DNA from: Escherichia phage BME3
Length of the DNA stretch: 64,000 nucleotides
Sequence record: PP239276.1
Strand: one strand, 5' to 3'
This document shows positions 1 to 64,000 of the stretch, piece after piece (within the stretch, counting starts at the first letter, position 1; the number at the start of each line of letters is the position of its first letter). The position numbers and the translations under genes were made by a program. The notes beneath the pieces were generated by a model. It had not been told where the DNA came from and searched no databases. It saw only the letters and a list, made by a program, of their open reading frames with translations.

Positions 1-2
1 GT

Positions 3-224
3 TTGGTTCGTCCTATTAAGTATCTAATGAGTCAAAGCGAAGTTGATTTTAAAATTGCACTTTCACAACTTCCTTTGTATTATGTAGAACAACTGTTCTT
101 TGGTTGCCTTGCAGAAGGTTACAATAACATTGAAAAATACAAAGAGAACTTTGATTTCCTACGTCAATTTTTTGAAAGCAATATTATCGACAAATCTAAT
201 GTTAAAGGGGATTATTATGTCTAA
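3..224 (+). CDS. hypothetical protein, possibly 5' partial at window edge
   Basis: ORF in track opens at position 3 with a TTG; no recognisable motif. Confidence 0.3.
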   Translation: MVRPIKYLMSQSEVDFKIALSQLPLYYVEQLFFGCLAEGYNNIEKYKENFDFLRQFFESNIIDKSNVKGDYYV

Positions 225-933
225 TAAAGTAATGACTTTCGGAGATCCTATTACCAATATTACAGAAAAAGATTTTGGGCGCGTAGCAACAGATAAAGAT
301 GGTGTCTTAAGAATTCGTGTACAAGGCATTACAGCACAGGATGAATATGCTGTGTATGTTTCAGGTCTTAACTATATTGATGATCGCATTACACAAAACT
401 TTGCACTGATCGGTGGTGTAGAGAAAATGTACTGGGAAGATGAAATTGTAACAAGTTATCCAGCAGGTATCATTGAGGTATACGGTGATCTTTTAGCAGC
501 AGCCGAGAGAGGCGATATAGACGCTATAGCACACTGCTGTAACTGTTTTTGCACTATGGGTAGTGGTATTGCACCAAAAATTAAAAGCAAGTGGCCTGGT
601 GCGTTTAAAGCAGATTGTGCCACTACACGTGGTGATTATAAAAAATTAGGTACGTTTACCAAATATACAGAAAACAATTTGACAATTTATAATTTATATG
701 GACAATATGGTTATAGTCGTCGTGAGGAAGGTAAGCGTGACCTGAATTATGAAGCTATCTACAATGCGCTAGATAGTATGGGAGACGATGTTGTATCTTC
801 AGGCGGTAAAATTGTAGGTTTACCAATGCTTGGTTGTGGTTTGGCTGGAGGTTCTTGGAATATTGTAAAACTTATGATCGAAGAAACTCTAGTAAACAAA
901 GGTTTAAATGTAATTGTTTACAAACTGAAATAA
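217..933 (+). CDS. macro domain protein (TARG1/DarG-like ADP-ribose hydrolase family)
   Basis: ATG at 217 preceded by AAAGGGG RBS; motif DAIAHCCNCFCTMGSGIAPKIK resembles the TARG1/DarG-type macrodomain core; later LGCGLAGG glycine-rich stretch. Confidence 0.6.
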   Translation: MSNKVMTFGDPITNITEKDFGRVATDKDGVLRIRVQGITAQDEYAVYVSGLNYIDDRITQNFALIGGVEKMYWEDEIVTSYPAGIIEVYGDLLAAAERGDIDAIAHCCNCFCTMGSGIAPKIKSKWPGAFKADCATTRGDYKKLGTFTKYTENNLTIYNLYGQYGYSRREEGKRDLNYEAIYNALDSMGDDVVSSGGKIVGLPMLGCGLAGGSWNIVKLMIEETLVNKGLNVIVYKLK

Positions 934-942
934 GGAGAAAGT

Positions 943-1149
943 ATGGCAGGTGTTTTAGCAGTATTAGGTTGTTTTATTGTTGTGTTCTTGATTGTGTTAA
1001 TCCCTAGTTGGCTACTGCTTTTAGCATACAACTATATGATTGACATTATCGGCTTAGACTGGCATCATGTTCCTGTAACGTTTTGGAGTGTAGTCTGTGT
1101 GACGTTCATTCTTGCGGTACTCCGTGGTATCTTTCAATCTAACAAATAA
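943..1149 (+). CDS. small membrane protein (two hydrophobic segments)
   Basis: AAGGAGAAAG RBS before ATG; sequence LAVLGCFIVVFLIVLIPSWLLLLAY and VTFILAVL are hydrophobic. Confidence 0.5.
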   Translation: MAGVLAVLGCFIVVFLIVLIPSWLLLLAYNYMIDIIGLDWHHVPVTFWSVVCVTFILAVLRGIFQSNK

Positions 1150-1163
1150 GAGAGGATCTTTAT

Positions 1164-1412
1164 ATGCGTAAAGTAAATGTTGAAGTGCTTGAAAAATTTA
1201 TAAACACCCGTGATTGTACTATCGGCAAGGTTTACGAGGCTATTCTCATTGAAGATGGGGATGAAGTTCCTGCCCCGTATCATGCCTTTAACGGTCAGGT
1301 TAGCAAAGTGGAAGGTGGTCTTGCTATTTGCTTTATTGATGATGTAGGTGATGCTGTAGCTTTCCCTATCATTAACAAAGAAGATAAACTTAAAATTACA
1401 GAACTGAACTAG
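1164..1412 (+). CDS. hypothetical protein
   Basis: 82 aa ORF with upstream purine-rich RBS. Confidence 0.45.
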   Translation: MRKVNVEVLEKFINTRDCTIGKVYEAILIEDGDEVPAPYHAFNGQVSKVEGGLAICFIDDVGDAVAFPIINKEDKLKITELN

Positions 1413-1440
1413 TTGACTTTCTTTAAAAACAGTTTATAGT
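1413..1440 (+). promoter_or_regulatory. sigma70-like promoter (TTGACT - 16 nt - TATAGT) upstream of TerC-like gene
   Basis: TTGACT at 1413-1418 and TATAGT at 1435-1440 read directly. Confidence 0.5.
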
Positions 1441-1452
1441 ATAAGACATAGA

Positions 1453-1471
1453 GCGGAGGATTGTCCTCCGC
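1453..1471 (+). promoter_or_regulatory. leader hairpin GCGGAGGA-TTGT-CCTCCGC in 5' UTR of TerC-like gene
   Basis: perfect 7-8 bp inverted repeat between promoter and RBS; no T-run after it. Confidence 0.4.
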
Positions 1472-1489
1472 ATTAAAGAGGAGAAAAGA

Positions 1490-2467
1490 ATGCAACTGGG
1501 TTTCCCAATTATTGATGTGGTTGTTTTAGTGGGTATTTTAGTGTTGTCGATTTGTATTGATTTCTTTGGACACAGAGAAAACAAAGAAATTTCATTTAAA
1601 TCTGCAATTGGTTGGTCAATTTTCTGGATTGGGGTATCATTAGCCTACTATGGTTTTGTATACTTCCAACACGGTGCTGATTTTGCGAGCTTGTTTTTGA
1701 GTGGGTATGTGTTGGAGAAATCTCTTTCTGTAGATAACTTAGTAGTATTTGTGGCAGTATTCGCAAGTTTTGGTATTAAAAGCACACACTTGCAACACAA
1801 GATTCTACTTTGGGGTATTGCAGGTGCGATTGTCTTCCGAGGTGTGTTTGTAGCAGTAGGCACTTACTTGTTGAGTTTGGGCTGGTATGTTAATATCTTC
1901 TTCGGTGCGGTCATCCTTTTCTGTGCAGCTAAAATGGTATTCGCTGGAGATAATGACGCAGAAGTTGATTACTCTAAACACTGGGCTACTCGCATTGTTC
2001 GTAAACTGTTCCCTGTATCTGATCAGATGGATGGCGAGAAGTTCTTCACAATCAAAAATGGTGTTCGTGTAGCAACTCCGGCTCTGGTTTGTGTGTTTGT
2101 AATGGAAATGGTTGACGTAATCTTTGCAGTAGACTCTGTTCCAGCAGTAATTGCAGTGACACAAGAACCTCTGCTTGTATTTTCTTCAATGCTGTGTGCA
2201 ATTTTAGGTTTACGTGCTCTGTTCTTTGTCCTTAGTGTTGCACTGAAATATTTGGTTCATCTGGAGAAAGCAGTTATCGTAGTCCTGGTATTTGTGGGTG
2301 TAAAACTGATGTATCACCCGTTTGCAGAAACTCTGCACGCAAAAGTGAGTTTCCTGCCAGCACACATTGATCCGACGATCAGTATGTATATTGTGTTAGG
2401 TACTCTGGGGCTGGGTGTTATTGCAAGTTTAATCTTCCCTGAAAAAGAAGACCAAGCTGTTGCTTAA
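1490..2467 (+). CDS. TerC family integral membrane protein
   Basis: multi-pass hydrophobic protein with the TerC-family signature LEKSLSVDNL and a second DxxFAVDS segment; AAAGAGGAG RBS. Confidence 0.7.
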   Translation: MQLGFPIIDVVVLVGILVLSICIDFFGHRENKEISFKSAIGWSIFWIGVSLAYYGFVYFQHGADFASLFLSGYVLEKSLSVDNLVVFVAVFASFGIKSTHLQHKILLWGIAGAIVFRGVFVAVGTYLLSLGWYVNIFFGAVILFCAAKMVFAGDNDAEVDYSKHWATRIVRKLFPVSDQMDGEKFFTIKNGVRVATPALVCVFVMEMVDVIFAVDSVPAVIAVTQEPLLVFSSMLCAILGLRALFFVLSVALKYLVHLEKAVIVVLVFVGVKLMYHPFAETLHAKVSFLPAHIDPTISMYIVLGTLGLGVIASLIFPEKEDQAVA

Positions 2468-2473
2468 TTCATT

Positions 2474-2495
2474 AAGCCCCTTCGGGGGCTTTGTT
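2474..2495 (+). terminator. rho-independent terminator
   Basis: AAGCCCC-TTCG-GGGGCTT hairpin followed by TGTT. Confidence 0.6.
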
Positions 2496-2506
2496 GAGGT
2501 GATCTG

Positions 2507-2713
2507 ATGGTGGTTTTACGTGTTCTTTGGATTCTGTTTGAAAATATTTGTTTTGCTCTAGGGTTGTTTTGTTTGATTTTTATCTTGACAACATATATTG
2601 ATAACCATACAATTACTATCAACAGGAACGGAGAACAGATGTATTGTTTCTCTAGGGATTTTAAAAATTGTGTTGAGACTTTAAATGAGAGGGTTACAAA
2701 TGAAAAACATTAA
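2507..2713 (+). CDS. hypothetical small protein
   Basis: 68 aa ORF after terminator, GAGGTGA RBS; hydrophobic N-terminus. Confidence 0.3.
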   Translation: MVVLRVLWILFENICFALGLFCLIFILTTYIDNHTITINRNGEQMYCFSRDFKNCVETLNERVTNEKH

Positions 2714-3290
2714 ATCTTTTATTGTTGCAGTTGTTTTAGGTAGTGCATTGTTGGTAGGTTGTGATGATTCTGAAAATGTACAAAACCAACGTTACCAACA
2801 AACACCAAATCAGATGGTAGATGAACAATATGTAAATCAACCTGCACCTCAAGTTGTTCAAGCAGCACCTGCACAACCTTCAACAGTTGTTGTGCAAGGA
2901 GGCGGTAGTGGTTCTTCTGGCGTAGGTGAGTTTGCTACAGGTATGCTTCTTGGTCATATGTTGAGTGGTAATAGTGGCGGTGGTGGTTATAGGGATGGTG
3001 GTAGCAGCACAACAATTATTAATAACAACGCTGCTCCTACAACTAACAATAAAGCATATACAACACAAAAGCATAGTTTTTATGATAAACAAGGAAATAC
3101 ATATACAACCACTAAACAAAACACAATTAAGCAGCAAAGTGTACAAACGTATTCACGCCCATCAACAACAAAAGTGAATAGTGATTACTCTGCTCGTAAG
3201 TCTTACTCAAGTCCTATTAGCTCTTATAGTAAGTCTTCGAAAAGTTATTCTTCGTCGAAACGTAGTTTTAGTAGCTCACGTCGTCGTTAA
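2700..3290 (+). CDS. putative lipoprotein, Ser/Thr/Gly-rich low complexity
   Basis: MKNIKSFIVAVVLGSALLVGC lipobox-like signal peptide; internal ATG at 2700 with GAGGG RBS preferred over 2685. Confidence 0.5.
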   Translation: MKNIKSFIVAVVLGSALLVGCDDSENVQNQRYQQTPNQMVDEQYVNQPAPQVVQAAPAQPSTVVVQGGGSGSSGVGEFATGMLLGHMLSGNSGGGGYRDGGSSTTIINNNAAPTTNNKAYTTQKHSFYDKQGNTYTTTKQNTIKQQSVQTYSRPSTTKVNSDYSARKSYSSPISSYSKSSKSYSSSKRSFSSSRRR

Positions 3291-3325
3291 TAATTTAATA
3301 CAGATTAAACAAGAAGGAGAAACAG

Positions 3326-4177
3326 ATGAAACTAGAAGTTGGTAAAGTGTATCGCCTGGAAGGTTGGATCTTTAATCAAGAAATTCTTGAGAAGAATAAA
3401 GATGGTTTTGAGTTTGTTGGTACTACCCAGGAAAGTATGCACGATGATGAATACTGTAAATTCGTTGGTAAAAATACAGGTCAAGAACAATTTTGCTTTA
3501 AGAGCGCAATCGGTGATTATGCTTCTGTAATGCCAACACCAGAAAAAACTCCGAAGCAATATACTGTCTTTGGTGTAAAACTTGAAGAACTTGTAGAACA
3601 CCCACGTTTTGAAGAGTTCAAGGTTGCTGCAATGTGCAAGCATTCTGAAATTAAAATACATAATTTGTTTGATTTAGAAGATCGGTTTGATATCTTTATG
3701 TATGATCGCAGGGAAAAGCATTTTGATGCAACGACTTCAAAATTTGCTGCAACAGAGGATATTAAAATTCTTGATGTTGATACCTTTCTTCAGAATGTAT
3801 CGTTTGTATTCATTCCTAAGTACAAAAAACGTAGTGATCATAAACGTGTGAAAGGAACTCCTCGTAAGAAACGTACTGTAAACAAAGCAACTTTGCACTT
3901 CACTTCTGGTGATAAGTATACTCTCAAAGGGTTTGAAAGTGTTTTGTATGATGCTGGAACGGGTAATATCAAGTTTATCATTAAGGCAACCTACAAAGGT
4001 ACGGTATTACACGAAGAGGCTGTTACACTACCTGTATTCGATATCTCTCGTGTTGAGGTACGGGGTGTTAAAGAGTCCTTCGATCTGGATTTCTTAACCA
4101 CTAATGCTACTGGTTATGTTAATCTGGAAGCAGATGGGGCGTTTATTACTACAAATTATTTAGATATGTTTGTTTAA
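3326..4177 (+). CDS. hypothetical protein
   Basis: 283 aa ORF, AAGGAGAAACAG RBS. Confidence 0.55.
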   Translation: MKLEVGKVYRLEGWIFNQEILEKNKDGFEFVGTTQESMHDDEYCKFVGKNTGQEQFCFKSAIGDYASVMPTPEKTPKQYTVFGVKLEELVEHPRFEEFKVAAMCKHSEIKIHNLFDLEDRFDIFMYDRREKHFDATTSKFAATEDIKILDVDTFLQNVSFVFIPKYKKRSDHKRVKGTPRKKRTVNKATLHFTSGDKYTLKGFESVLYDAGTGNIKFIIKATYKGTVLHEEAVTLPVFDISRVEVRGVKESFDLDFLTTNATGYVNLEADGAFITTNYLDMFV

Positions 4178-4245
4178 TACTTAATTTGTGTTATGATGGT
4201 GGTACAGAGGTATCACCATCTACTAAAGAATATGGAGGAAATTGA

Positions 4246-5349
4246 ATGTCCAGTCCTTTTATCAGTGCCGTAAAAAGCAAACCGTCTGAAATGAGTGTAT
4301 TCACGGCAACAACAGAAAAAAGTAAGTCTTTGTTTGCTCCAAGTGCTATGGATGCAAGCCCTGTATATGCACCTGCTGTTGCACGACCTGTACAAATGCT
4401 GCCTCCAATGTCTCGTGAAGAGATTGAACAGGTTGGTGCTGATGCAGGACTTACTCTTCGTAACCTTAATGCTGAAGTGCTTAAACACCAGCGTTCATCT
4501 CAGGGAGATGAAATGAGTGAACGTTTAACTGCACTTATTAAGCAAGCAAAGCAACTTGATCCTAATTCTATTAAACAATCTAAAGGTTTAGGTAAGTTAG
4601 TTAAGAAAGTATTAGGTATGAAAGAAGATTTGTTTGGAGAATTTGACACCATCAATAATCGTATTGAAGGTTTGGTAAAGACACTCCAAACAGACTTGAA
4701 AAAAGAAGAAGATTCTTTACGATATCTGCAACGTTTAGAAGAGGCTATTGCAAAATATGCTCTTAGCTTAAACAGAGATATAGAGCTTCTAACAGCTACG
4801 TATGAAAAAGAAGAAGTTCGCCTTAATACACTACCTGAAAATGAAGTAGAAGAGCGTCAACGTACTCGTGATACTATGGATCTGCTTGAAATTCGTATTG
4901 CAGACCTGAAAGCATTACGTTTACTCTGTGTTCAGATGGGGCCACGTGTACAAAGTATGCAGAAAGTATCTGCAAGTTTGATGCGATCAGCACGTAACAT
5001 TGTGAATAATGTTATCCCTGCTTACTCTGCAAACTTTTCTATGTATATTGAAAGTCTACGCCAGAAGAAAGCAGCCGATACACAGAACAATGTACTGAAT
5101 GAATTTAATGCTGCTATTGCAATGGGTAGTGATCTGGCTGCACAAAACCAAATTGAAGCTACACAACTTGCTAATCGTCAAGTATTGGATATTGAAACAC
5201 TACGTCGCGATCAAGAAAACTTAGTTAAAATGTTGGAAGAAACTAACCGAATCAACACTGAAGCCCGTGCTGCTCGTATTGATTACATCCAAGAAGTGCA
5301 ATCTCTTGAAGATGGTATGATTCAAACTGTTAAACGTGGTCTACTTTAA
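4246..5349 (+). CDS. TelA-like (toxic anion resistance family) coiled-coil protein
   Basis: 367 aa, long helical heptad-rich sequence with layout similar to TelA/KlaA; TGGAGGAAATTGA RBS. Confidence 0.5.
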   Translation: MSSPFISAVKSKPSEMSVFTATTEKSKSLFAPSAMDASPVYAPAVARPVQMLPPMSREEIEQVGADAGLTLRNLNAEVLKHQRSSQGDEMSERLTALIKQAKQLDPNSIKQSKGLGKLVKKVLGMKEDLFGEFDTINNRIEGLVKTLQTDLKKEEDSLRYLQRLEEAIAKYALSLNRDIELLTATYEKEEVRLNTLPENEVEERQRTRDTMDLLEIRIADLKALRLLCVQMGPRVQSMQKVSASLMRSARNIVNNVIPAYSANFSMYIESLRQKKAADTQNNVLNEFNAAIAMGSDLAAQNQIEATQLANRQVLDIETLRRDQENLVKMLEETNRINTEARAARIDYIQEVQSLEDGMIQTVKRGLL

Positions 5350-5362
5350 GGAGAAATATATT

Positions 5363-5569
5363 ATGAATATTAAAATTTACAAACTGTCTGGTTCTATGAT
5401 TGCTGTCCAGTACGACAATGAAGATCGTTATGTTCTCCTCCAGGATGCTTGGTTAGATGATCCTAATGTATTCACTGTCCTGCGAGAACTACGTTCTGTC
5501 TATACCTATTCTTCTAAAGATGGTTTTGATAGTTCAACGATGGAATTGGTAAAAGAGGAGAATGTGTAA
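5363..5569 (+). CDS. hypothetical protein
   Basis: internal ATG at 5363 with AAGGAG RBS; start codon overlaps upstream stop. Confidence 0.45.
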   Translation: MNIKIYKLSGSMIAVQYDNEDRYVLLQDAWLDDPNVFTVLRELRSVYTYSSKDGFDSSTMELVKEENV

Positions 5570-5769
5570 TGAGTAAAGATATTCACTTAACTCGTGAAGA
5601 GTTACAAACCATTATGGAAGATGCTTTCATTGATGGTTGGAAACAAGGTCAAGAGTCAGATTGGTATGATGCCGAAGATTTTTTGTATTATCATATGACT
5701 GCACCTGTAGACGAGCAAACACACTCTGAAACAACTTTGGCTTTAATTGATCTTAAGGCTGGTGTATAA
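5569..5769 (+). CDS. hypothetical protein
   Basis: 66 aa, translationally coupled (TAATG overlap), AAGAGGAG RBS. Confidence 0.5.
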   Translation: MSKDIHLTREELQTIMEDAFIDGWKQGQESDWYDAEDFLYYHMTAPVDEQTHSETTLALIDLKAGV

Positions 5770-6332
5770 TGGGGTGTTTTAGTTTCTTGTGCAAAGAGTC
5801 TGGTAATGCTGCTCTTTCTACCTCTTTCGATGGCTCTCCTTGCTACCTATTTCTTTTGAAAGGTGGTAAAGTTGTTGAAGAGATGTATGGCAATTATGAT
5901 AGCTATGGTAGTGTTTTCTCTAACGAAGAAGATAAACATGGCAATCGTAAAAGATTCAAGTGGTCTATGCCTTGGGAAGAAGTTTGTAATTTGATGTTCT
6001 CTTCCGATCCTGGGGATGGTATCGCTATGATATTAGAAGAGCACTTTACAGGTGAGATCCCAACAGAAAGATCTGAAGAAGACCCTAACCAGGGCTGGGG
6101 TGATGGAGAAGAAGATCCAGATTGCTTCTTCAGTATTGAAAATAATAAATTTAAACGTGTTGACAATCCTTACCACAAAGTGCATAATACTTGCATTGAG
6201 ACAGAAGAAGACTCAAAGCTAGAAATTGAAGATGATTTAGTTGTAACTATCTCTTTAAACGAGTTACAAAAGATCACCAGAGAGGCTTTCTACTTAGGCT
6301 TGAGAGCAGGTAAAGGAGAAGACAGTGCTTAA
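5769..6332 (+). CDS. hypothetical acidic protein
   Basis: 187 aa ORF, coupled start. Confidence 0.5.
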   Translation: MGCFSFLCKESGNAALSTSFDGSPCYLFLLKGGKVVEEMYGNYDSYGSVFSNEEDKHGNRKRFKWSMPWEEVCNLMFSSDPGDGIAMILEEHFTGEIPTERSEEDPNQGWGDGEEDPDCFFSIENNKFKRVDNPYHKVHNTCIETEEDSKLEIEDDLVVTISLNELQKITREAFYLGLRAGKGEDSA

Positions 6333-6594
6333 ATTTAATATCAAAGACGACAAATCAGATGAACCTAAATGTTTTGGAGAACTTGACGCAGGTGATACAT
6401 TCGTATATTATGTTGCCTATCAAGATGCTGGTTTAGATACGTTCAGAAACTTAGTGTTTATTAAGATTAATACAAACCAAGCAATGTGTCTGAACGGTTC
6501 ACAAAGAGGTCAACTTAACTGTATCTTATATGATACAGAAGTGGTAGAAGTGGATTTAGAAGTTACTAACATTACAGTCAGAAAGGAGAAATAA
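6325..6594 (+). CDS. hypothetical protein
   Basis: GTG start at 6325 with AAGGAG RBS 6 nt upstream. Confidence 0.45.
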   Translation: MLKFNIKDDKSDEPKCFGELDAGDTFVYYVAYQDAGLDTFRNLVFIKINTNQAMCLNGSQRGQLNCILYDTEVVEVDLEVTNITVRKEK

Positions 6595-6595
6595 T

Positions 6596-7390
6596 ATGTC
6601 CAATAAAATCAGTCTTAAAAAACGTCAAGAAACTCTTACTGTATCTCTGCGTAAGAAAAAGATTAACGATGTTGTTCTTCGTGTCGGTAGCGCCTTAGAT
6701 ATTTCGGGCAGTATGTGTGAACTGTATCGTGATGGCACTGTTAGTGATTTTGTAGGTAAACTGCTGCCGTTTGGTATGAAGTTTGATGATAATGCACAGA
6801 TTGACATGTGGGCTTTCAATAGTTCTTCTTTTGAACTGCCTCCTGCAACGGCTGATGTGTATGATGATTATGTCGGCTCTTGCATGTCTAATGTTTGCAT
6901 CAACGGTGGTACAGCCTATGCTCCAGTAATGCAAGAGATCTATGATACATACTTCGGTAGTGTACCTATGAAAAATATTACACGCGAAGTCGTTGAGTAT
7001 GAAGAAGTTCCGGCTAAAGGTTTCCTTGCTAAACTAACTGGTAAAAAAGAACTTGTAGAAGTAACACGTACTATTGTAGAACAGGTTGTAGATACTGATG
7101 CACAAGTTGATCGTACTCCTGCAATGATTTTCTTCCAAACTGATGGGGAGAACATGGATACTTCAGCAGTACGTAGCTTACTGAACAAACACCGCAACAC
7201 GCCTGTTTACTGGTTTATGGTCGGTGTAGGTAATGCAAACTTTAAATTCCTGAAAGACTTGGCAAAAGAATACGATAATGTTGATTTTATCGGTATTGCA
7301 GATTTGTCCTTGTCTGATGAAGAACTTTACGATAAACTGTTATCCGAAGAGTTTGGTGAGTGGGTTAAAAAATTCGGAGCAAAAGCGTAA
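6596..7390 (+). CDS. von Willebrand factor A (vWA) domain protein, TerY-like
   Basis: MIDAS-like motif LDISGSM near N-terminus; GAAAGGAGAAATAAT RBS. Confidence 0.6.
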   Translation: MSNKISLKKRQETLTVSLRKKKINDVVLRVGSALDISGSMCELYRDGTVSDFVGKLLPFGMKFDDNAQIDMWAFNSSSFELPPATADVYDDYVGSCMSNVCINGGTAYAPVMQEIYDTYFGSVPMKNITREVVEYEEVPAKGFLAKLTGKKELVEVTRTIVEQVVDTDAQVDRTPAMIFFQTDGENMDTSAVRSLLNKHRNTPVYWFMVGVGNANFKFLKDLAKEYDNVDFIGIADLSLSDEELYDKLLSEEFGEWVKKFGAKA

Positions 7391-7397
7391 AAAACGC

Positions 7398-7425
7398 TTG
7401 ACTTTGTAGAAAAGATTAGTAAAAT
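7398..7425 (+). promoter_or_regulatory. sigma70-like promoter (TTGACT ... TAAAAT) upstream of TerD-like gene
   Basis: TTGACT 7398-7403, TAAAAT near 7420-7425. Confidence 0.45.
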
Positions 7426-7462
7426 AGACAACGTAAATTAACAACAAAGGAGATAATAAATT

Positions 7463-8059
7463 ATGACTCAGAAAATTTCCCTGAAAAAAGGTTCTAGCGA
7501 AAAAATTTCTCTGAAAAAGATCGCACCAGCACTGAAACGCATTCGCCTGGAATTCTCTTGGAAATCTAACGAAAAACTGGATCTGGATGTTAGTGCTCTG
7601 ATTTGCCGACACAATGCATCTGGTCTGCCGGAACTGTTGTCTCCTCGTCACCTGGTGTGCTACGCGCAGAAATTTGATCCTGAACGTTCTACTTTTGCAG
7701 GTGAAGATGTTCGTGATGGTGTAGGGCAGATGGAACAGATTGATGTTACACTGGATAATATCTCTGCTGAAGCACAGGAAATTGCATTCGTAATTACTAT
7801 TGATGATGAAACGGGTAAGAAACGCCTTGGTCACGCTACCGAAGGTTTCCTTAAAATCTTCGATGATGAACGTAATGTTGAACTGCTGGACTTTGACTTC
7901 TTGGCCCCAGAACTTGCAGGTAACACCATTTGCCACGTTGCCTCCCTGGTGCGGGAAGATAGCGAATGGAAACTGAAAGCATATGGTGTAGGTAAAGCTG
8001 GGCTTGACATTTACGATGTAGTTAAAGCGTTTGGCGCTGGCGACGATTGGTTCGAGTAA
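7463..8059 (+). CDS. TerD domain protein
   Basis: N-terminal duplicated ISLKKG/ISLKK motif, D/E-rich core (ITIDDETG) and C-terminal WKLKAYGVG, all typical of TerD family. Confidence 0.7.
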   Translation: MTQKISLKKGSSEKISLKKIAPALKRIRLEFSWKSNEKLDLDVSALICRHNASGLPELLSPRHLVCYAQKFDPERSTFAGEDVRDGVGQMEQIDVTLDNISAEAQEIAFVITIDDETGKKRLGHATEGFLKIFDDERNVELLDFDFLAPELAGNTICHVASLVREDSEWKLKAYGVGKAGLDIYDVVKAFGAGDDWFE

Positions 8060-8078
8060 TAAGTCAAGTAATAAATCA

Positions 8079-8104
8079 TAGCGCCCTTCGGGGCGCATAT
8101 TTAA
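8079..8104 (+). terminator. rho-independent terminator
   Basis: GCGCCC-TTCG-GGGCGC hairpin then AT-rich tail. Confidence 0.5.
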
Positions 8105-8123
8105 AATAAAAGAGGAGAAAACA

Positions 8124-8726
8124 ATGAGTATTACTTTAGAAGGTCAAAAACTTATTCGCAGCGGCAATTTTCTTGTAGATATTGACAACAATGAAGATTA
8201 TGCTTTAGAAGTTAGTGATGTGCTGTTTGATGCTTTGCAGTCTGGTTTCAATTTTGAAGTTTATGAAGTAATCCGTGGAACTAAACTCAGAGAAACCCTT
8301 GGATCATCTAGTGATGTTTATTCGGCAATCTGGCAATATTTCGGGTTAATGGATGGTAAGACATATCTTACTGATAGTTATTCTGAAGATGTTGTTTATC
8401 TTGATATGGAAGAGTTTCGTCGTCTGTTCAAAAGTGAAGAAAATGAAGAAGAGGGTGAACTTTTTGAAGGAATTACTCTCGAAGGTAATGTTGAAATTGT
8501 GTATAAAGCAGGAAAAACATTCCACTTACGTGAAAACGGTAAAGCAAAAGTTGATTTTGTAAACAAGACAGTGACAACTGAACATAATTATCTTAAAGAT
8601 GGTCAACCAGCTTTTGAACGTGTAAAAATTAAATTTAAAGTGTTATCTGCACTAGTCACGGATCAAGAACGTATTGATTTTGTAGAAGATGGTGTAGTAA
8701 CTCATACAAAGGTTTACAATATCTAA
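8124..8726 (+). CDS. hypothetical protein
   Basis: 200 aa ORF, AAGAGGAGAAAACA RBS. Confidence 0.55.
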   Translation: MSITLEGQKLIRSGNFLVDIDNNEDYALEVSDVLFDALQSGFNFEVYEVIRGTKLRETLGSSSDVYSAIWQYFGLMDGKTYLTDSYSEDVVYLDMEEFRRLFKSEENEEEGELFEGITLEGNVEIVYKAGKTFHLRENGKAKVDFVNKTVTTEHNYLKDGQPAFERVKIKFKVLSALVTDQERIDFVEDGVVTHTKVYNI

Positions 8727-8758
8727 CAGAGTGTAAGAGGGGGATAGTCCCCCTCCAC

Positions 8759-8787
8759 TTGCAAAATAGCCTCTTCTGTGTTACAAT
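8759..8787 (+). promoter_or_regulatory. promoter with extended -10 (TTGCAA - 17 nt - TGtTACAAT)
   Basis: TTGCAA at 8759-8764, TG at 8779-8780, TACAAT at 8782-8787. Confidence 0.5.
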
Positions 8788-8818
8788 AAAAGTTCGTTTA
8801 ACAAAATAGGAGGCAAGT

Positions 8819-9328
8819 TTGTCAATAAAAACCTTTGTCGCAATTGCGTTACTATCCTTAACTGCTTTTACATTTACACCTGTTGTGGCGCAAGCCGAAG
8901 CTGCAAACGTAAAAACTGCTAAAGTAGTTCACAAGTGTACAAAGCGTGATAGTAAAGAAAATCTATTAGCTTGTGCAATCTATGCAGAAAGTCGTAATCA
9001 AGGAAAGCGCGGTATGTCTGCTGTTGGTAATGTAGTATTGAACAGGGCAAGAGATTCATATTTCCCTGATACTATAAAAGAAGTTTTGTTTCAAAAAGGA
9101 CAATTCTCTTACACGAAGACATTCAACGTTATGGAACACGATAAGTGGAAGGAAGCTAAGGCTATAGCAGAACGTCTACTTTATCTCGAAAACCATTTTC
9201 CAGAATTACGAATTGCATTAGATATTACAAAAGGAGCATTATACTTTAAAAAATCTACAATAAAAGCACACTGGGAAAAAGATATGGTTCTAGTGTACCG
9301 CTACAAAGAACATCAATTCTATCGCTAA
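8819..9328 (+). CDS. SleB-like cell wall hydrolase with signal peptide (candidate secreted endolysin)
   Basis: TTG start after AGGAGG RBS; signal-like AIALLSLTAFTFTPVVAQA; motif CAIYAESRNQGKRGMSAVGNVVLNR with QFSY resembles SleB/Hydrolase_2 family. Confidence 0.55.
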   Translation: MSIKTFVAIALLSLTAFTFTPVVAQAEAANVKTAKVVHKCTKRDSKENLLACAIYAESRNQGKRGMSAVGNVVLNRARDSYFPDTIKEVLFQKGQFSYTKTFNVMEHDKWKEAKAIAERLLYLENHFPELRIALDITKGALYFKKSTIKAHWEKDMVLVYRYKEHQFYR

Positions 9329-9338
9329 GGAGATATAG

Positions 9339-9617
9339 ATGAAAGATGGCGTTATCGTTGCAAGTTATCTTGTTATTGGTCTTACAGAAGAGGATGTACA
9401 TTACATTAGGAAACATTTAGAACAGTTTGCAATGATGTTCATCGAAGACGAAGACAATGTGGATGTTTATTCAATTGAAATGATCAATGATAACGTCTAT
9501 CCTTGTATAGCTTTACGAGTCGATGAAGATGTTTGGGAACGTTTTTCACGTAGTCACGATAATGTTGAATGTTCTATGGTTATGTCACAAAACAACATAC
9601 TGGGAGTGTTACACTGA
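9339..9617 (+). CDS. hypothetical protein
   Basis: 92 aa, TAAGGAGATATAG RBS. Confidence 0.45.
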   Translation: MKDGVIVASYLVIGLTEEDVHYIRKHLEQFAMMFIEDEDNVDVYSIEMINDNVYPCIALRVDEDVWERFSRSHDNVECSMVMSQNNILGVLH

Positions 9618-9847
9618 TGGCTGATGTTATTGAAGTTAACTTTAAAACAAAAAAGAAAGTTGATAAGTATACAATCTTAAAAAATATTTGCGTTGTGTGC
9701 TTTAATTCTGTAATATATGACTCACGTAAGGGCGAAAATGAAAATGAACCTTACATCCAGATTTCTAAAGGTAAAGGGCAGTGTATCTGCAAAAACTGTG
9801 CTGTAGCAATTAAGGAGGTTGTAGATGAAAACCATTGGGATCAATGA
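9617..9847 (+). CDS. hypothetical zinc-ribbon protein
   Basis: ATG overlapping upstream stop (TGATG); two CxxC pairs (CVVC ... CICKNC). Confidence 0.4.
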   Translation: MADVIEVNFKTKKKVDKYTILKNICVVCFNSVIYDSRKGENENEPYIQISKGKGQCICKNCAVAIKEVVDENHWDQ

Positions 9848-10019
9848 TACTGGTGAAGTTGTAAAATCTTGGGATGATCTTAGTGGTATCCCTACAGATA
9901 AACTGATTAAACTGCGTGATGTTTGTCGTGATCATCTTAATGAAACATATAAAGAGTATATGGAAGCACGAGATCACAGTTTAGCTATCCAAATGGAACT
10001 CGCAAAACGTAATCAATAG
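9825..10019 (+). CDS. hypothetical protein
   Basis: 64 aa, AAGGAGG RBS. Confidence 0.4.
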   Translation: MKTIGINDTGEVVKSWDDLSGIPTDKLIKLRDVCRDHLNETYKEYMEARDHSLAIQMELAKRNQ

Positions 10020-10076
10020 GTAAAACCATTTGGACTTTTTAGTCTAAAAATGCTAAAGTAATAATACGGAGGGAGT

Positions 10077-10640
10077 ATGATATTTCACATAACTCCCTAT
10101 CTTTCTGGAGATATTGGAAAAGGTATCAATGACACAATAAGTGTCTTACCAGAAGATAGTTGGATTTGCCTAAGAGACATTGATACAATGTTTCTTCTTC
10201 CAGAACAACCTGCTTGGTTGGAATCAATAGTCCGTTCAAATCCTGATTTTGATGTTCTTGGTGCATCTTGTAATAGGTTGGGATCAACATATCAATTATT
10301 TAATAATGAAAGAAGTGAAGATCCAAATATATTACACCACATTGAGATTGCAAAAAGAGCACATCTAGAATGGGGGAACTCAATAGAGGAAGTACCTACA
10401 GATGCTATCTTAGCAGGATTCTTTCTTCTCTTTCGTAAGAGTCTGTGGAATGAAATCCCTTTTGAGGAAAGATCAATACAGTTTGATATAATTTTCTCTA
10501 AAGCATTACACGCTAACAATAAAAGGCTAGGTTTACTACGTGGGTTATATTTATTTCACACATACCGTTTAGGTAATGATGATCCTAGAAAAGCTGTTTC
10601 ACACCTTTTACATTGTCAAGACATGAATAAAATTATTTAA
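10077..10640 (+). CDS. putative glycosyltransferase (DxD-like motif)
   Basis: RDIDTMF motif; position at head of a glycosyltransferase block; weak. Confidence 0.35.
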   Translation: MIFHITPYLSGDIGKGINDTISVLPEDSWICLRDIDTMFLLPEQPAWLESIVRSNPDFDVLGASCNRLGSTYQLFNNERSEDPNILHHIEIAKRAHLEWGNSIEEVPTDAILAGFFLLFRKSLWNEIPFEERSIQFDIIFSKALHANNKRLGLLRGLYLFHTYRLGNDDPRKAVSHLLHCQDMNKII

Positions 10641-10649
10641 GGAGTTATT

Positions 10650-11336
10650 TTGGAAAATACAAAAATTGGTGTTGGTGTTATTACTGTAGGTAAGCGTCCT
10701 CTTAAAGATTATCTTGTGACTGATCCTAATGCTACTTTTGTTGTACAGTATGATCGGGAACGAAAAGGTGTTGCATATGCCCGTAATGAACTGATGAAAA
10801 AGTTTTATGATGAAGGGTATGATTACTGGTTTATCTTTGATGATGATTGCTATCCGGTTGTGCCAGGTTGGGAAACATATTTTGTAAAACAGGCTAAGGA
10901 AAATGGCTGGGATTTCTTTGGTATGCCTGAATACTTTAAAGATAAAGTAAAAGGTATTGAAGGTGAAGTGGTTATTTGGGAACTAGGCATGTGCCAGTTT
11001 GGTATGTATTCCCGTGCAGTTATTGAGAAAGCTGGCTATTTCCGTTCATACACCCACGGTTACGGATATGAAGATGCAGAGTGGATTCAGCGTGTTCCAC
11101 TGGCAGGTTTGAACCGAGGTATTCACGGCGTACCATGTCCTATTCGAATTATGGCGTTTATCCATCCTGACGATGTGTTTGGAGATAATCCTTTACCTTT
11201 TGCGAATCTGTCAAAAGAAGAGAAAGAACAGGGGATTGGTGTAAACTGGGAACAATATAAACAATCACTGGAGGATCTTCGCAATGGTAAAACTTTTATC
11301 TCTTATGAGGAGGCTCAAAAATATGGTAAATCCTAA
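10650..11336 (+). CDS. putative GT-A fold glycosyltransferase
   Basis: TTG start after AAGGAG; N-terminal IGVGVITVGKR and acidic DxD motif FIFDDDCYP. Confidence 0.45.
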   Translation: MENTKIGVGVITVGKRPLKDYLVTDPNATFVVQYDRERKGVAYARNELMKKFYDEGYDYWFIFDDDCYPVVPGWETYFVKQAKENGWDFFGMPEYFKDKVKGIEGEVVIWELGMCQFGMYSRAVIEKAGYFRSYTHGYGYEDAEWIQRVPLAGLNRGIHGVPCPIRIMAFIHPDDVFGDNPLPFANLSKEEKEQGIGVNWEQYKQSLEDLRNGKTFISYEEAQKYGKS

Positions 11337-12297
11337 TACTCCTGTACTTAAGTGTGATAATAAGTTAGGCAGTGGTTGTGATTACCATCGTATTGTAATG
11401 CCATTTGCGGGAAATACGTTTAAGCCTAAGAAAGACGTTTTAGTTTTTAATAGAGTGTATTCTCGTGGATCAGACGAAGTTAAACGCCTGAAGGCACAAG
11501 GTGTTAAGATTATTGTAGACTTAGATGATTTTTATTCACTTAACCCTGAACATTATATGGCTGGCGTATTTAGTAATCACTCAAAGACTATTGTAGAGAT
11601 GATTAAGTTAGCAGATGTTGTTACTGTGACAACAGAATACCTAGCTTACAAAATTCGTCATTTAAACCGTAATGTTGTCGTTATTAGAAACGCACTGCCT
11701 TACGACGAAGGTCAATTTACTTTGACAAAAGACCGTTATTCTGACACGCCTATTATTTGGGCTGGAGGGGCGAGCCATGAGCCTGACTTATCTCTTGTGG
11801 CTAATACATTTGATGATACACTATTGACAATTGCAGGGTATGAAGTGTATCCTTCTGCACCTGTTGGAAATAATAGTCAGTATCTAACTACTGCGGAGTG
11901 GGTTAAAGTCAAACGTAAAATTCCAAATGCACAGTATAAACCAGCTATTAAAAATTTAGGTGAGTATATGTCTGTGTATGACGGTCACAGTATTGCAATT
12001 GCTCCTCTGGTAGATAACGACTTCAACAACTGTAAAAGTAATTTGAAGATTTTGGAAGCAGGTGCAAAGGGTCTTCCTATTATCTGTTCTCCTGTGCTGC
12101 CGTACTTCAATCCGGTAGATGCAAAGGCTGTTATCTATGCAGATTCTAAAGCATCTTGGCATTATGAAGTTGTCAAGCTAATGAGGAACCCTAGATACAC
12201 AGAAGATCGTGGTATGATGCTTGCAGAACACGTTCGTCTTAATTATAATCTTGCAGATGCCAATGAACTGCGTCGTCAAGTTATTGAAAGTCTTTAA
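11323..12297 (+). CDS. putative GT-B fold glycosyltransferase (paralog 1)
   Basis: ATG at 11323 after GAGGAGG RBS; C-terminal KILEAGAKGLPIICSP resembles GT-B donor-binding motif; near-identical motifs to next gene. Confidence 0.5.
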   Translation: MVNPNTPVLKCDNKLGSGCDYHRIVMPFAGNTFKPKKDVLVFNRVYSRGSDEVKRLKAQGVKIIVDLDDFYSLNPEHYMAGVFSNHSKTIVEMIKLADVVTVTTEYLAYKIRHLNRNVVVIRNALPYDEGQFTLTKDRYSDTPIIWAGGASHEPDLSLVANTFDDTLLTIAGYEVYPSAPVGNNSQYLTTAEWVKVKRKIPNAQYKPAIKNLGEYMSVYDGHSIAIAPLVDNDFNNCKSNLKILEAGAKGLPIICSPVLPYFNPVDAKAVIYADSKASWHYEVVKLMRNPRYTEDRGMMLAEHVRLNYNLADANELRRQVIESL

Positions 12298-12308
12298 TAA
12301 GGAGCGAT

Positions 12309-13253
12309 ATGCCTAATATTATTCTTGACACACGCGGAAATGAAAAGTATAGTGTATGTGATTTTCATAGAATCATTTTGCCATATAAACGCAAGCTGAC
12401 CATTAATCCTAAGCATAATATTTTTGTGTTCAATGGAGTACCAACACGTGGGAAGCCAGGTTTCCTGGCTCTTAAACAACTTGGGTTTAAATTGGTAATG
12501 GATCTGGATGATTCTTTAATTATTCCTGAAGGGCATATGCTTGAAGGATTATTTGAAAATCAAATCCGAGATGACCTAAAATGGTTCCTTGAAAGAAGCG
12601 ATCTTGTAACTACAACAACTCCAGCATTAAAGGTTGAATTAAGCCAATACAATGATAATGTACATATTGTGCCTAACGGACTACCTTTTGATGAAGGACA
12701 GTTTGTTCTTACGAAAGATCGTTATTCTAAAAGTCCACTGGTTTGGGCGGGAAGTGAAACACATAAACATGATTTAGCTATTCTTCCTAGTTTTGGTAAA
12801 GATTTAACTTTATGTGGATTTCGTAGAGATCACGAAGAGTTAAGTAGTGCTCAATGGTTGCAAATTAAAGAAGATATTCAACCAGATTGTGTTTATGAAG
12901 GTATTCGTCCTTATGAGTGTTATATGGAAGCATACGATGGTCATCAAATCTCTATAGCTCCATTAGTAAATAATCATTTTAATAATGCCAAAAGTAATTT
13001 AAAAATTCTTGAAGCTGGTGCTAAAGGTTTGCCACTCGTTTGTTCACCACGAGAGAACTACTATACTGAAGAATTTAAAGATCTAATCTTCTTTGCTGAT
13101 TCAGTTAAAGAGTGGAAAGATATTGTAGAATACTTAATCGAATCTCCTGATGTTTGTATTGAGAAAGGATTGGCTCTTGCTAAGTATGTAAGAGATAACT
13201 ACAATATTGATGATTTAAATGAAACCCGCAGACTGCTTATCGAGGATTTATAA
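12309..13253 (+). CDS. putative GT-B fold glycosyltransferase (paralog 2)
   Basis: shares VFN, DLDD, VTTTT, VLTKDRYS and ISIAPLVNNxFNNxKSNLKILEAGAKGLP blocks with 11323-12297. Confidence 0.5.
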   Translation: MPNIILDTRGNEKYSVCDFHRIILPYKRKLTINPKHNIFVFNGVPTRGKPGFLALKQLGFKLVMDLDDSLIIPEGHMLEGLFENQIRDDLKWFLERSDLVTTTTPALKVELSQYNDNVHIVPNGLPFDEGQFVLTKDRYSKSPLVWAGSETHKHDLAILPSFGKDLTLCGFRRDHEELSSAQWLQIKEDIQPDCVYEGIRPYECYMEAYDGHQISIAPLVNNHFNNAKSNLKILEAGAKGLPLVCSPRENYYTEEFKDLIFFADSVKEWKDIVEYLIESPDVCIEKGLALAKYVRDNYNIDDLNETRRLLIEDL

Positions 13254-13522
13254 TGAACACTTTTGATTTTGAGTATAAACAAGATAATAAAGAACCTATT
13301 ATTGTTGAAGTAGATTACTATTATGAAGAACCTAATCCTTTCTCACGAGAAAGTGATTGGGATTATTATGGTGGTCTTATTGTTGATGGTATTAGATTTT
13401 ATTCTGGTACAAAAGAACTTTTTGATATAGATATTTCCCCATCGGAAATTGTTTACCAATTTAAGAAACATATGGAAGATTTGGAAATGCAATATATTAT
13501 GGAGACAAACGAATCATTTTAG
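13253..13522 (+). CDS. hypothetical acidic protein
   Basis: 89 aa, start overlaps upstream stop. Confidence 0.45.
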   Translation: MNTFDFEYKQDNKEPIIVEVDYYYEEPNPFSRESDWDYYGGLIVDGIRFYSGTKELFDIDISPSEIVYQFKKHMEDLEMQYIMETNESF

Positions 13523-13534
13523 TAGGAGAATCAT

Positions 13535-15307
13535 GTGTCTTATGTTGTAAATAAATATGGGTATAACATTGATCTAAGTCAAGAAGGACATACTGGGTGT
13601 CCTCGTTGTATGAAAGGAGGGCGTGATCGATCACAAAACAATTTGATGGTATATGGCTTAGATGCCGATGAAGACCATCGAGGCGCACATTGTTTTTCTT
13701 GTGGCTTTACTATCCCTGATCAAAAATGGTTAAATGCACACGGCGAAGAAATTGAAGAGGAGGATATCTTGGGTAGTGAGTTTAATCCAGAAGTACATGA
13801 TAAACTAAAAGCCAGCACTGGGACTAATCCAAAAGGTTATCGCGGTATTCGTGAAGATATCTCTAAGCCTTTCGGTGTACGCTATATGTACGATGAAGCT
13901 ACTGGCGAAGTAATTTCAACACTATACCCTACAACTAAAGATTACAATATTGCTGGGTATAAACAACGTATCGATCCAAAAGATTTTTCGCATCCTATCG
14001 GTGAAACAGGAAAGGATTGTGATCTTTTTGGGGAGTTTAAATATCGTAACCACAGCGGTACTATTCTAATCGTTGGTGGTGAACACGATATGCTGGCTGC
14101 AACACAGATGCTAAAAGATTATAACAAGGGTGGTAAATATCCTGTTCCTGCTGTAGTATCTGGTACTTGTGGCGAAACATCTCTGCATAAGCAGCTTCAA
14201 CATCGTTATAAATTCTTAGATCAATTTAAAAAGATTGTTCTGTGTATGGATAATGATGAAGCTGGACGTGCAGCAGTTGAGAAATGTGTTAAAATCTTAC
14301 CACGTAATAAAGTTTACGTGATGGAACTAACGGATGTTAAAGATCCTAACCAGGCACTAGTAGAAGGAAAAATTGATCACTTTCTTGATCGCTTTTTCAA
14401 AGCTAAACTGTACACACCTGCTGGTGTTTATGCTTCTAACGTACTGTATGAAGCAGCCTTGGAATGTCTGGAAGCTAAAATGATTACTCTTCCTCCATTC
14501 ATGCGTGTTGCTTCTAATATGTTAGGTGGAGGCTTGGTAGAAGAAGAAATTACTGTTATACTTGCAAAAACAAGTATTGGTAAGACACTGTTGGTTAACG
14601 AGATTACGAAACACATTATTCTTGCACACCCAGAACATACTCTTGGTATTTTATCTTTGGAGGCAACGTATAAGAAGTATTCTCGTAACTTACTGTCTTC
14701 ATTCTTGCACATCCCTCTTCACCGTAAAACAAAAGAAGAGAAGGAAAAGATTTTAAAAGATAATGAAGAAAAGATTCGTGATTTTTACGAACGGGAAGAT
14801 GGAACACCACGTTTCTATGTTTGTGATGATCGTGGAGCTAACGTAGATGTGATTAAAGAGAAGGTTCTGGAAATGATTATTTATTTCGGAGTAACCATTC
14901 TTGTTATCGACCCTTATTCTGACTTGCTTTCTGGTATGGACGTGTCACAACAAGAGGAACTTGCGACGTGGCTCAAACGCATTATGAAAGAGTACGCAAT
15001 CACCATTGTTGTAATTTCACACGTTAAAAAGTCTTCTAACAATAGTAATGAACATATTGTAGAAGATGATGCAATGGGTAGTAGCTTCCTTGCTAAAGGT
15101 GCTGGTATCACAATTGCGCTGGAGCGTGATAAACAAGCTGAAGATCCTATGGAACGTAACCGCACATATTGCTACATCCTAAAGAACCGTGAGTTCTCAG
15201 AGACTGGTGCAGCAGGTAGTTTCTTCTATGAGATTAAAACAGCGACACTTCACGATTACGATCAATACACAAGTAACCCAGAGAATATTCCTGATGGTTC
15301 TTATTAA
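13535..15307 (+). CDS. bifunctional DNA primase-helicase (T7 gp4-like)
   Basis: GTG start after AGGAGA; N-terminal zinc finger CPRC...CFSC; TOPRIM-like VLCMDNDEAGRAA; Walker A AKTSIGKT and Walker B VLVIDPYSD. Confidence 0.8.
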   Translation: MSYVVNKYGYNIDLSQEGHTGCPRCMKGGRDRSQNNLMVYGLDADEDHRGAHCFSCGFTIPDQKWLNAHGEEIEEEDILGSEFNPEVHDKLKASTGTNPKGYRGIREDISKPFGVRYMYDEATGEVISTLYPTTKDYNIAGYKQRIDPKDFSHPIGETGKDCDLFGEFKYRNHSGTILIVGGEHDMLAATQMLKDYNKGGKYPVPAVVSGTCGETSLHKQLQHRYKFLDQFKKIVLCMDNDEAGRAAVEKCVKILPRNKVYVMELTDVKDPNQALVEGKIDHFLDRFFKAKLYTPAGVYASNVLYEAALECLEAKMITLPPFMRVASNMLGGGLVEEEITVILAKTSIGKTLLVNEITKHIILAHPEHTLGILSLEATYKKYSRNLLSSFLHIPLHRKTKEEKEKILKDNEEKIRDFYEREDGTPRFYVCDDRGANVDVIKEKVLEMIIYFGVTILVIDPYSDLLSGMDVSQQEELATWLKRIMKEYAITIVVISHVKKSSNNSNEHIVEDDAMGSSFLAKGAGITIALERDKQAEDPMERNRTYCYILKNREFSETGAAGSFFYEIKTATLHDYDQYTSNPENIPDGSY

Positions 15308-15317
15308 GGAGAGAAAT

Positions 15318-15713
15318 ATGAAAGACAACGAAAATATCCTCTATGGTGTAGCCCCTTCTGCGTTAGGGTATGATTATACAAAAACTGTTGCTAAGTTTAA
15401 ATTTCAAGATGGATCGGAGTTAGAACCATACGGTTATGCTTATGGTGAACATTTGTGGTTTGAGGATGGTTGTCTATACCTTCTCATTCAAACTACCAGT
15501 GGTTTTGTGGGAGAGCTTGTAGATCGTATGCTGAAAAATGTTAGTGATAAAGTTGTTCTTGATATCGCTAGTAAGGATGAAAACATTAATAACATTGTTT
15601 CCACTTTTAGTGGCTTAACAGGGACAGTTAAAATTGACCGTGTAGGCTTGAGAAATACCAATGGTGTCCCTAATTGCCTTATTAAAGTACAATTAAGTGC
15701 TGACAATAAATAA
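15318..15713 (+). CDS. hypothetical protein
   Basis: ATG at 15318 after TAAGGAGAG RBS. Confidence 0.5.
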   Translation: MKDNENILYGVAPSALGYDYTKTVAKFKFQDGSELEPYGYAYGEHLWFEDGCLYLLIQTTSGFVGELVDRMLKNVSDKVVLDIASKDENINNIVSTFSGLTGTVKIDRVGLRNTNGVPNCLIKVQLSADNK

Positions 15714-15716
15714 CAA

Positions 15717-15742
15717 GAAGGGGCGAAAGCCCCTTTACAAAA
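15717..15742 (+). terminator. rho-independent terminator
   Basis: GAAGGGGC-GAAA-GCCCCTT hairpin. Confidence 0.5.
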
Positions 15743-15803
15743 CAATTAATTTATGGTACAGTATTAACAAATTAAGACTTTAGAAATATTTTAAGGAGGG
15801 AGA

Positions 15804-18383
15804 ATGGGAGCTTTTACTTTCGACATTGAAAGTAACAACTTGCTTAATGACGAAAGTGTAGATTACTTGGCAAGTCCATATCGTTTAAAAGATAGTTTTG
15901 CAATGCACTGTATTGTGTGCGAAAGTCATGATACTGGAGAGATTATTGCTTTCCATGATGGTGATAAATATCTTTTCGATGGTCGTCCGTATGTTGAGAC
16001 TGACGGAAAGTATGAATACCGACTGGAGGAATATGAGCATTTAGAATATACCCATTTCCCTCTTAAAGATTTTCCTGATTTTGTAAATGGAACAGGTAAA
16101 TTTAAAGGTAATTCAAACTATAAAATTACCAAAGTAGTTGGACACAACATCATTAACTTCGACTTACTGGCAATTAAATTATTTTTTAAACTCAACTACA
16201 GTATTAAGTACAATACTTGGGGTAATAGTAACATTGAAATTTGTGATACTATGATCTTAAGTAAGACACTAAACCCTGATCGCTTCGGTGGTCATAGTCT
16301 GGCAGAGTTATCTAAGAAAGCTGGAGGGGATGTTAAAATTGATTTCAGAAAAAACATTCCTGAAACTGAAAGATTTAGAACATTTGCAGCAGATATGCTG
16401 TATTACTGTATTTACGATAACAAAGCTAACACCGCAGTGTTCCGTTATCTGATGGAAGAATGGGGTGATTATAGTAAGTGGTCTGAACCATTTAACTTAG
16501 AACAACGTGTAGCTGATATTATTACACGTCAAGAGCACCGTGGCTTTGCTTTCAATATGAAACAAGCAGAAGATAATATTCGTGATCTGGATGCTCGAAT
16601 GGAAGCATGTCGTTTAGAGGCAGAACCTGTACTACCTCCTAAACCTGCTACTAAAGGTTATTTGAAATCATTCATTCCACCTAAACTACAGTTTAAAAAG
16701 AATGGTGAACCTTCAAGTAACATGATAAAGTTTGCAGAGAAACATTCTGGTGAACTTGTACAAAAAGAAGATGGTTGGTGGTTATTTGCTTTAGGTAAAG
16801 AATTCAAACTCCCTATTCCAGCAGAAGAACCTATTTGTGATCCTACAGTACCTGCTACTTTAGACGACACTACACATATTAAAAACTGGTTAGTTGGTTT
16901 AGGTTGGAGTCCATCTGAATATAAAGATAAAGATATCACTCTTAAATCTGGCACTAAGATTAAGAAAGATGAAGCACAAATGGAGAAAGCTATTCGTGAC
17001 TATGTTGATCAAACATTAGCATCTAACTTCTGCCAGGATAGATGTGATCATCTGGAGTGCACACCAGAAACTTTGGAATGGAAACTAAGAGATCGTATTG
17101 CTAAAGCTAAAGGTCGTGGTGTTAAAGTGCTTACTAACCCTTCCTTTACAAAAGGGCAAGAGAAAGATATTTGTCCTAACTTGGAAGCACTAGGTGAAAA
17201 GTTTCCTTATGCTACGCAGATTGTGCAATATCTTACGTATAAACATCGTAGAAACTCTATTCTAGGTGGTGGTGCTGATTGGGAAGAAGATGAAGAGGAT
17301 TACGATAAAGGTTATCTGGCGGCAGTAAGGGCTGATGGTCGTATACCAACTCCTGCTGCAACGTGTGATGCAGCTACGTCTCGTATGAAACATAGGTTAG
17401 TAGCAAATATCCCACGTGTAACATCTCTGTACGGATATGAAATGCGTAACTTATTTGGTGTAGAAGTTCCAAAATACTTCCAGATTGGTTATGACTTCGA
17501 TTCTCTTGAAGCAAAAATAGAATCACACTACTGTTGGCGGTACGAGCAGGAGCCACACGAATATTGTAATGCTCTATTGTTGGAAAAACCTAATGATGTT
17601 CATACAATGATGGCTCGACGTATTTCTGACACTATTGGTCGTAAGTTTGAACGAAGCCCTGCTAAATCTGTTAAGTATGGTATTACCTATGGTGCTCAAG
17701 CTGCAAAAGTAGCAAAAACTATTGGTAGTGATATGTATACAGGACAGCTTGTATACGATGCTTTCTGGGAAGCTGCAAAACCTCTTGCGCTTCTTAAAGA
17801 ACGTCTGCATGATTTTTGGGTTAAAACAGGTAAGAAATACATTCTTGGTATTGATGGTAGAAAAGTACCTACACGATCTGCACACGCAATACTTAACTCT
17901 CTGTTCCAGAGTGGTGGTGTTATTTGTGCAAAAAGAGCAATGGTTATCTACGACGATCTTATCGAAGAAGAAGGATTAGCTGTTGACTTTTTTGTTGATG
18001 ACTGGAAAAATAAGTCATTCGTTCAACAAATGATTGCATATCACGATGAAGCACAGCTTGAAGTAACTCGTGATCTGGTGCATTTTAAATGGTTCTCTAA
18101 AGAATCTTTAGGTTGGACTCAAGTTGATGATCCAGAAGAACAAAAGAAAATTGATAAAGAATGTTTGGATAAAGTTAACGCCTGGAAAGAAGAGGAAGAG
18201 AAACGTACTGGCAAGATTTGGGCTAACGTACATGAATCTCCTAAAGGTGGTTGGTTTACAGCCTACAGTCGTGCTGGAGAATTAGCATCTATTGCTGTTA
18301 ATAAAGCTGGTGAGTATTACAATCTTAATGTACCTCTCACTGCTGGTTACGATGTTGGTAACTCATGGGCTAGTTGTCACTGA
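15804..18383 (+). CDS. family A DNA polymerase with 3'-5' exonuclease domain
   Basis: Exo motif FDIESNN at N-terminus; motif A-like DFDSLEAK, motif B RSPAKSVKYGITYG, motif C YHDE; TTAAGGAGGGAGA RBS. Confidence 0.85.
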   Translation: MGAFTFDIESNNLLNDESVDYLASPYRLKDSFAMHCIVCESHDTGEIIAFHDGDKYLFDGRPYVETDGKYEYRLEEYEHLEYTHFPLKDFPDFVNGTGKFKGNSNYKITKVVGHNIINFDLLAIKLFFKLNYSIKYNTWGNSNIEICDTMILSKTLNPDRFGGHSLAELSKKAGGDVKIDFRKNIPETERFRTFAADMLYYCIYDNKANTAVFRYLMEEWGDYSKWSEPFNLEQRVADIITRQEHRGFAFNMKQAEDNIRDLDARMEACRLEAEPVLPPKPATKGYLKSFIPPKLQFKKNGEPSSNMIKFAEKHSGELVQKEDGWWLFALGKEFKLPIPAEEPICDPTVPATLDDTTHIKNWLVGLGWSPSEYKDKDITLKSGTKIKKDEAQMEKAIRDYVDQTLASNFCQDRCDHLECTPETLEWKLRDRIAKAKGRGVKVLTNPSFTKGQEKDICPNLEALGEKFPYATQIVQYLTYKHRRNSILGGGADWEEDEEDYDKGYLAAVRADGRIPTPAATCDAATSRMKHRLVANIPRVTSLYGYEMRNLFGVEVPKYFQIGYDFDSLEAKIESHYCWRYEQEPHEYCNALLLEKPNDVHTMMARRISDTIGRKFERSPAKSVKYGITYGAQAAKVAKTIGSDMYTGQLVYDAFWEAAKPLALLKERLHDFWVKTGKKYILGIDGRKVPTRSAHAILNSLFQSGGVICAKRAMVIYDDLIEEEGLAVDFFVDDWKNKSFVQQMIAYHDEAQLEVTRDLVHFKWFSKESLGWTQVDDPEEQKKIDKECLDKVNAWKEEEEKRTGKIWANVHESPKGGWFTAYSRAGELASIAVNKAGEYYNLNVPLTAGYDVGNSWASCH

Positions 18384-18520
18384 CATCTCTTTGATTTTAA
18401 AGGAGTTTTTATGTGGGACAATCTGTTATTGCCAAGGTTGTTCCACACTTTTAAACCATTTCATAATTAGATGTTTGAACATCTAGAATAACGCAAAGAC
18501 CATAAGAGATAGGAGAAAAT

Positions 18521-19114
18521 ATGAATATTGAAGATCAAAAAGTACGAGCTTTAGAAGTATTACGTATGTGCCAACTGGTAGATCCGTTTGCAATTGTAGC
18601 TGGCGGCGCTGTACGTGACTGGCGATTAGAGAAACCTGCGCAAGATATTGATATTTACTTGCGTATGCCTAACCACAATACACTCGTACTAGTAGAGAAA
18701 TTTTTGATGTTGGGTGTTGGTGCACGTAATGTTAAACAACTTACTAAGCAAACAGAACACACTTATGCCGAACTACCACATTTGAAATGGGTATTTGAAG
18801 CATACTATAAAGACCTTAAATTTAATTTTATGATCATGGAAGAGGGTGTACGCAGTGAAATCGTATGGAACTTTGACGTAGCTATTTGCCTGTGTTACTG
18901 GGATGGTCAAAATTATGTATATCATCCAGATTTTGAATTTGCACTGAAAACTAATATTTGTACTATTAATCACCGATACACAGGTAAAGAAGCACACGTC
19001 CGTAAAATGGCAGAACGTTTCCCTATGTTCCGCTTTGTAAAAGACGTTTTCATTCCCAAAGAACCCGAAGTACGTACACTGGATTCATTTAACAACGAAG
19101 AATTTAAGATTTAA
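18521..19114 (+). CDS. Pol-beta superfamily nucleotidyltransferase with CCA-adding-enzyme-like head motif
   Basis: VAGGAVRDW ... QDIDIYL matches the GGxVRD / DxD signature of class II tRNA nucleotidyltransferases; only 197 aa. Confidence 0.5.
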   Translation: MNIEDQKVRALEVLRMCQLVDPFAIVAGGAVRDWRLEKPAQDIDIYLRMPNHNTLVLVEKFLMLGVGARNVKQLTKQTEHTYAELPHLKWVFEAYYKDLKFNFMIMEEGVRSEIVWNFDVAICLCYWDGQNYVYHPDFEFALKTNICTINHRYTGKEAHVRKMAERFPMFRFVKDVFIPKEPEVRTLDSFNNEEFKI

Positions 19115-19117
19115 GTG

Positions 19118-19147
19118 TTGACAAACATTATAATTATGTGTTATTAT
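19118..19147 (+). promoter_or_regulatory. sigma70-like promoter (TTGACA ... TATTAT)
   Basis: TTGACA at 19118-19123 followed 17-18 nt later by TTATTA/TATTAT. Confidence 0.4.
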
Positions 19148-19157
19148 GAGGACTTGA

Positions 19158-19556
19158 ATGACAGATAATCGTTCTAAAATCTTAGTCGAGACGTTCTATA
19201 GTAGAGAAACTAATCGTCTTGAGTTAACTAAAAAAGATGTTGAACCTCAAGATAATACCTTTTTTATTCAAATACTATGTCTCTTTGGTGGATACAACCG
19301 TTTAACAGTGAGAGTAGAAGACAAAGAGATATCTGAAACCACTATCACAAAACGTGAACTAATGCTATTACAGGACACAATACGAGATGTTTTGGATAAT
19401 CCTGGAAAAGCAAAAGTAATTAACCTTGGTGGAGAAAAGATACAAATTCTCCATTTTGAAAGTGGTGAAATAGGATTTGGTATTGGTCTTGGTAAATACC
19501 TGTTGGAAGAAACTGACGCTACTCTTTTACGAGAGTTTTGTGTTAAAGTAATGTAA
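19158..19556 (+). CDS. hypothetical protein
   Basis: 132 aa ORF. Confidence 0.5.
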   Translation: MTDNRSKILVETFYSRETNRLELTKKDVEPQDNTFFIQILCLFGGYNRLTVRVEDKEISETTITKRELMLLQDTIRDVLDNPGKAKVINLGGEKIQILHFESGEIGFGIGLGKYLLEETDATLLREFCVKVM

Positions 19557-19572
19557 TTATAGAGGAGAATTT

Positions 19573-20520
19573 ATGCCAGTAATTAATTCTGAAATCGACC
19601 GCCGTACTAAAAAAGAAGCATTCTGGGCTGAAGGTATTGTCGAATATGTCAAACTAGATAAGTTTGATGAAATGAAAGTCTCTTATATTAAGGTTGCAGG
19701 TCAACCAGATAAGAAAATTGAATCAACTCACAAAGCATCTCTGCTTATTAAAGAGAAAGGTGCTAGTGCTGATGATAAAGGTGTTTGGGTTAGCCTAGGT
19801 GAAGTTAAACTGCATCCAGAACATGAAAACCTGCAAGTTAAAGATGGTGACAAGTGGGTTACTATCGAAAAAGGTGTAGAACTAACTATGGATGTTAAAC
19901 CTTCTGAATGGAATGGCAAAACATACTACAATTCCTCTAAAGGTAAAATCACTATTCTTTCAACAGAAGGTGTTCAGCAAGCACAATCTTCTTCAAAAGG
20001 TGGAAATAAGCCATCTAATAACGAAGGTAGCAAGCCTAACTACAAAAAACGTGATACCGTAGGGATTGAAACAGGACACGCTGTAAATGGCGCTCTGGAG
20101 CTTCTACGTGCTGGTGTGAAAGGTGATGCTTTCGACTTGGCTGGTGTGGTACAATCTGCAACTGTTACTCTGAAAGCAGAAATTGCTAAAGATCGTGGTG
20201 TTGATGTGACTGATTATGATCTTGGTGCTTCAGTTGGACACGCAATTCTTAACGCTTGTCGTGATCATACAGGTAAGACTGTAACTGCAGAAGAGATTAT
20301 TGAAGCTGCTCGTGAAGTTCTTGCTTTGTCTGATAAAGTAGCTGCTGCTATCCGTGGAATGTCTACCCCAGTACAAGAAGTTAAGAAAGAAACTAAAAAA
20401 GTAGAGAAGAAAGAGCCAGCACCGAAAGAACCAGAACCTGTTGTTCAAGATTTCGATGATGATATCCCATTTGCTCCTATTGGTTTGCAGTATGGTCGAA
20501 ACTTCCTGCACTGTTTCTAA
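19573..20520 (+). CDS. putative ssDNA-binding protein
   Basis: acidic DFDDDIPF motif identical to the SSB C-terminal tail, but located 15 aa before the stop; AGAGGAGAATTT RBS. Confidence 0.45.
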   Translation: MPVINSEIDRRTKKEAFWAEGIVEYVKLDKFDEMKVSYIKVAGQPDKKIESTHKASLLIKEKGASADDKGVWVSLGEVKLHPEHENLQVKDGDKWVTIEKGVELTMDVKPSEWNGKTYYNSSKGKITILSTEGVQQAQSSSKGGNKPSNNEGSKPNYKKRDTVGIETGHAVNGALELLRAGVKGDAFDLAGVVQSATVTLKAEIAKDRGVDVTDYDLGASVGHAILNACRDHTGKTVTAEEIIEAAREVLALSDKVAAAIRGMSTPVQEVKKETKKVEKKEPAPKEPEPVVQDFDDDIPFAPIGLQYGRNFLHCF

Positions 20521-20542
20521 TAGTTAAATATTGTGTGAATAT

Positions 20543-20568
20543 AAGGAGCCTAACGGCTCCTTTTCTTT
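20543..20568 (+). terminator. rho-independent terminator
   Basis: AAGGAGCC-TAAC-GGCTCCTT hairpin then TTCTTTG. Confidence 0.65.
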
Positions 20569-20580
20569 GAAGGAGATATA

Positions 20581-21312
20581 ATGAGCGAATTTGTAAACAA
20601 CACCGCATTAAACTACCTGCAAACCCTCGAAAGCAATAGTGTAGATTTGATTCTTACTGACCCACCATATGCTATTTCTCGTGACACAAATTTTCAGTCT
20701 GGAGAGCCTACTGGAAAAGATACGGATAGATTCCGTGTATCTTACAACTTTGGTGATTGGGATGTTGTAGATATTCCTTACTTTAAAGAAGTATTCAAAG
20801 AAGCCTACAGGGTGCTTAGAAAAGGTGGTACTTGCATAGTTTGGTATGATATCTGGAAGATCCAGGAGCTACGTGAAATCCTTGAACCGCTTGGTTTTCG
20901 TATGTTCCGTACTATTGAATGGATTAAAACAAACCCTGTACCCATCAACAGTGGTGTTAACTACCTTAGTAACGCTAAAGAAATGGCTATTGTTTGTGTT
21001 AAAGGTTCTAAGCCAACCTTCAATGCTTCCTACCATAAGGGTGTGTTTGAGTATCCTATCTATCAAGGAGCAGATCGTTTTCATCCAACACAAAAACACT
21101 TGACTTTGTTTTGTGACCTTATTAATATACACACCAACGAAGGAGATGTAGTCTTAGACTTCTTCTCTGGAAGTGCAACAACACAAGTTGCGGCACTTTT
21201 AACAGGTAGAGAATACTTAGGCTGCGAAGCCGATGTAAATATTTTTAAGCAAGCGGAGGAACGACTAAATGAGTACACTGAACAGCAAAATCACCCTGAA
21301 AGCACTGATTAA
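20581..21312 (+). CDS. DNA methyltransferase (beta-class, N6-adenine or N4-cytosine)
   Basis: catalytic LILTDPPY motif near N-terminus and AdoMet motif LDFFSGSATT near C-terminus. Confidence 0.75.
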   Translation: MSEFVNNTALNYLQTLESNSVDLILTDPPYAISRDTNFQSGEPTGKDTDRFRVSYNFGDWDVVDIPYFKEVFKEAYRVLRKGGTCIVWYDIWKIQELREILEPLGFRMFRTIEWIKTNPVPINSGVNYLSNAKEMAIVCVKGSKPTFNASYHKGVFEYPIYQGADRFHPTQKHLTLFCDLINIHTNEGDVVLDFFSGSATTQVAALLTGREYLGCEADVNIFKQAEERLNEYTEQQNHPESTD

Positions 21313-21700
21313 CAATGGTATGAACCTGGACTCTGGTCTGTCTCCAAAGATTTCTATGGCACGACTGGAACAAGTTACTGGTCTTCGTCAAGTAAGTAAT
21401 GGCGGGAAGATTATTCGTGATGACGCTGTACCTTTTAATAAATTTCAGATTGAACGTCATTACGATCCTGTAACTGCAAGTCTCACTGGTGTAACTTTCT
21501 CAGGTTATCGTACTGCTGGATACCAACGTAAGGTTGTAGCTGAACGTATTAAGAGTCGCAAACAGAAAATTGCAACATTGAAGAAACTGGTAGAGAAAGA
21601 TGTTTCAGAACTTCTTAACCTGTATGAAACTCTTGAAACAAAAGGTGAAGATCATAAACTCTTTTCTAAAGAAGATGTAAGCGTAATTTTCACTGATTAA
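21269..21700 (+). CDS. hypothetical protein
   Basis: ATG at 21269 after GGAGGA RBS, overlaps end of methyltransferase. Confidence 0.5.
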   Translation: MSTLNSKITLKALINNGMNLDSGLSPKISMARLEQVTGLRQVSNGGKIIRDDAVPFNKFQIERHYDPVTASLTGVTFSGYRTAGYQRKVVAERIKSRKQKIATLKKLVEKDVSELLNLYETLETKGEDHKLFSKEDVSVIFTD

Positions 21701-21706
21701 GATAAA

Positions 21707-21737
21707 AGAAAAGGAGCCTAATGGCTCCTTTTTTATT
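21707..21737. terminator. bidirectional rho-independent terminator between convergent operons
   Basis: AAAAGGAGCC-TAAT-GGCTCCTTTT hairpin flanked by A-run and T-run, sited between the plus-strand block and the minus-strand tail fibre gene. Confidence 0.7.
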
Positions 21738-24555
21738 AGTCGTAATATTTCAAACCTGTAATAAAGACTGATCCCCAATCGTACAAGCTGGAGTAGTTTA
21801 TTGTCCAAGTAGATGCCGTACCAGAGAATACGTCACGAACAACGTCGCCGTTGGAATAGTAAACATCCACACCAGTATGTCCGTTCCTTGGTATAGTGAA
21901 GGATACTCCTCCTAAATTTCCAGGATATGTGCAGACATAAGGCGATCCAGCTTTTGATGTTTCTCCTGTAGAAGCACCTTCAAGCTGTGGCAACCAAACT
22001 GCAAGGTTACTAGTACCATCTCCAGCGAAAATCTCCGCACCAGTTGCATCCAAGGCAATTATTTCAAAACTTATGGAGGACTGTTTGGCTATCCCTGTTT
22101 TATGCAGAATAGCACGATACCAACCGTTGCCCATAGATATAATATTAGCTTCACTTCCTGTGAATGTACCTGCTGCTAAATCAAAAGTACCCTCATTAAC
22201 TTCAGTTCCTGCTTTTAATCTTAGTTTGGCCTTAGTAATCCCGTTCGCTTTCAAGAAAACAGAGGCAGACCAGTTACGTCCGGCAGATATGTTGTACGCG
22301 TTAGTATATGTCGCAGTTAAGATATGACTACCAGAGGTTGTAGTCGGAGTTAATTTGAATACATTAGCAGTGGTTCCAGCCGGAGAGTTATCAGATGAAG
22401 CTGCAACAGTTAAGTTGGTCTTTACCCACGGGCTTGCGCTTGTTAAGGCGTTGTTGACAAAAATTTGTGTAGCTGTGTTAGCTGTTACACGTCTACCTAC
22501 AGGGGTAGTGCCAACATACTCCAACGGAGCAACCAAGGTGTTAGTGGCTACAAGTGTATCTCCAGAAGCACGAGCAAAAGAGTTCCCACCATTAACCTTA
22601 ACATCTGATGGAAGAGTTTCTTGTGTCAAATCATAGTCCATCACGACAGGTTTATCTTCTACTTTTCCTGCTGTAACGCTAACATTAAAACGTACTAAAG
22701 GAGATAACACATCATTTGCTTCGTCATAATATGCAACATCAAATATCGTAGTACCTGCTGCAAAACCATATTGTTCTACTTGATCTGCATAGGTAAACGT
22801 ATAACTGTTCGTATTAAGCGTTTGTTCAGTTAATACAGATGCTGTTAAGACGTTAATATTACGGAAGTAGTGTTTACTATAACCTTGAGCATCCCATGCT
22901 AAAATTGTATCTTGATTAGACTGGGAAGTAGCTGTTGCTCCAGTTGGAACAGCCATATCAACCCAAACAGGTGATGTTGATGTTAAGTCTGTACCGTCTG
23001 CTGCTGATTTAGCAAGTTTTGTAGCTGCTGTTTGGTATACAGAAGAAATATAATGGATACGACCATCAATACCTTCTTCATAAACATAACCACTGTAGCG
23101 TTCAGCACCATCCACCCAAGAACCAATGATAACATCATCACGTGCCGTAGAGATGGCTCTTTGTACATTTCTGTATTTCTGCCAATCCACACCATTAACT
23201 TCTACACCATATAGATAAGAACGTCCTAGGATCTGCCAAACAATTTTTGCTTGAGAAGCAGGAACTATTGTACGCATCTTATCAAAGATAGCTATCGTAG
23301 CATCATGGTAACGTGTAGTGTTACTGTATCTACCTGCAACAGTCGAAGATGCTGATACAGCATCATTTTCACCTTGTCCCCAAATAATCGCTTTAACCTT
23401 ACTTGCATAAGGTGTGACTTTAGTGATAAAGTTAGTTAAGCATGGCCCATCTGCTGTATTATCCAGATCATACCAGTAGTTGTCTGGTGTACCTGTTCCA
23501 GCTTTATCATCTGCATATTTATCTGCTGCTGATGATCCAGAAGCTGTATTTAACGGGAGAACTTCAGCATTTGCTAAACCACGTTGCGTAGCATATGCAT
23601 TACGGGCTGTTGTGCTACTCATTGCTGCTTTATTTGCACCAGATAGTTCTGTAAAGTGTGCATTTACGTTATCTTGTCCAGCAAAGACAATAACTTCTTT
23701 AATGAATGAATCATCTGTAGCTATTGAGTTATTAAAGATAACGGGTGCTGCTTTGGTGCTCTTAACGCTAATTTTAAGGTATGTTGGAGCAAACCCATAA
23801 AGAGGAATAGAGTCAGAGATATCAAAGTAAGCGTAAGTATTCGTGGTTGTTGTAGTCCACTGGACACTGTTATTACTTAAATCTAATACTTCTACAGTAT
23901 AAGTATCACCATCTAGCGGATCAGCTACATCCCAAGCAACACGAATGTCTCCATAGCTGTTTGCCACGGCTGTTACATTAGAAATAACAGGAATAGCATT
24001 AACACCTAAATAAGAACTATCAGAGGCCACCACTGTTCCTTGATAAGTTGCAGTACAACCTATACGGCAACTGCCATCTTTAAGAGCAGTTATTAATCCT
24101 GTAGGGCTTACAGTAGCTACTTCTGGATCTGTTGTGGTGTACGTAATTACCATGTCTGGAAGGTCTTTAGCACCTTCTGGACTGATTGTAGCAACCAATT
24201 GTTGAGTAGTTCCTGCATCCATAGCAGACAGACTTTCAGTGTACACACTTAATTCTGAAGCATAGCCACCAGATTGATCAGTTAAGACAGCACCTAAATT
24301 ATTTTTAGCTGTCATTATTGCATCAAAACCGCCTTCAGCAACAAACTCCATCATACCATTATTATCTATAACCATTTTGGTATTATCTGAAGATGAAAAA
24401 GCTATATCAAATAACGCACCATCTTCTGGTGAAACTGTGTATGTCAGTTGCTTTTTACTACCAACTATTGCAATACCAATAGAGGAAGTGGTTATAGATG
24501 TAGCTGTTACTACTGAAGCTGATGTTGTTGACATAAATAAAGGAATAGGATACAT
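21736..24555 (-). CDS. tail fibre / host-specificity protein (large)
   Basis: 939 aa, Thr/Ser/Gly-rich beta-rich composition, last gene of structural operon. Confidence 0.5.
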   Translation of the reverse strand: MYPIPLFMSTTSASVVTATSITTSSIGIAIVGSKKQLTYTVSPEDGALFDIAFSSSDNTKMVIDNNGMMEFVAEGGFDAIMTAKNNLGAVLTDQSGGYASELSVYTESLSAMDAGTTQQLVATISPEGAKDLPDMVITYTTTDPEVATVSPTGLITALKDGSCRIGCTATYQGTVVASDSSYLGVNAIPVISNVTAVANSYGDIRVAWDVADPLDGDTYTVEVLDLSNNSVQWTTTTTNTYAYFDISDSIPLYGFAPTYLKISVKSTKAAPVIFNNSIATDDSFIKEVIVFAGQDNVNAHFTELSGANKAAMSSTTARNAYATQRGLANAEVLPLNTASGSSAADKYADDKAGTGTPDNYWYDLDNTADGPCLTNFITKVTPYASKVKAIIWGQGENDAVSASSTVAGRYSNTTRYHDATIAIFDKMRTIVPASQAKIVWQILGRSYLYGVEVNGVDWQKYRNVQRAISTARDDVIIGSWVDGAERYSGYVYEEGIDGRIHYISSVYQTAATKLAKSAADGTDLTSTSPVWVDMAVPTGATATSQSNQDTILAWDAQGYSKHYFRNINVLTASVLTEQTLNTNSYTFTYADQVEQYGFAAGTTIFDVAYYDEANDVLSPLVRFNVSVTAGKVEDKPVVMDYDLTQETLPSDVKVNGGNSFARASGDTLVATNTLVAPLEYVGTTPVGRRVTANTATQIFVNNALTSASPWVKTNLTVAASSDNSPAGTTANVFKLTPTTTSGSHILTATYTNAYNISAGRNWSASVFLKANGITKAKLRLKAGTEVNEGTFDLAAGTFTGSEANIISMGNGWYRAILHKTGIAKQSSISFEIIALDATGAEIFAGDGTSNLAVWLPQLEGASTGETSKAGSPYVCTYPGNLGGVSFTIPRNGHTGVDVYYSNGDVVRDVFSGTASTWTINYSSLYDWGSVFITGLKYYD

Positions 24556-24565
24556 TTAATCTCCT

Positions 24566-24594
24566 TAAATAATAAGCCCCCGAAGGGGCTTTGA
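24566..24594 (-). terminator. rho-independent terminator
   Basis: AGCCCC-CGAA-GGGGCT hairpin with T-run on minus strand. Confidence 0.55.
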
Positions 24595-26556
24595 TTATGT
24601 GCGTTTAGCAACAATAGCATCCACGTAATCGCCAACACCACAATATGTTAGTTGTAGTATTGTTACTCCGTTAGGATCTGTATTAATATCACTAGAACCA
24701 ATTACTTTGTAAGATGGATCTAAAGTAACAGTACGACCTCCAGTGGCATCTTGGATAAGATAAACTATTGCAGAGAATGGTTTAGGTTTTGTACTATCTT
24801 CGACACCAGGCCATGCTTTTATAGTAGCGTTACCAGTAAGATTCAACACATTCATGTTATGTGTTCCTGGAGGTGTCCAGTCTCCTGTAACAGAATTGTT
24901 GGTATATGCTGTAACCTCTATAAAATTAGTTGTTACTTTTGTTGGAACTATATCTTGACCATCTACAGAACTAGTGAGTTCTTCCCATGCTCCATCTTTA
25001 CGAGCATAAGTCTTACCATCACTAGGTGCATCTGTGATACTAGGTAGTGTACCTTGAGAAGTCCAGACAGTTGCAGATGTTTTTAAGAACACCTCGCCCG
25101 TGGAGATATTAAAGGCATAATCACCTTGTTTACCATCACTAGAGATTGGATCTGTTGTTTTAACAATCCAAGTTGCACCGTCTGTACCGTTAGTACCAGC
25201 GTCACCTTTTTCACCCTTATCACCTTTCAAACTACCCATATCTACATATTCAGCAGTTTGAGTTTGTTCATCATAGGTGTAAATGTAAAGATGACCTGTA
25301 TCTTCCGTCAGATAAGCATCACCGTAATTAGCTGTAGGGGGAAGTGCACTTGCAGACGCAACGTGTCCTTTTGCAGTGATTGGAGTACCAGCTAAACGAC
25401 CAACATTTGTCCACTCTGTGGCTCCTTGCAACCAGACCCAAAGTTCATTATTGATCAGATAACCATCACCCTCTTCTCCAGTTTGTGGTAGTTCAGAAGT
25501 GCTAGTCAGAATGTCAATAATGGTCAACCCTGCACCAGTTGGCCCCGTCAAGCCTTGTATACCCTGTTCACCTTGATCACCCTTGTCTCCCTTATCACCT
25601 TTTTCTCCTTTCAGAGAGGCAATATATTCGTCAATAGTACCAACGTTACCAGCATTTAACCAGACTTGATAAGCTGAATCACCAGTGTTACCCTTATCTC
25701 CTTTGTCGCCTTTATCTCCTTTTGGCCCCACTATAGCGCCCATATTGATCCATTCTACACCGTTTGACACGTATAGATATGTACCAATACTCCATGCTTG
25801 AGATGTGTTTCCATGAGATGCAGAAGGAAGATCTGAAACGGAATTAGCTGCGCCTTGGTAATCAAAACCATTAGCATTGTTACCTGGCACACCTTGTGGC
25901 CCCTCTGGGCCAGGCTCCCCTTTATCACCTTTAATTGAGGCAAGATAATCTAGTTCTGTACCTTGGTTTCCTGCTGCAAGCCATACTTCATAAGCAGATT
26001 TACCTTCTGGCCCCTGTGAGTTTACTTTTCTCCAAGCAGTACCATCCCAAGCATACATATTCTCGCCTACAATCCATGCATCTCCTGCATTGTTTCCAGT
26101 TGTAGGTAATTGGTTGGTATTAGATAGCGTCCCTAGTAGCTTTAATGGAGCACCTGGATCACCTTTTAAAGAAGCCAACCACTGTGTCTCAGTGCCTTGG
26201 AAACCATTGTCTACGGCAATCTGGTAAGCTGATTTACCAGCTTCTGGGATGGATTCTCTAAGATCTTCAATTTCAGCTTCAATAGCATCTAATTCTGATT
26301 CTATTTGAGCAATGTCATCTGCATTACCCACATTTTTCCAAGCTGTATCTGAAATCCCTCCAGTAGATGTAGGAGTAGAGTTAGCAGGTACAACTTTAGG
26401 TAGAGAACCTTTCCACTGATAGTAGTTACCGTCAGCTTCAAAGAGCAATGCTTCACGAGCATCTCTTAAGGTAAAACCACTTGCAAAACTTCTACGCTTT
26501 CTATAGCGAGACTCTACCATGTCTGCAATGGCACTATTTGGACGTGTTAAAATCAC
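24595..26556 (-). CDS. tail fibre protein with collagen-like Gly-X-Y repeats
   Basis: GDKGDKGDKGNTG, GEKGDKGDKGDQGEQGIQGLTGPTG and KGDKGEKGDAGTNGTDG triplet runs. Confidence 0.6.
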   Translation of the reverse strand: MILTRPNSAIADMVESRYRKRRSFASGFTLRDAREALLFEADGNYYQWKGSLPKVVPANSTPTSTGGISDTAWKNVGNADDIAQIESELDAIEAEIEDLRESIPEAGKSAYQIAVDNGFQGTETQWLASLKGDPGAPLKLLGTLSNTNQLPTTGNNAGDAWIVGENMYAWDGTAWRKVNSQGPEGKSAYEVWLAAGNQGTELDYLASIKGDKGEPGPEGPQGVPGNNANGFDYQGAANSVSDLPSASHGNTSQAWSIGTYLYVSNGVEWINMGAIVGPKGDKGDKGDKGNTGDSAYQVWLNAGNVGTIDEYIASLKGEKGDKGDKGDQGEQGIQGLTGPTGAGLTIIDILTSTSELPQTGEEGDGYLINNELWVWLQGATEWTNVGRLAGTPITAKGHVASASALPPTANYGDAYLTEDTGHLYIYTYDEQTQTAEYVDMGSLKGDKGEKGDAGTNGTDGATWIVKTTDPISSDGKQGDYAFNISTGEVFLKTSATVWTSQGTLPSITDAPSDGKTYARKDGAWEELTSSVDGQDIVPTKVTTNFIEVTAYTNNSVTGDWTPPGTHNMNVLNLTGNATIKAWPGVEDSTKPKPFSAIVYLIQDATGGRTVTLDPSYKVIGSSDINTDPNGVTILQLTYCGVGDYVDAIVAKRT

Positions 26557-26571
26557 TTTACTACTCCTTTT

Positions 26572-26596
26572 ATAAAGGGGCTTTCGCCCCTTTTAA
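26572..26596 (-). terminator. terminator-like hairpin
   Basis: AAAGGGGC-TTTCG-CCCCTTTT. Confidence 0.4.
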
Positions 26597-29011
26597 TTAA
26601 GCATTATTGACAGTAACAAAAGTAACAGGGTTCAGAGCTTTAATTTTTGTATTCTCTGCTGTAGGTGTTACAATTGGATCTGCAATATCTATTGTGTACA
26701 AACTATTTGTCACATATGTAGCACGTGCTATAGTTGTCACAAGATCGCCGCCATTTGCACCTGCACCTGGAATAACAATCTTAGTACCTGCTGCTTTAGC
26801 GTAGCCATTACTAGCCCAGTTTAAAGCATTAGACTGTAGATAGGTTTGACCTGTAACAGTTGCTTTTATTTTCTCATTATCACTAAAGAAAGCACCACCT
26901 GCTGTAACAACGTGTTTTTTACCGCTTGCACAATGAATAACTGTTCCAGTAGGGAAGTCACGCCCACCTGGGAATTCATCATAATCTGTAAAATATTGTT
27001 CAGAAATAGTGGTTAAGACTGGCCCACGATGACCTGTACCATCAACAGCAGTTGGAACACCAAAGTTATTTCCAACCTGATCGCAACGATCCGTGTAGAT
27101 TTTAGCAAAAGAAACTGTTGTTTTATCTCCGCTAAGTGCTGTACATCCTACCCACTTCATATAAGTGAATTGGCTGCGAGTATAGAAACCGCCACCACTT
27201 CCTTCTCCGCTTCCGTGTTGACCAATAAAGTCAATACTACGGCAACGAATATTATTAAAAGTAGAGCTAGATGGTAGCCCACGCCATTTAAAATCATTAC
27301 AATTGATGTTACTAACAATTGTAGAGTTTTCCCAGGCGTCTGATCCAGCCGTTGCAATCTCAATCGAAGATTCTGGAATATCCAAATTCTTAATTGTAAA
27401 GTTAATTGGTGGCCCCGCATATCTTCCACCGTTAACACCCCAGTCAATAAAGACCATGCGTGTTGAAACAGACGGATCATTAAGCAGATAACCAGTTAAA
27501 CCATCAACTTCAAAGTCTTGGCATCCGTATAATGCAACACCACAAGTAGTTAAACCTGTACCTGTTGAAACTGCTGTGTTAGGATAAACTTCGTTATCAC
27601 GTATTGTGAAGTTTTTACCCATTTCAACGTGTAGACATTGACGGCAATTGTAAACTCTATTTCCAACGATACTGAAGTTACGTACATATTGTGAATCAGG
27701 AGCATCAACACCATATGGGCCACTACCTGCTACACCAATACCAATACCCCAGTTTGCACCTTGTCCAGAAGCATCTACGTTAGCAATGTGGTTATTCTCG
27801 ATGATCAAACCTTCAGTGTAGTGTCTTTGAACTACGTTAAGTTCAATAGCATCACCTTTGATATCGTGAATGTAGTTGTTAGAGTAACGCCCATAGGTCA
27901 TTACTTCTCCAGTACCTTGTTGCAGGATCGCATATTTACAACCATACATCTCGTTGTAACTGAAGTCCAACGTACCTTCACTTGTCATTGCTTGCATTAA
28001 GAATGCTGCTGTAGATGTTGCGTTGGAGAAGATATTACGATAGAATCGGCAATCACCACCTAACATCTTAACATAACATTTTTCAAAGCGAACGTTTTCA
28101 ATCCAACAGGACACAGTAGAAATCATTGTTCCACCGTTACCAGTGAATGTACCACCATACCAACGAATACCAGACATAGCAATTGAGCTTGTGAATCTAT
28201 AATTCTTATCTGCACGTACTTGAATGTTATTCGTGTTAGCGAAAGTAATGGTTTTTAGAATTGCTTGAGTATCATCGGTAACTCCATCACCAATTGCACC
28301 AAACTGCTCAGGCGTTACAAAGTATTGAGCTTGTAACAGGTTGCCTCCAGATGGAAGACCAACCATTGCTGCACCAGTAGTAGATGACAAAAGGTTTTTC
28401 TCTACGTAAGAAGTAGAGGCTGTTGTTTTACCAATAAAAGCAAACAATTTGTTAGGTAGACCAGTAGACGGATCTAAACCTAATGGTTCTGCCAGAATAA
28501 TTTTACTATCTTTAATAGTAAATGCTTCACCCTGAATCTGAATTACACCGTTAATGGTGACAATAGCATTATCAAAGATATAAGGAGGACTGATTTCTGT
28601 TTCATATCCTGTAGCACCTTTAAAATACCAAGGATACACATCTGAAGCTAACTGTTCAGTTTTAAGAGCGTACAGAGTCCAGTTACTGTCTCCTACAGGT
28701 GTACCCTGCATAGGTACAGGGTTCGCAGTAGTGGCAGATGGGGCATAGTAGTACCCACTCAAGATACCGTTTTCAAAATAACGTAACTGGTTAAATACAG
28801 TTTCAGTTGATCCTGCTGACCAAGCAACAGGACTCTTAAAGAAGAAGTTATCAACAAGTGCTTTACGCAGTGTAGGTATTAAACCTGTTTCGGTTTCTAC
28901 AGTTGCTGTAGCATCCCCGTTAATAACATCATGCATCTGGTTAGACGAGAATATAACCAGATCAACACCTTGTTCTAGTGTCGTAGCAGGATATGTTGGA
29001 AAATTCGCCAT
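26597..29011 (-). CDS. tailspike-like protein, probable right-handed beta-helix (depolymerase candidate)
   Basis: 804 aa; repetitive N/G/T-rich segments with motifs such as NNYIHDIKGDAIELNVV typical of pectate-lyase-like beta-helices. Confidence 0.5.
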   Translation of the reverse strand: MANFPTYPATTLEQGVDLVIFSSNQMHDVINGDATATVETETGLIPTLRKALVDNFFFKSPVAWSAGSTETVFNQLRYFENGILSGYYYAPSATTANPVPMQGTPVGDSNWTLYALKTEQLASDVYPWYFKGATGYETEISPPYIFDNAIVTINGVIQIQGEAFTIKDSKIILAEPLGLDPSTGLPNKLFAFIGKTTASTSYVEKNLLSSTTGAAMVGLPSGGNLLQAQYFVTPEQFGAIGDGVTDDTQAILKTITFANTNNIQVRADKNYRFTSSIAMSGIRWYGGTFTGNGGTMISTVSCWIENVRFEKCYVKMLGGDCRFYRNIFSNATSTAAFLMQAMTSEGTLDFSYNEMYGCKYAILQQGTGEVMTYGRYSNNYIHDIKGDAIELNVVQRHYTEGLIIENNHIANVDASGQGANWGIGIGVAGSGPYGVDAPDSQYVRNFSIVGNRVYNCRQCLHVEMGKNFTIRDNEVYPNTAVSTGTGLTTCGVALYGCQDFEVDGLTGYLLNDPSVSTRMVFIDWGVNGGRYAGPPINFTIKNLDIPESSIEIATAGSDAWENSTIVSNINCNDFKWRGLPSSSTFNNIRCRSIDFIGQHGSGEGSGGGFYTRSQFTYMKWVGCTALSGDKTTVSFAKIYTDRCDQVGNNFGVPTAVDGTGHRGPVLTTISEQYFTDYDEFPGGRDFPTGTVIHCASGKKHVVTAGGAFFSDNEKIKATVTGQTYLQSNALNWASNGYAKAAGTKIVIPGAGANGGDLVTTIARATYVTNSLYTIDIADPIVTPTAENTKIKALNPVTFVTVNNA

Positions 29012-29352
29012 TAATTTTTGTCCTTACTTTGTGTGCGCTTCGTAATCTCCTCTAGCATTAATTGAACAGGAGCATTTTTTAAATCCATTATTTTTTCAAT
29101 CTTCTGTTCTAAGGCAGTATTATTTGCCATTAATGTAGAGTTGATCTGGTTAAGCATTTGCGCAAGTTCTGCTTTGGTAGCATAAGTGGATTCAACAAAC
29201 ACCAACTTCTTTTCTAGTTCGCGGTATTTGTCTTCCATTTTATCCAAATCACTTGCTATATCATCTATCTTCTGTTTGAAGACCACCCAGATTACGCCAA
29301 TAAGAGGGATAATCGCCTCTTTAGCGATATCCCATACTTCTGTTAGCTCCAT
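29011..29352 (-). CDS. hypothetical coiled-coil protein
   Basis: 113 aa, hydrophobic N-terminus then heptad-rich sequence. Confidence 0.45.
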   Translation of the reverse strand: MELTEVWDIAKEAIIPLIGVIWVVFKQKIDDIASDLDKMEDKYRELEKKLVFVESTYATKAELAQMLNQINSTLMANNTALEQKIEKIMDLKNAPVQLMLEEITKRTQSKDKN

Positions 29353-29361
29353 ACATTACCT

Positions 29362-29913
29362 CTATTTCTTAGGTCTTGTAGGCCAAGTTATATTAGGTGC
29401 ATCTTCAACGTTAATTTGAATTAATGTTGCACGATAGAGTTTAACTTTTCCTAACCAATCTTTTTGTTCTTCAGATAAACCTTGTAATTCCTCTAAATCT
29501 TGAATCGCAGACACTTGATTCGTAGCCCAAGTTAACTCCTTTTCTAACTTAAGAGTAGCATCTTCAATAGCAAGATTATTGTGAGGAACAAATTTACCTT
29601 CAACATATTGCCAAGAGCCAATATTACTTTCATCTTCTATTTTATCTGGTACATTATATGTAACTAAAATAGATTGTCCGGCAGGGAAATAGGTAGTAAC
29701 ATCTTTAGTAGCACCACGTACAATATTATTATCATCTAAGGTAATAAAATAAGCGTCGGGATATTCAGCCATCAAGGTTTTTTGAAGTTGATACCAATCA
29801 TTACCATCCTTGTCTTGCAAAAAACCACCGCCAACAGAAAGATAAAGAATGTTTTCCTCTGTTAATTCCGGTTCGTACAATTCAAAACCTGTAAAAATAA
29901 CATCTTTTTTCAT
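29362..29913 (-). CDS. putative tail fibre assembly protein
   Basis: 183 aa adjacent to fibre genes; positional inference. Confidence 0.35.
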   Translation of the reverse strand: MKKDVIFTGFELYEPELTEENILYLSVGGGFLQDKDGNDWYQLQKTLMAEYPDAYFITLDDNNIVRGATKDVTTYFPAGQSILVTYNVPDKIEDESNIGSWQYVEGKFVPHNNLAIEDATLKLEKELTWATNQVSAIQDLEELQGLSEEQKDWLGKVKLYRATLIQINVEDAPNITWPTRPKK

Positions 29914-29922
29914 AGACTCTCC

Positions 29923-30906
29923 TTATGAAACGTTGGTTACTGTTATCCAGCTACCATTAATATAATATTGTAGCGGGGCTGACCAATACCAAGCACCACG
30001 AAGTTCTTTCTTATCACCAAAGCCCCAACCTGTGATCACGTGACCAGCATAGAAACGAGACTCAGACACACCAGCTTGGATACGTGCTCCTAGACGGATA
30101 GCAGACACAACAGAAGAAACTCTATTGTTAATGTTATTAATTTGGCCTTGCAAGTTGCTATTAACGTTGTTAATATTATTTTGCAGTGTGCTTTGCAATG
30201 AGTTTAGTCTTGAGTTAAGATAATCTAATCTTACAAGAGCATTACCATTACCAGTATCTTGACCAGAATTAGAACGAGGGTTGTCTATTAAAACATAACC
30301 TGCATCATACAAACGGACTCCACAAGATGTTCCTCCAGTAGATGGATTTATTCTATAAATATAGAGTTGACCACCTGCACCTGGTTCAGAAGACATATTG
30401 CCTACTGTTTGTCCGTTATAGTTTCTAAAAAATAATGTTGCAGGATCTGTAGCACCTGTACCACAAGTGTAAATATCACCTGCATAGATAGCACCACCAT
30501 TATCACGCTTAACAAGGACATTTCCTACAACTTGGTTTGATGTTGCGTCTGTAATGTTAGCTGATAAGTGATTATGACTATTATCTACGACTTGAATAGA
30601 TAATGTTACAGCAGCATTACCATTCCATGTAACTTCACCTGTAGCATCACCTGCCATTGTAATTTTAGTACCGACTATAGGAAGATATGTAGTAGGCAAT
30701 GTTGGGAAGAATTCATCTTGCATATAGCGAATCCAAGACCCAATATTGTTTAAGATCCAGTTCATTTCTTCACAAGTCATAATCTGACCAAAATCCATAC
30801 CAACATTACGGATGGTTTCTTTTGGTCTAATCTTGTTTGTGTTTCCCGTTCCTGGGAGGGTTACTGTTTGTGTCGCCCAGTCAGGGTAGTATTGTGGCTT
30901 TGCCAT
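29923..30906 (-). CDS. tail fibre protein
   Basis: 327 aa; central Asn-rich coiled segment NNINNVNSNLQGQINNINNRV. Confidence 0.45.
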   Translation of the reverse strand: MAKPQYYPDWATQTVTLPGTGNTNKIRPKETIRNVGMDFGQIMTCEEMNWILNNIGSWIRYMQDEFFPTLPTTYLPIVGTKITMAGDATGEVTWNGNAAVTLSIQVVDNSHNHLSANITDATSNQVVGNVLVKRDNGGAIYAGDIYTCGTGATDPATLFFRNYNGQTVGNMSSEPGAGGQLYIYRINPSTGGTSCGVRLYDAGYVLIDNPRSNSGQDTGNGNALVRLDYLNSRLNSLQSTLQNNINNVNSNLQGQINNINNRVSSVVSAIRLGARIQAGVSESRFYAGHVITGWGFGDKKELRGAWYWSAPLQYYINGSWITVTNVS

Positions 30907-30919
30907 TAAGGGTAACTCC

Positions 30920-31549
30920 TTATTCTATTTGAGCTATCAGCATAGTCATTCGCCCTGTATCATCTCCTTCAGCCTCTGTGTAAAGAGAACCTAAACCACC
31001 TATACCATGAGGTGGCTTTGTGGCATAATAGGAAGTGAAACCAAAGGCTGCACCCGCTTTCGCACCTAAGCGATAACTGCTTAGGATCGGGAAAACGTTA
31101 AGTAACTGTGCTACTGCCTGATCGGATTGTAGACACAAATTATAAAAGAATACGTCGAATGTTTTATTTAATCCAACGTATGTATTGATCGTTTCTTTTT
31201 CTGTTCCTGTAAAACGAGCGAACATATCAATGATATCATCTCGCGTACCAGAAGACGCAACACGATAAGCCCTGATTTTTAATATTGTACGATACTCTTC
31301 ATCCGTAGCACCATTTCTCTCCATCCCCATCTCTTCACCAATAAGATCTAAATACTTACCAGTTGCAGTAGAGATTAAGCGGTGTTTGGCAAGATAGATC
31401 ATTGCCTGATCTATCTTTTGTTTTTCGCTAGAAATGATATAGAGTAGTTTGACAATGTTCGGAGAAGATTTAAAATCTTCAATCAGTAGGTCTTTAACAT
31501 CTTCATTGATACTATCCCACGTTGTCACATGGTCAACACTCACTGCCAT
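30920..31549 (-). CDS. putative baseplate protein
   Basis: position between baseplate J-like gene and fibres. Confidence 0.4.
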   Translation of the reverse strand: MAVSVDHVTTWDSINEDVKDLLIEDFKSSPNIVKLLYIISSEKQKIDQAMIYLAKHRLISTATGKYLDLIGEEMGMERNGATDEEYRTILKIRAYRVASSGTRDDIIDMFARFTGTEKETINTYVGLNKTFDVFFYNLCLQSDQAVAQLLNVFPILSSYRLGAKAGAAFGFTSYYATKPPHGIGGLGSLYTEAEGDDTGRMTMLIAQIE

Positions 31550-31551
31550 TT

Positions 31552-33039
31552 TTAGACTCCGTACTCGTAGGAAATATTATCAAGGTCAAAGGATGGTACA
31601 ACATTGTACGCTGGAGTGATATCTCCCTCATTATATTTACTGTCATCCTCAGTATTAAGTTTAACATAAACACGGAGAGAAGTCAAGCGTCCGAATGCAA
31701 GTGCAGAATAAATTACACCTTTTATCTGGTCGTTAGTTACTGTTGACCCTAATTCAAAATAAGCCTGTAAGTTTGCAAGAGCAGAAACAATATTTTCCCT
31801 TTCTGTTGTACTTAACACACTACCATTACCAGTTTGATATACCAGTTTAAGTGAGTATTCCGCATTATCACCAGGAGAAAAACGAATTACTTCTTGACCA
31901 CCATCTTCTGTTATGATAGTAATTGCTGTCGTACCATAAGTTAAGGTGTTAATAGGCTTAGTATTATAAATAACCTGTGCAACTTCTTCTGCTGTACCAC
32001 CATACACAATAGTCTGGAATGTCATAGCTGGAGCATGTTCCTGATCGTGTAGTGTAGGGTTATCATAAATCTTAACCTTTGTCACGCCATCTGTCAGTAA
32101 TAGAGCTTTAACAATAGCAGCACGAGTAGCAGCATTAGCTTCATCCATGTTATCATTGAAACGAGAACGGAATTCTGCATCTGTTTCAACATCTGTACCT
32201 GGAGAGAACGGATAGAAGTTACCTGTATCTAAAAAGCCTGTAAACGTTGAAGAAATACCTGTAATACTTTCTGTACCTACTGGATTGTAGCCAACGTCTG
32301 AACACGTAACTGGAATTTCACTCCATTTTGTACCAATTGCAATAGATGCATAAAATTTTACTGGTGTTACTAGACCTATTGGGTTAACATTATCTTCTGG
32401 ATTATAACCCATGTAAACATTACTAGCATCATTCCATACTAAAGCACGATCTGTTGTTGATACGTTAGCTTTAATGAAATTCGTGAGATCTACAATAAAG
32501 TTTGTATTGCTAGGACTTAGTGTTTTACTGTTAAGCCCACCATCAATAGCACTTTGAATGTAGAAAGTAATGGAAGTTTCACCAGAAGCTGTTGCGTTTG
32601 CTTTAGAAATGGTATATGCTCCAATCTTAGCATTCAACATTGTCGGTGCACTGACATAATATGTCAAATCGTTATCGGCATTAAAATAAACATCTGTGCT
32701 TAGTTCATAAGTCCAAGCTGCCTTATTGTTAGATTTAACATAAGCATAACCACTACCAGCAGAAGCAGCTTTACGATAAAAACCTCTTTTAGAGAAGATT
32801 TCATCAAGGTAAATACCTTCTGCACCATCTAAGGTTTGGGTATTGTAAACACCTTGCATACCTTCCCAAAGGGTGTAATCTGTATATGCAATAATACGAA
32901 ACAGTTGACCAAAGACAGTATCTTCAGATGTAGCTGTATCTGCACCGAAAGTGTTTTTCAATGCTGTCATATAATTATTTAAAATATCATCAAACGTTGG
33001 AATTACAAAACCAGCATCTGTTAAACCATAATCTGCCAT
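31552..33039 (-). CDS. putative baseplate wedge (J-like) protein
   Basis: 495 aa, operon position. Confidence 0.45.
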   Translation of the reverse strand: MADYGLTDAGFVIPTFDDILNNYMTALKNTFGADTATSEDTVFGQLFRIIAYTDYTLWEGMQGVYNTQTLDGAEGIYLDEIFSKRGFYRKAASAGSGYAYVKSNNKAAWTYELSTDVYFNADNDLTYYVSAPTMLNAKIGAYTISKANATASGETSITFYIQSAIDGGLNSKTLSPSNTNFIVDLTNFIKANVSTTDRALVWNDASNVYMGYNPEDNVNPIGLVTPVKFYASIAIGTKWSEIPVTCSDVGYNPVGTESITGISSTFTGFLDTGNFYPFSPGTDVETDAEFRSRFNDNMDEANAATRAAIVKALLLTDGVTKVKIYDNPTLHDQEHAPAMTFQTIVYGGTAEEVAQVIYNTKPINTLTYGTTAITIITEDGGQEVIRFSPGDNAEYSLKLVYQTGNGSVLSTTERENIVSALANLQAYFELGSTVTNDQIKGVIYSALAFGRLTSLRVYVKLNTEDDSKYNEGDITPAYNVVPSFDLDNISYEYGV

Positions 33040-33284
33040 TAGTTATCCTCCTTATCAGGGGCAGGTGATCTGCCCCAACGTAAATCTATTAAATTCTTCA
33101 TTAGTCTGGATGGTGTGATCATAAAAACAAAAGCCCAGCCCATCCATTCAGGAATTTCTTTATCAATTCCCAAATAAATAAACATACTGGACATAACAAT
33201 CATACCAATAGCATTCCAAACTTTAGTAGAACTGACTTTATTATCAGGATATGTACAAAACATACCTATTAAAAATTTTCTCAT
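33039..33284 (-). CDS. small membrane protein
   Basis: two hydrophobic stretches (MIVMSSMFIYLGI, WAFVFMITP), coupled to flanking genes. Confidence 0.45.
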   Translation of the reverse strand: MRKFLIGMFCTYPDNKVSSTKVWNAIGMIVMSSMFIYLGIDKEIPEWMGWAFVFMITPSRLMKNLIDLRWGRSPAPDKEDN

Positions 33285-33589
33285 GGTGCGTTCTCATTAC
33301 TTTTTAAATCACGATATACAGCTAATTCCCCAAGGTCTACAGAACCCGCTGAATGCACAAGTACAGCAGCACTAAGACTAATGGCAGTAGTACCTGGGGC
33401 AATATCAGCAGGTAGGGAATACGCCCTTTGCGTCTCCTTGTCATAGATAACCTTATACCCACCCAAATCCACACCAACTGAGAAGTAAACAACCTCAGAT
33501 TGTTTAACTCCAAAGTGACGGGCTACTGCTTGTTTATTGGTTAAGATTCCGGTTGAACCTTTACCACCTTGGGAGAACATTTCGTTCAT
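33281..33589 (-). CDS. hypothetical protein (baseplate region)
   Basis: 102 aa. Confidence 0.4.
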   Translation of the reverse strand: MNEMFSQGGKGSTGILTNKQAVARHFGVKQSEVVYFSVGVDLGGYKVIYDKETQRAYSLPADIAPGTTAISLSAAVLVHSAGSVDLGELAVYRDLKSNENAP

Positions 33590-33602
33590 AACAACCTGTT
33601 TA

Positions 33603-33636
33603 TTTTTCTAAAAAACCCCGCCAAAGCGGGGGTTAG
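33603..33636 (-). terminator. rho-independent terminator
   Basis: AACCCCGC-CAAA-GCGGGGTT hairpin followed by T6 on minus strand. Confidence 0.65.
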
Positions 33637-33638
33637 TT

Positions 33639-35297
33639 TTACACGTAAGCACTCTCGAACTTACAGAACCAAGTCGTTCCTTCATCAGTTGTTGACAACC
33701 TAAAAACTTGTGTTCCAGCTGCTGTCAAAGATGGGGTACTGCTTGCTAATTTAACATTTTCACCAAATGTTATTGTTTTAGATGTTGTTGAATAGACAGC
33801 CAAAAGAACCTCAACATAACCAGTTAGTGTATTTGTTAATACTGCTGGAGTTATTGTTACATCCCCTGTAACTGTAGCTGCGATGTAAGATGCGTCTGAA
33901 AAGTCAGGCGCATAACTTGCTGTTGGCGTCTCGAACTTTGTACTTCTTACCAATACAGGAACTCCAACATTTTTCCTGAAAATTGTACTATTGCAAACCA
34001 TATCATACTCTATACCAACAAAATTCTTAGCTGCGAGTATGTTAGTAAATGTCTGATCCACAGAGTAAATATGAGTTATCAGCCTTGCCACCCATGCTGG
34101 TGAGTTTGAGTTTTCACACTCAATGAATGAGCAATTGCTACTGCCAACGGCGAATGGCATTAGTGATGCCGCATATGCAGATAACCCTGCGTCATTAAAC
34201 GCATTCATATTCACAAACGTCTGGCATTGAGAGAACGTATTACCGGTGGCTCCACCATCAATAAAAAAGCCAATCCCGCCGTTAATATAACCATCTAAAG
34301 CATCCAAATTTGCTTTCGTATAATCCCATTTTGACGGTGAATCAGCAAAGCACTGATTGAAGGAATTGTTTATTGAGTTCTGTACAACAAAGCAGCATTT
34401 CATCCTTGAGTTCTGGTCAGTGACTGTATCGTCATACATGCCCCAGTTGTGCACCTTACTAATTCTGTTATTGCCACCACCACGAACCCAGGTACCAAAT
34501 CGGAAATAACGACCTTCACCCATGCTAACCTGATGATCGCTACCTTCAACAATGTGGGCTGTGCAGAGCGGATTGGTTGGTTTTAATACACCAACAGCAT
34601 AAAACTTCAATAGGTGCACACCCATGCCGCCAGCAATATGGATGCCATGACCATCAACGTTGGCTACGTAAATGCCATCTAACTTGTTAGCATAGCCATC
34701 GGATATCTTAAACCCATTAACAGTTTTTGCACGGGCATCAATTAATAAGTTGCTGATATGCCCAGCGTATTGATTACCCATCCCTTTATCGCATTTAACA
34801 GCATAGCCAGAGGAGTCTGCGGCGAAGTCGTCGGTGAGGTACACCCCACCGAAACCAGCATCAATGCTAACATCTCCGTGAATGTGCAGTGTCGTACTGA
34901 TAGGATATTTCTTCCCATTCAGCCTGATAACTTTGCTTACAGTGTTAGGTTGTAGCCAGTCAGGATGGTTAGCAGCACTACTTGGTGCATGTTCTAAACC
35001 TGTTAAAGCTGCCGCAGCATCAATCGCATCCTGTAATGATGGATACATATCCGGGTTGACATTTATAATTTTCTTAAGCGCATTGCCAACAGTACCAGTT
35101 TCGTAATCAATTGACTTATCAAAACCTGAAAAACCTGCTCCATCTGTATCTTTCAACTGGGTGGCTAAAACCACCCCAGTGTCAGTAAGAAAGTTGGAAA
35201 CTGTGCTTTTAACAGTCTTATCAGGTTGGTCTAAAACCAGGTAATCAGAACCATTAACTTTTGATGTTTCGGGTAAATTAGTAATTGTAGTTGACAT
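33639..35297 (-). CDS. second tailspike-like beta-helix protein
   Basis: 552 aa, repetitive G/N/V-rich motifs (GHGIHIAGGMGVHLL). Confidence 0.45.
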   Translation of the reverse strand: MSTTITNLPETSKVNGSDYLVLDQPDKTVKSTVSNFLTDTGVVLATQLKDTDGAGFSGFDKSIDYETGTVGNALKKIINVNPDMYPSLQDAIDAAAALTGLEHAPSSAANHPDWLQPNTVSKVIRLNGKKYPISTTLHIHGDVSIDAGFGGVYLTDDFAADSSGYAVKCDKGMGNQYAGHISNLLIDARAKTVNGFKISDGYANKLDGIYVANVDGHGIHIAGGMGVHLLKFYAVGVLKPTNPLCTAHIVEGSDHQVSMGEGRYFRFGTWVRGGGNNRISKVHNWGMYDDTVTDQNSRMKCCFVVQNSINNSFNQCFADSPSKWDYTKANLDALDGYINGGIGFFIDGGATGNTFSQCQTFVNMNAFNDAGLSAYAASLMPFAVGSSNCSFIECENSNSPAWVARLITHIYSVDQTFTNILAAKNFVGIEYDMVCNSTIFRKNVGVPVLVRSTKFETPTASYAPDFSDASYIAATVTGDVTITPAVLTNTLTGYVEVLLAVYSTTSKTITFGENVKLASSTPSLTAAGTQVFRLSTTDEGTTWFCKFESAYV

Positions 35298-35305
35298 TTT
35301 TACTC

Positions 35306-37465
35306 CTATATATAAAATTTTTGTGTTGTTACTAAATCTTCTCCAGATTTAGTGGCTAATGTAATTCCACTTATAGTGGCAATCTCAACATTTACCTGTT
35401 TAAGAGTGATATCTTGCAAGTAGCAATTCAAAGGCACATTACCCATATAAAACACTTGGGATTTTGAATTAAGAACAGTTATTGAATCATGCATTATTTG
35501 TGGGTAAGCCCATATGTATTGATATAAACCAACAAACTTCTGGTCATTCAATACAATATTGCCTATAATCATTTTCCACAAATATGTTCTATAGTTTGAT
35601 TCAGGATCAAAGCCATATAATGGTGCTAGAGTTGCATCTGGAACAAACCCTGCAAGATAATGTATCTTATCGTAACTAAAACCTAGTTGCTCATTAGGTA
35701 TTGTGATAGCGTCGAAAGATTTTTCCATCTTACCTTCCAACAACCAGTCATAACATTCTGAACAATAAAAGTCAAAGTTCTCTGGGATATAATAATCTTT
35801 AGGGAAGTTAACAAACTCCATCATACCATTACCCAAAATGGATGGCACAAATGGTAACAATGTAACTTTAGCTCCAGGATATGCTAATCTGGTATCTGTT
35901 GCAAATTTAGCAACACGCAGTCCTAATGTTTTAGATAGGAATGCATAATATTCATCATATGGTGTACCAGTTTTATAATTTTTAACTGTACCAACATCTT
36001 GTGCATACAATCCAGTTTCATTATTAAATGCAACTTTGGTTGCATAATCATAAATACACGGCAGATTGGTAGCTGTGTTATACCACCACCACGGTTCACC
36101 AACCTGAATAATAACCGGAAGATCATTAGCAGCGGATATAGAAGCTATCTTATTTATTACACCTTGTAAATAATTCATCCCTTCATCAATTGAAGGAGAT
36201 AAAACATAACTTGGTGGCTCATAACCTGTAGCAGCCAGATCATCATTCCAAGTATGTTGTACCCATTCCACAGGACACACTGTACTCATAATTTCAAAAC
36301 TTAAGGAGTTCATTACTGTGTAGCCCATAGCTTTTGCATTAGCGTGGAAATTATCAAACCAGGCTTCTGTTGCTGGGTTTAAATATTCTGTTCTGTTCAA
36401 AGCCCATTTATTAGAACCAGCATCCCAACTAAATTGATAATAGTGTGACATACCATTATAATGGTTAATCATATCCCTATAACCTAATCTATAGGTGTTG
36501 GAAATAACTCGCTCTGGGGTCAGGTTATACATATCATCATAAGATGTGCACATTCTTATGGTGTGTGCTGGAACATTTAAATTACCCATATTCATCATAC
36601 TGTAACCAGTATCAGGCTCTAGTATGGTAAACTTAAAGGAAAGATCCATATTGTCTACAGGTATAACATCTTCAATTTCTTGATACCTTGCGGAGATCAA
36701 GGAGAAGAACATGTTATCTATCTGTGTAGTGTCAACAACAATATCATTTTCTGGCCCAGATTTTAAATTTGAGAAATCTAATTTGATTATTGCTGTTTTA
36801 CCGTCCTCTGAAACTTCTTCTGCATAAAAGTTTAGAGATACATAATGAACTGTTTCATCCTTCAGTGTCACTGTTAAGGATGGCAATAATTTTTCTTCTT
36901 TTAATCCAGGAACACCTTGACTAAGTTCCATTTTAAACCAAAGTTTCTCTTTACTTAAGTCAGAATGTTCTTGGTAGCCTAATCCTTTGTGATCATATTT
37001 ATCGTAAGTTGACCAAATAATCCCAGCAAGACCAGCCACTGTCCTATTAACCATTCTTGCTGTGAAAGAATCACCATTAGAGATAATAGAACAACTTTCT
37101 GTTGCTTGAGAATCTATTGTCCAAAACTTAGGATCAAACATTCTAGACTTCACAACAGGCCAAGTTAGCGGGGTCGTATTCGATTGATTAGTCGTAATAA
37201 CACAACGAATTTCTTCATTGATCATCATGTTATTTTGACTTATGCTAGTAATCTCAAGAGTAAAATAAAGATCTAAAGAGTTTGCCGGACGTTCATATAC
37301 ATCAACCACTACAGTAGCAGAATCTGCATCAGAAGGGAACGTTACTGTTCCCTGTTTAGCTACATAATCTCTACCAGCGACCGCCGTTCCATCGACGGTC
37401 TTATAGCTGAATGAACTGGCATTTACTCTCGTATTTCGAGTTACAGTAAAAATAGCCTGTTTCAT
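35306..37465 (-). CDS. structural protein (baseplate/tail)
   Basis: 719 aa ORF in structural operon. Confidence 0.45.
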   Translation of the reverse strand: MKQAIFTVTRNTRVNASSFSYKTVDGTAVAGRDYVAKQGTVTFPSDADSATVVVDVYERPANSLDLYFTLEITSISQNNMMINEEIRCVITTNQSNTTPLTWPVVKSRMFDPKFWTIDSQATESCSIISNGDSFTARMVNRTVAGLAGIIWSTYDKYDHKGLGYQEHSDLSKEKLWFKMELSQGVPGLKEEKLLPSLTVTLKDETVHYVSLNFYAEEVSEDGKTAIIKLDFSNLKSGPENDIVVDTTQIDNMFFSLISARYQEIEDVIPVDNMDLSFKFTILEPDTGYSMMNMGNLNVPAHTIRMCTSYDDMYNLTPERVISNTYRLGYRDMINHYNGMSHYYQFSWDAGSNKWALNRTEYLNPATEAWFDNFHANAKAMGYTVMNSLSFEIMSTVCPVEWVQHTWNDDLAATGYEPPSYVLSPSIDEGMNYLQGVINKIASISAANDLPVIIQVGEPWWWYNTATNLPCIYDYATKVAFNNETGLYAQDVGTVKNYKTGTPYDEYYAFLSKTLGLRVAKFATDTRLAYPGAKVTLLPFVPSILGNGMMEFVNFPKDYYIPENFDFYCSECYDWLLEGKMEKSFDAITIPNEQLGFSYDKIHYLAGFVPDATLAPLYGFDPESNYRTYLWKMIIGNIVLNDQKFVGLYQYIWAYPQIMHDSITVLNSKSQVFYMGNVPLNCYLQDITLKQVNVEIATISGITLATKSGEDLVTTQKFYI

Positions 37466-37473
37466 TATTTTCC

Positions 37474-40350
37474 TTATTTGGTTACATCAACACTAATATC
37501 ATTCATAGTTAGAACAGTTAGTGTTGGTATGTTACTATTATCCAAAATTGGTAAAGCGTTTTGAGGGTTTAGTTTACGATACAAGGCATATAAACCAAAA
37601 CCACGTAATAGTTCTCCAGCATGGAAACCAAAGAACATTCCGTTATCTGAATCTGGGCGTGGTGCAACACTCCAGGAACCATTCATCGGATGGTTAGGGG
37701 AGAGCACAATATAGTTTTGCTGAATCAGATCAAAACATCTGTCTGCTACAATACCAATGTTTGGAATTTGTGAATCATAACCTGCCAAACCCATGATTGA
37801 ACAACCAGCCATAAACAGTGCAGACATATGACTAGTAAAGTCATCTATAGGTGCAAGAACTGTACCATCTGGGTTAAAGATAGTTGGTGTTCTTCCGTCA
37901 TTATTGTCTTGGAACCATTTAAGATAGTTGATCCAATTTTTACAAACTGTTACTAGTTTTTCAGGAGGTGTTTCTCCTCTTTGTACAAGTTCGTATACAG
38001 CATGACAAGCACAGTAGAATGCACGAGCTTCATAACCATCCCACGCTTTTTCATTCCAGTGTTTCATAGTAAACGTATTAGGTTCACCGTATTTTCTTGC
38101 ATCCCAACGATCCCACACATATGCTTGTGCCATAGGCCCAGGCATCACAGGATCAAACGTGTTATAAAACCACATTTGAGCATCATACAAGAAATCAATA
38201 CTGTTGTTTAAACGTGTCCAATCAATATCCCTACCTGCGAAACAGTATAAGGAAGGATACTGGTATCCTGGGTATGGAATACCACGCCATCCATCGTATA
38301 ATGCAGTGTTTGGGTCACTGATATTAGAGAATGGAATTATTCCTGGTGTGTAATTAAGACTATTTAACTTATAGTCAATAATAGTACAATCACCTAACTT
38401 AGCAGTATGAGGACTTGAAGCCTGTACAGTAATACGGAAGTACATGGTATAATCATCACCAGAAGATGACGAATATCTTTCAGGTACATCGTTAATACAA
38501 TAGAAATCTATTGTTCCTGTTAAACCATTGACAGGAGCCGTATCAAGAACTAAATTTACCTGATCTACCGCAGTAAGATTTATGGCTGAAGGTTTAGGAT
38601 CTGTATCTGGATGATTAGGCTGGTAAGCACTTAACTTAAAATCAGAAGCTGATAAAGTCTTCGTGCTCCATGCCCCTTGCGTTTTAGGCAGCATAGCCCA
38701 CCATCTCCAACCTTGAGCATCCGTGATAGTCATGTTAAAGTCATCTTCATATGTTCTATATGTGATAGACTTAACATTAGCTTTTGATGTAGGAGTTAAC
38801 CAAAAACCAACAGTGATACCACCATCCGTATCCATTGATGCAGTAACAATCTGGTCATTATTAGTTCCAGCAATACCTGTTACATACTTATATTGTACCA
38901 CAGTATTGTCACCCCAGTCAACAATAATTCGCGGGTCTGCTATAATATATGTTCCACCATTCGGAGGGGTGCTTCTCATAAAGCTGGATAGTGGAATATC
39001 CATGCTTGTCATATTAGCTGTACCCAGTGGTAAGCCACAACGGTAAGTTACTGTGTTATTTTCATCTTTGGTCTTACTTAATTCCAACTCTGGACGGAAA
39101 AGAATACCATGTCCTGCGTCATCTACACCTTGAAACTGAACTCGTAACTTAGAGTTCTGATCAACTTTAAACCAAATGGCTTGCTGTTCTAATGTTGTTT
39201 GAGCAGCAACATCTTGTCTAATAACAATATAACCTAAAGTATCTCTTGAATATTTAGGTATTGCTGTAGATGGATACGAATAATCGTAAGAGATGCCATC
39301 TGTAAACGGAATAGTTGCATATGTAGATTTACGGAAGAATTTATCAAACATATCAATGTTTGAGTAATCTTGACACACTAACAGTGAAGACTGCCAGCAT
39401 AGCCAATATTTTCTTTCTCCTGTAATTTGGTACATCAGGTAATTAGCATCACACCACCAAGTTTCGGCATCTGACGCATTATCCTGAAAGCCCATTTCTA
39501 CCGGAACGTTAACTGGTCTGTTATGCCACATAGTGTTACGCTCCATTAAATAACCGCCGTGTTCAACAGGGTTACAAGTCGCGTAGTTAAATTTATATGT
39601 ACCGTTTACAGAAGTATTTTTTAGTTGAACTGTTCCGTATTGAGATGTTGGAAAACCTTCTTCTAAGATATTTCCATCCCAATCAACTTTACGTCCTAGA
39701 CGATCAATGATCCAATCAACGTCCCATTGATCTCCATTCTTAGACCAATCTGTTGTTCCATCTGCATTAACAGCATATACTGTAGCGTTTACAGAGTTCC
39801 ATCCTAGATTACCATTAAAAGCAAACCATGCTTTGTCAAGGTATTCTCCCCAATGAGGAGCACCATGAGGAATAACTGTTCTACCGTTAGTCCACGTCAT
39901 TAAGCTACCCTTAAAACCTCCGTGTGTAGGGTAGCCATCATCTGTAAGAGGATAGTGTGCAAGACGTGGTTCTTTACCGTTAATAATCCAGTTAGGGCGA
40001 TATTTTGCTGGCGGATCTGGGATAGGTTGACCACCAAAGAAGTAATCTATATAGGCTTGCCAATATTTTTTAGCAGAGTCTAAATACTTTGTATCGCCGG
40101 AAGCTAGGTATGCATAAGCGCAACCAAGAATAAGCACGGATTGACCTTCTGTTGTAGCATCCCCGTTTGGTTGCCCTTCTTGAGCAGTCCAGTTTATAAA
40201 GTGTCTGTTATTAGCTAGAACGTTTTGTGGGTTTAATACATAGTGTTGCACTGTAGGATCTACAGTTAAACCTGTATTACGATCTAAGAACTGAATATGT
40301 CCATCGATCAGTTGAAAAACATTGTCAATTCTGTGCTTAATTCTTGACAT
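37474..40350 (-). CDS. structural protein (baseplate/tail), large
   Basis: 958 aa ORF in structural operon. Confidence 0.45.
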   Translation of the reverse strand: MSRIKHRIDNVFQLIDGHIQFLDRNTGLTVDPTVQHYVLNPQNVLANNRHFINWTAQEGQPNGDATTEGQSVLILGCAYAYLASGDTKYLDSAKKYWQAYIDYFFGGQPIPDPPAKYRPNWIINGKEPRLAHYPLTDDGYPTHGGFKGSLMTWTNGRTVIPHGAPHWGEYLDKAWFAFNGNLGWNSVNATVYAVNADGTTDWSKNGDQWDVDWIIDRLGRKVDWDGNILEEGFPTSQYGTVQLKNTSVNGTYKFNYATCNPVEHGGYLMERNTMWHNRPVNVPVEMGFQDNASDAETWWCDANYLMYQITGERKYWLCWQSSLLVCQDYSNIDMFDKFFRKSTYATIPFTDGISYDYSYPSTAIPKYSRDTLGYIVIRQDVAAQTTLEQQAIWFKVDQNSKLRVQFQGVDDAGHGILFRPELELSKTKDENNTVTYRCGLPLGTANMTSMDIPLSSFMRSTPPNGGTYIIADPRIIVDWGDNTVVQYKYVTGIAGTNNDQIVTASMDTDGGITVGFWLTPTSKANVKSITYRTYEDDFNMTITDAQGWRWWAMLPKTQGAWSTKTLSASDFKLSAYQPNHPDTDPKPSAINLTAVDQVNLVLDTAPVNGLTGTIDFYCINDVPERYSSSSGDDYTMYFRITVQASSPHTAKLGDCTIIDYKLNSLNYTPGIIPFSNISDPNTALYDGWRGIPYPGYQYPSLYCFAGRDIDWTRLNNSIDFLYDAQMWFYNTFDPVMPGPMAQAYVWDRWDARKYGEPNTFTMKHWNEKAWDGYEARAFYCACHAVYELVQRGETPPEKLVTVCKNWINYLKWFQDNNDGRTPTIFNPDGTVLAPIDDFTSHMSALFMAGCSIMGLAGYDSQIPNIGIVADRCFDLIQQNYIVLSPNHPMNGSWSVAPRPDSDNGMFFGFHAGELLRGFGLYALYRKLNPQNALPILDNSNIPTLTVLTMNDISVDVTK

Positions 40351-60598: not shown

Positions 60599-60695
60599 TG
60601 GCAGCAAGGTGAGGAATCGAACCCCTTGATCTATGGTTTGGAGCCATATTGAGTACCATACTCTTTTAAATCTACCCGGCTATGAGTTCCTTGAA
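60599..60695 (-). tRNA. tRNA-like, possible Trp(CCA); 5' half aberrant, 5' end uncertain
   Basis: CCA, acceptor 3' strand, T-loop AATCGAA and canonical anticodon arm with loop CUCCAAA; no matching 5' acceptor strand at expected distance. Confidence 0.3.
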
Positions 60696-60739
60696 GTGTC
60701 AATGTAACTTAATCATTACACCAGAAGGGAGGTATTTAT

Positions 60740-60818
60740 TGGAGGCGGGAGTAGGATTTGAACCTACGATCTCCAGCATATGAAACTGGCGAGGACGACC
60801 AGACTCCTCTATCCCGCG
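60740..60818 (-). tRNA. tRNA-Met/Ile2 (CAU), CCA encoded
   Basis: T-arm GTAGG-ATTTGAA-CCTAC, anticodon loop UUCAUAU, D arm with 11 nt loop, 1:72 mismatch. Confidence 0.6.
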
Positions 60819-60833
60819 CAATCTGTAGTAATT

Positions 60834-60909
60834 TGGTTGATAGTAAGAGAATCGAACTCTTCTCGCAATGCCTTATGAAAGCACTCGAAACGCCAGCTTC
60901 ACACTATCA
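60834..60909 (-). tRNA. tRNA, probable CAU anticodon, atypical anticodon-arm register
   Basis: perfect 7 bp acceptor and T-arm AAGAG-AATCGAA-CTCTT, CCA encoded; anticodon arm only folds with 6 nt variable loop. Confidence 0.45.
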
Positions 60910-60997
60910 ATGGCTAACCCTTTATAACCCGTCTTGGCGTGGTATCCTTAACAGGACGGTAGATATCCGTTGCAAACCCTATGATATCTCTTAGATA

Positions 60998-61082
60998 TGG
61001 TAGCTAAGGTGAGACTCGAACTCACAATCCCTTGGGGCAATACGTTCTAAGCGTATCGTGTATACCATTCCACCACTTAGCC
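60998..61082 (-). tRNA. tRNA-Leu (UAG), type II
   Basis: CCA, acceptor, T-arm GTGAG-ACTCGAA-CTCAC, 14 nt variable arm, anticodon loop CUUAGAA. Confidence 0.7.
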
Positions 61083-61158
61083 ATAAAAATACACCACTGT
61101 AAGAAGCCTCAATGTGCTATTGACAGTTAACCAAGTCTACTCCTTGGATGGTGATATT

Positions 61159-61233
61159 TGGTGCAGAGAGATGGTAACGATCCATCCTTTCTACCTTTTC
61201 AGGGTAGCACTAATCCGTCTCAGCTATCTCTGC
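61159..61233 (-). tRNA. tRNA-Phe (GAA)
   Basis: CCA, perfect acceptor, anticodon stem CTACC/GGTAG with loop CUGAAAA; non-canonical T-loop. Confidence 0.55.
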
Positions 61234-61238
61234 AAATT

Positions 61239-61314
61239 TGGTCAGTGCGGCAGGACTCGAACCTGCGACCTGAAGCGTCCAAGGCTCCCACGCTACCAAC
61301 TGCGCTACGCACTG
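61239..61314 (-). tRNA. tRNA-Pro (UGG)
   Basis: CCA, perfect acceptor, T-arm GCAGG-ACTCGAA-CCTGC, anticodon loop CUUGGAC. Confidence 0.7.
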
Positions 61315-61321
61315 TAAATCT

Positions 61322-61396
61322 TGGCTGGAGATCTAGGAATCGAACCTAGTCATCACGACTTCAAAGGCCGTTGCCTTCCCACTAGGCTAATCTCCA
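61322..61396 (-). tRNA. tRNA-Gln (UUG)
   Basis: CCA, perfect acceptor, T-arm CTAGG-AATCGAA-CCTAG, anticodon loop CUUUGAA. Confidence 0.7.
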
Positions 61397-61495
61397 ATAA
61401 AACTAAAAATCACTTAAAAAGAACCGCTAGAGTTTGAAGGAGAAAACCATGAGCGAAAAGAGAAATTTTCTCTAGCGATTCCATTTAAATAATCT

Positions 61496-61570
61496 TGGAG
61501 CGAGTAACAGGACTTGAACCTGCACCTGGAGGGTGGAAACCTCATATGCTACCATTAACACTATACCCGC
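61496..61570 (-). tRNA. tRNA-Gly (UCC)
   Basis: CCA, perfect acceptor, T-loop ACTTGAA, anticodon loop UUUCCAC. Confidence 0.6.
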
Positions 61571-61582
61571 TTAACAATATTA

Positions 61583-61611
61583 CTCTAACATATTATTAGC
61601 CCCTTTGTCAA
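61583..61611 (-). promoter_or_regulatory. minus-strand promoter upstream of tRNA block (TTGACAA - N16 - TTAGAG)
   Basis: reverse complement reads TTGACAAAGGGGCTAATAATATGTTAGAG; predicted start a few nt upstream of tRNA 5' end. Confidence 0.5.
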
Positions 61612-61625
61612 GAGGCTTTTGATAT

Positions 61626-61955
61626 TTATTTTAAAATAGTAGATGAACCACGTCTGTTTAGATATGCAATAGTAAAGTCCAAATCACCTATTTCTTCAGG
61701 TTCCCACTGACCTTCTAAGCCATAACAAGAACAATGATATGCGTGTACTTCATAAAACAAAGATGTTTTCATATCATAAAAATAAACGTGAGATTCACCT
61801 TCATAATATGCACAATCATAAGTGGCAGAAAGAATTACAATGTTATCCTTATCTAACTCTACTTCATAATATCTTTCAACATCTTCAATATGATCAAAAC
61901 CATCGAAAACATTGATATTAAAATATTTCTCTAACTCTTTTTCTGTCACATACAC
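61626..61955 (-). CDS. hypothetical protein embedded in tRNA region
   Basis: 109 aa ORF between tRNA genes. Confidence 0.5.
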   Translation of the reverse strand: MYVTEKELEKYFNINVFDGFDHIEDVERYYEVELDKDNIVILSATYDCAYYEGESHVYFYDMKTSLFYEVHAYHCSCYGLEGQWEPEEIGDLDFTIAYLNRRGSSTILK

Positions 61956-61972
61956 TCCTTTAGAGTTAAAAT

Positions 61973-62047
61973 TGGTGCTCCCACAAGGACTCGAACCCTG
62001 ATAAGTTGCTTACAAGGCAACCGTAATAGCCGTTATACGATAGGAGC
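61973..62047 (-). tRNA. tRNA-Thr (UGU)
   Basis: CCA, acceptor with G-U pairs, T-loop ACTCGAA, anticodon stem GTTGC/GCAAC loop CUUGUAA. Confidence 0.65.
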
Positions 62048-62053
62048 AATACT

Positions 62054-62130
62054 TGGACTCGACAGGATTCGATACCTGCAATTCCAGAAGCCTCTTGGCG
62101 ACTGGGGGTTTACCTTAACTCTACAAGTCC
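62054..62130 (-). tRNA. tRNA-like, atypical (8-nt T-loop, unresolved anticodon arm)
   Basis: 7 bp acceptor pairing 62055-62061 with 62124-62130; T-arm folds only with 8-nt loop ATTCGATA. Confidence 0.3.
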
Positions 62131-62137
62131 ATAATTC

Positions 62138-62222
62138 TGGCGATGGATCAAGGATTTGAACCTTGCTAGAACTTTCGTTCACGGATTAACAGTCCGTCGC
62201 CCAACCACTAGGCCAATCCATC
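62138..62222 (-). tRNA. type II tRNA whose anticodon reads GUU
   Basis: CCA, perfect acceptor, T-arm CAAGG-ATTTGAA-CCTTG, variable-arm hairpin GAAC-TTTC-GTTC, anticodon stem ACGGA/TCCGT loop CUGUUAA. Confidence 0.5.
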
Positions 62223-62229
62223 TTTAATT

Positions 62230-62316
62230 TGGTGCAGGTAGTTGGACTCGAACCAACGAAGCCCAGAAGGGCAAGAGATTTACAGTCTCCAGCAATTGCC
62301 GCTATGCGATACCTAC
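62230..62316 (-). tRNA. tRNA-Tyr (GUA), type II
   Basis: CCA, perfect acceptor, T-arm GTTGG-ACTCGAA-CCAAC, 16 nt variable arm, anticodon loop CUGUAAA. Confidence 0.7.
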
Positions 62317-62321
62317 GTGTT

Positions 62322-62397
62322 TGGTACATCGTGAAGGATTCGAACCTTCGACCTTGGAGTTAAAAGCCCCTTGCTCTACCAACTAAGCTAACGATGT
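62322..62397 (-). tRNA. tRNA-Lys (UUU)
   Basis: CCA, perfect acceptor, T-arm GAAGG-ATTCGAA-CCTTC, anticodon loop CUUUUAA. Confidence 0.65.
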
Positions 62398-62522
62398 ATA
62401 AATTATCTTTAAAATAGCCAGTGTTTGCGGCACTTGACTATGGGATATCGGTAAGATGGTGGGGCCATCTGCCGAAAGTTTACTCTGTTAAAGTAAGATG
62501 ACAAGCTACATTAAAGATAACT

Positions 62523-62608
62523 TGGCGGTAGATGTAGGACTTGAACCTACACGCCGTTTCCGACGACAGTTTAGCAAACTGTTGTGGCTACCATTTCACC
62601 AATCTACC
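62523..62608 (-). tRNA. tRNA-Ser (GCU), type II
   Basis: CCA, perfect acceptor, T-arm GTAGG-ACTTGAA-CCTAC, long variable arm, anticodon stem ACAGT/ACTGT loop UUGCUAA. Confidence 0.7.
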
Positions 62609-62616
62609 GTTCTTAA

Positions 62617-62769
62617 TTATTCAAAACAACCGGAATCTTTTTGTTCTGCTTTTACCATACGAATATTTTTACCATCTTCAGATTGTTGAAGATTAGAATA
62701 CTCATAAATAACTTTATTATCTACAATCTTAACTCCGGTAACAACCTGTCCAATAGTTTTATAATTCAT
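62617..62769 (-). CDS. hypothetical small protein
   Basis: internal ATG at 62769 with AGGAGC RBS; track ORF to 62817 would overlap the next tRNA. Confidence 0.35.
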   Translation of the reverse strand: MNYKTIGQVVTGVKIVDNKVIYEYSNLQQSEDGKNIRMVKAEQKDSGCFE

Positions 62770-62787
62770 AAAGCTCCTAGTTGAATT

Positions 62788-62877
62788 TGGAGGAAGATAA
62801 TGGAGTCGAACCATCACCGTATCGCTACAATGGGCCAGGGTTCAAACCTGGTTGCGCACCGCTGCGCCCTACCTTCC
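62788..62877 (-). tRNA. tRNA-Ser (UGA), type II
   Basis: CCA, acceptor, T-loop AGTCGAA, 19 nt variable arm, anticodon stem CCAGG/CCTGG loop UUUGAAC. Confidence 0.65.
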
Positions 62878-62893
62878 CGTTATCATACTTTAA

Positions 62894-62922
62894 ATCTAAC
62901 ATAAAACTATGTTGCTTGTCAA
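62894..62922 (-). promoter_or_regulatory. minus-strand promoter (TTGACAA - 17 nt - TTAGAT)
   Basis: reverse complement reads TTGACAAGCAACATAGTTTTATGTTAGAT, about 15 nt upstream of tRNA 5' end. Confidence 0.5.
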
Positions 62923-62940
62923 GTAGTTTTTAAAACTTTT

Positions 62941-63022
62941 TGGCCGGGGTGACAGGATTCGAACCTGCATACTCCAATTACTCGGTTAACGCCTGATTAG
63001 AAGTCAGGTGAGATACACCCCG
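62941..63022 (-). tRNA. tRNA-like with Arg(UCU) anticodon arm, apparently lacking a normal D arm
   Basis: CCA, perfect GC-rich 7 bp acceptor, T-arm ACAGG-ATTCGAA-CCTGC, anticodon stem CCTGA/TCAGG loop CUUCUAA; only 7 nt between anticodon stem and 5' acceptor strand. Confidence 0.4.
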
Positions 63023-63092
63023 TTTTCACAGTAACTATAACAAAAAACTAAGTAAATGTCAAGATATTTTTTACTAAATTGCTATTTAAATT

Positions 63093-63165
63093 GAAGCCTA
63101 GTTATGGAATCGAACCATATTTCGTATTTAGTTAGACAAAGCGATCTAACATATTTTTCAGGCTT
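63093..63165 (-). tRNA. tRNA-like, atypical (no encoded CCA; internal hairpin has 8-nt loop)
   Basis: perfect T-arm TATGG-AATCGAA-CCATA; 7 bp acceptor possible only with 2-nt offset. Confidence 0.35.
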
Positions 63166-63202
63166 TGATGGCCTCGGAATTACCAAATACCCTACCAGGC
63201 GT

Positions 63203-63288
63203 TGGTGCAAGTGGAGGGATTCGAACCCTCAATCATTTAAGCGTTGCGTTTTAAGCACAATGTGTATCACCAATTCCACCACACTTGC
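63203..63288 (-). tRNA. tRNA-Leu (UAA), type II
   Basis: CCA, perfect acceptor, T-arm GAGGG-ATTCGAA-CCCTC, 13 nt variable arm, anticodon loop CUUAAAA. Confidence 0.7.
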
Positions 63289-63319
63289 ATATAGGAGATG
63301 CATAGCACCTCCTTTTAAA

Positions 63320-63395
63320 TGGTGGTTCCCCAGGGTTACAATCCCTGCCCTCGACACTTATGAGGTGTGCGCTCTCGTCAGTGAGCTATGGAACC
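63320..63395 (-). tRNA. tRNA-Met/Ile2 (CAU)
   Basis: CCA, 6 bp acceptor, D stem GCTC/GAGC, anticodon loop CUCAUAA, T-stem CAGGG/CCCTG with non-canonical loop. Confidence 0.55.
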
Positions 63396-63402
63396 TTGAA
63401 TA

Positions 63403-63669
63403 TTAAGCATACTGGGTCATTTCACCAGCTTCGCGTTTCTCCAGAAGAACTGTAATCAAAGCAATAGCTGCTTCTTCTTCGTGAGGAAGCCCCATTTCAT
63501 CCAGAAGAGCAAGGAAGTCAATTACCAAACTTTCTGTTTTAAGGCTCACGCTACCATTTTCGTTTTCAGTAAGAACTGATTCAGGTTCAAAAATAAAGAT
63601 TGCTCCACCTTTATTATCAATCAATACGTGCTTCTCAATCAATTCTTTACCATAAGTACGTTCTGTCAT
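63403..63669 (-). CDS. hypothetical acidic protein
   Basis: 88 aa ORF, promoter-like motif upstream. Confidence 0.5.
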   Translation of the reverse strand: MTERTYGKELIEKHVLIDNKGGAIFIFEPESVLTENENGSVSLKTESLVIDFLALLDEMGLPHEEEAAIALITVLLEKREAGEMTQYA

Positions 63670-63699
63670 AGTTTTCTCCTTTTTGTTTAACTTGTGCTT

Positions 63700-63729
63700 A
63701 TCTTAGCAAATAACTAGCTATGTTGTCAA
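63700..63729 (-). promoter_or_regulatory. minus-strand promoter (TTGACAA - 18 nt - TAAGAT)
   Basis: reverse complement reads TTGACAACATAGCTAGTTATTTGCTAAGAT. Confidence 0.45.
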
Positions 63730-63836
63730 CTAGTTTTTACAATATTTTTTCTTGATCTGTAACCTAGTGTATAACCACATACAAAAGATACAATAGCAAT
63801 AAAAACAGATAAGCCAAAAATAATTTCTGTAGACAT
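63726..63836 (-). CDS. hypothetical small membrane peptide
   Basis: 36 aa ORF read by hand (MSTEIIFGLSVFIAIVSFVCGYTLGYRSRKNIVKTS), AGGAAA RBS. Confidence 0.25.
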   Translation of the reverse strand: MSTEIIFGLSVFIAIVSFVCGYTLGYRSRKNIVKTS

Positions 63837-63848
63837 ACTGTTTCCTTA

Positions 63849-64000
63849 ATTATGTGAAATCTAATTCCTCCTCTGGTGCTGTGTAATTTAGAAGAAGATC
63901 AGTTACACTTTGATGTTGATAAACCCTTTCGGGACTGTCATCGAATGCCAAACTTGTACAAATCGAGCATAGATCCGACTCTTGAATATTACCATTCCTG
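63849..64000 (-). CDS. hypothetical protein, 5' partial (continues beyond window)
   Basis: open frame on minus strand from window edge to stop at 63849-63851. Confidence 0.35.

Follow-up and report, generated by a model that had tools for sequence, protein, structure and literature searches.

Reports from 2025-2026 assign two counter-defence activities to phage macro domains of the family considered here: restoration of NAD+ after its depletion by RES-type defences, and reversal of DarT2 DNA ADP-ribosylation. The first is represented by Adpp of Vibrio phage Gary. The purified protein converts ADP-ribose-1''-phosphate (ADPR-1''-P) to ADP-ribose (ADPR), and the NARP1-AP pathway needs Adpp to overcome the host defence aRES (Osterman et al., bioRxiv 10.64898/2026.01.28.702374). 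In that study, NARP1-AP was defined operationally by an Adpp gene encoded at most two genes from an Adps/Namat pair; in Gary itself, the Adpp gene lies between Adps and Namat.

The second activity is represented by T4 Tk.4 (AdfM), a coliphage macro protein with a Gln-type site. Its gene, located between vs and tk, serves in counter-defence on its own, and the 5.4-kb locus surveyed around it contains no gene of the NARP1 type. In the accessible portion of its report, Tk.4 is the sole HIDEN-SEQ hit required for growth on DarTG2, and the support given there is genetic evidence and structural similarity only (bioRxiv 10.1101/2025.11.20.689424). The Streptomyces coelicolor protein SCO6735 (PDB 5E3B), a basic (pI 9.7) cellular protein of a single domain whose gene reportedly has an SOS-type promoter, hydrolyses thymidine-linked DNA ADP-ribosylation; it cleaves the dT-ADPr that DarT produces and rescues cells from this toxin, relying on Gln85, Asn27 and Gly128 (PMC9411070). 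The same work describes the roles of the active-site residues, equates SCO6735 Gln85 with TARG1 Lys84 and DarG Lys80, and identifies Lys84/Asp125 as the catalytic dyad of TARG1. A further phage macro domain that counters ADP-ribosylation, the chimallivirus AdfM (PhiKZ gp104), has a DarG-type Asn23/Lys78 site, is imported into the phage nucleus and belongs to another subfamily (PMC13309987).

The DNA analysed here (the window) is a 64,000-nucleotide stretch of Escherichia phage BME3 (PP239276.1), a phi92-like E. coli myovirus (Justusliebigvirus). The macro gene occupies positions 217-933 on the + strand, a confirmed open reading frame from an ATG at 217 to a TAA at 931-933, and encodes 238 residues in two modules: an N-terminal module (N-module, residues 1-84, positions 217-468) and a macro domain (residues 85-238, positions 469-930). 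We placed the start at 217, rather than at the ATG at 199 that the GenBank record of Bas62 uses (244 aa), because a Shine-Dalgarno-like AAGGGG (205-210) lies 6 nt upstream of 217; the ATG at 199 has no such site. The protein is 100% identical to that of vB_EcoM_AMO3598 and is 95-100% conserved across 54 phage genomes (records at ≥95% identity); its annotation in relatives (PHROG 335) reads 'phosphatase' or 'putative macrodomain protein'. A scan for promoters and terminators gave counts no better than in shuffled sequence, and our literature search found no biochemical or genetic study on any phi92-like phage.

The assignment to the macro-domain family is not due to chance. Pfam PF01661 matched residues 106-217 with 31.2 bits (gathering cut-off 22; E = 2.3e-7), PHROG 335 matched the protein with E = 6.6e-65, and a phmmer search of the PDB returned SCO6735 (4.7e-15), BT1257 (5e-15) and TARG1 (4e-10). 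In the AF2 model, residues 85-238 form a three-layer alpha/beta/alpha macro fold of the ALC1-like class, with pLDDT mostly >90. Foldseek aligned this model to many solved macro domains with probability 1.00 and TM scores of 0.70-0.90; target-normalised values were 0.87-0.90 for TARG1, 0.82 for BT1257, 0.80 for DarG, 0.78 for SCO6735 and 0.71-0.75 for Poa1p. The HMM and structural comparisons proposed in the original prediction, which had called the product a TARG1/DarG-like macro domain protein, thus bore out the fold class; the catalytic residues are a different matter. Membership of the macro-domain family is already known for this protein, and what is new is its architecture, that is, the fusion to the N-module and the setting in a Ter-like gene cluster.

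The putative active site was read from alignments. The motif DAIAHCCNCFCTMGSGIAPKIK (residues 102-123, positions 520-585) includes His106/Cys107 and Asn109, aligned with SCO6735 His24/Val25 and Asn27. Gln163 (codon at 703-705) falls in the column of TARG1 Lys84, DarG Lys80 and SCO6735 Gln85 (IYYLITK aligned with IYNLYGQ), and the diphosphate-binding loop GCGLAGG (residues 206-212, positions 832-852) places Ala210 in the column of TARG1 Asp125. Further matches to SCO6735 are Gly165 with Gly87, and the glycines of the 206-212 loop with Gly126/128. Both Asn109 and Gln163 are invariant across the phage family. The two proteins are 33% identical, share the His/Asn/Gln/Gly set and a long basic loop (mobile in SCO6735; R168, R169, K173 and R174 after Gln163 in the phage protein), and lack the TARG1 Lys/Asp dyad. 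By its aligned residues the active site is therefore of the SCO6735 type, where a Gln positioned by a conserved Asn stands in for the catalytic Lys, and not of the TARG1/DarG type. The resemblance to the TARG1/DarG catalytic core that was originally seen in the quoted motif is not supported.

The resemblance to TARG1/OARD1 and DarG lies in the fold class and the ADP-ribose-binding loops. The C-terminal DarT-binding domain of DarG is absent from the phage protein, and there is no DarT gene next to it, the neighbours being a ComF-like phosphoribosyltransferase (PRTase) and a 68-aa hydrophobic protein. The NCBIfam DarG equivalog model NF048014 scored 50 bits against a cut-off of 250 and matched over profile positions 4-147 of 338 only, while the PADLOC DarG profile was covered over positions 6-144 of 329.

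Of the roles considered, we tentatively favour an Adpp-like one, in which the protein would be an ADPR-1''-phosphate phosphatase; here we infer both the substrate and the cooperation with NARP1. This reading is preferred because near-identical genomes carry a putative Adps/Namat pair ∼63 kb away. The closest characterised relative is also Gary Adpp (40.9% identity over 154 aa, E = 4e-33; 40.5% in the trimmed alignment), likewise a member of PHROG 335. Three motifs recur in the two proteins, namely H-x-C-N-C-F, YGQY with a long loop after it, and GCGLAGGxW, and the phi92-like lineage probably has an Adps/Namat-type pair as well. They differ in that the phi92-like protein has the additional 84-aa N-module and is encoded beside a ComF-like PRTase in a Ter-like cluster.

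A tblastn search for Adps or Namat in the window found neither. In the near-identical phage Antha, however, Namat-like and Adps-like genes begin ∼140 bp beyond the point corresponding to the end of the window. These adjacent genes, of the NAPRTase family and PRPS-like, share 38-44% identity and their Pfam domains with the pairs of Gary, JSF10 and PaGz-1, so that the Antha pair is probably of the NARP1 (Adps/Namat) type. It lies ∼63 kb from the macro gene and on the opposite strand, well outside the two-gene spacing of NARP1-AP. Closer linkage is seen in relatives: the macro protein of Pakpunavirus PaGz-1, a phage listed in Table S1 of the NARP1-AP paper (bioRxiv 10.64898/2026.01.28.702374), is 45% identical, and its gene is two genes away from Adps/Namat. 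Linkage to NARP1 is frequent among the nearest relatives beyond the lineage, with Adps- or Namat-like genes within 8 kb at ∼30 of 80 IMG/VR loci. The cloned aRES systems came from E. coli, Klebsiella and Enterobacter, bacteria that make up the host range of this phage.

The proposed mechanism would run as follows. A Gln-type (SCO6735-like) macro hydrolase would bind ADP-ribose and remove its C1''-ribose attachment, releasing free ADP-ribose. In an infected cell, a host RES-type defence (aRES) would split NAD+ into nicotinamide and ADP-ribose-1''-phosphate, the macro enzyme would strip off the 1''-phosphate, and the distant phage Adps/Namat pair (NARP1) would rebuild NAD+ from the resulting ADP-ribose and nicotinamide. 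Such an arrangement would amount to a dispersed NARP1-AP pathway. On the comparisons made, phosphatase action on ADPR-1''-phosphate appears to fit at least as well as de-ADP-ribosylation of DarT targets.

Several other links were tried and rejected. The upstream gene is not an Adps that would form a local NARP1-AP operon, as it encodes a PF15610 ComF-like PRTase and not a PRPS-like protein. The NARP1 prototype Bas63, which as a close relative would have provided direct experimental data, is a Felixounavirus and not of this lineage, and NARP3, considered as a home for the PRTase, HAD and macro genes, consists of PnuC and NadR. Nor did phylogeny help: in a neighbour-joining tree of 84 sequences the macro protein did not group with Adpp, deep nodes had 16-33% bootstrap support, and the tree does not choose between the Adpp and AdfM roles.

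Arguments against an Adpp-like role come from Tk.4, which has the same PHROG and motifs and, in the portion of its report available, acts against DarTG2, and from SCO6735, a DNA de-ADP-ribosylase. The original prediction, that the protein could reverse the action of DarT-like toxins, is a close rival, and with these two proteins the notion now has precedents. In this alternative, the enzyme would remove ADP-ribose placed on phage ssDNA thymidines by host DarT2, using an SCO6735-type Gln/Asn water-mediated mechanism as proposed for Tk.4. We consider this possible but less likely than the Adpp-like role, and the two activities may coexist in one promiscuous site. SCO6735 is the top solved relative by sequence, and the residues on which its rescue activity depends are all conserved in the phage protein. 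The basic loop after Gln163 is similar to the mobile loop of SCO6735, to which a part in DNA binding has been ascribed (PMC9411070), and the N-module, if Tudor/KOW-like, could bind nucleic acid. The PADLOC DarG model also matches the macro part (E = 7.7e-14), but Gary Adpp matches it about equally (3.2e-12), so DarG-likeness does not separate the two roles.

Other comparisons weaken the case for DarT2. Tk.4 shares the GCG[LI]AGGxW loop with the phi92-like protein, but identity between the two is ∼34% over residues 88-236 (34.2% against 40.5% for Adpp). Tk.4 has no N-module, and its clade has a different form of the segment around the Gln, 'YTQY' and a short loop. This last difference was rejected as a signature of activity: NARP1-adjacent proteins of Acinetobacter phages have YTQY, and the DNA enzyme SCO6735 has GQ and a long loop. 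The biochemically proven phage DNA enzyme, PhiKZ AdfM, is of the Lys type (N23/K78) and not of the type found here. Finally, the phage protein is acidic (pI 5.2 at full length; 7.7 for the macro domain alone), in contrast to SCO6735, but this is a weak point, as Tk.4 is itself acidic and net charge is thus uninformative as an indicator of DNA binding.

The N-terminal extension, originally described as 100 aa long and free of recognisable motifs, proved to be ∼84 aa and to form a recognisable module. The predicted structure is all-beta, a rare but recurrent small beta-barrel whose sequence carries the motif D-x-GR-[IV]-A-x(4)-G ... [IL]-GG-x-x-M-[FY]-W-E-D; in sister phages this barrel is fused instead to a MazG-like pyrophosphatase. 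The N-module is demonstrably of fusion origin; a word-indexed profile search for a deeper family returned fragments only. Its Tudor/KOW-like character hints at a macromolecular partner more than at a small-molecule substrate. It may be an adaptor that this phage lineage joins to enzymes that handle nucleotides, probably as a means of localising or regulating them.

The surroundings of the gene point in a third direction. Upstream, on the same strand, is the 3' end of the ComF-like PRTase gene (PRTase_3; 1-224), whose stop codon at 222-224 overlaps the start of the macro gene by 8 nt; the full gene in Bas62 (locus L001, 8367-9224) matches Pfam PF15610 with E = 1.1e-41. Downstream, also on the + strand, are genes for the 68-aa hydrophobic protein (943-1149; PHROG 16065), a TerC-family membrane protein (1490-2467; PF03741, E = 1.2e-38), a TelA-like protein (4246-5349; PF05816, E = 5.1e-34), a vWA-TerF-like protein (6596-7390; PF10138, E = 1.5e-38) and a TerD-domain protein (7463-8059; PF02342, E = 4.8e-28). 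The small hydrophobic gene trails the macro gene throughout the lineage, and a gene of 66-77 aa holds this position at loci L003, L004 and L006. The PRTase (PF15610) and an upstream HAD gene (PF00702) form a pair linked to these Ter genes, and the lineage-wide order is HAD, PRTase_3, (N-module-MazG-like), macro, TM protein, TerC, TelA, TerF, TerD. Ter systems with a PRTase/HAD 'biosynthetic module' have been described (Anantharaman, Iyer & Aravind 2012, via PMC7824862 and PMC11994780). The available text of these sources proposes that the enzymes make a nucleoside-like signal and notes phage versions; the components it describes do not include a macro domain.

The macro domain could be a component of the Ter-like module, acting on a metabolite, ribose-phosphate or ADP-ribose-like, that the PRTase and HAD enzymes (with the MazG-like enzyme in sister phages) produce; TerD, TerC, TelA and TerF would sense what results, e.g. 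in superinfection exclusion or stress signalling. The 8-nt overlap, the conserved gene order and the presence of the N-module in both the macro protein and the adjacent MazG-like protein are in its favour, but we judge it improbable. The adjacency is restricted to one related group of ∼150-kb phages and may be inherited synteny. At three distant phage contigs with HAD-PRTase_3 (L099, L100 and L101), two of which have Ter genes nearby, neither a macro gene nor the N-module occurs within 8 kb. A scan of genome contigs for co-occurrence of PRTase_3 and macro genes gave a single close phage-like MAG, and the viral scan gave these three distant loci, none with a macro gene. Conversely, none of the surveyed macro loci outside the lineage has PRTase_3, HAD or TerC nearby, although a few have TelA/TerF-like genes. 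There is also no known chemistry joining a macro domain to PRTase/HAD products.

A still more speculative version, to which we give little credence, makes the N-module a docking unit that brings the macro domain or the MazG-like pyrophosphatase to a phage Ter membrane complex (TerC, TelA, TerF, TerD). Together, the PRTase, HAD, MazG-like and macro enzymes would synthesise or break down a signal related to ADP-ribose that controls this complex, e.g. in superinfection exclusion. Equally doubtful is an eraser of some other phage- or host-made ADP-ribose derivative, apart from DarT and aRES, such as one that deacetylates O-acetyl-ADP-ribose or de-ADP-ribosylates protein after the phage's own Sir2-family enzyme: near-identical genomes do encode a canonical SIR2-family protein (PF02146, E = 4e-22), and O-acetyl-ADPR or Glu/Asp-linked protein ADP-ribose is a further substrate of TARG1/OARD1 and SCO6735 (PMC9411070; PDB depositor names), but the Sir2 gene lies ∼46 kb from the macro gene, outside the window and with no conserved linkage shown, and such a role has not been reported for any phage member of the macro family.

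Returning to the Adpp-like role and its close rival, the phi92-like protein is a test case for one site doing both, being of the Gln type and from an E. coli phage lineage with a NARP1-type pair, and both aRES and DarTG2 can occur in hosts of phi92-like phages. The NARP1-AP census, which relied on adjacency, lists no enterobacterial phage and missed the phi92-like gene (bioRxiv 10.64898/2026.01.28.702374). Should the protein act as an Adpp in trans, extended NAD+ reconstitution would reach beyond the 15% of NARP1 operons reported. Within a phage Ter cluster the N-module is exchanged between macro and MazG-like proteins, which gives a modest but concrete entry point to the unexplained Ter/PRTase system, and, if the docking and signalling reading is true, this would be the first tie of the long-enigmatic Ter system to ADP-ribose/NAD+ chemistry.

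The macro gene is a 238-aa ORF on the + strand, running in the window translation from ATG 217 to a stop at 931-933. AAGGGG at 205-210 lies 6 nt 5' of this ATG, and reading of the sequence found no AAGGGG-like site upstream of ATG 199, the start chosen in GenBank for phage Bas62. The peptide quoted in the original prediction spans residues 102-123 (nt 520-585). Over its first 6 kb the window shares 98.6% identity with Escherichia phage Antha and about 50 further phi92-like phages, and by sequence the genome is assigned to the phi92-like phages (Stephanstirmvirinae, Justusliebigvirus). One such relative has a 100% identical macro protein; existing annotations in these relatives are 'phosphatase' or 'putative macrodomain protein'. 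Compared with Antha, the window is ~2.1 kb longer somewhere in the stretch from the ter cluster to the portal gene (about 6000-55000), and the coordinate offset between the two shifts from 47394 to 45288. A cluster of 16 tRNA genes at 60518-63395 (-) includes three tRNA-Met (CAT) genes.

The macro-domain assignment is solid. Pfam PF01661 scored 31.2 bits (gathering cut-off 22), PHROG 335 ('phosphatase') gave E = 6.6e-65, and phmmer against solved structures returned SCO6735 (4.7e-15), BT1257 (5e-15), TARG1 (4e-10) and DarG (1e-3). Residues 85-238 of the AlphaFold2 model had pLDDT mostly >90, with target-normalised TM-scores (Foldseek) of 0.87-0.90 to TARG1, 0.82 to BT1257, 0.80 to DarG, 0.78 to SCO6735 and 0.71-0.75 to Poa1p. 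The predicted ORF and macro domain were confirmed by all these comparisons, and the TARG1/DarG-like reading holds for fold class and general idea.

It does not extend to TARG1/DarG catalytic chemistry. TARG1 acts via Lys84 and Asp125 and DarG via Lys80, whereas SCO6735 uses neither, relying on Gln85 (at the Lys position), Asn27, His24/Val25 and Gly126/128, and efficiently strips DarT-made thymidine-linked ADP-ribose off ssDNA (PMC9411070). In alignments, the TARG1 Lys column (IYYLITK) is Gln163 (IYNLYGQ) in the macro protein and the Asp column (GCGLD) is Ala210 (GCGLA), whilst His106, Asn109 and the glycines of the 210-212 loop are kept as in SCO6735; throughout the phage family, Asn109 and Gln163 do not vary. 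On these residues the enzyme is classed as SCO6735-type, neither TARG1- nor DarG-type. Unlike DarG, it has no C-terminal domain; its score on the NCBIfam DarG equivalog was 50 bits (cut-off 250), and its match to the PADLOC DarG model was confined to that model's macro part. The proposed TARG1/DarG catalytic core was thus not borne out.

Two activities are reported for phage relatives. In Vibrio phage Gary, the macro protein Adpp, encoded between Adps and Namat, dephosphorylates ADPR-1''-phosphate, the product of the RES-type host defence aRES, after which the Adps/Namat pair (NARP1) can rebuild NAD+; 15% of NARP1 operons have such a macro neighbour (bioRxiv 10.64898/2026.01.28.702374). This demonstrated alternative substrate had been overlooked in the original prediction. 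Another preprint identifies T4 Tk.4, renamed AdfM, as the sole gene required to grow on DarTG2 (bioRxiv 10.1101/2025.11.20.689424). Chimallivirus AdfM (PhiKZ gp104) takes T-ADPr off DNA but is a DarG-type enzyme (Asn23/Lys78) (PMC13309987), in contrast to the SCO6735-type (Gln163) macro protein. Since Gary Adpp, T4-type Tk.4 and the macro protein have Gln-type motifs and the same solved relatives in common, they form one family with two reported activities, and the macro protein belongs to this known, recently characterised family of phage counter-defence enzymes.

The macro protein shares 44.7% identity with its Pakpunavirus PaGz-1 homologue, 40.5-40.9% with Gary Adpp, 34.2% with Tk.4 and 33.1% with SCO6735. 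The PaGz-1 macro gene lies two genes from Adps/Namat, and that phage is entered in Table S1 of the aRES paper (bioRxiv 10.64898/2026.01.28.702374); the macro genes published as NARP1-adjacent include none from an enterobacterial phage. In a neighbour-joining tree of 84 macro domains, the macro protein fell in a clade of seven (bootstrap 74), all with PRTase_3/Ter neighbours. Because deeper nodes had 16-33% support, a sister relation to neither Adpp nor Tk.4 was demonstrable in this tree, where NARP1-linked macro domains were spread over at least five clades.

Antha carries adjacent NAPRTase-family (Namat-like) and PRPS-like (Adps-like) genes (PP925826.1 109139-111837, - strand; 11140-13838 in locus L013), predicted to form a NARP1-type pair for NAD+ reconstitution; identity to their counterparts in Gary, JSF10 and PaGz-1 is 38-44%. 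As placed in Antha, the pair begins about 140 bp beyond the window end. Since the pair is present in this near-identical phage, an Adpp activity would have a pathway to supply, and the defence aRES is present in E. coli, Klebsiella and Enterobacter; for these reasons an Adpp-like role is tentatively placed first, with a possible anti-DarT2 role as a close second. As both reactions would free ADP-ribose from a C1'' substituent, it is plausible that one promiscuous site performs both. Elsewhere in Antha, outside the window, there is a gene for a canonical SIR2-family protein in locus L011 (PP925826.1 1209-2021; PF02146, E = 4e-22); this NAD+-consuming protein of the same lineage could yield O-acetyl-ADPR or ADP-ribosylated substrates for the macro domain.

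The entire left end of the window, 1-9328 (+), is read from its genes as a phage-borne ter-like cluster. A HAD hydrolase gene precedes that of a ComF-like phosphoribosyltransferase (PRTase_3; PF15610, E = 1e-41; +), whose 3' end is in the window and whose stop overlaps the macro start by 8 nt. The macro gene is followed, all on the + strand, by genes for a 68-aa small hydrophobic/TM protein, TerC (1490-2467), a lipoprotein-like Ser/Gly-rich ORF with an LLVGC lipobox (2685-3290), a PHROG 27504 protein (3326-4177), TelA (4246-5349), vWA-TerF (6596-7390), TerD (7463-8059) and a SleB-like cell-wall hydrolase (8819-9328). A few kb 5' of the cluster, upstream of the window (1-1528 of Bas62 locus L001), an intein-containing UvrD/Rep helicase is annotated in close relatives. 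The neighbourhood matches Ter systems with a PRTase and HAD 'biosynthetic module', noted previously in some phages (PMC7824862, PMC11994780). That the macro gene is a functional part of this module is improbable: its order is conserved in Phapecoctavirus and metagenomic relatives and PRTase, HAD and Ter genes occur together, but three more distant phage contigs with HAD-PRTase_3, two of which also have Ter genes close by, show neither a macro gene nor an N-module within 8 kb, and no macro homologue outside the lineage adjoins PRTase_3 in the surveyed loci, so the association may be inherited synteny. On a 211-kb viral contig of a jumbo phage (L101 6855-13223), a HAD gene, one small ORF, PRTase_3 and a 361-aa ORF precede a 487-aa Namat-like gene, which hints at a separate PRTase_3-NAD link.

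With tblastn, about 2,900 phage records matched the macro part, T4-type Tk.4 among them, but only 69 had query coverage of at least 80%; by these matches the macro domain is common among phages and the N-terminal extension is not. Outside Justusliebigvirus, the N-module (residues 1-84) was found fused to the macro domain only in P0002, a metagenomic relative at 53% identity. Sister phages have a separate 184-aa gene between PRTase_3 and the macro gene (L004 6457-7011), the first ~85 residues of whose product are homologous to macro-protein residues 10-88 (including by profile HMM), the second half being a MazG-like pyrophosphatase (PHROG 1247, E = 1.7e-23; weak Pfam MazG match). When 1.84 billion representatives were searched exhaustively, only a few further N-modules emerged: one with the same MazG-like fusion (P0123), one with a different, unrelated C-terminus (P0124) and one standing alone (P0126). 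The C-terminus of P0124 (HYKTGESYTIKN) looks similar, by eye, to part of the 3326-4177 protein (HFTSGDKYTLKG).

In a second phage group (IMG/VR contigs L021, L023, L024 and L027-L029), a homologue of the 184-aa ORF lies directly 5' of a macro gene 42-46% identical; as the N-module HMM gave no hit to this homologue, it presumably corresponds to the MazG-like half. In L024, L028 and L029, the loci that reach far enough, TelA- and TerF-like genes are found 6-8 kb downstream, and PRTase_3, HAD and TerC were not detected in the loci of this group. In the 84-domain tree the only other fused N-module-macro gene (L003/P0002) clusters with unfused relatives (L004, L015, L016) and not with Justusliebigvirus, so that two separate origins of the fusion are possible, though support is weak.

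What is new in the macro protein is its fusion to the N-module, its separation from NARP1 and its Ter/PRTase setting, the family itself being already known. The protein is of value chiefly because it offers a clean test of two points: whether Gln-type phage macro domains are bifunctional, and whether NAD+ reconstitution with a phosphatase is commoner than operon-based counts suggest.

Follow-up and report, generated by a model that had tools for sequence, protein, structure and literature searches.

The plus strand of a 64,000-nucleotide stretch of DNA from Escherichia phage BME3 (PP239276.1; hereafter, the window) carries the core genes of the Ter stress response, here in phage-borne form. 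The open reading frame list contains terC (1490..2467), telA (4246..5349), a gene for a vWA-TerF-like protein (6596..7390), and terD (7463..8059); all features described below lie on the same strand. The products of all four genes score above the curated Pfam cut-offs, which confirms the identities proposed in a sequence-only reading of this DNA, and the predicted assignments are backed by Pfam, NCBIfam, and PDB matches. The whole block is approximately 98% identical in nucleotide sequence to that of the phi92-like E. coli myoviruses (Stephanstirmvirinae), and gp182, gp178, gp173, and gp172 of phi92 correspond to the Ter genes of the window in identical order, with nothing substantive differing; the window represents a further isolate from this phage group. 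The set is already known, since the records of phi92 and its relatives label the products 'membrane bound tellurium resistance protein', 'tellurite resistance', 'VWA domain-containing', and 'TerD family/stress protein', and three papers describe it in lytic phages. Abbreviated phage Ter operons composed of TerD, TerC, TerF, and TelA were described by Iyer, Anantharaman, Krishnan, Burroughs, and Aravind in 2021 (PMC7824862), and the set was also pointed out for phiKp34 in 2021 (PMC8386662) and PhiPsa374 in 2022 (PMC9796965). Our literature search found no experiments on any phage Ter gene. We propose, with a probability of about 0.4, that the four proteins form an early-expressed inner-membrane complex, which would shield the infected cell from superinfecting phages, from colicins, or from ion stress.

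TerC is a predicted inner-membrane metal transporter of 325 residues of the Alx subtype (PF03741, 133 bits, E 1.2e-38), in which a crude scan indicated about nine or more hydrophobic segments. It scores 323 bits against NCBIfam TIGR03718, the TerC/Alx 'metal homeostasis' subfamily, which has a cut-off of 246 bits. The D82/N83 pair within the motif LEKSLSVDN is invariant in an alignment of eight divergent TerC proteins, as are D209 and D215. Over its full length, the phage protein is about 50% identical to chromosomal TerC/Alx proteins, with values of 49–50% for those of Pasteurellaceae and Moraxella, which are named 'TerC/Alx family' in their source records. E. coli Alx exports manganese, and the TerC proteins of B. 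subtilis metalate exoenzymes. The similarity to chromosomal housekeeping versions, the conservation of the transport-motif residues, and the secreted and envelope proteins encoded beside TerC all speak for a metal and redox housekeeping set, in which TerC would export manganese or other divalent cations or load exported proteins, while the sensing or buffering of metals would fall to TerD, vWA, and TelA. The module would then help the infected cell to remain productive when metals, oxidants, or alkaline conditions stress it, or provide exported phage proteins with metal, and competitors would not be excluded. However, with Alx and further TerC paralogues present in E. coli itself, an additional copy has to be accounted for. 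The terC gene of K. pneumoniae, which is reported to contribute to zinc as well as tellurite resistance (PMC12054061), fits the housekeeping reading.

The leader of the phage terC differs from that of alx. It lacks yybP-ykoY, the manganese riboswitch usually found there, which counts against a housekeeping role, and an Rfam scan of positions 1–10000 found neither a riboswitch nor any other match. The gene is instead preceded by a sigma70-like promoter, TTGACT-16-TATAGT (1413..1440), identified by consensus match only, and by a simple, stable hairpin (1453..1471; dG -15 kcal/mol, z -4.7). In ESCO5, TTGACA-17-TAAGAT occupies the equivalent position, and a hairpin is retained (-14.6, z -4.0), each arm of which shows base changes. 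Unlike chromosomal Alx, the phage TerC sits among TelA, vWA, and TerD, and a housekeeping role in metal balance does not account for the constant association of TerC with them, which is seen both in phages and on a conjugative plasmid. We consider this alternative rather unlikely, albeit the strongest competitor of the protective complex.

The TelA-like coiled-coil protein of 367 residues (PF05816, 118 bits, E 5.1e-34) matches PHROG 5890 'tellurite resistance' and is 79% identical to that of ESCO5; its predicted structure is an all-helical model of low confidence. The vWA-TerF-like protein of 264 residues (PF10138, 133 bits, E 1.5e-38) has an intact MIDAS motif, as its DISGSM corresponds to the DxSGS motif that is invariant in an alignment of nine vWA-TerF proteins. 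The invariant residues of these sequences are D35, S37, G38, S39, D183, and G184, and the threonine of GGT is kept in eight of the nine. The protein contains an insertion of approximately 30–55 residues (about residues 120–175), which compact versions lack, and it is 43% identical to its orthologue from the metagenomic phage L007. LEKSLSVDN and DISGSM, which had been singled out from the sequence alone, are thus real motifs at conserved functional positions and not low-complexity coincidences. The TerD-domain protein of 198 residues (PF02342, 98 bits, E 4.8e-28) matches the solved TerD structures 2KXT (E 1e-14) and 3IBZ (E 4e-13). Its calcium-binding loop reads GEDVR-DGVG-QME, as opposed to GDNxTGxGxGDDE in other TerDs, and the loop is canonical in Caulobacter phage CcrPW. 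Because the loop is degenerate, the protein may sense calcium differently or no longer at all. A sigma70-like promoter, TTGACT-16-TAAAAT (7398..7425; consensus match only), precedes terD, which is followed by a GC-rich hairpin, GCGCCC-UUCG-GGGCGC (8081..8096; dG -13.6 kcal/mol, z -3.0). The hairpin is a possible terminator or processing site; a clear T-run after it is absent on the plus strand.

The degenerate TerD loop could indicate that the block is merely what is left of a ter cassette from a bacterium or plasmid, now decaying and of no use in infection. The set is also incomplete relative to bacterial clusters, as a Pfam search found no TerB, extra TerD paralogues, ATP-grasp, or C-C lyase in it, and the compact cassette order is broken up by inserted unrelated reading frames. 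Nevertheless, the reading frames of all genes of the block are intact, and the catalytic and binding residues are kept. Within Stephanstirmvirinae, the number of records with TerD and TelA is 131, compared to 133 with the primase/helicase of the subfamily. The identities between genera are 81% for TerD, 79% for TelA, 72% for TerC, and 67% for vWA, compared to 71% for primase/helicase, and the Ter proteins diverge no faster than the latter. A functionless hitch-hiker is very unlikely on these conservation grounds. The description of the block as unusual cargo for a virulent phage was overstated, since TerD and TelA are found in nearly every record of the subfamily, and the four genes also occur in Otagovirus, Caulobacter and other jumbo phages, and metagenomic phages.

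The four genes occur together in at least seven independent contexts, including phi92/ESCO5, metagenomic phage L007, jumbo phage L008, L009, Otagovirus phiPsa374, CcrPW, and a Caballeronia conjugative megaplasmid, and behave as a unit. The abbreviated phage operons share with the window the four protein families, the occurrence in lytic tailed phages, and an optional PRTase/HAD biosynthetic arm. However, they are compact (TelA-vWA-TerC-TerD or TerC-TelA-vWA-TerD), whereas in the window terC stands first and seven extra reading frames interrupt the set. The window also differs in its Alx-type TerC, as other phage cassettes encode a DUF475-type TerC and phiPsa374 a short type of 223 residues. 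The Caballeronia/Burkholderia conjugative megaplasmids contain the same four families in a TelA-vWA-DUF475-TerD cassette, which, unlike the block in the window, is plasmid-borne and contiguous; their vWA is the closest to the phage vWA in the plasmid collection (37% identity). The Alx-type and DUF475-type TerC proteins are only 19–23% identical and non-orthologous. A host-like Alx-type TerC has taken the slot that a DUF475-type TerC fills in the related cassettes of phages and plasmids. TerC was swapped and not lost, which speaks against a decaying remnant, and the refilling of the slot while vWA stayed orthologous points to a requirement of the partners for a TerC-type protein.

The similarity to bacterial ter/tel neighbourhoods noticed in the sequence-only reading is fully supported. 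TerC, TerD, vWA-TerF, and the idea of a PRTase and HAD arm are common to the phage set and to bacterial clusters, namely the terZABCDEF operon of IncHI2 plasmids and E. coli O157, and extended clusters such as that of Paenibacillus (vWA-TerB-4xTerD-TerC-C-C lyase-PRTase_2/TRSP-StiP/PELOTA-HAD-ATP-grasp). The phage set differs in containing one TerD instead of several, in the absence of TerB, ATP-grasp, C-C lyase, and TRSP, and in having PRTase_3 where the bacterial clusters have PRTase_1 or PRTase_2. TelA, which is part of the phage set, is not known to belong to terZABCDEF.

The module, which had been taken to start at position 1413, extends further upstream to a Ter-associated arm that was overlooked. 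The window start cuts a gene for the ComF-like phosphoribosyltransferase PRTase_3 (PF15610), of which the C-terminal 73 codons remain (1..224). The fragment alone matches PF15610 with E 1e-3, but it is 98.6% identical to phi92 gp186, which itself scores 6e-41. The PRTase_3 gene overlaps by 8 nucleotides with that of a macro-domain protein of 238 residues (217..933; PF01661, E 3e-7), which adjoins PRTase_3 also in phi92 and ESCO5. It is a candidate member of the Ter module. In phi92, the HAD hydrolase/phosphatase gene gp187 is located directly upstream of PRTase_3. The upstream content varies within the phi92-like group, with JLBYU50 encoding an AAA ATPase in place of PRTase_3, and the Ter cassette of L007 lacks PRTase_3; the PRTase_3 arm is therefore dispensable.

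The location of the block in an accessory-gene arm and the adjoining macro-domain protein could point to a role in counter-defence, in which the module would shield the phage from host abortive-infection systems that kill by depolarising or perforating the inner membrane, or from other defences, acting as ter clusters do in blunting pore-forming colicins. Colicin resistance of plasmid ter clusters is reported as cited in PMC9796965. In other phages, Ter cassettes adjoin NAD-salvage genes (NAMPT, NadM-like) or a PARP-domain gene. The similarity of the macro-domain protein to DarG is weak (PADLOC 1e-13; NCBIfam 49 bits, far under the cut-off of 250), and the support for counter-defence is purely positional, in regions that gather accessory genes of many kinds. 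None of the known anti-defence proteins resembles the four Ter proteins, and their near-universal conservation in the subfamily, whose records come from many different hosts, is more in keeping with a general role in physiology than with evasion of one patchy defence. Counter-defence is an improbable function of the module. The roles in host takeover, stress, and defence evasion put forward in the sequence-only reading are guesses.

The intervening reading frames are, as claimed previously, small unknowns and a lipoprotein. Before terC lie a gp184-like protein of 68 residues with two hydrophobic segments (943..1149; 60% identical to that of ESCO5, no Pfam match) and a gp183-like frame of 82 residues (1164..1412; no Pfam match, not found in ESCO5). 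TerC is followed by a gp181-like protein of 68 residues with one hydrophobic segment (2507..2713), which has a weak DUF6693 match and 49% identity to its ESCO5 counterpart. The predicted gp180-like lipoprotein (2700..3290) has a signal sequence and an LVGC lipobox followed by DD, and a low-complexity body rich in Q, P, G, and S; the phi92 record annotates a signal peptide at this position, and no counterpart was found in ESCO5. The gp179-like protein of 283 residues (3326..4177) matches PHROG 27504 (unknown function) but nothing in Pfam or NCBIfam, and can be aligned to ESCO5 over 83 residues only. Between telA and the vWA gene are gp177-like (5363–5569; not found in ESCO5) and gp176-like (5569–5769; 50% conserved in ESCO5) frames without Pfam matches, a gp175-like protein of 187 residues from a widespread uncharacterised phage family (5769..6332), and a gp174-like frame of 89 residues (6325..6594; 64% identical to ESCO5, no Pfam match), of which ESCO5 has a second, weaker copy between vWA and TerD. 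Downstream of terD, a gp171-like protein of 200 residues (8124..8726) has no family match, was not found in ESCO5, and is limited to phi92-type phages among those examined; L007 has a Band_7/SPFH gene at this position. The conserved downstream neighbour is a SleB-type cell-wall hydrolase with a signal peptide and an N-terminal hydrophobic segment (8819..9328; PF07486, 2.9e-20), found at the equivalent position in ESCO5 and L007. The two small membrane proteins, the lipoprotein, and the secreted hydrolase give the block an envelope theme, into which the Band_7/SPFH gene of L007 also fits.

It is plausible that the Ter block belongs to the early region, because it shares a strand with NrdD/G, primase/helicase, and DNA polymerase, and sigma70-like promoters precede terC and terD. 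These two sites fall in the two largest intergenic gaps; promoter matches overall are only slightly enriched (37 found, 30.4 expected in shuffled sequence). The protective complex is tentatively favoured by the conserved functional residues, the four-gene unit, the TerC swap, the subfamily-wide retention, the envelope genes, the promoters, and precedent. According to Whelan 1995, cited in PMC8386662 and PMC9796965, plasmid ter clusters inhibit phages and make cells resistant to colicins, and superinfection exclusion was proposed for phage Ter operons by Iyer et al. (PMC7824862). Against the complex stand the lack of TerB and of the extra TerD paralogues present in those plasmid operons that have been shown to inhibit phages, the degenerate TerD loop, the absence of PADLOC matches for any of the four Ter genes, the dispensable PRTase_3 arm, and the near-background promoter matches.

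Based on these observations, a mechanism for the protection of the infected cell can be proposed. Host RNA polymerase would transcribe the module early from the sigma70-type promoters before terC and terD. TerC would reside in the inner membrane, and we infer that TelA, vWA, and TerD come together physically underneath it, the signal that couples them being metal ions (calcium, manganese). In phages that encode them, PRTase_3 and HAD probably synthesise a nucleoside-like ligand by which the system is tuned. The complex would stabilise the inner membrane and the ion balance of the infected cell, so that superinfecting phages and membrane-directed toxins may be kept out during replication, similar to the phage inhibition and colicin resistance conferred by plasmid ter clusters.

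The Ter module of the window is real and correctly identified. The four Ter-type ORFs claimed from the sequence alone were borne out on the plus strand between positions 1490 and 8059, where they encode TerC (1490-2467), TelA (4246-5349), a vWA-TerF-like protein (6596-7390) and TerD (7463-8059). All four scored well over the Pfam curated threshold in a profile search: TerC matched PF03741 with 133 bits (E 1.2e-38), TelA matched PF05816 with 118 bits (E 5.1e-34), the vWA-TerF-like protein matched PF10138 with 133 bits (E 1.5e-38), and TerD matched PF02342 with 98 bits (E 4.8e-28). The scenario in which three of the four ORFs lack a significant match therefore clearly failed. The TelA match spans positions 13-330 of the 332-position profile, and TerC also exceeded the cut-off of the NCBIfam TerC/Alx subfamily TIGR03718 (323 versus 246 bits). 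Because the profile matches are full-length, chance coincidence of the motifs was ruled out. The Ter core, in the summary that PMC7824862 gives of Anantharaman, Iyer and Aravind (2012), consists of TerC, TerD, TelA and vWA-TerF.

The two motifs from which TerC and the vWA protein had been recognized belong to functionally conserved sites. TerC contains about nine or more hydrophobic segments, and its residues D82, N83, D209 and D215 do not vary among eight aligned TerC proteins of very wide divergence; the D82/N83 pair lies within the LEKSLSVDN motif. The DISGSM motif is part of the vWA MIDAS, of which DxSGS and the downstream TDG are invariant in all nine vWA-TerF proteins compared, and the GGT threonine in eight of them. 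TerD matches the solved TerD structures 2KXT (E 1e-14) and 3IBZ (E 4e-13), and searches of PDB sequences returned no solved-structure relative of TelA, vWA or TerC. The single-sequence AF2 model of TelA was poor (pLDDT 59), and its Foldseek matches were restricted to generic coiled coils with E values of at least 0.17.

More than 50 Stephanstirmvirinae myoviruses of E. coli (phi92, JLBYU50, muut, PHB05 and others) share the 6.7-kb block at about 98% identity, and another 55 records, the Phapecoctavirus group, share it at 80-90%. The relatives carry annotations such as "putative membrane bound tellurium resistance protein", "tellurite resistance", "VWA domain-containing protein" and "putative TerD family protein". 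A phage-cocktail metagenome paper from 2015 listed gp172, gp173 and gp178 of phi92 as tellurium or tellurite resistance proteins, including TerD (PMC4690881). The same four-gene set was noted in Klebsiella phage phiKp34 (PMC8386662) and in the virulent Pseudomonas phage PhiPsa374, whose authors described its function as unknown (PMC9796965). Since near-identical genomes are annotated and the set has been discussed in the literature, the finding is correct but already known. Our additions are modest: the upstream PRTase_3/macro extension, the switch of TerC type, the degeneracy of the TerD loop, the near-universal conservation within the subfamily, and the link to a conjugative-plasmid cassette. 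Among the database records, the "Campylobacter phage" entries H27-H30, H38 and H71 (MG0656xx; 146-151 kb) share 97.7% identity with this E. coli phage group, and the same seems to apply to a few records labelled Serratia, Acinetobacter or Klebsiella. The odd host labels may reflect mislabelling or contamination of public records.

By three lines of comparative evidence, namely co-occurrence, TerC replacement and selection, the four genes appear to act as a unit. Co-occurrence was checked by Pfam or precomputed Pfam assignments. The four families are found together in contexts that are not related to one another: the Otagovirus phiPsa374, Caulobacter phage CcrPW, the 153-kb metagenomic phage L007, in which the gene order is that of the window, the 340-kb jumbo phage L008 and the 42-kb contig L009. 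A conjugative megaplasmid of Caballeronia contains a compact TelA-vWA-DUF475-TerD cassette. The TerC proteins of the window and of the more distant relative ESCO5 are of the Alx type and share about 50% identity with TerC/Alx proteins encoded on Pasteurellaceae and Moraxella chromosomes. The TerC proteins of L007, L008, L009, CcrPW and the plasmid are of the DUF475 type and only 19-23% identical to that of the window. The vWA proteins are clear orthologues: identity with L007 is 43%, and the homologues form a continuous gradient. Therefore, the module appears to need a partner of the TerC type, and one TerC type appears to have displaced the other in place.

The sequence-only reading had left open whether the block is conserved in related phages. 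TerD and TelA proved near-universal, being present at subfamily-level identity in 131 phage records, compared with 133 for the primase/helicase. Identity between the two genera is 81% for TerD, 79% for TelA, 72% for TerC and 67% for vWA, with 71% for the primase/helicase. This conservation argues strongly against the idea that the module is a functionless remnant, which is therefore very unlikely.

The window opens inside a gene, and positions 1-224 correspond to the last 73 codons of a homologue of phi92 gp186 (98.6% identity). The fragment alone matches the PRTase_3 family PF15610 with an E value of 1e-3, and the complete phi92 gp186, a "ComF-like" phosphoribosyltransferase, matches it with 6e-41. 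The PRTase_3 gene overlaps the following macro-domain gene (217-933, plus strand) by 8 nt. In phi92 it is preceded by a gene for a HAD-type hydrolase, which lies outside the window and was seen only in that phage, and similar overlaps join the HAD, PRTase_3 and macro genes there. The overlaps suggest that the three genes are co-translated. Iyer et al. regard PRTase and HAD as the "signal biosynthesis" arm of complete Ter systems (PMC7824862), of which a Paenibacillus cluster is a bacterial version, with vWA, TerB, four TerD, TerC, a C-C lyase, PRTase_2/TRSP, StiP/PELOTA, HAD and ATP-grasp. The PRTase/HAD arm is optional. It is missing from the related metagenomic phage L007, and in the close relative JLBYU50 an AAA ATPase gene stands where the window has PRTase_3 and the 5' half of the macro gene. 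In the comparison of window positions ~1-535 with JLBYU50 4199-5522, near-identity resumes at about position 535, which suggests that recombination took place recently within the macro gene.

The macro-domain protein (238 residues) has DarG-like similarity in PADLOC (1e-13), with an NCBIfam score of 49 bits, far under the cut-off of 250. Instead of belonging to the Ter module, it could serve in counter-defence by removing ADP-ribose, against toxins such as those of the DarT type. Its homologue in phiPsa374 is 35% identical and adjoins a NAMPT gene. NAD and ADP-ribose genes recur near the Ter cassettes of other phages: NAMPT in phiPsa374 (900-2675), a NadM-family gene in CcrPW (16556 to the end), NadM-like and NAMPT genes 1-3 kb downstream in L009 (13411-16186), and a PARP/WGR protein in L008 (13777-15057). 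A common accessory-gene region may be enough to explain this proximity to Ter cassettes.

The phage module departs from canonical Ter systems in its components and in the metal site of TerD. The loop GDNxTGxGxGDDE, reported for the Klebsiella TerD structure as the canonical calcium-binding loop, is present in both solved structures (2KXT, 3IBZ) and in CcrPW. The corresponding loop of the window and ESCO5 reads GEDVR-DGVG-QME/SME and has lost the Asp-Asp pair, and metal binding by the phage TerD may be altered. The protein retains the DLD strand motif, D82, G88 and E91.

The vWA protein contains an insertion of roughly 30-55 residues that is missing from compact versions. The module has a single TerD without further paralogues, and neither an ATP-grasp enzyme nor a C-C lyase. 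No ORF from 1 to 10019 matched TerB (PF05099) in Pfam, and the small ORFs contained no TerB or other Ter accessory domain by the same search. The phage module thus differs from terZABCDEF of the IncHI2 plasmid R478 and the E. coli O157 type, in which TerB and TerZ, A, D, E and F accompany TerC. Only TelA is recognizable of the RK2 kilA-telA-telB (klaABC) locus; the flanking ORFs of TelA gave no family matches in Pfam, which may have no models of KilA/KlaA or TelB. The arrangement of the TerY-P defence system, a vWA protein TerY with a PP2C phosphatase and a Ser/Thr kinase, was not seen around the vWA gene: the vWA protein and its neighbours gave no kinase or PP2C domain in Pfam and no match in PADLOC, whose release may not include TerY-P models. 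None of the four Ter genes matched in PADLOC, which returned only a chance-level Cas12g for gp179 and the DarG-like match of the macro protein.

Additional envelope proteins are predicted around the core genes. Positions 943-1149 and 2507-2713 encode small predicted membrane proteins, and 2700-3290 a predicted lipoprotein with an LVGC lipobox followed by Asp-Asp. In E. coli, Asp-Asp after the lipobox normally signals retention in the inner membrane. Several ORFs without assigned function fill the remaining space. One of them, the counterpart of phi92 gp175 (5769-6332), is well conserved and belongs to a large phage family with 294 homologues and no Pfam domain; its AF2 model is confident (pLDDT 81) and matched no known fold. 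Its identity as a hidden Ter component was rejected, because the family is an unrelated phage family that is not linked to Ter genes elsewhere. The two largest intergenic gaps hold sigma70-like promoters, at 1413-1440 (TTGACT-16-TATAGT) and 7398-7425 (TTGACT-16-TAAAAT), with predicted transcription starts near 1447 and 7432. The 77-nt leader of terC forms a stable simple hairpin (dG -15 kcal/mol, z -4.7), which ESCO5 retains with base changes on both arms. Riboswitch-controlled alx genes have a yybP-ykoY leader, whereas the phage terC does not; a riboswitch ahead of the Alx-type terC was rejected, as positions 1-10000 gave no Rfam match with E <= 1.

The slot following TerD is occupied in the window by a gp171-like ORF (8124-8726), and in L007, which has the same Ter gene order, by a Band_7/SPFH (flotillin/stomatin-like) gene directly 3' of TerD (11712-12632), the product of which is a membrane-scaffold protein tied to the module. 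A SleB-type cell-wall hydrolase with an N-terminal signal peptide (8819-9328, plus strand; PF07486, 2.9e-20), annotated as endolysin in phi92, sits in the replication-gene arm and not among the late genes. The Ter block and the primase/helicase gene are separated by four consecutive ORFs (10077-13253, plus strand) whose counterparts in phi92 and JLBYU50 carry glycosyltransferase annotations; modification of DNA or of the cell surface is a possible function. At ~21.5 kb (~21300-21750), coding passes from plus-strand genes to minus-strand ORFs and the GC skew changes sign. An array of 16 tRNA genes on the minus strand (60518-63395) contains several matches to sigma70-like promoters, with the pattern TTGACA-N-TGTTAnAnT.

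The analysis shows the identity and conservation of the four genes and the retention of their key residues; the function of the module is inferred. The literature that we found on phage Ter genes consists of genome notes and one comparative-genomics hypothesis, with no experiment. Iyer et al. proposed that phage Ter genes act against superinfecting phages (PMC7824862), and Whelan (1995), as cited in PMC8386662 and PMC9796965, reported phage inhibition and colicin resistance for plasmid ter clusters. By analogy, we tentatively prefer membrane protection and exclusion of competitors, with a probability of roughly 0.4. The module would be expressed early by the host RNA polymerase, TerC would be seated in the inner membrane, and TelA, vWA and TerD would form a metal-dependent assembly beneath it. 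The assembly would protect the membrane and ion balance of the infected cell, and the phage would benefit from the exclusion of superinfecting phages and membrane toxins, as in the plasmid ter phenotypes. Metal and redox housekeeping is a somewhat unlikely role for the module. It is unlikely that the module is a re-engineered Ter device serving as an active weapon, with which the phage excludes rival phages or survives membrane-targeting abortive-infection systems; a host-derived Alx-type transporter would have been swapped in, the TerD calcium site altered and extra envelope proteins added, and the optional trio of HAD, PRTase_3 and macro proteins might produce or process a signal resembling a nucleoside or ADP-ribose. 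Counter-defence against membrane-targeting abortive infection as the role of the module is distinctly unlikely.

Ter clusters are very widespread, with vWA-TerF alone present in 2,522 plasmid records, and resistance to tellurite, colicins and phages has been linked to them. The value of the finding lies in follow-up experiments rather than in the observation itself. To our knowledge, E. coli K-12 has no ter operon of its own, and the BASEL collection includes phages of this group, such as JohannJBalmer and PaulScherrer (Justusliebigvirus), which matched at 98%. Therefore, K-12 and a phi92-type BASEL phage would provide a clean genetic system for Ter protein function. The phage Ter module is a candidate superinfection-exclusion or counter-defence function, and the minimal set of four genes, being under strong selection in a virulent E. 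coli phage, gives tractable access to the Ter mechanism.

Follow-up and report, generated by a model that had tools for sequence, protein, structure and literature searches.

A block of four predicted glycosyltransferase genes beside the replication genes of phi92-like coliphages and its candidate acceptors

Organization and conservation of the gene block

The window analysed here is a 64,000-nucleotide stretch of the genome of Escherichia phage BME3 (sequence record PP239276.1), a Justusliebigvirus (phi92-like, Stephanstirmvirinae) that shares about 98.5% identity with over 50 GenBank records. As the first-pass annotation had reported, the window contains four glycosyltransferase-like ORFs in tandem (10077-13253), designated here genes A to D, which are all co-directional and lie beside replication genes, with those for a primase/helicase and a DNA polymerase directly downstream (Table 1).

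Table 1. Genes of the glycosyltransferase block and of the adjoining replication region
Feature	Coordinates	Strand	Description
Gene A	10077..10640	+	187 aa; predicted short soluble GT-A/GT2-like glycosyltransferase; DxD = D34-I-D36
Gene B	10650..11336	+	228 aa, TTG start; predicted soluble GT-A glycosyltransferase; invariant D64-D65-D66
Gene C	11323..12297	+	324 aa (337 aa if start 11284); predicted GT-B/GT4-like, ancestral-type paralog
Gene D	12309..13253	+	314 aa; predicted GT-B/GT4-like, second paralog
Small acidic ORF	13253..13522	+	89 aa, pI 4.1; PHROG 4240, function-unknown class
Primase/helicase	13535-15307		directly after glycosyltransferase block
DNA polymerase	15804-18383		after primase/helicase

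Over 3.6 kb, the DNA of the block shares 98-98.6% identity with 55 records, and the D proteins of JohannJBalmer and Bas62 match that of BME3 at 100% identity. The four genes are already annotated as glycosyltransferases in several public genomes (in RefSeq as 'glycosyltransferase x4'), and the annotated glycosyltransferases of Justusliebigvirus and Phapecoctavirus are these same genes (about genes 162-165 of phi92; bas62_0046-0049 of Bas62). A and B co-occur with a C-type gene, in variable order, in other phage contigs (L009-L023), and pairs of B-type and C-type genes recur in Pseudomonas prophages; A-D behave as one module. The 89-aa ORF holds a constant position between D and the primase/helicase gene and is kept in relatives L004-L008 and L012, while in L084 and L085 an 83-aa ORF occupies its slot. 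It is a candidate, though unproven, member of the module. A search of the five proteins (A-D and the 89-aa ORF) against NCBIfam returned zero matches. A scan for sigma-70 promoters found 37 sites compared with 28.6 +/- 5.6 in shuffled background, which is not above background, and so the timing of expression is not inferred from promoters. Beyond these genomes both families are very widespread in uncultured phages, with at least 550 viral loci for the C/D family and 1207 cluster representatives for the A family, so that an acceptor identified once would annotate many viral genes.

A-D are soluble. Their maximal 19-residue Kyte-Doolittle hydropathy is 0.83-1.21, as against 2.84 for TerC and 2.08 for a secreted hydrolase, which indicates that they lack a transmembrane segment, and none of the four has a signal peptide, whereas neighboring envelope proteins do have signal peptides or transmembrane segments. 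A seroconversion system of the Gtr type (GtrA flippase, GtrB bactoprenol glycosyltransferase and GtrC GT-C enzyme) was considered and set aside, as A-D have no transmembrane segments. A, B and D are acidic (pI 5.2-5.6).

Predicted folds of A and B

DxD-like motifs had been noted in the first two ORFs, and both were found, RDIDTMF in A and FIFDDDCYP in B. Profile and fold comparisons assigned each of the four proteins to glycosyltransferases, through PHROG 14179 for A, PHROG 7162 for C and D, and predicted GT-A and GT-B folds for B and D, respectively. The match of A to PHROG 14179 ('glycosyltransferase') has an E-value of 5e-113. Although A has zero direct matches in Pfam or NCBIfam, a profile built from 32 homologs recovered the cluster representatives mentioned above, in many of which the domain is fused to TOD1_MUCI70 or GT2 domains. 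The A-type domain of three homologs (P0122, P0136 and P0153) is matched by Glycos_transf_2, Glyco_tranf_2_3 or Glyco_tranf_2_5, with E-values of 2e-11, 8e-11 and 2e-4, the Glyco_tranf_2_5 match falling under the cut-off. D34 and D36 of A are invariant among its homologs, and from its sequence relatives A is predicted to be a short GT-A/GT2-like glycosyltransferase.

B is modelled as a single Rossmann-like GT-A fold with a DxD metal/donor site, and is thus a predicted GT-A glycosyltransferase with an invariant DDD. It resembles SpsA and the capsid-glycosylating enzymes A64R and A197. A and B appear unrelated to each other in sequence (BLASTP E-value of 54; hhalign probability of 0.6%), and hhalign related B to none of the N-terminal partners found in A-domain fusions, so that A and B are not linked through fusions either. 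Searches by sequence with A, B, D and the A and B family profiles returned no significant match among PDB chains.

Paralogy and predicted fold of C and D

C and D align end to end with 41% identity and 61% positives (E-value of 4e-83), both match PHROG 7162 ('glycosyltransferase') with E-values of 1e-145 to 1e-149 (4e-149 for C), and both retain 15 of the 15 positions that never vary in an alignment of 40 family sequences. Together these place the relationship far beyond chance and bear out the tandem duplication of a GT-B-like enzyme proposed in the first-pass annotation. Of the motif blocks quoted there as shared, the long KSNLKILEAGAKGLP block is indeed present in both proteins, but VLTKDRYS occurs in D only; C has TLTKDRYS, and the block common to the two is LTKDRYS. 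The start of C is ambiguous, with GGAGG-like sequences upstream of both 11284 and 11323. The start at 11323 is preferred because the PHROG profile match to the 337-aa form begins at residue 20, leaving out the 13 additional residues, and because most database homologs are 324 aa long (e.g., P0023).

The duplication is ancient. C-type and D-type proteins form deep sister clades, both of which are kept across Justusliebigvirus and Phapecoctavirus, and the single-copy homologs of other phages cluster in the C clade. The retention of both clades argues in favor of C and D carrying out distinct, non-redundant steps.

D is modelled as a GT-B fold with two Rossmann-like domains separated by a cleft, which makes it a predicted GT-B/GT4-like glycosyltransferase, and the same assignment is proposed for C as a full-length paralog with all of the invariant residues. 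D scores 26.8 bits against Pfam PF13524, above the 25-bit cut-off; this family is the CgeB/YkvP type associated with spore-surface glycosylation. C scores 14.7 bits against PF13524 and 17.6 bits against PF13692, both under the cut-off. E235 of D is invariant in 40 sequences, as are K228, S229 and K232, while the position seven residues before E235 is Ala227 rather than the first Glu of the classical E-x7-E donor-binding motif, so that only half of that motif is present. Close structural neighbors of D among GT4 enzymes include sucrose-phosphate synthase, HepE, PglA-type enzymes, BshA, PimA/PimB, WaaG, TarM and GtfA. Identity to the retaining GT-B enzymes of GT4 is only 9-16%, however, and C and D are shorter (314-324 aa versus 360-500), and the C/D-family profile gave only weak GT4 matches among PDB chains (MshA and TreT; E-value of about 0.007). 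The GT4 fold does not reveal acceptor specificity. An LpxB-type lipid-A disaccharide synthase (GT19), the identity implied by the BASEL label and the GenBank name 'disaccharide synthase', was rejected for C and D, which match LpxB neither in sequence nor in fold.

Donor sugars and a proposed assembly pathway

Near-identical genomes carry Rml genes for a dTDP-L-rhamnose pathway. RmlA, RmlB, RmlC and RmlD were confirmed by Pfam in JohannJBalmer, where their genes correspond to a region outside the 64-kb window, and RmlC is found alongside the glycosyltransferase family in Stephanstirmvirinae as well as in Klebsiella phage KP2025. In chloroviruses and mimiviruses it is established that rhamnose pathways encoded by the virus supply capsid glycans.

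Our preferred explanation, to which we assign a probability of roughly 0.38, is that A-D form a cytoplasmic glycan-assembly module acting on an acceptor other than DNA, most likely phage structural proteins. The module would comprise four soluble Leloir-type enzymes, namely an unrelated GT-A pair (A and B) and an anciently duplicated GT4-like GT-B pair (C and D), which probably use dTDP-L-rhamnose made by the phage RmlA-D together with UDP-sugars of the host. Sugars may be added one after another to give a short hetero-oligosaccharide, with the GT2-like enzymes as the natural candidate users of dTDP-beta-L-rhamnose, and the virion proteins would be glycosylated in the cytoplasm before or during assembly.

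Virion proteins as proposed acceptors

Four observations point to virion proteins: the placement of homologs beside structural modules in three lineages, the PF13524 match of D, the likeness of B to SpsA, A64R and A197, and the viral rhamnose precedents. Three unrelated phage lineages have a C/D-family gene at the start of the packaging and structural genes or close to it, although the homologs that provide this context are distant (27-38% identical). In a 36-kb contig (L088) a single small ORF stands between the C/D-family gene and those for terminase, portal and capsid; the Pseudomonas prophages have one unannotated ORF between it and ORFs read, from their size and order, as terminase and portal; and the Streptomyces Zukovirus has genes for an epimerase, a methyltransferase and the glycosyltransferase, then one further gene and that for the large terminase. 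When 80 viral loci were clustered by neighborhood, an acetyltransferase-like, GT-A, GT-B order recurred in one abundant aquatic lineage (functions read from the sequences), and the clustering yielded no marker that decides the acceptor.

Several points count against virion proteins. In BME3, A-D lie in the replication/early-middle region and are probably co-transcribed with the primase/helicase gene, and their placement, along with that of the Rml genes amid nucleotide-metabolism genes, suits DNA- or host-directed roles at least equally. Terminase adjacency in the other phages also fits DNA modification just before packaging. A screen of the structural proteins in the window for Ser/Thr-rich tails showed no obvious glycosylation tail, and the only strongly Ser-rich tail belongs to the upstream lipoprotein, which is not a virion protein. 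The searchable literature reports no glycosylated virion protein in phi92-like phages. A negative glycoprotein stain is on record for the E. coli myophage JEP7, to which no weight is given here since the report does not state the taxonomy of JEP7.

Comparable virion-glycosylation systems are the glycosyltransferase cassettes of mycobacteriophages, A64R of chloroviruses, A197 of STIV and the rhamnose/viosamine pathways of mimiviruses. Unlike these, A-D reside in a replication module rather than a structural one. The spore-surface polysaccharide machinery of Bacillus subtilis combines the GT-A enzyme SpsA, a CgeB-type PF13524 GT-B enzyme and the dTDP-rhamnose genes SpsI-L; it shares no detectable orthology with A-D, and the analogy is one of domain content only. 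One homolog in Burkholderia dolosa adjoins an invasin/intimin-like gene, a hint of adhesin glycosylation that as a single case carries little weight.

Few coliphages have host ranges as broad as those of the Stephanstirmvirinae (phi92-like and phAPEC8-like phages), which are used in therapy cocktails and devote about 7 kb of their genomes to a complete dTDP-rhamnose pathway and the four glycosyltransferases. If the virion is the target, phage glycosylation, so far found mainly in actinobacteriophages and in giant and archaeal viruses, would extend to enterobacterial phages, which would matter for therapeutic phages with regard to their stability, immune recognition and pharmacokinetics. Tentatively, and with the odds somewhat against it, the module might be the first system of virion glycosylation among phages that infect Gram-negative bacteria, fed by a phage-made pool of dTDP-rhamnose.

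Host envelope, metabolites and other possible acceptors

The main rival to virion glycosylation is remodelling of the host envelope, which we regard as rather unlikely. On the cytoplasmic side of the inner membrane, A-D would put rhamnose or other sugars onto lipid-linked intermediates (LPS core, ECA or other glycans linked to undecaprenyl phosphate) and so alter the surface of the infected cell, and the purpose would be superinfection exclusion, shielding of progeny from adsorption to debris, or diversion of host glycan precursors. The GT4 and GT2 relatives are mostly envelope-glycan enzymes (PglA-type, PimA/PimB, WaaG, WaaB, WbnH, TarP, TarS and RmlT), dTDP-rhamnose is a classical donor for O-antigen and cell wall, and the 10 kb upstream of the block carry genes for envelope-associated proteins (TerC, a lipoprotein, TelA, TerD and a secreted cell-wall hydrolase). 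Against this, all four enzymes are soluble, with neither a Gtr-type flippase nor a GT-C partner present, and the single latent period of a virulent phage is probably too short to replace the LPS already in the outer membrane, so that masking of receptors would be weak. Surface conversion is common in Pseudomonas prophages, which do carry the B-type and C-type pairs; however, the pairs sit there amid late genes, after a lipoprotein-like ORF and before the ORFs read as terminase, which is unusual for conversion genes expressed in lysogeny.

An acceptor of another kind, such as a small molecule, a host protein or RNA (e.g., a tRNA nucleoside of phage or host), with a product that helps in host takeover or counter-defense instead of decorating surface or virion, seems unlikely. 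Nothing specific favors RNA or a host protein. Several close GT4 neighbors of D act on small molecules (sucrose-phosphate synthase, BshA, MshA, TreT, GlgM, tetrahydrobiopterin glucosyltransferase and SenB), and the genome is rich in metabolite and counter-defense genes, including those for NAD salvage, a phosphoribosyltransferase, HAD, macro-domain and NADAR proteins, tRNAs and tRNA-synthetase-like fragments. Just upstream of the block is a Ter-type cluster, and such clusters have been linked by comparative genomics to a predicted nucleoside-like metabolite. Four transferases and a dedicated deoxy-sugar pathway would nonetheless be a heavy outlay for a small metabolite, and other tailoring or export genes are not evident beside the block.

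Phage DNA as a possible acceptor

The first-pass annotation had favored sugar hypermodification of phage DNA over host surface conversion while conceding that the window alone cannot decide between them. We agree with the concession, and the preference found no support. Under this reading A-D would place rhamnose or other sugars on a hydroxylated or hydroxymethylated base and so evade nucleases, as in the glucosyl-hmC of T-even phages and poly-arabinosyl-5-hydroxycytosine. The block lies directly upstream of the primase/helicase and DNA polymerase genes, an arrangement kept in L007-L012, L084 and L085, and the Rml genes sit amid those for ribonucleotide reductase, ThyX and thymidine kinase. 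There is precedent for a phage sugar-nucleotide pathway and several glycosyltransferases that work on DNA (PMC13326640). Neither the genes nor the idea that they modify DNA is new to the literature; the latter appeared in 2020 (PMC7552041) and was called into question in 2021 (PMC8594841), and published phenotypes speak against it.

Restriction resistance had been suggested as a check, and published plating data supply one. The near-identical phages Bas61 and Bas62 formed zero plaques on EcoRI, EcoRV and EcoP1I strains and were reduced on EcoKI (EOP of about 0.1) and EcoCFT_II, compared with 2.4-2.7e7 pfu on the vector control (PMC8594841 and its S1 Data). The authors described these phages as 'exceptionally susceptible' to restriction-modification systems and remarked that protection is missing 'despite a putative dTDP glycosylation machinery' (PMC8594841). 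A precursor-making enzyme, which the first-pass annotation had proposed to seek elsewhere in the genome, was likewise not found in the annotation and the proteins scanned. Systems of the T-even/RB69 type require a ThyA-homolog dCMP/dUMP hydroxymethylase or a 5-hydroxy-dCMP synthase (PMC13326640), whereas neither a ThyA homolog nor a TET/JBP protein occurs in the JohannJBalmer annotation or in 19 additional proteins scanned. TAGT systems call for a co-encoded TET/JBP dioxygenase and a source of C5-methylcytosine, and none turned up in that annotation or among 29 flanking and hypothetical proteins scanned with Pfam (the scan is not exhaustive, as many small ORFs lie outside it). The sole thymidylate-synthase-like protein found is of the ThyX type (PF02511, E-value of 4e-9).

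B weakly matches TAGT (PF20691; E-value of 7e-5) and a PHROG of the T-even beta-glucosyl-HMC-alpha-glucosyltransferase (5e-5), but its TAGT score of 23.3 bits is under the 27.5-bit gathering cut-off and the alignment covers only residues 16-75 (profile positions 37-96 of 205). A TAGT-domain protein of phage phiRSL1 ranks only 39th among the viral structural neighbors of B in BFVD (TM 0.45), at least 17 GT4 enzymes that do not act on DNA are closer to D than is the T4 alpha-glucosyltransferase, and the acidity of A, B and D also counts against DNA. With T4, RB69/DLP3 and TET+TAGT systems, the phi92-like phages have in common several glycosyltransferases, a sugar-nucleotide pathway, proximity to DNA-metabolism genes and fold class. 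They differ in that a partner base hydroxylase or hydroxymethylase was not found, in their full restriction by type II and III enzymes, and in the sub-threshold TAGT match. The searchable literature holds no analysis of glycosylated nucleosides in virion DNA of phi92-like phages. Taken together, the evidence argues against phage DNA as the acceptor, and its hypermodification is very improbable.

The restriction data exclude bulk base replacement rather than a mark of low density, which leaves a rhamnose-containing glycan on phage DNA, either sparse or placed where it does not hinder EcoRI, EcoRV, EcoP1I or EcoKI, as a reading that we consider very improbable. Such a mark, if real, would be the first deoxyhexose (rhamnosyl) modification of DNA and would be aimed beyond classical restriction. 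Examples would be a mark in a rare sequence context, at the genome ends, or on a base produced by a hydroxylase that has escaped recognition, for which the divergent 323-aa ThyX-like protein would be a candidate.

Organization and surroundings of the glycosyltransferase block

The first-pass annotation described a block of four glycosyltransferase-like genes that includes a duplicated GT-B pair, and this description is confirmed by the ORF list, by fold and profile matches, and by the alignment of C with D. The two proteins align end to end (41% identity, E = 4e-83), both match PHROG 7162, and each keeps all 15 columns that are invariant in a 40-member family alignment. The motifs quoted for the block are present, except that the segment shared by C and D is LTKDRYS and not VLTKDRYS. 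Sequence and hhalign profile comparison found no relation between A and B, and no transmembrane or signal segment was found in A, B, C or D.

Features of the window (A-D and the 89-aa ORF are from the ORF list)
Feature	Position	Strand	Remark
Tellurite-resistance-type (Ter) gene set	100-8059	+	
Macro-domain protein	100-933	+	Ter gene set
TerC	1490-2467	+	E = 1e-38
Predicted lipoprotein	2685-3290	+	Inside Ter-like cluster
TelA	4246-5349	+	E = 5e-34
vWA-TerF-like protein	6596-7390	+	E = 1e-38
TerD	7463-8059	+	E = 5e-28
Hairpin	8081-8096		
Predicted secreted SleB-type cell-wall hydrolase	8819-9328	+	TTG start; Pfam Hydrolase_2, E = 3e-20
A	10077-10640	+	Co-directional with B-D
B	10650-11336	+	TTG start
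C	11323-12297	+	Alternative start 11284
D	12309-13253	+	
89-aa ORF			Directly after D
Primase/helicase gene	13535-15307		After 89-aa ORF
Hairpin	15718-15735		
DNA polymerase gene	15804-18383		After primase/helicase gene
GC skew switch	~21000-22000		Positive to negative

Two GC-rich perfect hairpins (GCGCCC-TTCG-GGGCGC type) enclose the cell-wall hydrolase gene, A-D and the primase/helicase gene; possibly they act as terminators in both directions and bound one transcription unit that holds A-D and the primase/helicase gene. The GC skew switch coincides exactly with the reversal of gene orientation between the replication block (+ strand) and the tail-fibre/structural block (- strand). The hydrolase has a signal-like hydrophobic segment at its N-terminus, and its gene lies ~750 bp ahead of A-D, far from where an endolysin is annotated in related genomes. 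The Ter gene set is carried here within a virulent phage, and most of its genes are hypothetical in the GenBank annotation; in JohannJBalmer, HAD-like and phosphoribosyltransferase genes occur just upstream of it. The predicted lipoprotein has a signal peptide ending in LVGC, Gly-rich and Asn/Thr-rich segments, a C-terminal tail that is basic and very rich in Ser (SYSSPISSYSKSSKSYSSSKRSFSSSRRR) and no Pfam match.

Over 3.6 kb around A-D, 55 GenBank phage records match at 98-98.6% identity, including the phi92 relatives PHB05, VEcB and Paula and the BASEL phages EmilieFrey (Bas61) and JohannJBalmer (Bas62). By taxonomy, the window belongs to the genus Justusliebigvirus of the Stephanstirmvirinae. 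Several records, among them RefSeq NC_052652 and NC_052653, label all four genes 'glycosyltransferase', while the BASEL records have two as 'putative glycosyltransferase' and two as 'putative disaccharide synthase'. The block is thus real, but its annotation is no novelty; genes, annotation and DNA hypothesis were all public before. A-D are filed as an uncharacterised virus-encoded cassette for glycan assembly that comes with a sugar-nucleotide supply of its own. Two records labelled as C. jejuni phages ('Campylobacter phage A145 / A110a', MG065645 and MG065689) match E. coli Justusliebigvirus in their D and RmlC proteins (99-100% identity) and in genome size (~146 kb); probably the host was mislabelled or the samples were contaminated.

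Fold and family of A-D

At the fold level A-D fit without peculiarity into the GT-A and GT-B superfamilies, but in sequence they are distant from solved structures (9-17% identity). The AlphaFold2 model of D (pLDDT 94.5, pTM 0.92) is closest to GT4-type GT-B enzymes, with matches to HepE (23.3), a PglA-type transferase (22.9), BshA (22.7), PimB (22.3), PimA (21.8) and TarM (20.8); T4 alpha-glucosyltransferase (19.3) ranks 18 and T4 beta-glucosyltransferase (17.4) ranks 32. In Pfam, D scores 26.8 bits on PF13524, above the 25-bit cut-off. A itself has no Pfam match, and a profile built from 32 of its homologs matches 1207 cluster representatives, many of them fusion proteins of 370-650 aa that join the A-type domain to TOD1_MUCI70 or GT2 domains. 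In three of these fusion relatives the A-type domain itself is matched by GT2-type Pfam models, and D34 and D36 of A are invariant among homologs; A is taken to be a putative shortened GT-A enzyme. Assignment of B to the TET-associated glycosyltransferases (TAGT, PF20691) was rejected, the Pfam match being partial and below threshold. Membership in the T4 DNA glucosyltransferase systems, in LpxB and in the Gtr seroconversion systems was likewise rejected, each for want of a defining feature.

Evolution of the module

With at least 550 confirmed loci, the C/D family is common in viral contigs. The isolated phages that carry it are Justusliebigvirus and Phapecoctavirus (two copies each), a few Klebsiella phages (one copy) and Streptomyces Zukovirus. 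In a neighbour-joining tree the C and D types form two deep sister clades, which indicates an old duplication with retention of both products; homologs present in single copy, P0031 for example, group with the C type. That neither copy was lost is an argument against redundancy and for different steps. Other phage contigs (L009-L023) also combine A, B and a C-type gene, in altered order, and B is absent from the close relatives L004-L006, as would be expected if the pathway were modular and its glycan varied in composition. In a Phapecoctavirus-like contig (L007, IMGVR_UViG_3300010283_000033, 6669-9998) the DNA polymerase match falls in two pieces ~730 bp apart, which suggests an inserted element (intein or homing endonuclease) absent from the polymerase gene of the window.

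Donor sugar

The genome of JohannJBalmer, nearly identical to that of the window's phage, carries genes for RmlB, RmlA, RmlC and RmlD in a row, outside the window, and all four proteins are confirmed by Pfam (E = 1e-72 to 1e-82). RmlC occurs throughout the Stephanstirmvirinae and also in Klebsiella phage KP2025, which carries a C/D homolog. It is reasonable to infer that A-D use dTDP-L-rhamnose. dTDP-beta-L-rhamnose is usually consumed by inverting GT2-like enzymes, as A and B appear to be. The common donors for GT4-like enzymes are alpha-linked UDP- or GDP-sugars, the rhamnosyl exception being WsaF.

Acceptor of the sugars

Possible acceptors rank in the order virion proteins, host envelope glycoconjugates, other molecules and DNA. 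Virion proteins, tentatively preferred with a probability of about 0.38, are favored by the soluble enzymes, the virus-made deoxy-sugar donor and the location of homologs near the head of morphogenesis genes. In a 36-kb phage contig, one B-like and one C/D-like gene are followed by one small ORF and then by small and large terminase, portal, protease and capsid genes. Four Pseudomonas genomes have a B-type and C-type pair; in the two prophage loci inspected, it follows a lipoprotein-like ORF and precedes, by one ORF, genes read from their size and order as putative small terminase, large terminase and portal. Streptomyces phage KimJongPhill has the order nucleotide-sugar epimerase, methyltransferase, distant C/D homolog, one gene, large terminase, portal and capsid. 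In another contig the C/D family lies within a larger sugar cluster (GT2, a second PF13524 enzyme, epimerase/dehydratase, radical-SAM and DegT aminotransferase). With its soluble enzymes, deoxy-sugar donor and placement, the module resembles virus-encoded virion glycosylation in actinobacteriophages, chloroviruses, mimiviruses and STIV; its domain content also recalls the Sps/CgeB system of the Bacillus spore surface.

Counting against virion proteins, the block is located in the replication region, and no virion protein examined has an obvious Ser/Thr-rich tail. The block also lies just downstream of envelope-related genes (the Ter-type cluster and the secreted cell-wall hydrolase); host envelope glycoconjugates are the main rival acceptor, less probable than virion proteins. 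A metabolite, RNA or host protein is slightly less probable still.

The sole clearly chromosomal, named bacterial C/D homolog is P0045 of Burkholderia dolosa (411 aa, 35% identity; locus at 3025-8440 of contig JAIMDN010000082). It is encoded directly 3' of an inverse-autotransporter invasin/intimin-like gene and a 571-aa gene without known function, and the lateral tail fibre of the phage is annotated with intimin-like domains. This could point to glycosylation of an adhesin or a fibre.

Phage DNA is a very improbable acceptor. Sugar hypermodification of DNA, which the first-pass annotation preferred, had been put forward for exactly these phages (Olsen et al. 2020, PMC7552041), but phi92-like phages were reported as 'exceptionally susceptible' to restriction-modification 'despite a putative dTDP glycosylation machinery' (Maffei et al. 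2021, PMC8594841). In the raw data of that study (one listed experiment), Bas62, whose D protein is 100% identical to that of the window, gave 2.4e7 pfu on the vector strain, 2.5e6 with EcoKI, 1.1e7 with EcoCFT_I, 1.4e6 with EcoCFT_II and no pfu (placeholder 1e-06) with EcoRI, EcoRV or EcoP1I; Bas61 behaved in the same way (PMC8594841). The glycosyl-hypermodified DNAs of T4, RB69 and DLP3 are highly resistant to such enzymes, and known systems of this kind require a ThyA-homolog hydroxylase or hydroxymethylase (PMC13326640). By Pfam, the sole thymidylate-synthase-like protein of JohannJBalmer is ThyX-type, and neither a TET/JBP nor a ThyA domain turned up in a further 29 proteins scanned, of which JohannJBalmer supplied 19 and the window 10. 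Bulk DNA glycosylation is very unlikely because of the restriction sensitivity, the presence of ThyX only, the lack of TET/JBP/ThyA among the proteins scanned and the sub-threshold TAGT match; a sparse or site-specific DNA mark could conceivably occur. The ThyX-type protein, annotated 'thymidylate synthase' (JohannJBalmer locus L003, 18262-19233, outside the window), is divergent and unusually long (323 aa), matches the Thy1 profile only in part (E = 4e-9), and is the only candidate unconventional pyrimidine-modifying enzyme in that genome.

Follow-up and report, generated by a model that had tools for sequence, protein, structure and literature searches.

The protein encoded by this open reading frame of Escherichia phage BME3, a phi92-like phage of E. 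coli, is very probably a stand-alone, single-domain nucleotidyltransferase (NTase) with a Pol-beta fold and a member of a phage clade related to Gad2. By sequence comparison, the characterized proteins closest to it are the anti-Gabija Gad2 proteins, specifically their N-terminal catalytic domains. It is of an already known kind, catalogued under PHROG 1614 and Pfam PF26128, and is ordinary as a sequence feature.

The gene, its motifs and the predicted fold

We analyzed a stretch of 64,000 nucleotides from the phage sequence record (PP239276.1), referred to below as the window; the features relevant to this protein are collected in Table 1. A first-pass annotation, made from the DNA letters alone, had singled out two motifs in the protein, GGAVRDW and DIDIYL, and had put its size at about half that of a CCA-adding enzyme. 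Both motifs are present, and the length is 197 residues as compared to 412 for E. coli Cca. This small size is the norm for the phrog_1614 family (median ∼200 residues) and does not reflect a truncation. The pattern GG[AS]xRD-x(5-12)-DxD occurs a single time in a six-frame translation of the 64-kb window. A scan for promoters and terminators returned no terminator and, upstream of the NTase gene, merely a weak promoter-like site; overall, that scan found fewer sites than were found in shuffled sequences.

The AF2 model of the protein (pLDDT 90.1, pTM 0.83) displays the head-domain Pol-beta fold of class II CCA-adding enzymes, in agreement with the NTase fold that the annotation had supposed. 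A helix spans residues 158–166 of the model, and the chain stops past the first neck helices. Structural relatives of the phrog_1614 type in BFVD give TM values of 0.77–0.80.

Table 1. Features of the NTase gene and of its surroundings (coordinates in the window)
Feature	Position	Strand	Description
NTase gene, with stop codon	18521..19114	+	197 aa, ATG start; ORF list, phrog_1614, Pfam PF26128 'Gad2'
Shine-Dalgarno AGGAG	18511..18515	+	5 nt ahead of the ATG; read from the sequence
GGAVRDW, residues 28–34	18602..18622	+	Motif A, first half (active-site glycine turn and helix)
DIDIYL, residues 42–47	18644..18661	+	DxD metal-binding catalytic aspartates (predicted), strand 43–48
NFDVAIC, residues 117–123	18869..18889	+	Matches FDFTVC of Gad2 and class II motif B RRDFTIN
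EAHVRK, residues 157–162	18989..19006	+	Last helix; position of motif D (EDxxR) of class II enzymes
Primase/helicase	13535..15307	+	Same replication module; annotation in phage Eryne; Toprim_2 and DnaB_C
Family-A DNA polymerase	15804..18383	+	Directly upstream of the NTase gene; annotated in relatives; PF00476
Near-consensus promoter of the 132-aa ORF	19118-19147		
132-aa ORF, no assigned function	19158..19556	+	phrog_16560; syntenic with the NTase in Stephanstirmvirinae-like phages
Single-strand DNA-binding protein	19573..20520	+	315 aa; function per annotation of relatives; phrog_4477
N6/N4 DNA methyltransferase	20581..21312	+	PF01555; annotation in relatives
16 tRNA genes	60518-63395	-	41 kb from the NTase gene, on the opposite strand

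A phage-specific family with invariant GG and DxD motifs

A PHROG search matched the protein to phrog_1614 ('nucleotidyltransferase') with an E-value of 2e-34. A word-indexed homolog search with the single protein retrieved only two proteins, and an exhaustive HMMER search and an alignment query were used instead. The HMMER search returned 997 representative clusters at E ≤ 1e-3, with the family match covering residues 1–175. The phrog_1614 clade is phage-specific and comprises ∼1000 clusters of proteins of ∼190 residues that share the motif AGGA[PV]RDW...DxD; the BME3 protein belongs to it by virtue of a full-length match, a size within ∼175–220 residues, and the presence of GG, DxD, W34, Y82 and K162. 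Identical proteins have been deposited many times under the annotation "nucleotidyltransferase". Given the E-value of the phrog_1614 match, the number of clusters and the invariant residues described below, the motif match is not a chance event.

Across the family alignments G28, G29, D42 and D44 are invariant, with D42 and D44 kept in 138/138, 92/92 and 74/74 aligned sequences. Residues A27, A30, R32, D33 and W34 are nearly invariant (the last four at 90–100% in the family), and K162 is 96% conserved; when the alignments are matched by eye, K162 may be equivalent to residues of motif D, Gad2 and poly(A) polymerase I (PAP I). F118 and C123 are conserved at 87% and 75%, respectively, and D119 at just 22% in the wider family, while columns 157 (D/E/H) and 161 (K/Q/T) are variable. 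Candidates for a third metal ligand in the BME3 protein are E93, N102 and D119. A third catalytic carboxylate is not conserved: in 33 of the 138 members, none of the candidate positions is acidic.

This last observation would suit a catalytically dead pseudo-enzyme, one that performs no chemistry and blocks a host factor simply by binding to it, and Gad1, the other Gabija inhibitor, does act by binding (bioRxiv 10.1101/2023.05.01.538930). Such a dead scaffold is nonetheless extremely improbable, as neither the GG turn nor the two DxD aspartates vary in ∼140 sequences at 20–50% identity, and R32, D33 and K162 are each conserved at more than 90%, the pattern that selection on an active site should produce. 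Judged from its sequence, the protein is a genuine and probably active nucleotide-transferring enzyme.

Comparison with CCA-adding enzymes

In class II enzymes, motif B (RRD) is responsible for ribose recognition and motif D (EDxxR) forms an amino-acid template that selects CTP or ATP. The first-pass annotation had raised the possibility that the BME3 protein repairs tRNA 3' ends or adds CCA, in connection with the large tRNA cluster of the phage. Its motif A is of the class II kind: GGAVRDW and DID align to 6ibp, 4x4w, E. coli Cca and PAP I, with GGAVRDW lying over the GGAVRD of CCA-adding enzymes and the GGGVRD of PAP I. The sequence likeness to enzymes that add CCA and to poly(A) polymerases is, however, restricted to ∼24–52 residues around that motif. 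The segment at motif B reads WNFD, in which the Asp is kept and both Arg are absent, and at motif D the protein has EAHVR in place of EDxxR, with templating residues that are not conserved. CCA-adding enzymes are also twice as long (∼370–450 residues for class II enzymes) and contain body and tail (or leg) RNA-binding domains that the 197-residue protein lacks. Because it has neither the two arginines of motif B nor the EDxxR template, nor the body and tail domains that measure tRNA, the protein is not expected to build CCA on tRNA.

Profile searches and gene neighborhoods point the same way. The Pfam PolyA_pol model (PF01743), to which the annotation had looked for confirmation, scored 19.1 bits, below its gathering threshold of 23, and the NCBIfam CCA equivalog NF009814 scored 15 bits against a cutoff of 290. 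The proposed link to the tRNA cluster fell away as well: beyond the distance and opposite orientation of the cluster (Table 1), a tRNA lies within 6 kb in just 4 of 60 related loci (which are not phylogenetically independent), and a 46.9-kb podovirus that carries a family member has zero tRNA genes.

A miniature enzyme for CCA addition or for repair of tRNA 3' ends, serving the phage tRNAs or mending tRNAs damaged by host nucleases, is very unlikely in light of these motif, domain, profile and tRNA results, and E. coli already supplies Cca. It would account for the class II signature at motif A, the head-domain fold and the presence of 16 tRNA genes in the phage, and it agrees with one metagenomic contig, on which a family member lies 3–5 kb from an RNA ligase, RlaP and a PNK-like gene, and with the label given by GenBank annotators ('putative tRNA nucleotidyl transferase/poly(A) polymerase'). 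That label recurs without support from the evidence, and we correct it here. What stood of the earlier proposal was its reservation that the protein might have a different Pol-beta NTase role, the nearest characterized relatives being Gad2 anti-Gabija proteins.

Comparison with Gad2

The exact protein has a precomputed, unmarked match to PF26128 (Gad2) at E ≤ 1e-5; precomputed matches to the same model are also found on the 99%-identical protein P0001 and on many relatives. BLASTP against the experimentally verified Gad2 of Brevibacillus laterosporus gave E = 1e-5. With hhalign, the family aligned to that same Gad2 at 95.6% (E = 1.1e-8) and to a 7-sequence Gad2 profile at 97.7% (E = 1.5e-12, 116 columns), whereas E. 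coli PAP I reached 64% and E. coli Cca 12.8% in the same test. The short phrog_1614 clade, inside PF26128, is probably a sister of verified Gad2.

Gad2 and the BME3 protein, both of which are phage-encoded, have in common the AGG... motif, DxD-(Y/F), a Q or N on the strand that follows the hairpin, the pattern F-D-x-x-x-C, and, in the last helix, a basic residue that is conserved. Residues F106, D107 and T109 are invariant in Gad2, and when Gad2 is aligned with PAP I, FDFTV lies over RRDFTI and LRVQKY over MLRAVRF, with E-D deleted in Gad2.

The two also differ in several respects. The verified Gad2 proteins are 394–400 residues long and contain an extra C-terminal region of ∼230 residues that the BME3 protein lacks; their motif is GG(T/A)ITS, whereas that of the phrog_1614 clade is GGAxRDW; and they belong to phrog_18122, phrog_27100 and phrog_4400 and not to phrog_1614, with weak cross-hits (E 1e-6 to 1e-8 and 7.5e-4). 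The Gad2 locus is a variable anti-defense locus of SPbeta-like phages, whereas the gene described here is located in a replication module. The product of the downstream 132-aa ORF was considered as a detached Gad2 C-terminal part and displayed no similarity to it (hhalign probability 1.1%).

Gad2 was verified, from Bacillus phage SPbetaL7 and a B. laterosporus prophage, as an inhibitor of Gabija and is predicted to have an NTase domain; the authors' list of Gad2 homologs includes single-domain members of 214 to 228 residues (Yirmiya et al., bioRxiv 10.1101/2023.05.01.538930). We note that one short member of that list carries GGSLRD...DVDVFF. Active-site mutations reportedly abolish Gad2 activity, a point that we kept out of the evidence. 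The mechanism of Gad2 is still unsolved (PMC12904381).

Comparison with other small nucleotidyltransferases

The lack of tblastn-detectable sequence similarity sets the clade apart from stand-alone 'CCA-adding enzyme head domain' proteins such as S. pneumoniae NP_344798.1 (PDB 2la3; 191 residues) and from the small NTases of T7-like phages (Pectobacterium PP2/DU_PP_II, Dickeya Ninurta, Providencia PS3 and Klebsiella fHe-Kpn01 Gp22). Several of these stand-alone head-domain and T7-like NTases have direct matches to Pfam PolyA_pol ('Poly A polymerase head domain-containing protein'), whereas the phrog_1614 clade remains below threshold. In KP34, no such NTase gene was present in the region examined.

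MenT and AbiEii toxins add nucleotides to the acceptor ends of tRNAs, and poly(A) polymerase I tails RNAs. A host-takeover or toxin-like RNA NTase could likewise extend the acceptor ends of host tRNAs or tail host RNAs, with the result that translation is shut down or RNA decay is sped up. We regard such an activity as quite unlikely for the BME3 protein: PADLOC models for AbiEii/MenT and for any defense NTase gave no match at E ≤ 1, the protein is not basic (pI 6.3), and its gene has no linkage to tRNA genes. MenT and AbiEii are distant structural neighbors only, and the NTase gene differs from theirs in having no antitoxin-like partner and in being part of a phage replication module. The toxic T7-like NTases (fHe-Kpn01 Gp22, Emajogi gp22 and Pectobacterium PP47 gp28), tried as relatives of the clade, were absent from the tblastn matches, which comprised the same 195 records with two different family members as queries; these toxic NTases are structural neighbors only (TM 0.55–0.65), and this also argues against a toxin-like activity.

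Genomic context and possible function

Related viral loci (not phylogenetically independent) contain a primase-helicase in 51 of 80 cases and DNA_pol_A in 39 of 80; as a rule these genes share the strand of the NTase gene and neighbor it, and the clade is typically encoded between or beside the two. The gene order is retained, with an NTase at 35–37% identity, in Phapecoctavirus and in a Pseudomonas myovirus.

This syntenic, conserved place in the replication module might suggest a template-independent 3'-end NTase that works together with the primase-helicase and polymerase, outside immunity, and that might, for instance, tail or cap DNA ends or RNA primers while concatemers form or ends are processed; this place fits such housekeeping replication at least as well as it fits counter-defense, and it weighs against the latter. 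A replication accessory of this kind is nevertheless unlikely. No phage replisome is known to require such a 3'-end NTase, and accessory genes and homing endonucleases are frequent occupants of the slot between primase-helicase and polymerase (HNH_3/AP2 in 25 of 80 loci). A related class of small NTases in the Autographiviridae is present in 37 of 46 Pectobacterium phages as compared to 60 of more than 500 others (PMC7693777), a sporadic pattern seen more typically with accessory genes that are host-specific. The nearest characterized relative, furthermore, is an anti-defense protein.

We tentatively favor a counter-defense NTase of the Gad2 type, on the grounds that the protein is homologous to Gad2 and co-expressed with the replisome, and put the chances of this assignment somewhat below even. 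The enzyme would bind NTP-Mg2+ through the GG turn, R32/D33, D42/D44 and K162 and would move a nucleotidyl group to a hydroxyl acceptor, and this enzymatic modification would keep linear phage DNA safe, as it replicates, from a nuclease-helicase system of the Gabija type. Gabija is reported to attack linear DNA ends that lack RecBCD (PMC12407980). Our leading guess for the acceptor is a nucleic-acid 3'-OH, since the nearest structural relatives all act as transferases on polynucleotide 3' ends. The absence of the ∼230-residue C-terminal region of verified Gad2, the membership in a different PHROG and the unconserved third catalytic carboxylate count against a counter-defense role, as does a near-neutral protein with no obvious nucleic-acid-binding extension.

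A more specific version of the counter-defense proposal, rather unlikely as a whole, is that the protein represents a minimal catalytic core of the Gad2 superfamily with a CCA/PAP-type motif A, which, as a widespread enzyme of replication modules, would neutralize Gabija or other OLD-family or helicase-nuclease immunity by nucleotidylating a nucleic-acid 3' end (of phage DNA or of tRNA). tRNA is included as a possible acceptor in view of reports that nucleases of the OLD family cut tRNAs.

Gabija is a very common defense system, and Gad2 is one of few enzymatic inhibitors. The short clade indicates that the catalytic domain of Gad2 descends from the class II CCA/PAP head and is able to stand alone, and in many phage lineages this domain sits in the replisome gene block and not in an anti-defense island. 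The CCA/PAP ancestry, the stand-alone form and the replisome setting together narrow the plausible acceptors to polynucleotide 3' ends. The value of the 197-residue protein is that of a lead, small and E. coli-compatible for biochemistry. If the more specific proposal of a minimal Gad2 core is true, the mechanism of Gad2 would become directly testable in E. coli with this protein, and ∼1000 uncharacterized phage protein clusters would gain a function.

The nucleotidyltransferase gene and its family

We conclude with high confidence that the nucleotidyltransferase (NTase) gene of the window encodes a stand-alone class II-head-type enzyme of the Gad2 superfamily, encoded with replisome genes. 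The two motifs singled out in the first-pass annotation, GGAVRDW and DIDIYL, are both found in its product, and the pattern GG[AS]xRD-x(5-12)-DxD occurs only once in a six-frame translation of the whole window. The G+C content of the gene (37.4%) matches that of the window (38.1%), and the protein has a near-neutral pI of 6.3. Across the region, identity to phi92-like E. coli myoviruses (Justusliebigvirus, Stephanstirmvirinae), with phi92 itself among them, is 98%. The exact protein is present in 472 blocks of a public assembly collection, and dozens of deposited records contain proteins 99–100% identical to it, labeled ‘nucleotidyltransferase’, ‘putative tRNA nucleotidyl transferase/poly(A) polymerase’ or ‘hypothetical protein’.

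Coordinates of the NTase gene, its surroundings and features of related loci (window positions unless a locus is named)
Feature	Position	Strand	Description
NTase ORF	18521-19114	+	197 aa, ATG start
Ribosome-binding site	5 nt 5' of NTase ATG	+	AGGAG, read from sequence
GGAVRDW	18602-18622	+	aa 28-34 of NTase
DIDIYL	18644-18661	+	aa 42-47 of NTase
Palindrome	18469-18484	+	AGATGTT-TG-AACATCT, perfect; 37 nt upstream of NTase start codon
Predicted sigma-70 promoter	19118-19147	+	TTGACA, 18 nt, TATTAT, TG extension; 11/12 matches
132-aa ORF	19158-19556	+	phrog_16560
Four consecutive ORFs	10077-13253	+	187, 228, 337 and 314 aa
tRNA cluster	60518-63395	-	16 tRNA genes
ICP1 gp223	L012 3959-4378		truncated family member
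~198-aa ORF of relatives	L096 2896-3492		annotated HNH endonuclease
RNA-repair context	L004 1-3898 and 6001-6585		131-kb contig

The protein matches phrog_1614 (‘nucleotidyltransferase’) over its full length (E=2e-34). An exhaustive HMMER search of 1.84 billion representatives returned 997 clusters at E<=1e-3, of which 280 reach E<=1e-10; nearly all are 175–220 aa in length and match residues 1–175, so that a small size is normal for the family. Across alignments of 74–138 members (20–50% identity), G28, G29, D42 and D44 are invariant, A27, A30, R32, D33, W34, Q6, A10, Y82 and K162 are at least 90% conserved, and conservation is also strong at F118, C123, Q/N102 and F167-P168; AGGAPRDW is the motif seen most often (102 of 138 members). 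Vibrio phage ICP1 gp223 (BFVD F1D1P7; 137–139 aa), a truncated member kept across many ICP1 isolates, matches residues 3–126 only and lacks the C-terminal helices bearing the conserved lysine. A few longer members from the representative library (P0029, P0060 and P0109; 310–400 aa) carry N-terminal extensions of 90–210 residues ahead of the NTase domain, the opposite arrangement to that of Gad2, where the extra region is C-terminal. Viruses commonly encode small stand-alone NTases with CCA/PAP-type heads: BFVD gives 133 matches at E<=1e-3, among them ~165–215-aa proteins from phages of Pectobacterium, Dickeya, Providencia, Pseudomonas, Caulobacter and Vibrio. Published work has remarked on such proteins without studying their function (PMC7693777).

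Predicted fold and catalytic residues

An AlphaFold2 model computed from a 74-sequence alignment gave a pLDDT of 90.1 and a pTM of 0.83, with only the last ~20 residues poorly modeled. Its 38 best Foldseek matches in the PDB are class II enzymes that add CCA, CC or A, along with the poly(A) polymerase I of E. coli (PAP I), with E values from 2.7e-5 and TM scores of 0.53–0.56 over ~180 columns, and the structural intuition of the first-pass annotation, an NTase fold, was therefore right. The enzyme would bind NTP-Mg2+ and pass the nucleotidyl group to a hydroxyl acceptor; since its close structural relatives are all 3'-end transferases, the leading candidate for that acceptor would be a polynucleotide 3' end.

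The invariant DxD and GG turn, together with R32, D33 and K162 (each more than 90% conserved), argue for an active enzyme, and that the protein is instead a pseudo-enzyme seems to us barely credible. The family as a whole does not share a third carboxylate: in 33 of 138 members there is no acidic residue at any candidate position, the acidic share being 69% at E93, 4% at Q/N102 and 22% at D119. The window protein itself carries E93 and D119. On manual alignment, N102 presumably corresponds to the Glu of the ‘YEVTTF’ strand in the B. stearothermophilus enzyme.

Comparison with CCA-adding enzymes

Motifs A–E and their roles are defined here as in the established class II literature. By sequence comparison, similarity to genuine members of that class ends past motif A. 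The family profile aligns 41 residues to CCA enzymes in the PDB (E=0.015), and hhalign pairs the family with E. coli Cca over 24 columns (probability 12.8%) and with PAP I over 52 columns (64%). Pfam PolyA_pol scores the window protein at 19.1 bits, under the gathering threshold of 23, and matches only 13 of 74 relatives at E<=0.01; the NCBIfam CCA equivalog gives 15 bits against a cutoff of 290. The would-be counterpart of motif B (RRD) in the window protein is W-N-F-D, which retains the Asp in a column that is D in only 22% of the family; the segment that resembles motif D (EDxxR) is E-A-H-V-R, with neither key position conserved in the family. It also differs from class II CCA enzymes in having no body or tail domain. 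A CCA-adding identity was rejected on the motif-A-only similarity, the sub-threshold HMM scores, the absence of conserved motifs B and D and of a body and tail, and the near-neutral pI. Because it lacks RR, EDxxR, body and tail, the window protein would not build CCA, and the tRNA 3'-end repair or CCA addition proposed at first pass is very improbable.

That proposal had also invoked the tRNA cluster. The cluster is real (its content includes three tRNA-Met(cat), two Leu and two Ser), but 41 kb separate it from the NTase gene, which is on the opposite strand. We judge it irrelevant because a 46.9-kb Zobellviridae Vibrio podovirus encoding a family member has zero tRNA genes, and only 4 of 60 related viral loci scanned have a tRNA within 6 kb of the NTase gene. 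The sole context seen that hints at RNA repair is locus L004, a contig with phage-like gene content binned as a Microgenomates MAG, in which a family member lies 2–5 kb (3–5 kb in the survey of contexts) downstream of an RNA-repair set (RNA ligase, RlaP nucleotidyltransferase and a PNK-like gene of the KTI12/AAA_33 kinase-like type).

Relationship to Gad2

Precomputed Pfam matches (E<=1e-5) assign PF26128 ‘Gad2’ to the exact window protein, to its 99%-identical cluster representative and to many relatives. Gad2 is the second Gabija anti-defense protein of Yirmiya et al.: deletion of the 400-aa SPbetaL7 protein, which is toxic when expressed, renders the phage Gabija-sensitive, co-expression of a 394-aa Brevibacillus laterosporus homolog abolishes Gabija defense, and an NTase domain was predicted by AlphaFold (bioRxiv 10.1101/2023.05.01.538930). 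According to a review, its mechanism had not been elucidated as of February 2026 (PMC12904381).

We compared the window protein and its family directly with the verified sequence and six further homologs from Supplementary Table 10 of the same study. BLASTP aligned the window protein to verified Gad2 at E=1e-5 (24% identity, 117 aa), and hhalign aligned the family profile to verified Gad2 over 113 columns (95.6%, E=1.1e-8) and to a seven-sequence Gad2 profile over 116 columns (97.7%, E=1.5e-12). The aligned sequences have in common the AGG turn, the strand with DxD-(Y/F), a Gln or Asn located on the strand that follows the hairpin (N102 in the window protein; IQLIH in Gad2) and F-D-x-x-x-C (NFDVAIC and FDFTVC, respectively). 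The authors' homolog list includes single-domain proteins of 214 and 228 aa (bioRxiv 10.1101/2023.05.01.538930), and one of these, with GGSLRD...DVDVFF, bridges the two motif variants.

Against PAP I, the Gad2 profile aligned weakly but at length (E=0.002, 176 columns), setting Gad2 FDFTV against RRDFTI of motif B and YP--VVSALRVQKY against EDPVRMLRAVRF of motif D, without a counterpart to the E-D. Searched by sequence against the PDB, Gad2 found no match with the same tools that return CCA enzymes for the window family, and of the two it is therefore the window clade that is more like the CCA/PAP enzymes. Verified Gad2 has an extra C-terminal region of ~230 aa that is absent from the window protein; the downstream 132-aa ORF was considered as the missing region and rejected as unrelated. 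Verified Gad2 and its short homologs fall in phrog_18122/27100/4400 and reach phrog_1614 only at E values of 1e-6 to 1e-8; the window protein matches phrog_4400 at E 7.5e-4. Judged from sequence, the missing region and the separate PHROGs argue that the window clade is a sister of the tested Gad2 clade and not that clade itself.

Gene neighborhood and proposed role

The replication module of the window runs primase/helicase, DNA polymerase, NTase, 132-aa ORF, SSB-like protein and DNA methyltransferase. We called and clustered ORFs in 80 IMG/VR loci with a family member, several of which are near-duplicates and so not independent samples. A gp4-type primase-helicase (Toprim + DnaB_C) was present in 51 (ending a median of 628 bp upstream of the NTase gene), a Family-A DNA polymerase in 39 (starting a median of 585 bp downstream), an HNH_3/AP2 homing endonuclease in 25, a flap endonuclease in 10, the SSB-like protein of the window in nine and an ATP-dependent DNA ligase in six, with recurrent neighbors nearly all on the strand of the NTase gene. 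Phapecoctavirus and a Pseudomonas myovirus, at 35–37% identity, preserve the series DNA polymerase, small ORFs, NTase, ~131-aa ORF, ~300-aa ORF; in other contexts the NTase lay beside a DNA methyltransferase, or beside ThyX and a split polymerase.

By homology to Gad2, our best single guess, which we hold tentatively, is that the window protein may serve in counter-defense against a Gabija-type nuclease-helicase system. Gabija is proposed, in a 2025 preprint (PMC12407980), to act on linear DNA ends devoid of RecBCD, blocking circularization. The conserved, syntenic replisome context fits counter-defense and a replication-accessory end-tailing enzyme equally well; we consider the latter unlikely.

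In Stephanstirmvirinae-like phages and in a Pseudomonas myovirus, the 132-aa ORF, which has no Pfam or PADLOC match, always adjoins the NTase gene and could be its functional partner. A near-consensus sigma-70 promoter begins 4 nt past the NTase stop codon, so that this ORF seems to be served by a promoter of its own; the only site upstream of the NTase gene is a weak 9/12 one, and promoter-like sites in the region show no excess over shuffled sequence. The palindrome upstream of the gene abuts a weak -10-like TAGAAT and might bind a protein or form a small hairpin. Some close relatives, including NC_052655 (phage alia) and OZ035770, have an extra ~198-aa ORF between DNA polymerase and NTase that is absent from the window. 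Directly upstream of the primase/helicase, four ORFs correspond to four phage Eryne genes annotated ‘glycosyltransferase’, which could target DNA or host surface sugars.

Deposits and annotations of the window protein already exist, and PHROG and Pfam families cover it. Beyond that annotation, we find that the ‘tRNA nucleotidyltransferase/poly(A) polymerase’ label on these proteins is unsupported and that the protein is a minimal relative of Gad2 embedded in a replication module, and as such a convenient handle on an unsolved anti-defense mechanism.

Follow-up and report, generated by a model that had tools for sequence, protein, structure and literature searches.

A putative phi92 gp151-type lateral tail fibre in Escherichia phage BME3 with short collagen-like runs between folded modules

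The gene at positions 24595-26556 of the window (the whole 64,000-nucleotide stretch of Escherichia phage BME3 DNA that was analysed, sequence record PP239276.1) encodes a phi92 gp151-type protein that is probably a homotrimeric lateral fibre arranged as beads on a string, with short collagen helices serving as spacers between folded modules. The gene, its annotation as a fibre and its collagen motif are already known from public records. It is a real yet ordinary gene, and the module map, the foldon lying internally beyond the collagen runs and the in-register variation in triplet number set out below are a descriptive refinement and no new kind of system.

The segment contains exactly one ORF on the minus strand, with 653 codons and a stop, equal in length to the 653-aa protein of the original prediction. 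The strand was not stated in that prediction. The plus-strand translation of the segment is stop-rich, and the plus-strand ORFs overlapping the gene (56-98 aa) show nothing suggestive of real genes. The gene and its immediate surroundings are as follows.

24595..26556, minus strand: CDS, 653 aa, GTG start; phi92 gp151 orthologue, putative lateral tail fibre
26564..26568, minus strand: AGGAG ribosome-binding site, 7 nt ahead of the GTG; the identical site is annotated in phi92
26597-29011, same strand as the gp151-type gene: gp150 colanic-acid-degrading tailspike (colanidase), immediately preceding the gp151-type gene
21736-24555, same strand as the gp151-type gene: Big_2 'tail protein', 939 aa, after the gp151-type gene in cluster order

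By megablast, 55 phage genomes contain the complete gene at 95% identity or more, led by PD114 (99.1%) and phi92 gp151 (98.9%) at the nucleotide level over 100% of the gene, and on this evidence the window phage is therefore assigned to Justusliebigvirus (phi92-like myophages). The encoded protein is equal in length to phi92 gp151 with 10 amino-acid differences and is by these comparisons its orthologue. A further 54 records hold a full-length ORF at 60-80% identity. In the PHROG collection aa 1-653 align to positions 1-656 of the 656-position profile phrog_15437 'tail fiber protein' (E = 0), and no PHROG match of the ORF lies outside the tail category. In GenBank the gene goes by 'tail fiber protein' among other names; the records of the BASEL phages PaulScherrer and JohannJBalmer have it as 'lateral tail fiber protein with type I collagen domain'. 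The family is very large, with at least 2615 database clusters at E <=1e-5 (8000 candidates scored), and structural relatives annotated as tail fibre or collagen-like occur in Erwinia, Ralstonia, Cronobacter and phiKZ-like phages and in giant viruses.

The same-strand neighbours follow the phi92 tail-fibre cluster, running from gp141-like and gp142-like proteins and a protein at the gp143 slot through baseplate wedge proteins, a gp147-like short fibre with its assembly protein and a small lipoprotein to the gp150 colanidase tailspike, the gp151-type gene and the Big_2 'tail protein'. The gene also lies directly after the colanidase tailspike in phi92 and in Phapecoctavirus ESCO13, where the cluster order is kept and the orthologue is 60% identical. 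The predicted tail-fibre identity is upheld by the phi92 gp151 orthology, the end-to-end phrog_15437 match, the location within a tail-fibre/tailspike cluster and the tailspike-type N-terminal domain of the protein.

The arrangement of modules from the N to the C terminus shows a tailspike-type domain and a short coiled coil followed by two kinds of repeated module with collagen-like runs between them, a foldon-like motif and a terminal tip.

26326..26526, minus strand: Tail_spike_N domain (PF18668), aa 11-77, common to the CBA120 TSP1-4 and G7C gp63.1 tailspikes
26242..26325, minus strand: short coiled coil, aa 78-105, predicted helix 81-102
26161..26241, minus strand: A1 cap module, aa 106-132, KSAYQIAVDNGFQGTETQWLASLKG, predicted helix-turn-helix
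26146..26163, minus strand: GDPGAP, two Gly-X-Y triplets, aa 132-137
26014..26148, minus strand: B1 beta module, aa 137-181, with the motif LP..G..GD.W.V....W.G..W
25996..26013, minus strand: GPEGKS, two Gly-X-Y triplets, aa 182-187
25927..26007, minus strand: A2 cap module, aa 184-210
25876..25929, minus strand: collagen-like run 1, aa 210-227, 6 triplets, GDKGEPGPEGPQGVPGNN; length constant in all orthologues
25726..25869, minus strand: B2 beta module, aa 230-277
25675..25728, minus strand: collagen-like run 2, aa 277-294, 6 triplets, GPKGDKGDKGDKGNTGDS; 5-11 triplets in orthologues
25606..25686, minus strand: A3 cap module, aa 291-317
25528..25608, minus strand: collagen-like run 3, aa 317-343, 9 triplets, GEKGDKGDKGDQGEQGIQGLTGPTGAG; 8-10 triplets in orthologues; carries the Pfam Collagen match
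25387..25530, minus strand: B3 beta module, aa 343-390
25222..25386, minus strand: B4 beta module, aa 391-445
25171..25224, minus strand: collagen-like run 4, aa 445-462, 6 triplets, GDKGEKGDAGTNGTDGAT; 4-13 triplets in orthologues
25042..25173, minus strand: B5 beta module, aa 462-505; missing from the orthologue P0014
24970..25047, minus strand: foldon-like motif LPSITDAPSDGKTYARKDGAWEELTS, aa 504-529, related to the C-terminal trimerisation hairpin of T4 fibritin
24598..24969, minus strand: C-terminal beta-sandwich tip, 124 aa, aa 530-653

The N-terminal domain is clearly defined, with a Pfam Tail_spike_N score of 75.7 bits against a cut-off of 25 (E 3e-21) and PDB matches to 4OJ5, 5W6F, 4QNL and 9VVR at E 1e-7 to 5e-14, and the same domain is found in many P22-like tailspikes. 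Identity falls from the N terminus toward the tip, from 94%, 74% and 85% in the first three segments to 54% in the tip, and in more distant relatives the N-terminal 70% is kept and the C-terminal part replaced. Tail_spike_N is the best-conserved part of the protein and hence probably its attachment end. The coiled coil directly C-terminal to this has hydrophobic residues at positions 82, 85, 89, 92, 96, 99 and 103, a perfect 3-4-3-4 spacing over three heptads.

The three A modules, each of about 26 residues with the pattern SAYxxxxxxGxxGTxxxxxxS[LI]KG, are predicted helix-turn-helix caps ending in SLKG, the terminal glycine of which is the first glycine of the run. The five B modules are about 45-55 residues each, most with the pattern LP..G..GD.Y.......W..G, and form four-stranded units in the AF2 monomer model at pLDDT 85-90. 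Isolated A and B modules match no Pfam family, and an assignment of the B modules to DUF2793 or another named repeat was dropped as Pfam matched nothing. Sequence and profile searches of the PDB found solved relatives confined to the N-terminal domain, the foldon and the tip, with none for the A and B modules and no solved homologue spanning the Gly-X-Y runs. The tip is homologous to the fibre C termini of phiTE, Vequintavirus, Raoultella and Klebsiella phages, with a profile E-value of 1e-15 against chain g of the phiTE structure 9CUY, in the paper on which the fibre is modelled for its N-terminal residues only; it fits a portable receptor-binding or capping domain.

The assignment of the foldon-like motif rests on several comparisons. 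When the segment ITDAPSDGKTYARKDGAWEELTS is aligned with the foldon of T4 fibritin, A-P-x-D-G, Tyr, Arg-Lys-Asp-Gly and Trp are conserved, and the core hairpin-propeller residues (A-P-x-D-G, Tyr, Arg, Trp) are present in ITDAPSDGKTYARKDGAWEEL. The Pfam Fibritin_C family (PF07921) scores 19.1 bits for the whole protein, below the cut-off of 21, and 23.2 bits, above it, for the 30-aa segment alone. PDB profile matches to fibritin have E-values of 0.002-0.02, and among the matches of the orthologue profile are fibritin entries, the engineered (GPP)10-foldon 1NAY and many glycoproteins carrying a foldon tag. The same foldon-like motif is present in the JBD30 receptor-binding protein (8RK3). The AF2 monomer places strands at 517-520 and 523-526 with low confidence (pLDDT below 50). 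Among 120 relatives 54 contain the motif, always after the last Gly-X-Y run, with 113-215 residues from its start to the C terminus (here 124 residues follow it), and some relatives have two to six foldon-like copies in tandem.

The several uninterrupted Gly-X-Y stretches noticed originally are confirmed as four runs of 6, 6, 9 and 6 triplets, and both strings quoted at that time are found, GDKGDKGDKG lying inside aa 277-294 and GEKGDKGDKGDQGEQGIQGLTGPTG spanning aa 317-341. No other reading frame of the 64-kb window has a run of five or more triplets. When the protein was shuffled, none of 5000 sequences gave a run of 9 triplets or as many as four runs with five triplets or more, the longest run having a mean of 2.8 and a maximum of 6. 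The Pfam Collagen family (PF01391) matches at 32.1 bits against a cut-off of 27.2. Proline occupies 7 of the 54 X/Y positions, and nine Lys-Gly-Asp/Glu (KGD/KGE) motifs are distributed across the four runs. In collagen peptides such motifs form stabilising interchain salt bridges.

The glycine positions are under strong constraint. Across 12 orthologues of ~60% identity, conservation is 100% in all 27 Gly columns, with identities of 40% at X and 58% at Y; over 28 sequences the corresponding identities within the runs are 99.7% for Gly, 26% for X and 44% for Y. In 7410 triplets from 120 relatives, X is Pro in 26% and Asp or Glu in 34%, Y is Gln in 24.5%, Lys or Arg in 24% and Thr in 11%, and aromatics are nearly absent from both positions, a bias closely resembling the viral collagen row in Table 4 of Ghosh et al. 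2012 (PMC3368898). When repeat number is compared among related phages, run 1 is fixed at 6 triplets and runs 2-4 vary by whole triplets. All 51 usable length differences measured between anchors outside the runs are multiples of three residues and comprise at least 14 distinct length classes. The alleles of five near-identical phages (SD2, PD06, EC.P2, ECGD1 and PHB05) are each 9 bp longer, the insertion adding one GEK to run 4 near window position 25209. Imperfect 9-bp tandem repeats are present in the DNA of the runs, including run 3 (25528..25608), and the whole-triplet length changes could be partly a product of 9-bp slippage and not of selection alone. The three-residue period is also kept in diverged runs that are no longer repetitive.

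These data bear on whether the runs form triple helices at all. In an alternative that we consider unlikely, they are flexible, essentially unstructured Gly-rich hinges whose periodicity is a by-product of 9-bp repeat expansion. The repeats in the DNA, with one recent 9-bp duplication, are what such expansion would leave, but the period persists where the DNA is no longer repetitive and 51 of 51 differences are in multiples of 3, and the Gly columns are invariant where X and Y drop to 40-58% identity. The lengths of 6-9 triplets and the few prolines also agree with hinges, and because they are short (18-27 residues) and Pro-poor (7 of 54) the helices would be marginal in isolation; however, the strong X/Y asymmetry and the scarcity of aromatics agree with what proven viral collagens show, and the runs are framed by trimerisation elements, the heptad coiled coil (aa 82-103) and the foldon-like motif (aa 507-529). 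The runs have pLDDT below 50 in the full-length and C-terminal AF2 monomer models, a value that is uninformative here because a triple helix is out of reach of any single-chain model. The evidence as a whole supports the reading of the Gly-X-Y runs as real, short triple helices clamped between trimerising modules. Of the spacer or shaft originally predicted, it is the spacer that stands, supported by the Pfam match, the glycine constraint, the whole-triplet lengths, the X/Y bias and the flanking trimerisers. The runs make up only 81 of 653 residues, and collagen as the whole shaft does not hold.

In the proposed architecture, for which we infer the trimeric state, the triple-helix conformation, the direction of folding, receptor binding by the tip and the attachment to the tail, the virion-proximal end would be formed by the tailspike-type domain and the three-heptad coiled coil, with the tailspike-type domain making the attachment. 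A caps and B beta modules would then alternate, joined by four short triple helices with a total length of ~23 nm (81 residues at a rise of 2.88 A per residue). The collagen segments would act as thin, stiff spacers, the length of which shifts one triplet at a time through slippage of the 9-bp repeats. Since the runs have no hydroxyproline and little proline, their stability is ascribed to clamping at both ends by trimeric modules and to Lys(Y)-Gly-Asp/Glu(X) charge pairs. The foldon, C-terminal to the last run, would nucleate trimerisation and fix the register of the chains, the latter together with the coiled coil, and the distal beta-sandwich presumably contacts a structure on the host surface.

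The position of the protein on the virion has a structural context in a 2026 cryo-EM study of phi92 (PMC13450770), where gp151 is among four candidate fibre proteins, the AlphaFold3 trimer of gp151 fitted no fibre density and fibre II is left unassigned. Bas63, considered as a phi92-like structure, was ruled out as a Felixounavirus. That misfit with the fibre II density is consistent with a fibre of the head or neck or of the whisker type, comparable to capsid spike gp52 of Pa223 or to T4 fibritin, as are the fibritin-type foldon and the fact that no solved fold is closer to the beta modules and tip than the Pa223 capsid spike (PMC13450770; bioRxiv 2025.06.11.659172). This placement is quite improbable given that the gene lies inside a tail-fibre/tailspike cluster beside the colanidase tailspike in two genera, that the N-terminal domain is that of the CBA120, G7C and P22-like tailspikes and that every PHROG match is in the tail category. 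A thin flexible fibre would in any case be averaged out in cryo-EM wherever it is attached, and for a thin, jointed tail fibre missing density would not be evidence of absence. The last alternative, a non-functional or wrongly called ORF whose triplet runs arose by chance as low-complexity sequence, is refuted by the shuffles, none of 5000 of which reaches such runs, and by the conservation of the ORF in 55 genomes (>=95%) and 54 records (60-80%) together with its RBS, and no point in its favour was found.

A thin, jointed build of this kind would explain a possible invisibility of gp151 in averaged phi92 maps. A more speculative version, which we offer tentatively, sees a natural 'collagen plus foldon' design in which minimal helices (4-6 triplets, far below the length stable in isolation) might be capped at both ends and nucleated by the foldon, single-triplet slippage might tune reach between closely related phages, and the thin jointed fibre may have been missed by every phi92 cryo-EM map, in which case the 'Swiss-army-knife' baseplate of phi92 would bear a further receptor-binding appendage so far unseen. 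A literature search for natural collagen-foldon pairing in phage fibres found nothing relevant. The module map, the foldon and the triplet variation inform the design of constructs for a gp151 structure (the tip plus foldon, or single A-Col-B units), and the family, as natural minimal collagen helices clamped by trimeric domains, may interest protein engineers. The discovery value is small, collagen-like phage tail fibres having already been characterised biochemically.

The closest known system is phi92 gp151 itself (YP_009012483.1) with its Justusliebigvirus and Phapecoctavirus orthologues, which is the same gene with matching start, RBS and neighbours. There are essentially no differences in gp151, and the window phage departs from phi92 in neighbouring genes instead. 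The CBA120 TSP1-4 and G7C gp63.1 tailspikes share the PF18668 domain with aa 11-77 of the gp151-type fibre, but have ~100 residues before it and a beta-helix enzyme after it, whereas here 10 residues precede the domain and a fibre follows.

Pa223 gp52 (PDB 9NY6), a trimeric fibre-like protein with a distal knob, is the one solved structure that is similar in fold to the beta modules and the C-terminal knob. Foldseek matches it to the beta modules and C-terminal knob at E 1.5e-4 and 2.3e-3 with a probability of 1.0, the TM-scores being low (0.27-0.36) and derived from monomer models, and neither PDB search gave a sequence match to 9NY6. In a noticeable difference, Pa223 gp52 attaches at the capsid three-fold axes through an unrelated N-terminal peptide, whereas the N terminus of the gp151-type fibre is of the tailspike type. 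Collagen is never mentioned in the text of the Pa223 preprint (bioRxiv 2025.06.11.659172).

The T4 fibritin foldon (PF07921; PDB 1RFO) shares the motif I-x-[DE]-A-P-x-D-G-x-x-Y-x-R-K-D-G-x-W-x-x-L, a predicted beta hairpin. In fibritin the foldon is at the chain end and the shaft is a coiled coil, whereas in the gp151-type fibre a 124-aa tip lies beyond the foldon. The engineered (GPP)10-foldon 1NAY has the foldon C-terminal to the collagen segment as here, although here a B module stands between the foldon and the last run.

Among collagen-like phage tail fibres, which include FibU of 80alpha (PMC7048315), the EHEC prophage side-tail-fibre proteins EPclA-D were demonstrated by experiment to form trimeric triple helices (Ghosh et al. 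2012, PMC3368898), with length variants in multiples of three (PMC3368898). They resemble the present fibre in having Gly-X-Y domains in a tail fibre, a C-terminal trimerisation domain, a coiled coil and the same X/Y preferences (PMC3368898). Pfam detects none of the PfN, PfC and Pf2 domains in the ORF. In the EPcl proteins the collagen domains number one or two and are long, mostly of 63-322 residues, and are placed between PfN, PCoil and PfC, whereas the gp151-type fibre intersperses four very short runs (18-27 residues) with A and B modules that are unrelated to these, and has a Tail_spike_N head and a foldon.

Some members of the fibre protein family, among them P0058, P0037 and P0033, have a tandem array of two to six foldon-like motifs ahead of the C-terminal tip domain in place of one. 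In one full-length orthologue, P0014 (622 amino acids), the entire B5 module, the last of the five small β modules, is missing (alignment A1 columns ~505-555) and the fourth Gly-X-Y run joins the foldon directly, showing that fibre modules can be lost as units. Four GenBank records of 146 kb each (MG065639, MG065645, MG065656 and MG065689) match the fibre gene over its full length with 98.9% identity and, despite this match to a coliphage gene, are labeled "Campylobacter phage" with C. jejuni as host, which is probably mislabeling or a contaminant.

The fibre gene is bordered by the following features.

26577-26590, minus strand: GC-rich tetraloop hairpin GGGGC-GAAA-GCCCC, between the stop codon of the gp150 tailspike gene and the fibre ribosome-binding site
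24574-24591, minus strand: GC-rich tetraloop hairpin AAGCCCC-TTCG-GGGGCTT, directly after the fibre stop codon, flagged as terminator-like
21736-24555, minus strand: "tail protein" of 939 amino acids with a Big_2 domain, the next gene after the fibre

The two hairpins lie on the same strand as the fibre gene, one on either side, and may act as attenuators or transcript-stabilizing elements between the tail-fibre genes. Of 60 related genomes, 26 encode the Big_2 protein at full length; in phi92 its place is taken by gp152 (203 amino acids) and gp153.

Two further genes lie elsewhere in the window.

35306-37465, minus strand: gp142-like protein with Calx-beta, PF23844 and PF23845 domains
33639-35297, minus strand: open reading frame of 552 amino acids, with the gp142-like gene on one side and the baseplate genes on the other

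In the gp142-like protein the Calx-beta domain is joined with N-terminal and TIM-barrel domains of the "non-contractile tail sheath protein" families (PF23844 and PF23845), which are present despite the contractile tail of the phage. The 552-amino acid product has no match in a Pfam search and only a weak PHROG tail-fibre match confined to its C-terminal part. The phage thus has an uncharacterized receptor-binding protein of another kind at the known swap position, the slot that the endosialidase gp143 (918 amino acids) fills in phi92.

Follow-up and report, generated by a model that had tools for sequence, protein, structure and literature searches.

We analysed a window of 64,000 nucleotides from Escherichia phage BME3 (PP239276.1), which derives from a Justusliebigvirus, a phi92/phAPEC8-like E. 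coli myophage, and shares about 98% identity with published genomes (98% identity across 91-93% of 20 kb for genomes of the genus). Positions 21736-40823, on the minus strand like every feature described below, are a collinear copy of phi92 genes 140-153 and hold the genes for host adsorption, the well-described 'Swiss-army-knife' cluster of phi92-like myophages. The five ORFs to which the initial annotation had drawn attention as tailspike- or fibre-like were recovered at exactly the coordinates given there, all on the minus strand (939, 653, 804, 327 and 552 aa). The span that it had noted, 26597-35297, does contain such genes but is too short, leaving out three more tail-fibre genes at 35306-40823 and a stub ORF at 33281-33589.

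Gene order and gene lengths agree with phi92, a member of the same genus, for genes 137-142 and 145-151, and the short fibre, its chaperone and the wedge are common to both phages. They differ at three places: the gene-143 slot, which holds an endosialidase with a C-terminal chaperone domain in phi92 and a beta-helix spike of Kuttervirus origin in the window; the stub ORF of 102 aa (TSP1-type) behind that slot, which is absent from phi92; and the first gene of the cluster, a single 939-aa ORF in the window but two shorter genes in phi92.

Conserved fibres, baseplate genes and a predicted colanidase

The 939-aa product (21736-24555) is a tail-associated protein with Ig-like (Pfam Big_2, residues 113-170, E=7e-14) and head-spike-fibre-like domains (NCBIfam GTA_spike_fiber, residues 694-863, E=8e-19), and it matched PHROG 'tail protein' families. 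Its position corresponds to phi92 genes 152/153 (609 and 888 nt). In relatives it is annotated as a lateral tail fibre or a carbohydrate esterase. The neighbouring 653-aa protein (24595-26556) is a predicted trimeric fibre homologous to phi92 gp151, with a gene of equal length (1962 nt) and position; it carries the Tail_spike_N anchor PF18668 (E=3e-21), Collagen (E=1e-7) and, at its end, Fibritin_C (E=1.5e-3), and it resembles CBA120-type spikes in its N-terminus, which matched their TSP N-domains.

The 327-aa product (29923-30906) is the short tail fibre, a gp147 homologue identified by PHROG 4465 (tail fibre, E=3e-109) and by an N-terminal match to the 'Short tail fiber' chain 9CUY_c; gp147 is 'fiber III' of the phi92 cryo-EM study (PMC13450770). 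It is adjoined by the tail fibre assembly chaperone (29362-29913), the homologue of gp148, the product of phi92 gene 148 (Pfam Caudo_TAP, E=7e-10; PHROG 136 'tail fiber assembly protein'), and next comes a small gp149 homologue (29011-29352) that agrees with phi92 gene 149 in length (342 nt) and position. Two baseplate wedge genes, homologues of gp146 (30920-31549, 630 nt) and gp145 (31552-33039, 1488 nt), likewise agree with their phi92 counterparts in length and order; wedge proteins gp146/gp145 are the attachment sites of the fibres (PMC13450770).

The three genes outside the span noted initially have the same lengths as phi92 genes 142, 141 and 140 (2160, 2877 and 474 nt). The gp142 homologue (35306-37465) is a tail fibre protein with Calx-beta and TIM-barrel domains (PF23845, E=1e-81; PF23844, E=8e-21; Calx-beta, E=2e-9); the TIM-barrel domain resembles the receptor-binding protein of N4 labelled 'non-contractile tail sheath', and chains of PDB 9LC0 were matched. 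The large tail protein homologous to gp141 (37474-40350) matched PHROG 2871 'tail protein' and gave no Pfam, NCBIfam or PDB match. The small tail fibre protein homologous to gp140 (40350-40823) matched PHROG 9017 and 7760, and its C-terminal domain falls into the same PHROG as that of the spike in the gene-143 slot. Homologues of this small protein are widespread among phages. The cluster encodes the conserved fibres gp151, gp147 (with its chaperone), gp142, gp141 and gp140. Among the three ORFs earlier listed as further fibre-like proteins, this description suits the gp151 and gp147 homologues, while the 939-aa protein, with its Ig-like and head-spike-fibre-like domains, is only a candidate baseplate fibre.

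The 804-aa protein (26597-29011) is, by homology, a gp150-type colanidase tailspike and would strip colanic acid. Residues 180-804 align, over its entire length, with the crystallised catalytic fragment of phi92 gp150 (residues 2-626 of PDB 6E0V; also 6E0W) at 1414 bits with few substitutions, PHROG 6117 'colanic acid degradation' was matched at E=7e-270, and Pfam places a TSP_Ig-like domain at the C-terminus. Its gene has the length of phi92 gene 150, and the homologues of gp149 and gp151 flank it, in the order and lengths of phi92 149-151. The fold of 6E0V we take to be a beta-helix, from prior knowledge and from its annotation ('tailspike', phi29 gp12-type fold). Partial sequence support for a beta-helix comes from the FGAIGDGVTDDT cap motif, which aligned to the profile built for the family of the gene-143 slot protein.

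The chimeric tailspike of the gene-143 slot

The slot that encodes the endosialidase gp143 in phi92 is the cluster's one hypervariable position. In the window it is flanked by the homologues of gp142 and of gp144/145 and holds a 552-aa tailspike gene (33639-35297) whose product is composed of an anchor (residues 1-54), a body predicted as a right-handed beta-helix (about residues 120-420) and a small C-terminal beta-sandwich (about residues 450-551; AF2 model). The anchor is 96-100% identical in dozens of relatives with unrelated C-termini, including the endosialidase-type protein of phAPEC8; behind it stand endosialidases, SGNH esterases, phosphodiester glycosidases and other classes. Residues 44-552 are 95-96% identical to Kuttervirus spikes at the protein level. 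The phages PD06, PaulScherrer (Bas60), alia and KKE7M share 97-99% DNA identity with the window on either side of the exchanged segment, as well as the same stub ORF and the same 54-aa anchor, but each has a different slot body (624-705 aa; PF18668, PF27114 and other types).

At the DNA level the exchanged cassette comprises the spike body and its terminator (33611-35141) and is of Kuttervirus (Ackermannviridae) type: Salmonella phage vB_SalM-ps4 matches it at 98.7% over 1531 nt and phage YX22 at 96.8%. Homology to the phage's own genus stops at 35131-35136 and resumes at 33619 (match to PD06), and the ps4 match ends at 33611. The 5' junction is marked by GGAGCAG, 7 nt common to both sides, across which the ORF remains intact and in frame. 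The 3' crossover falls within an intrinsic terminator hairpin detected by a terminator scan (33616-33631; CCCCGC-TTTG-GCGGGG followed by T6, eight bases past the stop codon); similar hairpins stand behind the spike gene in PaulScherrer and in Kuttervirus ps4. Judged from these alignments, the protein is a chimera of the genus anchor of the gene-143 slot and a body taken nearly unchanged from a Kuttervirus tailspike. The body swap is a very recent natural domain exchange with crossover points of 7-11 nt.

Both junctions lie in short sequences that the two virus groups have in common and at which an assembler may jump from one template to the other, and the combination of anchor and body has no record in the phage collection, the exact protein and junction being found nowhere else. 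Misassembly of reads from a sample that contained both a Justusliebigvirus and a Kuttervirus would give such a picture, but we consider it very improbable: the insert precisely replaces one domain plus terminator in frame, the backbone matches at 98-99% on both flanks, the cassette is more than 1% different from every available Kuttervirus, and the pattern matches the natural exchange of receptor-binding domains (RBDs) between Kutter- and Justusliebigviruses at conserved motifs that is documented for the genus (PMC10408124).

The initial annotation had called the 552-aa protein and the colanidase repetitive and beta-helix-like. Repetitiveness was not borne out: when BLOSUM self-similarity at fixed lags was compared with that of 500 shuffles, no significant periodicity was detected in the colanidase (max z 1.7) or in the slot protein (max z 2.4), with 75% and 20% of shuffles, respectively, scoring as high and neighbouring non-helix proteins scoring alike. 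The beta-helix character itself held for both, by near-identity to 6E0V for the colanidase and by AF2 and Foldseek for the slot protein, the sole one lacking a solved homologue, on which the proposed structure prediction was run; a beta-helix was present in its model. An earlier model from a shallow alignment had reached a pLDDT of 49, whereas the AF2 monomer model of residues 75-551 reached a pLDDT of 85.2 (90-98 in the body) and a pTM of 0.72. The top 50 PDB matches and the top BFVD matches in Foldseek were all beta-helix tailspikes/depolymerases or pectate-lyase-superfamily proteins (probability about 1.0, with modest TM-scores of 0.3-0.45), and the structural neighbours include Sf6, HK620, Det7 and CBA120 TSP2. 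The family profile matched the Sf6 tailspike (8e-15), a GH55 glucanase (6e-20) and a pectin lyase (3e-15), and PF12708 was present in 13 of 39 remote relatives (24-38% identical), overlapping the aligned stretch. The protein itself gave no Pfam match, including PF12708/PF13229, even at E<=10, and no PDB sequence match. Because the confident AF2 model and the remote-homology profile both point to the same fold, we place it among the beta-helix tailspikes, as a predicted spike of the trimeric right-handed type.

Two other assignments were considered and rejected. An endosialidase of the phi92 gp143/K1F type would carry PF12217/PF12219 and a C-terminal Peptidase_S74 chaperone, as the phAPEC8 slot protein P0063 does; these were not found here. 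A CBA120-type tailspike (TSP1-4) does not fit either, as Pfam detected no PF18668 N-terminal domain and only the body is Kuttervirus-type. In Kuttervirus ps4 and YX22 this body corresponds to the C-terminal half of the first spike (992 aa), and the terminator motif is shared; the Kuttervirus spike, however, has a long N-terminal branching region and Tail_spike_N, domains that build the TSP complex, whereas the chimera has neither and sits on a different baseplate by way of a different anchor.

The joining of parts from different virus families, an anchor of 54 aa that is much shorter than the N-terminal region of the 992-aa Kuttervirus protein, and the fact that no catalytic residues were identified and no characterised enzyme family was matched would all suit a binding-only spike, that is, a beta-helix scaffold devoid of depolymerase activity, or a recent hybrid that functions poorly. 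We regard this as improbable, given that the ORF is intact and in frame over the junction, at least 26 phage and prophage clusters show strong conservation of the body, the same anchor bears many other enzyme bodies in relatives, and the structural neighbours are active endoglycosidases.

Behind the slot lies the stub, an orphan ORF of 102 aa (33281-33589) that represents the truncated N-terminal domain of a Kuttervirus TSP1-type tailspike. Residues 1-94 match residues 1-95 of CBA120 TSP1 (PDB 4OJ5; E=4e-49), and PHROG tailspike N-termini were matched as well. The stub is 100% identical in Justusliebigvirus PD06, and its stop codon (TGA) shares bases with the start codon (ATG) of the gene that follows; it is part of the backbone and was not imported with the spike body. 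That it is a working part, serving as an adaptor or docking module once expressed or as a permanent 'landing pad' of Ackermannviridae sequence, appears unlikely to us. If it were such a pad, it would, together with the motif at the anchor end and the terminator, let these myophages capture Kuttervirus spike bodies or entire spike genes during co-infection.

Candidate target polysaccharide

The chimeric spike would bind and cleave one particular polysaccharide of the cell surface, most probably an O-antigen. Its body family also occurs in tailspikes of P22-like E. coli prophages (e.g. P0018), at about 78% amino acid identity and with a beta-helix like those of Sf6, HK620 and P22; unlike the chimera, these proteins have a podovirus head-binding N-terminus (PF09008), belong to temperate phages and are more diverged. 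Nine E. coli genomes have a homologue of the body in a prophage, and eight of them share an O-antigen polymerase that is present in only 80 of 5426 genomes (1.5%). One such strain has been typed O153:H2 (PMC4929515), and this O-antigen cluster is also present in a strain that was reported to be O19:H45, so that the serogroup label is ambiguous. Because the prophage homologues are nearly confined to E. coli that carry this one rare cluster, an O-antigen is suggested as the target of the spike, and the best lead would be the E. coli O-antigen typed O153 (also O19).

The prophage homologues are only about 78% identical to the spike, whereas 96%-identical copies of the body come from phages whose isolation hosts were Salmonella Enteritidis and an APEC strain; the real target may therefore differ. 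That the spike recognises a different glycan (for instance an E. coli capsule, a Salmonella O-antigen or another O-type) falls only somewhat short of even odds, and the prophage-host association would then reflect a diverged paralogous specificity. In favour of this, the closest body copies (95-96% at the amino acid level) belong to Kutterviruses from Salmonella Enteritidis and APEC IMT5155, and RBD subtypes with prophage hosts spanning several serogroups have been described (PMC10408124). Kutterviruses, however, carry four spikes, and therefore the isolation host tells little about any single one; moreover, the one O-antigen cluster recurs in eight of the nine prophage-bearing genomes across at least two prophage contexts (full-length head-binding and shorter). 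If the O153-type O-antigen is the target, the spike would extend the host range, otherwise determined by the conserved fibres, to hosts of that O-type.

A multivalent adsorption apparatus with a new spike allele

The products of the cluster, different fibres and spikes, would be assembled together on the baseplate wedge, in the same way as several fibres and spikes are co-assembled in phi92. The apparatus of phi92 was reportedly described as multivalent by Schwarzer et al. in 2012. Cryo-EM of phi92 resolves a multivalent apparatus whose fibres are of three kinds, with one kind branching from another (PMC13450770, PMC5380687, PMC8594841, PMC11984140). Collinearity with phi92 and these cryo-EM data uphold the initial proposal that multiple receptor-binding or depolymerase proteins form a broad or branched adsorption apparatus. 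Taken together, we consider it about 85% probable that the locus is a phi92-like adsorption cluster with a colanidase and a Kuttervirus-bodied beta-helix chimera that is likely directed against an O-antigen.

At the level of the system this reading repeats published knowledge (Schwarzer 2012, BASEL 2021 and the tailspike-modularity paper of 2023) and adds no new biology, since both multivalent adsorption with branching in phi92 and the swapping of spike bodies by Justusliebig- and Kutterviruses at conserved motifs have been published; what is new is only the anchor-body combination of the chimera, that is, a spike allele. For a spike family that has had neither annotation, Pfam domain nor solved structure, the analysis yields a testable prediction of specificity, namely an O153/O19-type O-antigen. 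The cleanly delimited domain swap with its crossovers of 7-11 nt can act as a template when the host range of this broad-host-range chassis is to be engineered.

A phi92-type host-adsorption cluster

The 20-kb stretch around the tailspike genes showed 96-98% identity over 88-93% of its length to Justusliebigvirus Escherichia phages (subfamily Stephanstirmvirinae), including KKE7M, PaulScherrer (Bas60), alia, and PD06. Plus-strand genes stop near 21.7 kb and are followed by a long minus-strand structural module. All five ORFs named in the initial annotation were found there, on the minus strand and with exact coordinates.

The cluster corresponds gene by gene and length by length to that of phage phi92. 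Based on order and length, the minus strand encodes homologues of gene 137 (hub, 42195-43205), gene 138 (spike, 41455-42192), gene 139 (40816-41451), gene 140 (N, 40350-40823), gene 141 (M, 37474-40350), gene 142 (L, 35306-37465), the wedge genes 145 (31552-33039) and 146 (30920-31549), gene 147 (F, 29923-30906), gene 148 (E, 29362-29913), gene 149 (D, 29011-29352), gene 150 (C, 26597-29011), and gene 151 (B, 24595-26556). By position in the same order and on the same strand, the tailspike K (33639-35297) occupies the gene-143 slot, the ORF at 33039-33284 corresponds approximately to gene 144, and a single ORF, A (21736-24555), stands in place of genes 152 and 153. The span of 26597-35297 with its flanking ORFs, to which the initial annotation had confined the tailspikes and fibres, is therefore real but incomplete, as the phi92-matching cluster is larger and includes L, M, and N, which had been missed.

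The phi92 virion combines at least five receptor-binding proteins (PMC5380687). For the genus Justusliebigvirus, this same 'Swiss army knife' was described in the BASEL study and the Eryne announcement, according to which only a few of the fibre genes differ from genome to genome and some members have spikes specific for O-antigens. The proposal that multiple receptor-binding or depolymerase proteins form a broad or branched apparatus was thus right, the cluster being of the phi92 type.

The domain content of the other fibre proteins was resolved to different degrees. B is the fibre gp151; Pfam finds a Tail_spike_N domain and collagen repeats in it, and its end resembles fibritin-C. The short tail fibre (gp147) is F, which adjoins E, an assembly chaperone of the lambda-gpK type; cryo-EM of phi92 identified gp147 as 'fiber III', attached to the bottom of the wedge protein gp145 (PMC13450770). 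The 939-aa ORF A contains a Big_2 Ig-like domain and a domain named 'phage head spike fiber' by NCBIfam. Its role as a baseplate fibre is unproven, and because of these domains it may instead decorate the head or tail. M (gp141), at 958 aa among the largest tail proteins, had no sequence match in Pfam, NCBIfam, or PDB. Its annotation in relatives varies between glycosidase and hydrolase fibre, with no evidence visible for either name.

In L (gp142), a Calx-beta domain is joined to two domains known from the N4-type 'non-contractile tail sheath' receptor-binding protein, its N-terminal and its TIM-barrel domain (E=1e-81). A homologous deacetylase fibre was linked to ECA recognition in the BASEL paper, and the NGR glycan was suggested as target on K-12 in the Eryne announcement. 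On laboratory strains, the principal receptor-binding protein may be L and not either of the beta-helix spikes.

Fold of the two tailspikes

The initial annotation had described both C and K as repetitive, beta-helix-like sequences. Repetitiveness was not supported: fixed-lag self-similarity was non-significant against shuffles for both proteins and no different from that of neighbouring proteins, and amino-acid composition was no more discriminating.

For K, searches of Pfam, NCBIfam, and PDB sequences gave no match. A first AlphaFold2 run on an alignment of 27 close homologues reached a pLDDT of only 49 and was discarded; the profile from this alignment matched only the N-terminal linker of CBA120-type spikes. 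A word-indexed profile search with the K body (the part beyond the 54-aa anchor) retrieved no relatives below 58% identity, and an exhaustive HMMER search with residues 75-551 against 1.84 billion representatives was needed to reach remote homologues. Of the 41 relatives that this search yielded, about 35 were 24-38% identical to K across the central body. The pectate-lyase-like domain PF12708 was present in 13 of 39 aligned relatives, and in the closest remote ones PF12708 or Beta_helix PF13229 overlapped the stretch aligning with K. The profile of the remote alignment matched solved beta-helix proteins, namely a GH55 beta-1,3-glucanase (6e-20), the Sf6 tailspike (8e-15), mannuronan epimerases, and a pectin lyase from a phage (3e-15); these matches centre on the cap and first coils.

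With the deeper alignment, AlphaFold2 gave a model with a pLDDT of 85.2 (90-98 in the body) and a pTM of 0.72, in which short strands form a long ladder that leads into a C-terminal beta-sandwich. The top Foldseek matches in the PDB were all right-handed beta-helix spikes or depolymerases (Sf6, HK620, Acinetobacter AS12 gp42, Klebsiella K64-1 S2-4, Det7, and CBA120 TSP2), with probabilities of about 1.0 and TM-scores of 0.3-0.45. Searches against BFVD gave tail spike proteins and members of the 'pectate lyase superfamily'; the last ~105 residues matched small models named 'tail fibre C-terminal domain', with an rmsd of 2.3-3 A. Structure prediction, suggested in the initial annotation as a check on its beta-helix claim, hence points to a beta-helix domain in K. 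The C-terminal ~100 residues of K (~450-551; 33639-33950) share PHROG 7760 with the C-terminal domain (40350-40660) of the small fibre protein N (gp140), so the same distal module occurs on two different proteins of one virion.

In C, residues 180-804 align end-to-end with the crystallised phi92 gp150 fragment (PDB 6E0V/6E0W; 1414 bits, few substitutions), and the protein belongs to the PHROGs group 'colanic acid degradation' (E=7e-270). The Pfam match in C is to a tailspike Ig-like C-terminal domain. In the phi92 record, the product of gene 150 is a 'colanidase tailspike' whose fold is of the phi29 gp12 type, a class of spikes known to be right-handed beta-helices. C carries a FGAIGDGVTDDT cap motif, which hhalign pairs with the profile of the K beta-helix family (probability 88% with the single sequence; 79% in the profile-to-profile comparison, which covers the cap and first coil). 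In the C family, one member each matches Beta_helix, PF12708, and NosD in Pfam. Together, the sequence comparisons lend partial support to a beta-helix in C. Residues 12-126 of C, its N-terminal anchor, match the N-terminus of a 'putative tail fiber protein' chain in the cryo-EM entries 9CUY/9MJN, and F matches the 'Short tail fiber' chain in the same entries; a solved baseplate of a related phage therefore exists and could show how the anchors dock.

Chimeric origin of the tailspike K

By sequence comparison, K is a chimera. Its residues 1-54 are 96-100% identical to the gene start in the same slot of dozens of relatives. Beyond this start, the slot genes are related neither to K nor among themselves; the parts encoded there include endosialidase domains (phAPEC8), an SGNH esterase, a phosphodiester glycosidase, a BNR sialidase, other beta-helices, and bodies with a Peptidase_S74 chaperone. 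Residues 44-552 of K match, at 95-96% identity, the C-terminal half of a tailspike of 992 aa; this tailspike is the first of four spikes in the Kuttervirus Salmonella phage vB_SalM-ps4 (ps4) and also occurs in CECAV_050 and Ackermannviridae phage YX22.

Both crossovers could be located precisely. DNA identity with ps4 is 98.7% over the 1531 nt at 33611-35141, a stretch that reaches 28 nt beyond the stop codon. Identity to the phage's own genus stops at 35131-35136; in the comparison with PD06 it starts again at 33619, with 99%. The 3' crossover thus falls in the terminator hairpin/T-tract directly behind the K gene, located by a scanner at 33616-33631 (CCCCGC-TTTG-GCGGGG, then T6); analogous hairpins lie behind the spike genes of PaulScherrer, PD06, and ps4. 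The two sites correspond to the conserved 'motif one' (anchor end) and 'motif three' (downstream terminator), proposed recombination hotspots common to Kutter-, Gamaleya-, and Justusliebigviruses (PMC10408124). Full-length K was found in no record of the phage collection. Exact-match searches detected neither the K protein among 15 billion proteins nor the 43-nt junction in IMG/VR and JGI metagenome contigs, each being a weak negative.

Downstream of K lies an orphan 102-aa stub ORF, J (33281-33589, minus strand), whose TGA overlaps the ATG of the gp144 homologue. Over residues 1-94 it shares about 90% identity with the CBA120 TSP1 N-terminus (PDB 4OJ5), and the homology ends at residue ~94. 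We considered that J was imported together with K as a 3' homology arm. This was rejected, as PD06 has an identical J with a different spike; the resumption of backbone identity inside the terminator also speaks against it. Among other relatives, J is 89-97% identical, 5'-truncated in some (ESCO9, UAB_1), and absent from phi92. J may be a remnant or a functional stub.

Likely target of K and the refitted apparatus

Among complete E. coli genomes, 9 of 5426 contained a chromosomal prophage homologue of the K body. It occurred in two forms, with identities to K of about 75% (nucleotide) and about 78% (protein). The prophage-bearing strain MLI106K1 has its O-antigen cluster between galF and gnd. 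The polymerase gene of this cluster occurs in 80 of the 5426 genomes and, among the matches listed, in at least 8 of the 9 prophage-bearing ones, the ninth being a sister strain; this association is inflated by clonal relatedness and spans at least two prophage contexts. In the MLI106K1 cluster (NZ_CP116931.1, 31450-39532), the flippase gene is truncated and adjoins an IS1 element, so this strain may be rough.

A literature search found no serotypes for the prophage-bearing strains, and the serogroup was approached via strains sharing the O-antigen cluster. Among these, 2011C-4315 was typed O153:H2 (PMC4929515), another is named CE-O153H30, and TW11681 was reported as O19:H45 (PMC6630672), leaving an ambiguity between O153 and O19. 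Considering that temperate-phage spikes generally match the O-antigen of their own host (a premise in PMC10408124), the K-body family is most likely specific for the shared (O153/O19-type) O-antigen. K itself, at 78% identity to the prophage copies, may have kept this specificity. Copies of the K body with 96% identity occur in four-spike phages isolated on Salmonella Enteritidis and an APEC strain.

By analogy with phi92 (PMC13450770), the wedge would bear three fibre types in six copies each. Fibre I would be L-shaped with the slot-143 enzyme at its tip, fibre II would branch off its base, and irreversible binding would proceed via fibre III (gp147). In the window, the conserved fibre set is intact, whilst a beta-helix spike of the Kuttervirus type has been fitted into the variable slot.

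The initial observation was thus largely right. The multi-fibre system is already well characterised, and the way in which spikes are exchanged has been published as well. What is new is one allele, the anchor-body combination of K, with sharply defined and very recent crossovers. For K, our analysis adds a predicted fold and a lead on specificity to a spike family that had neither.
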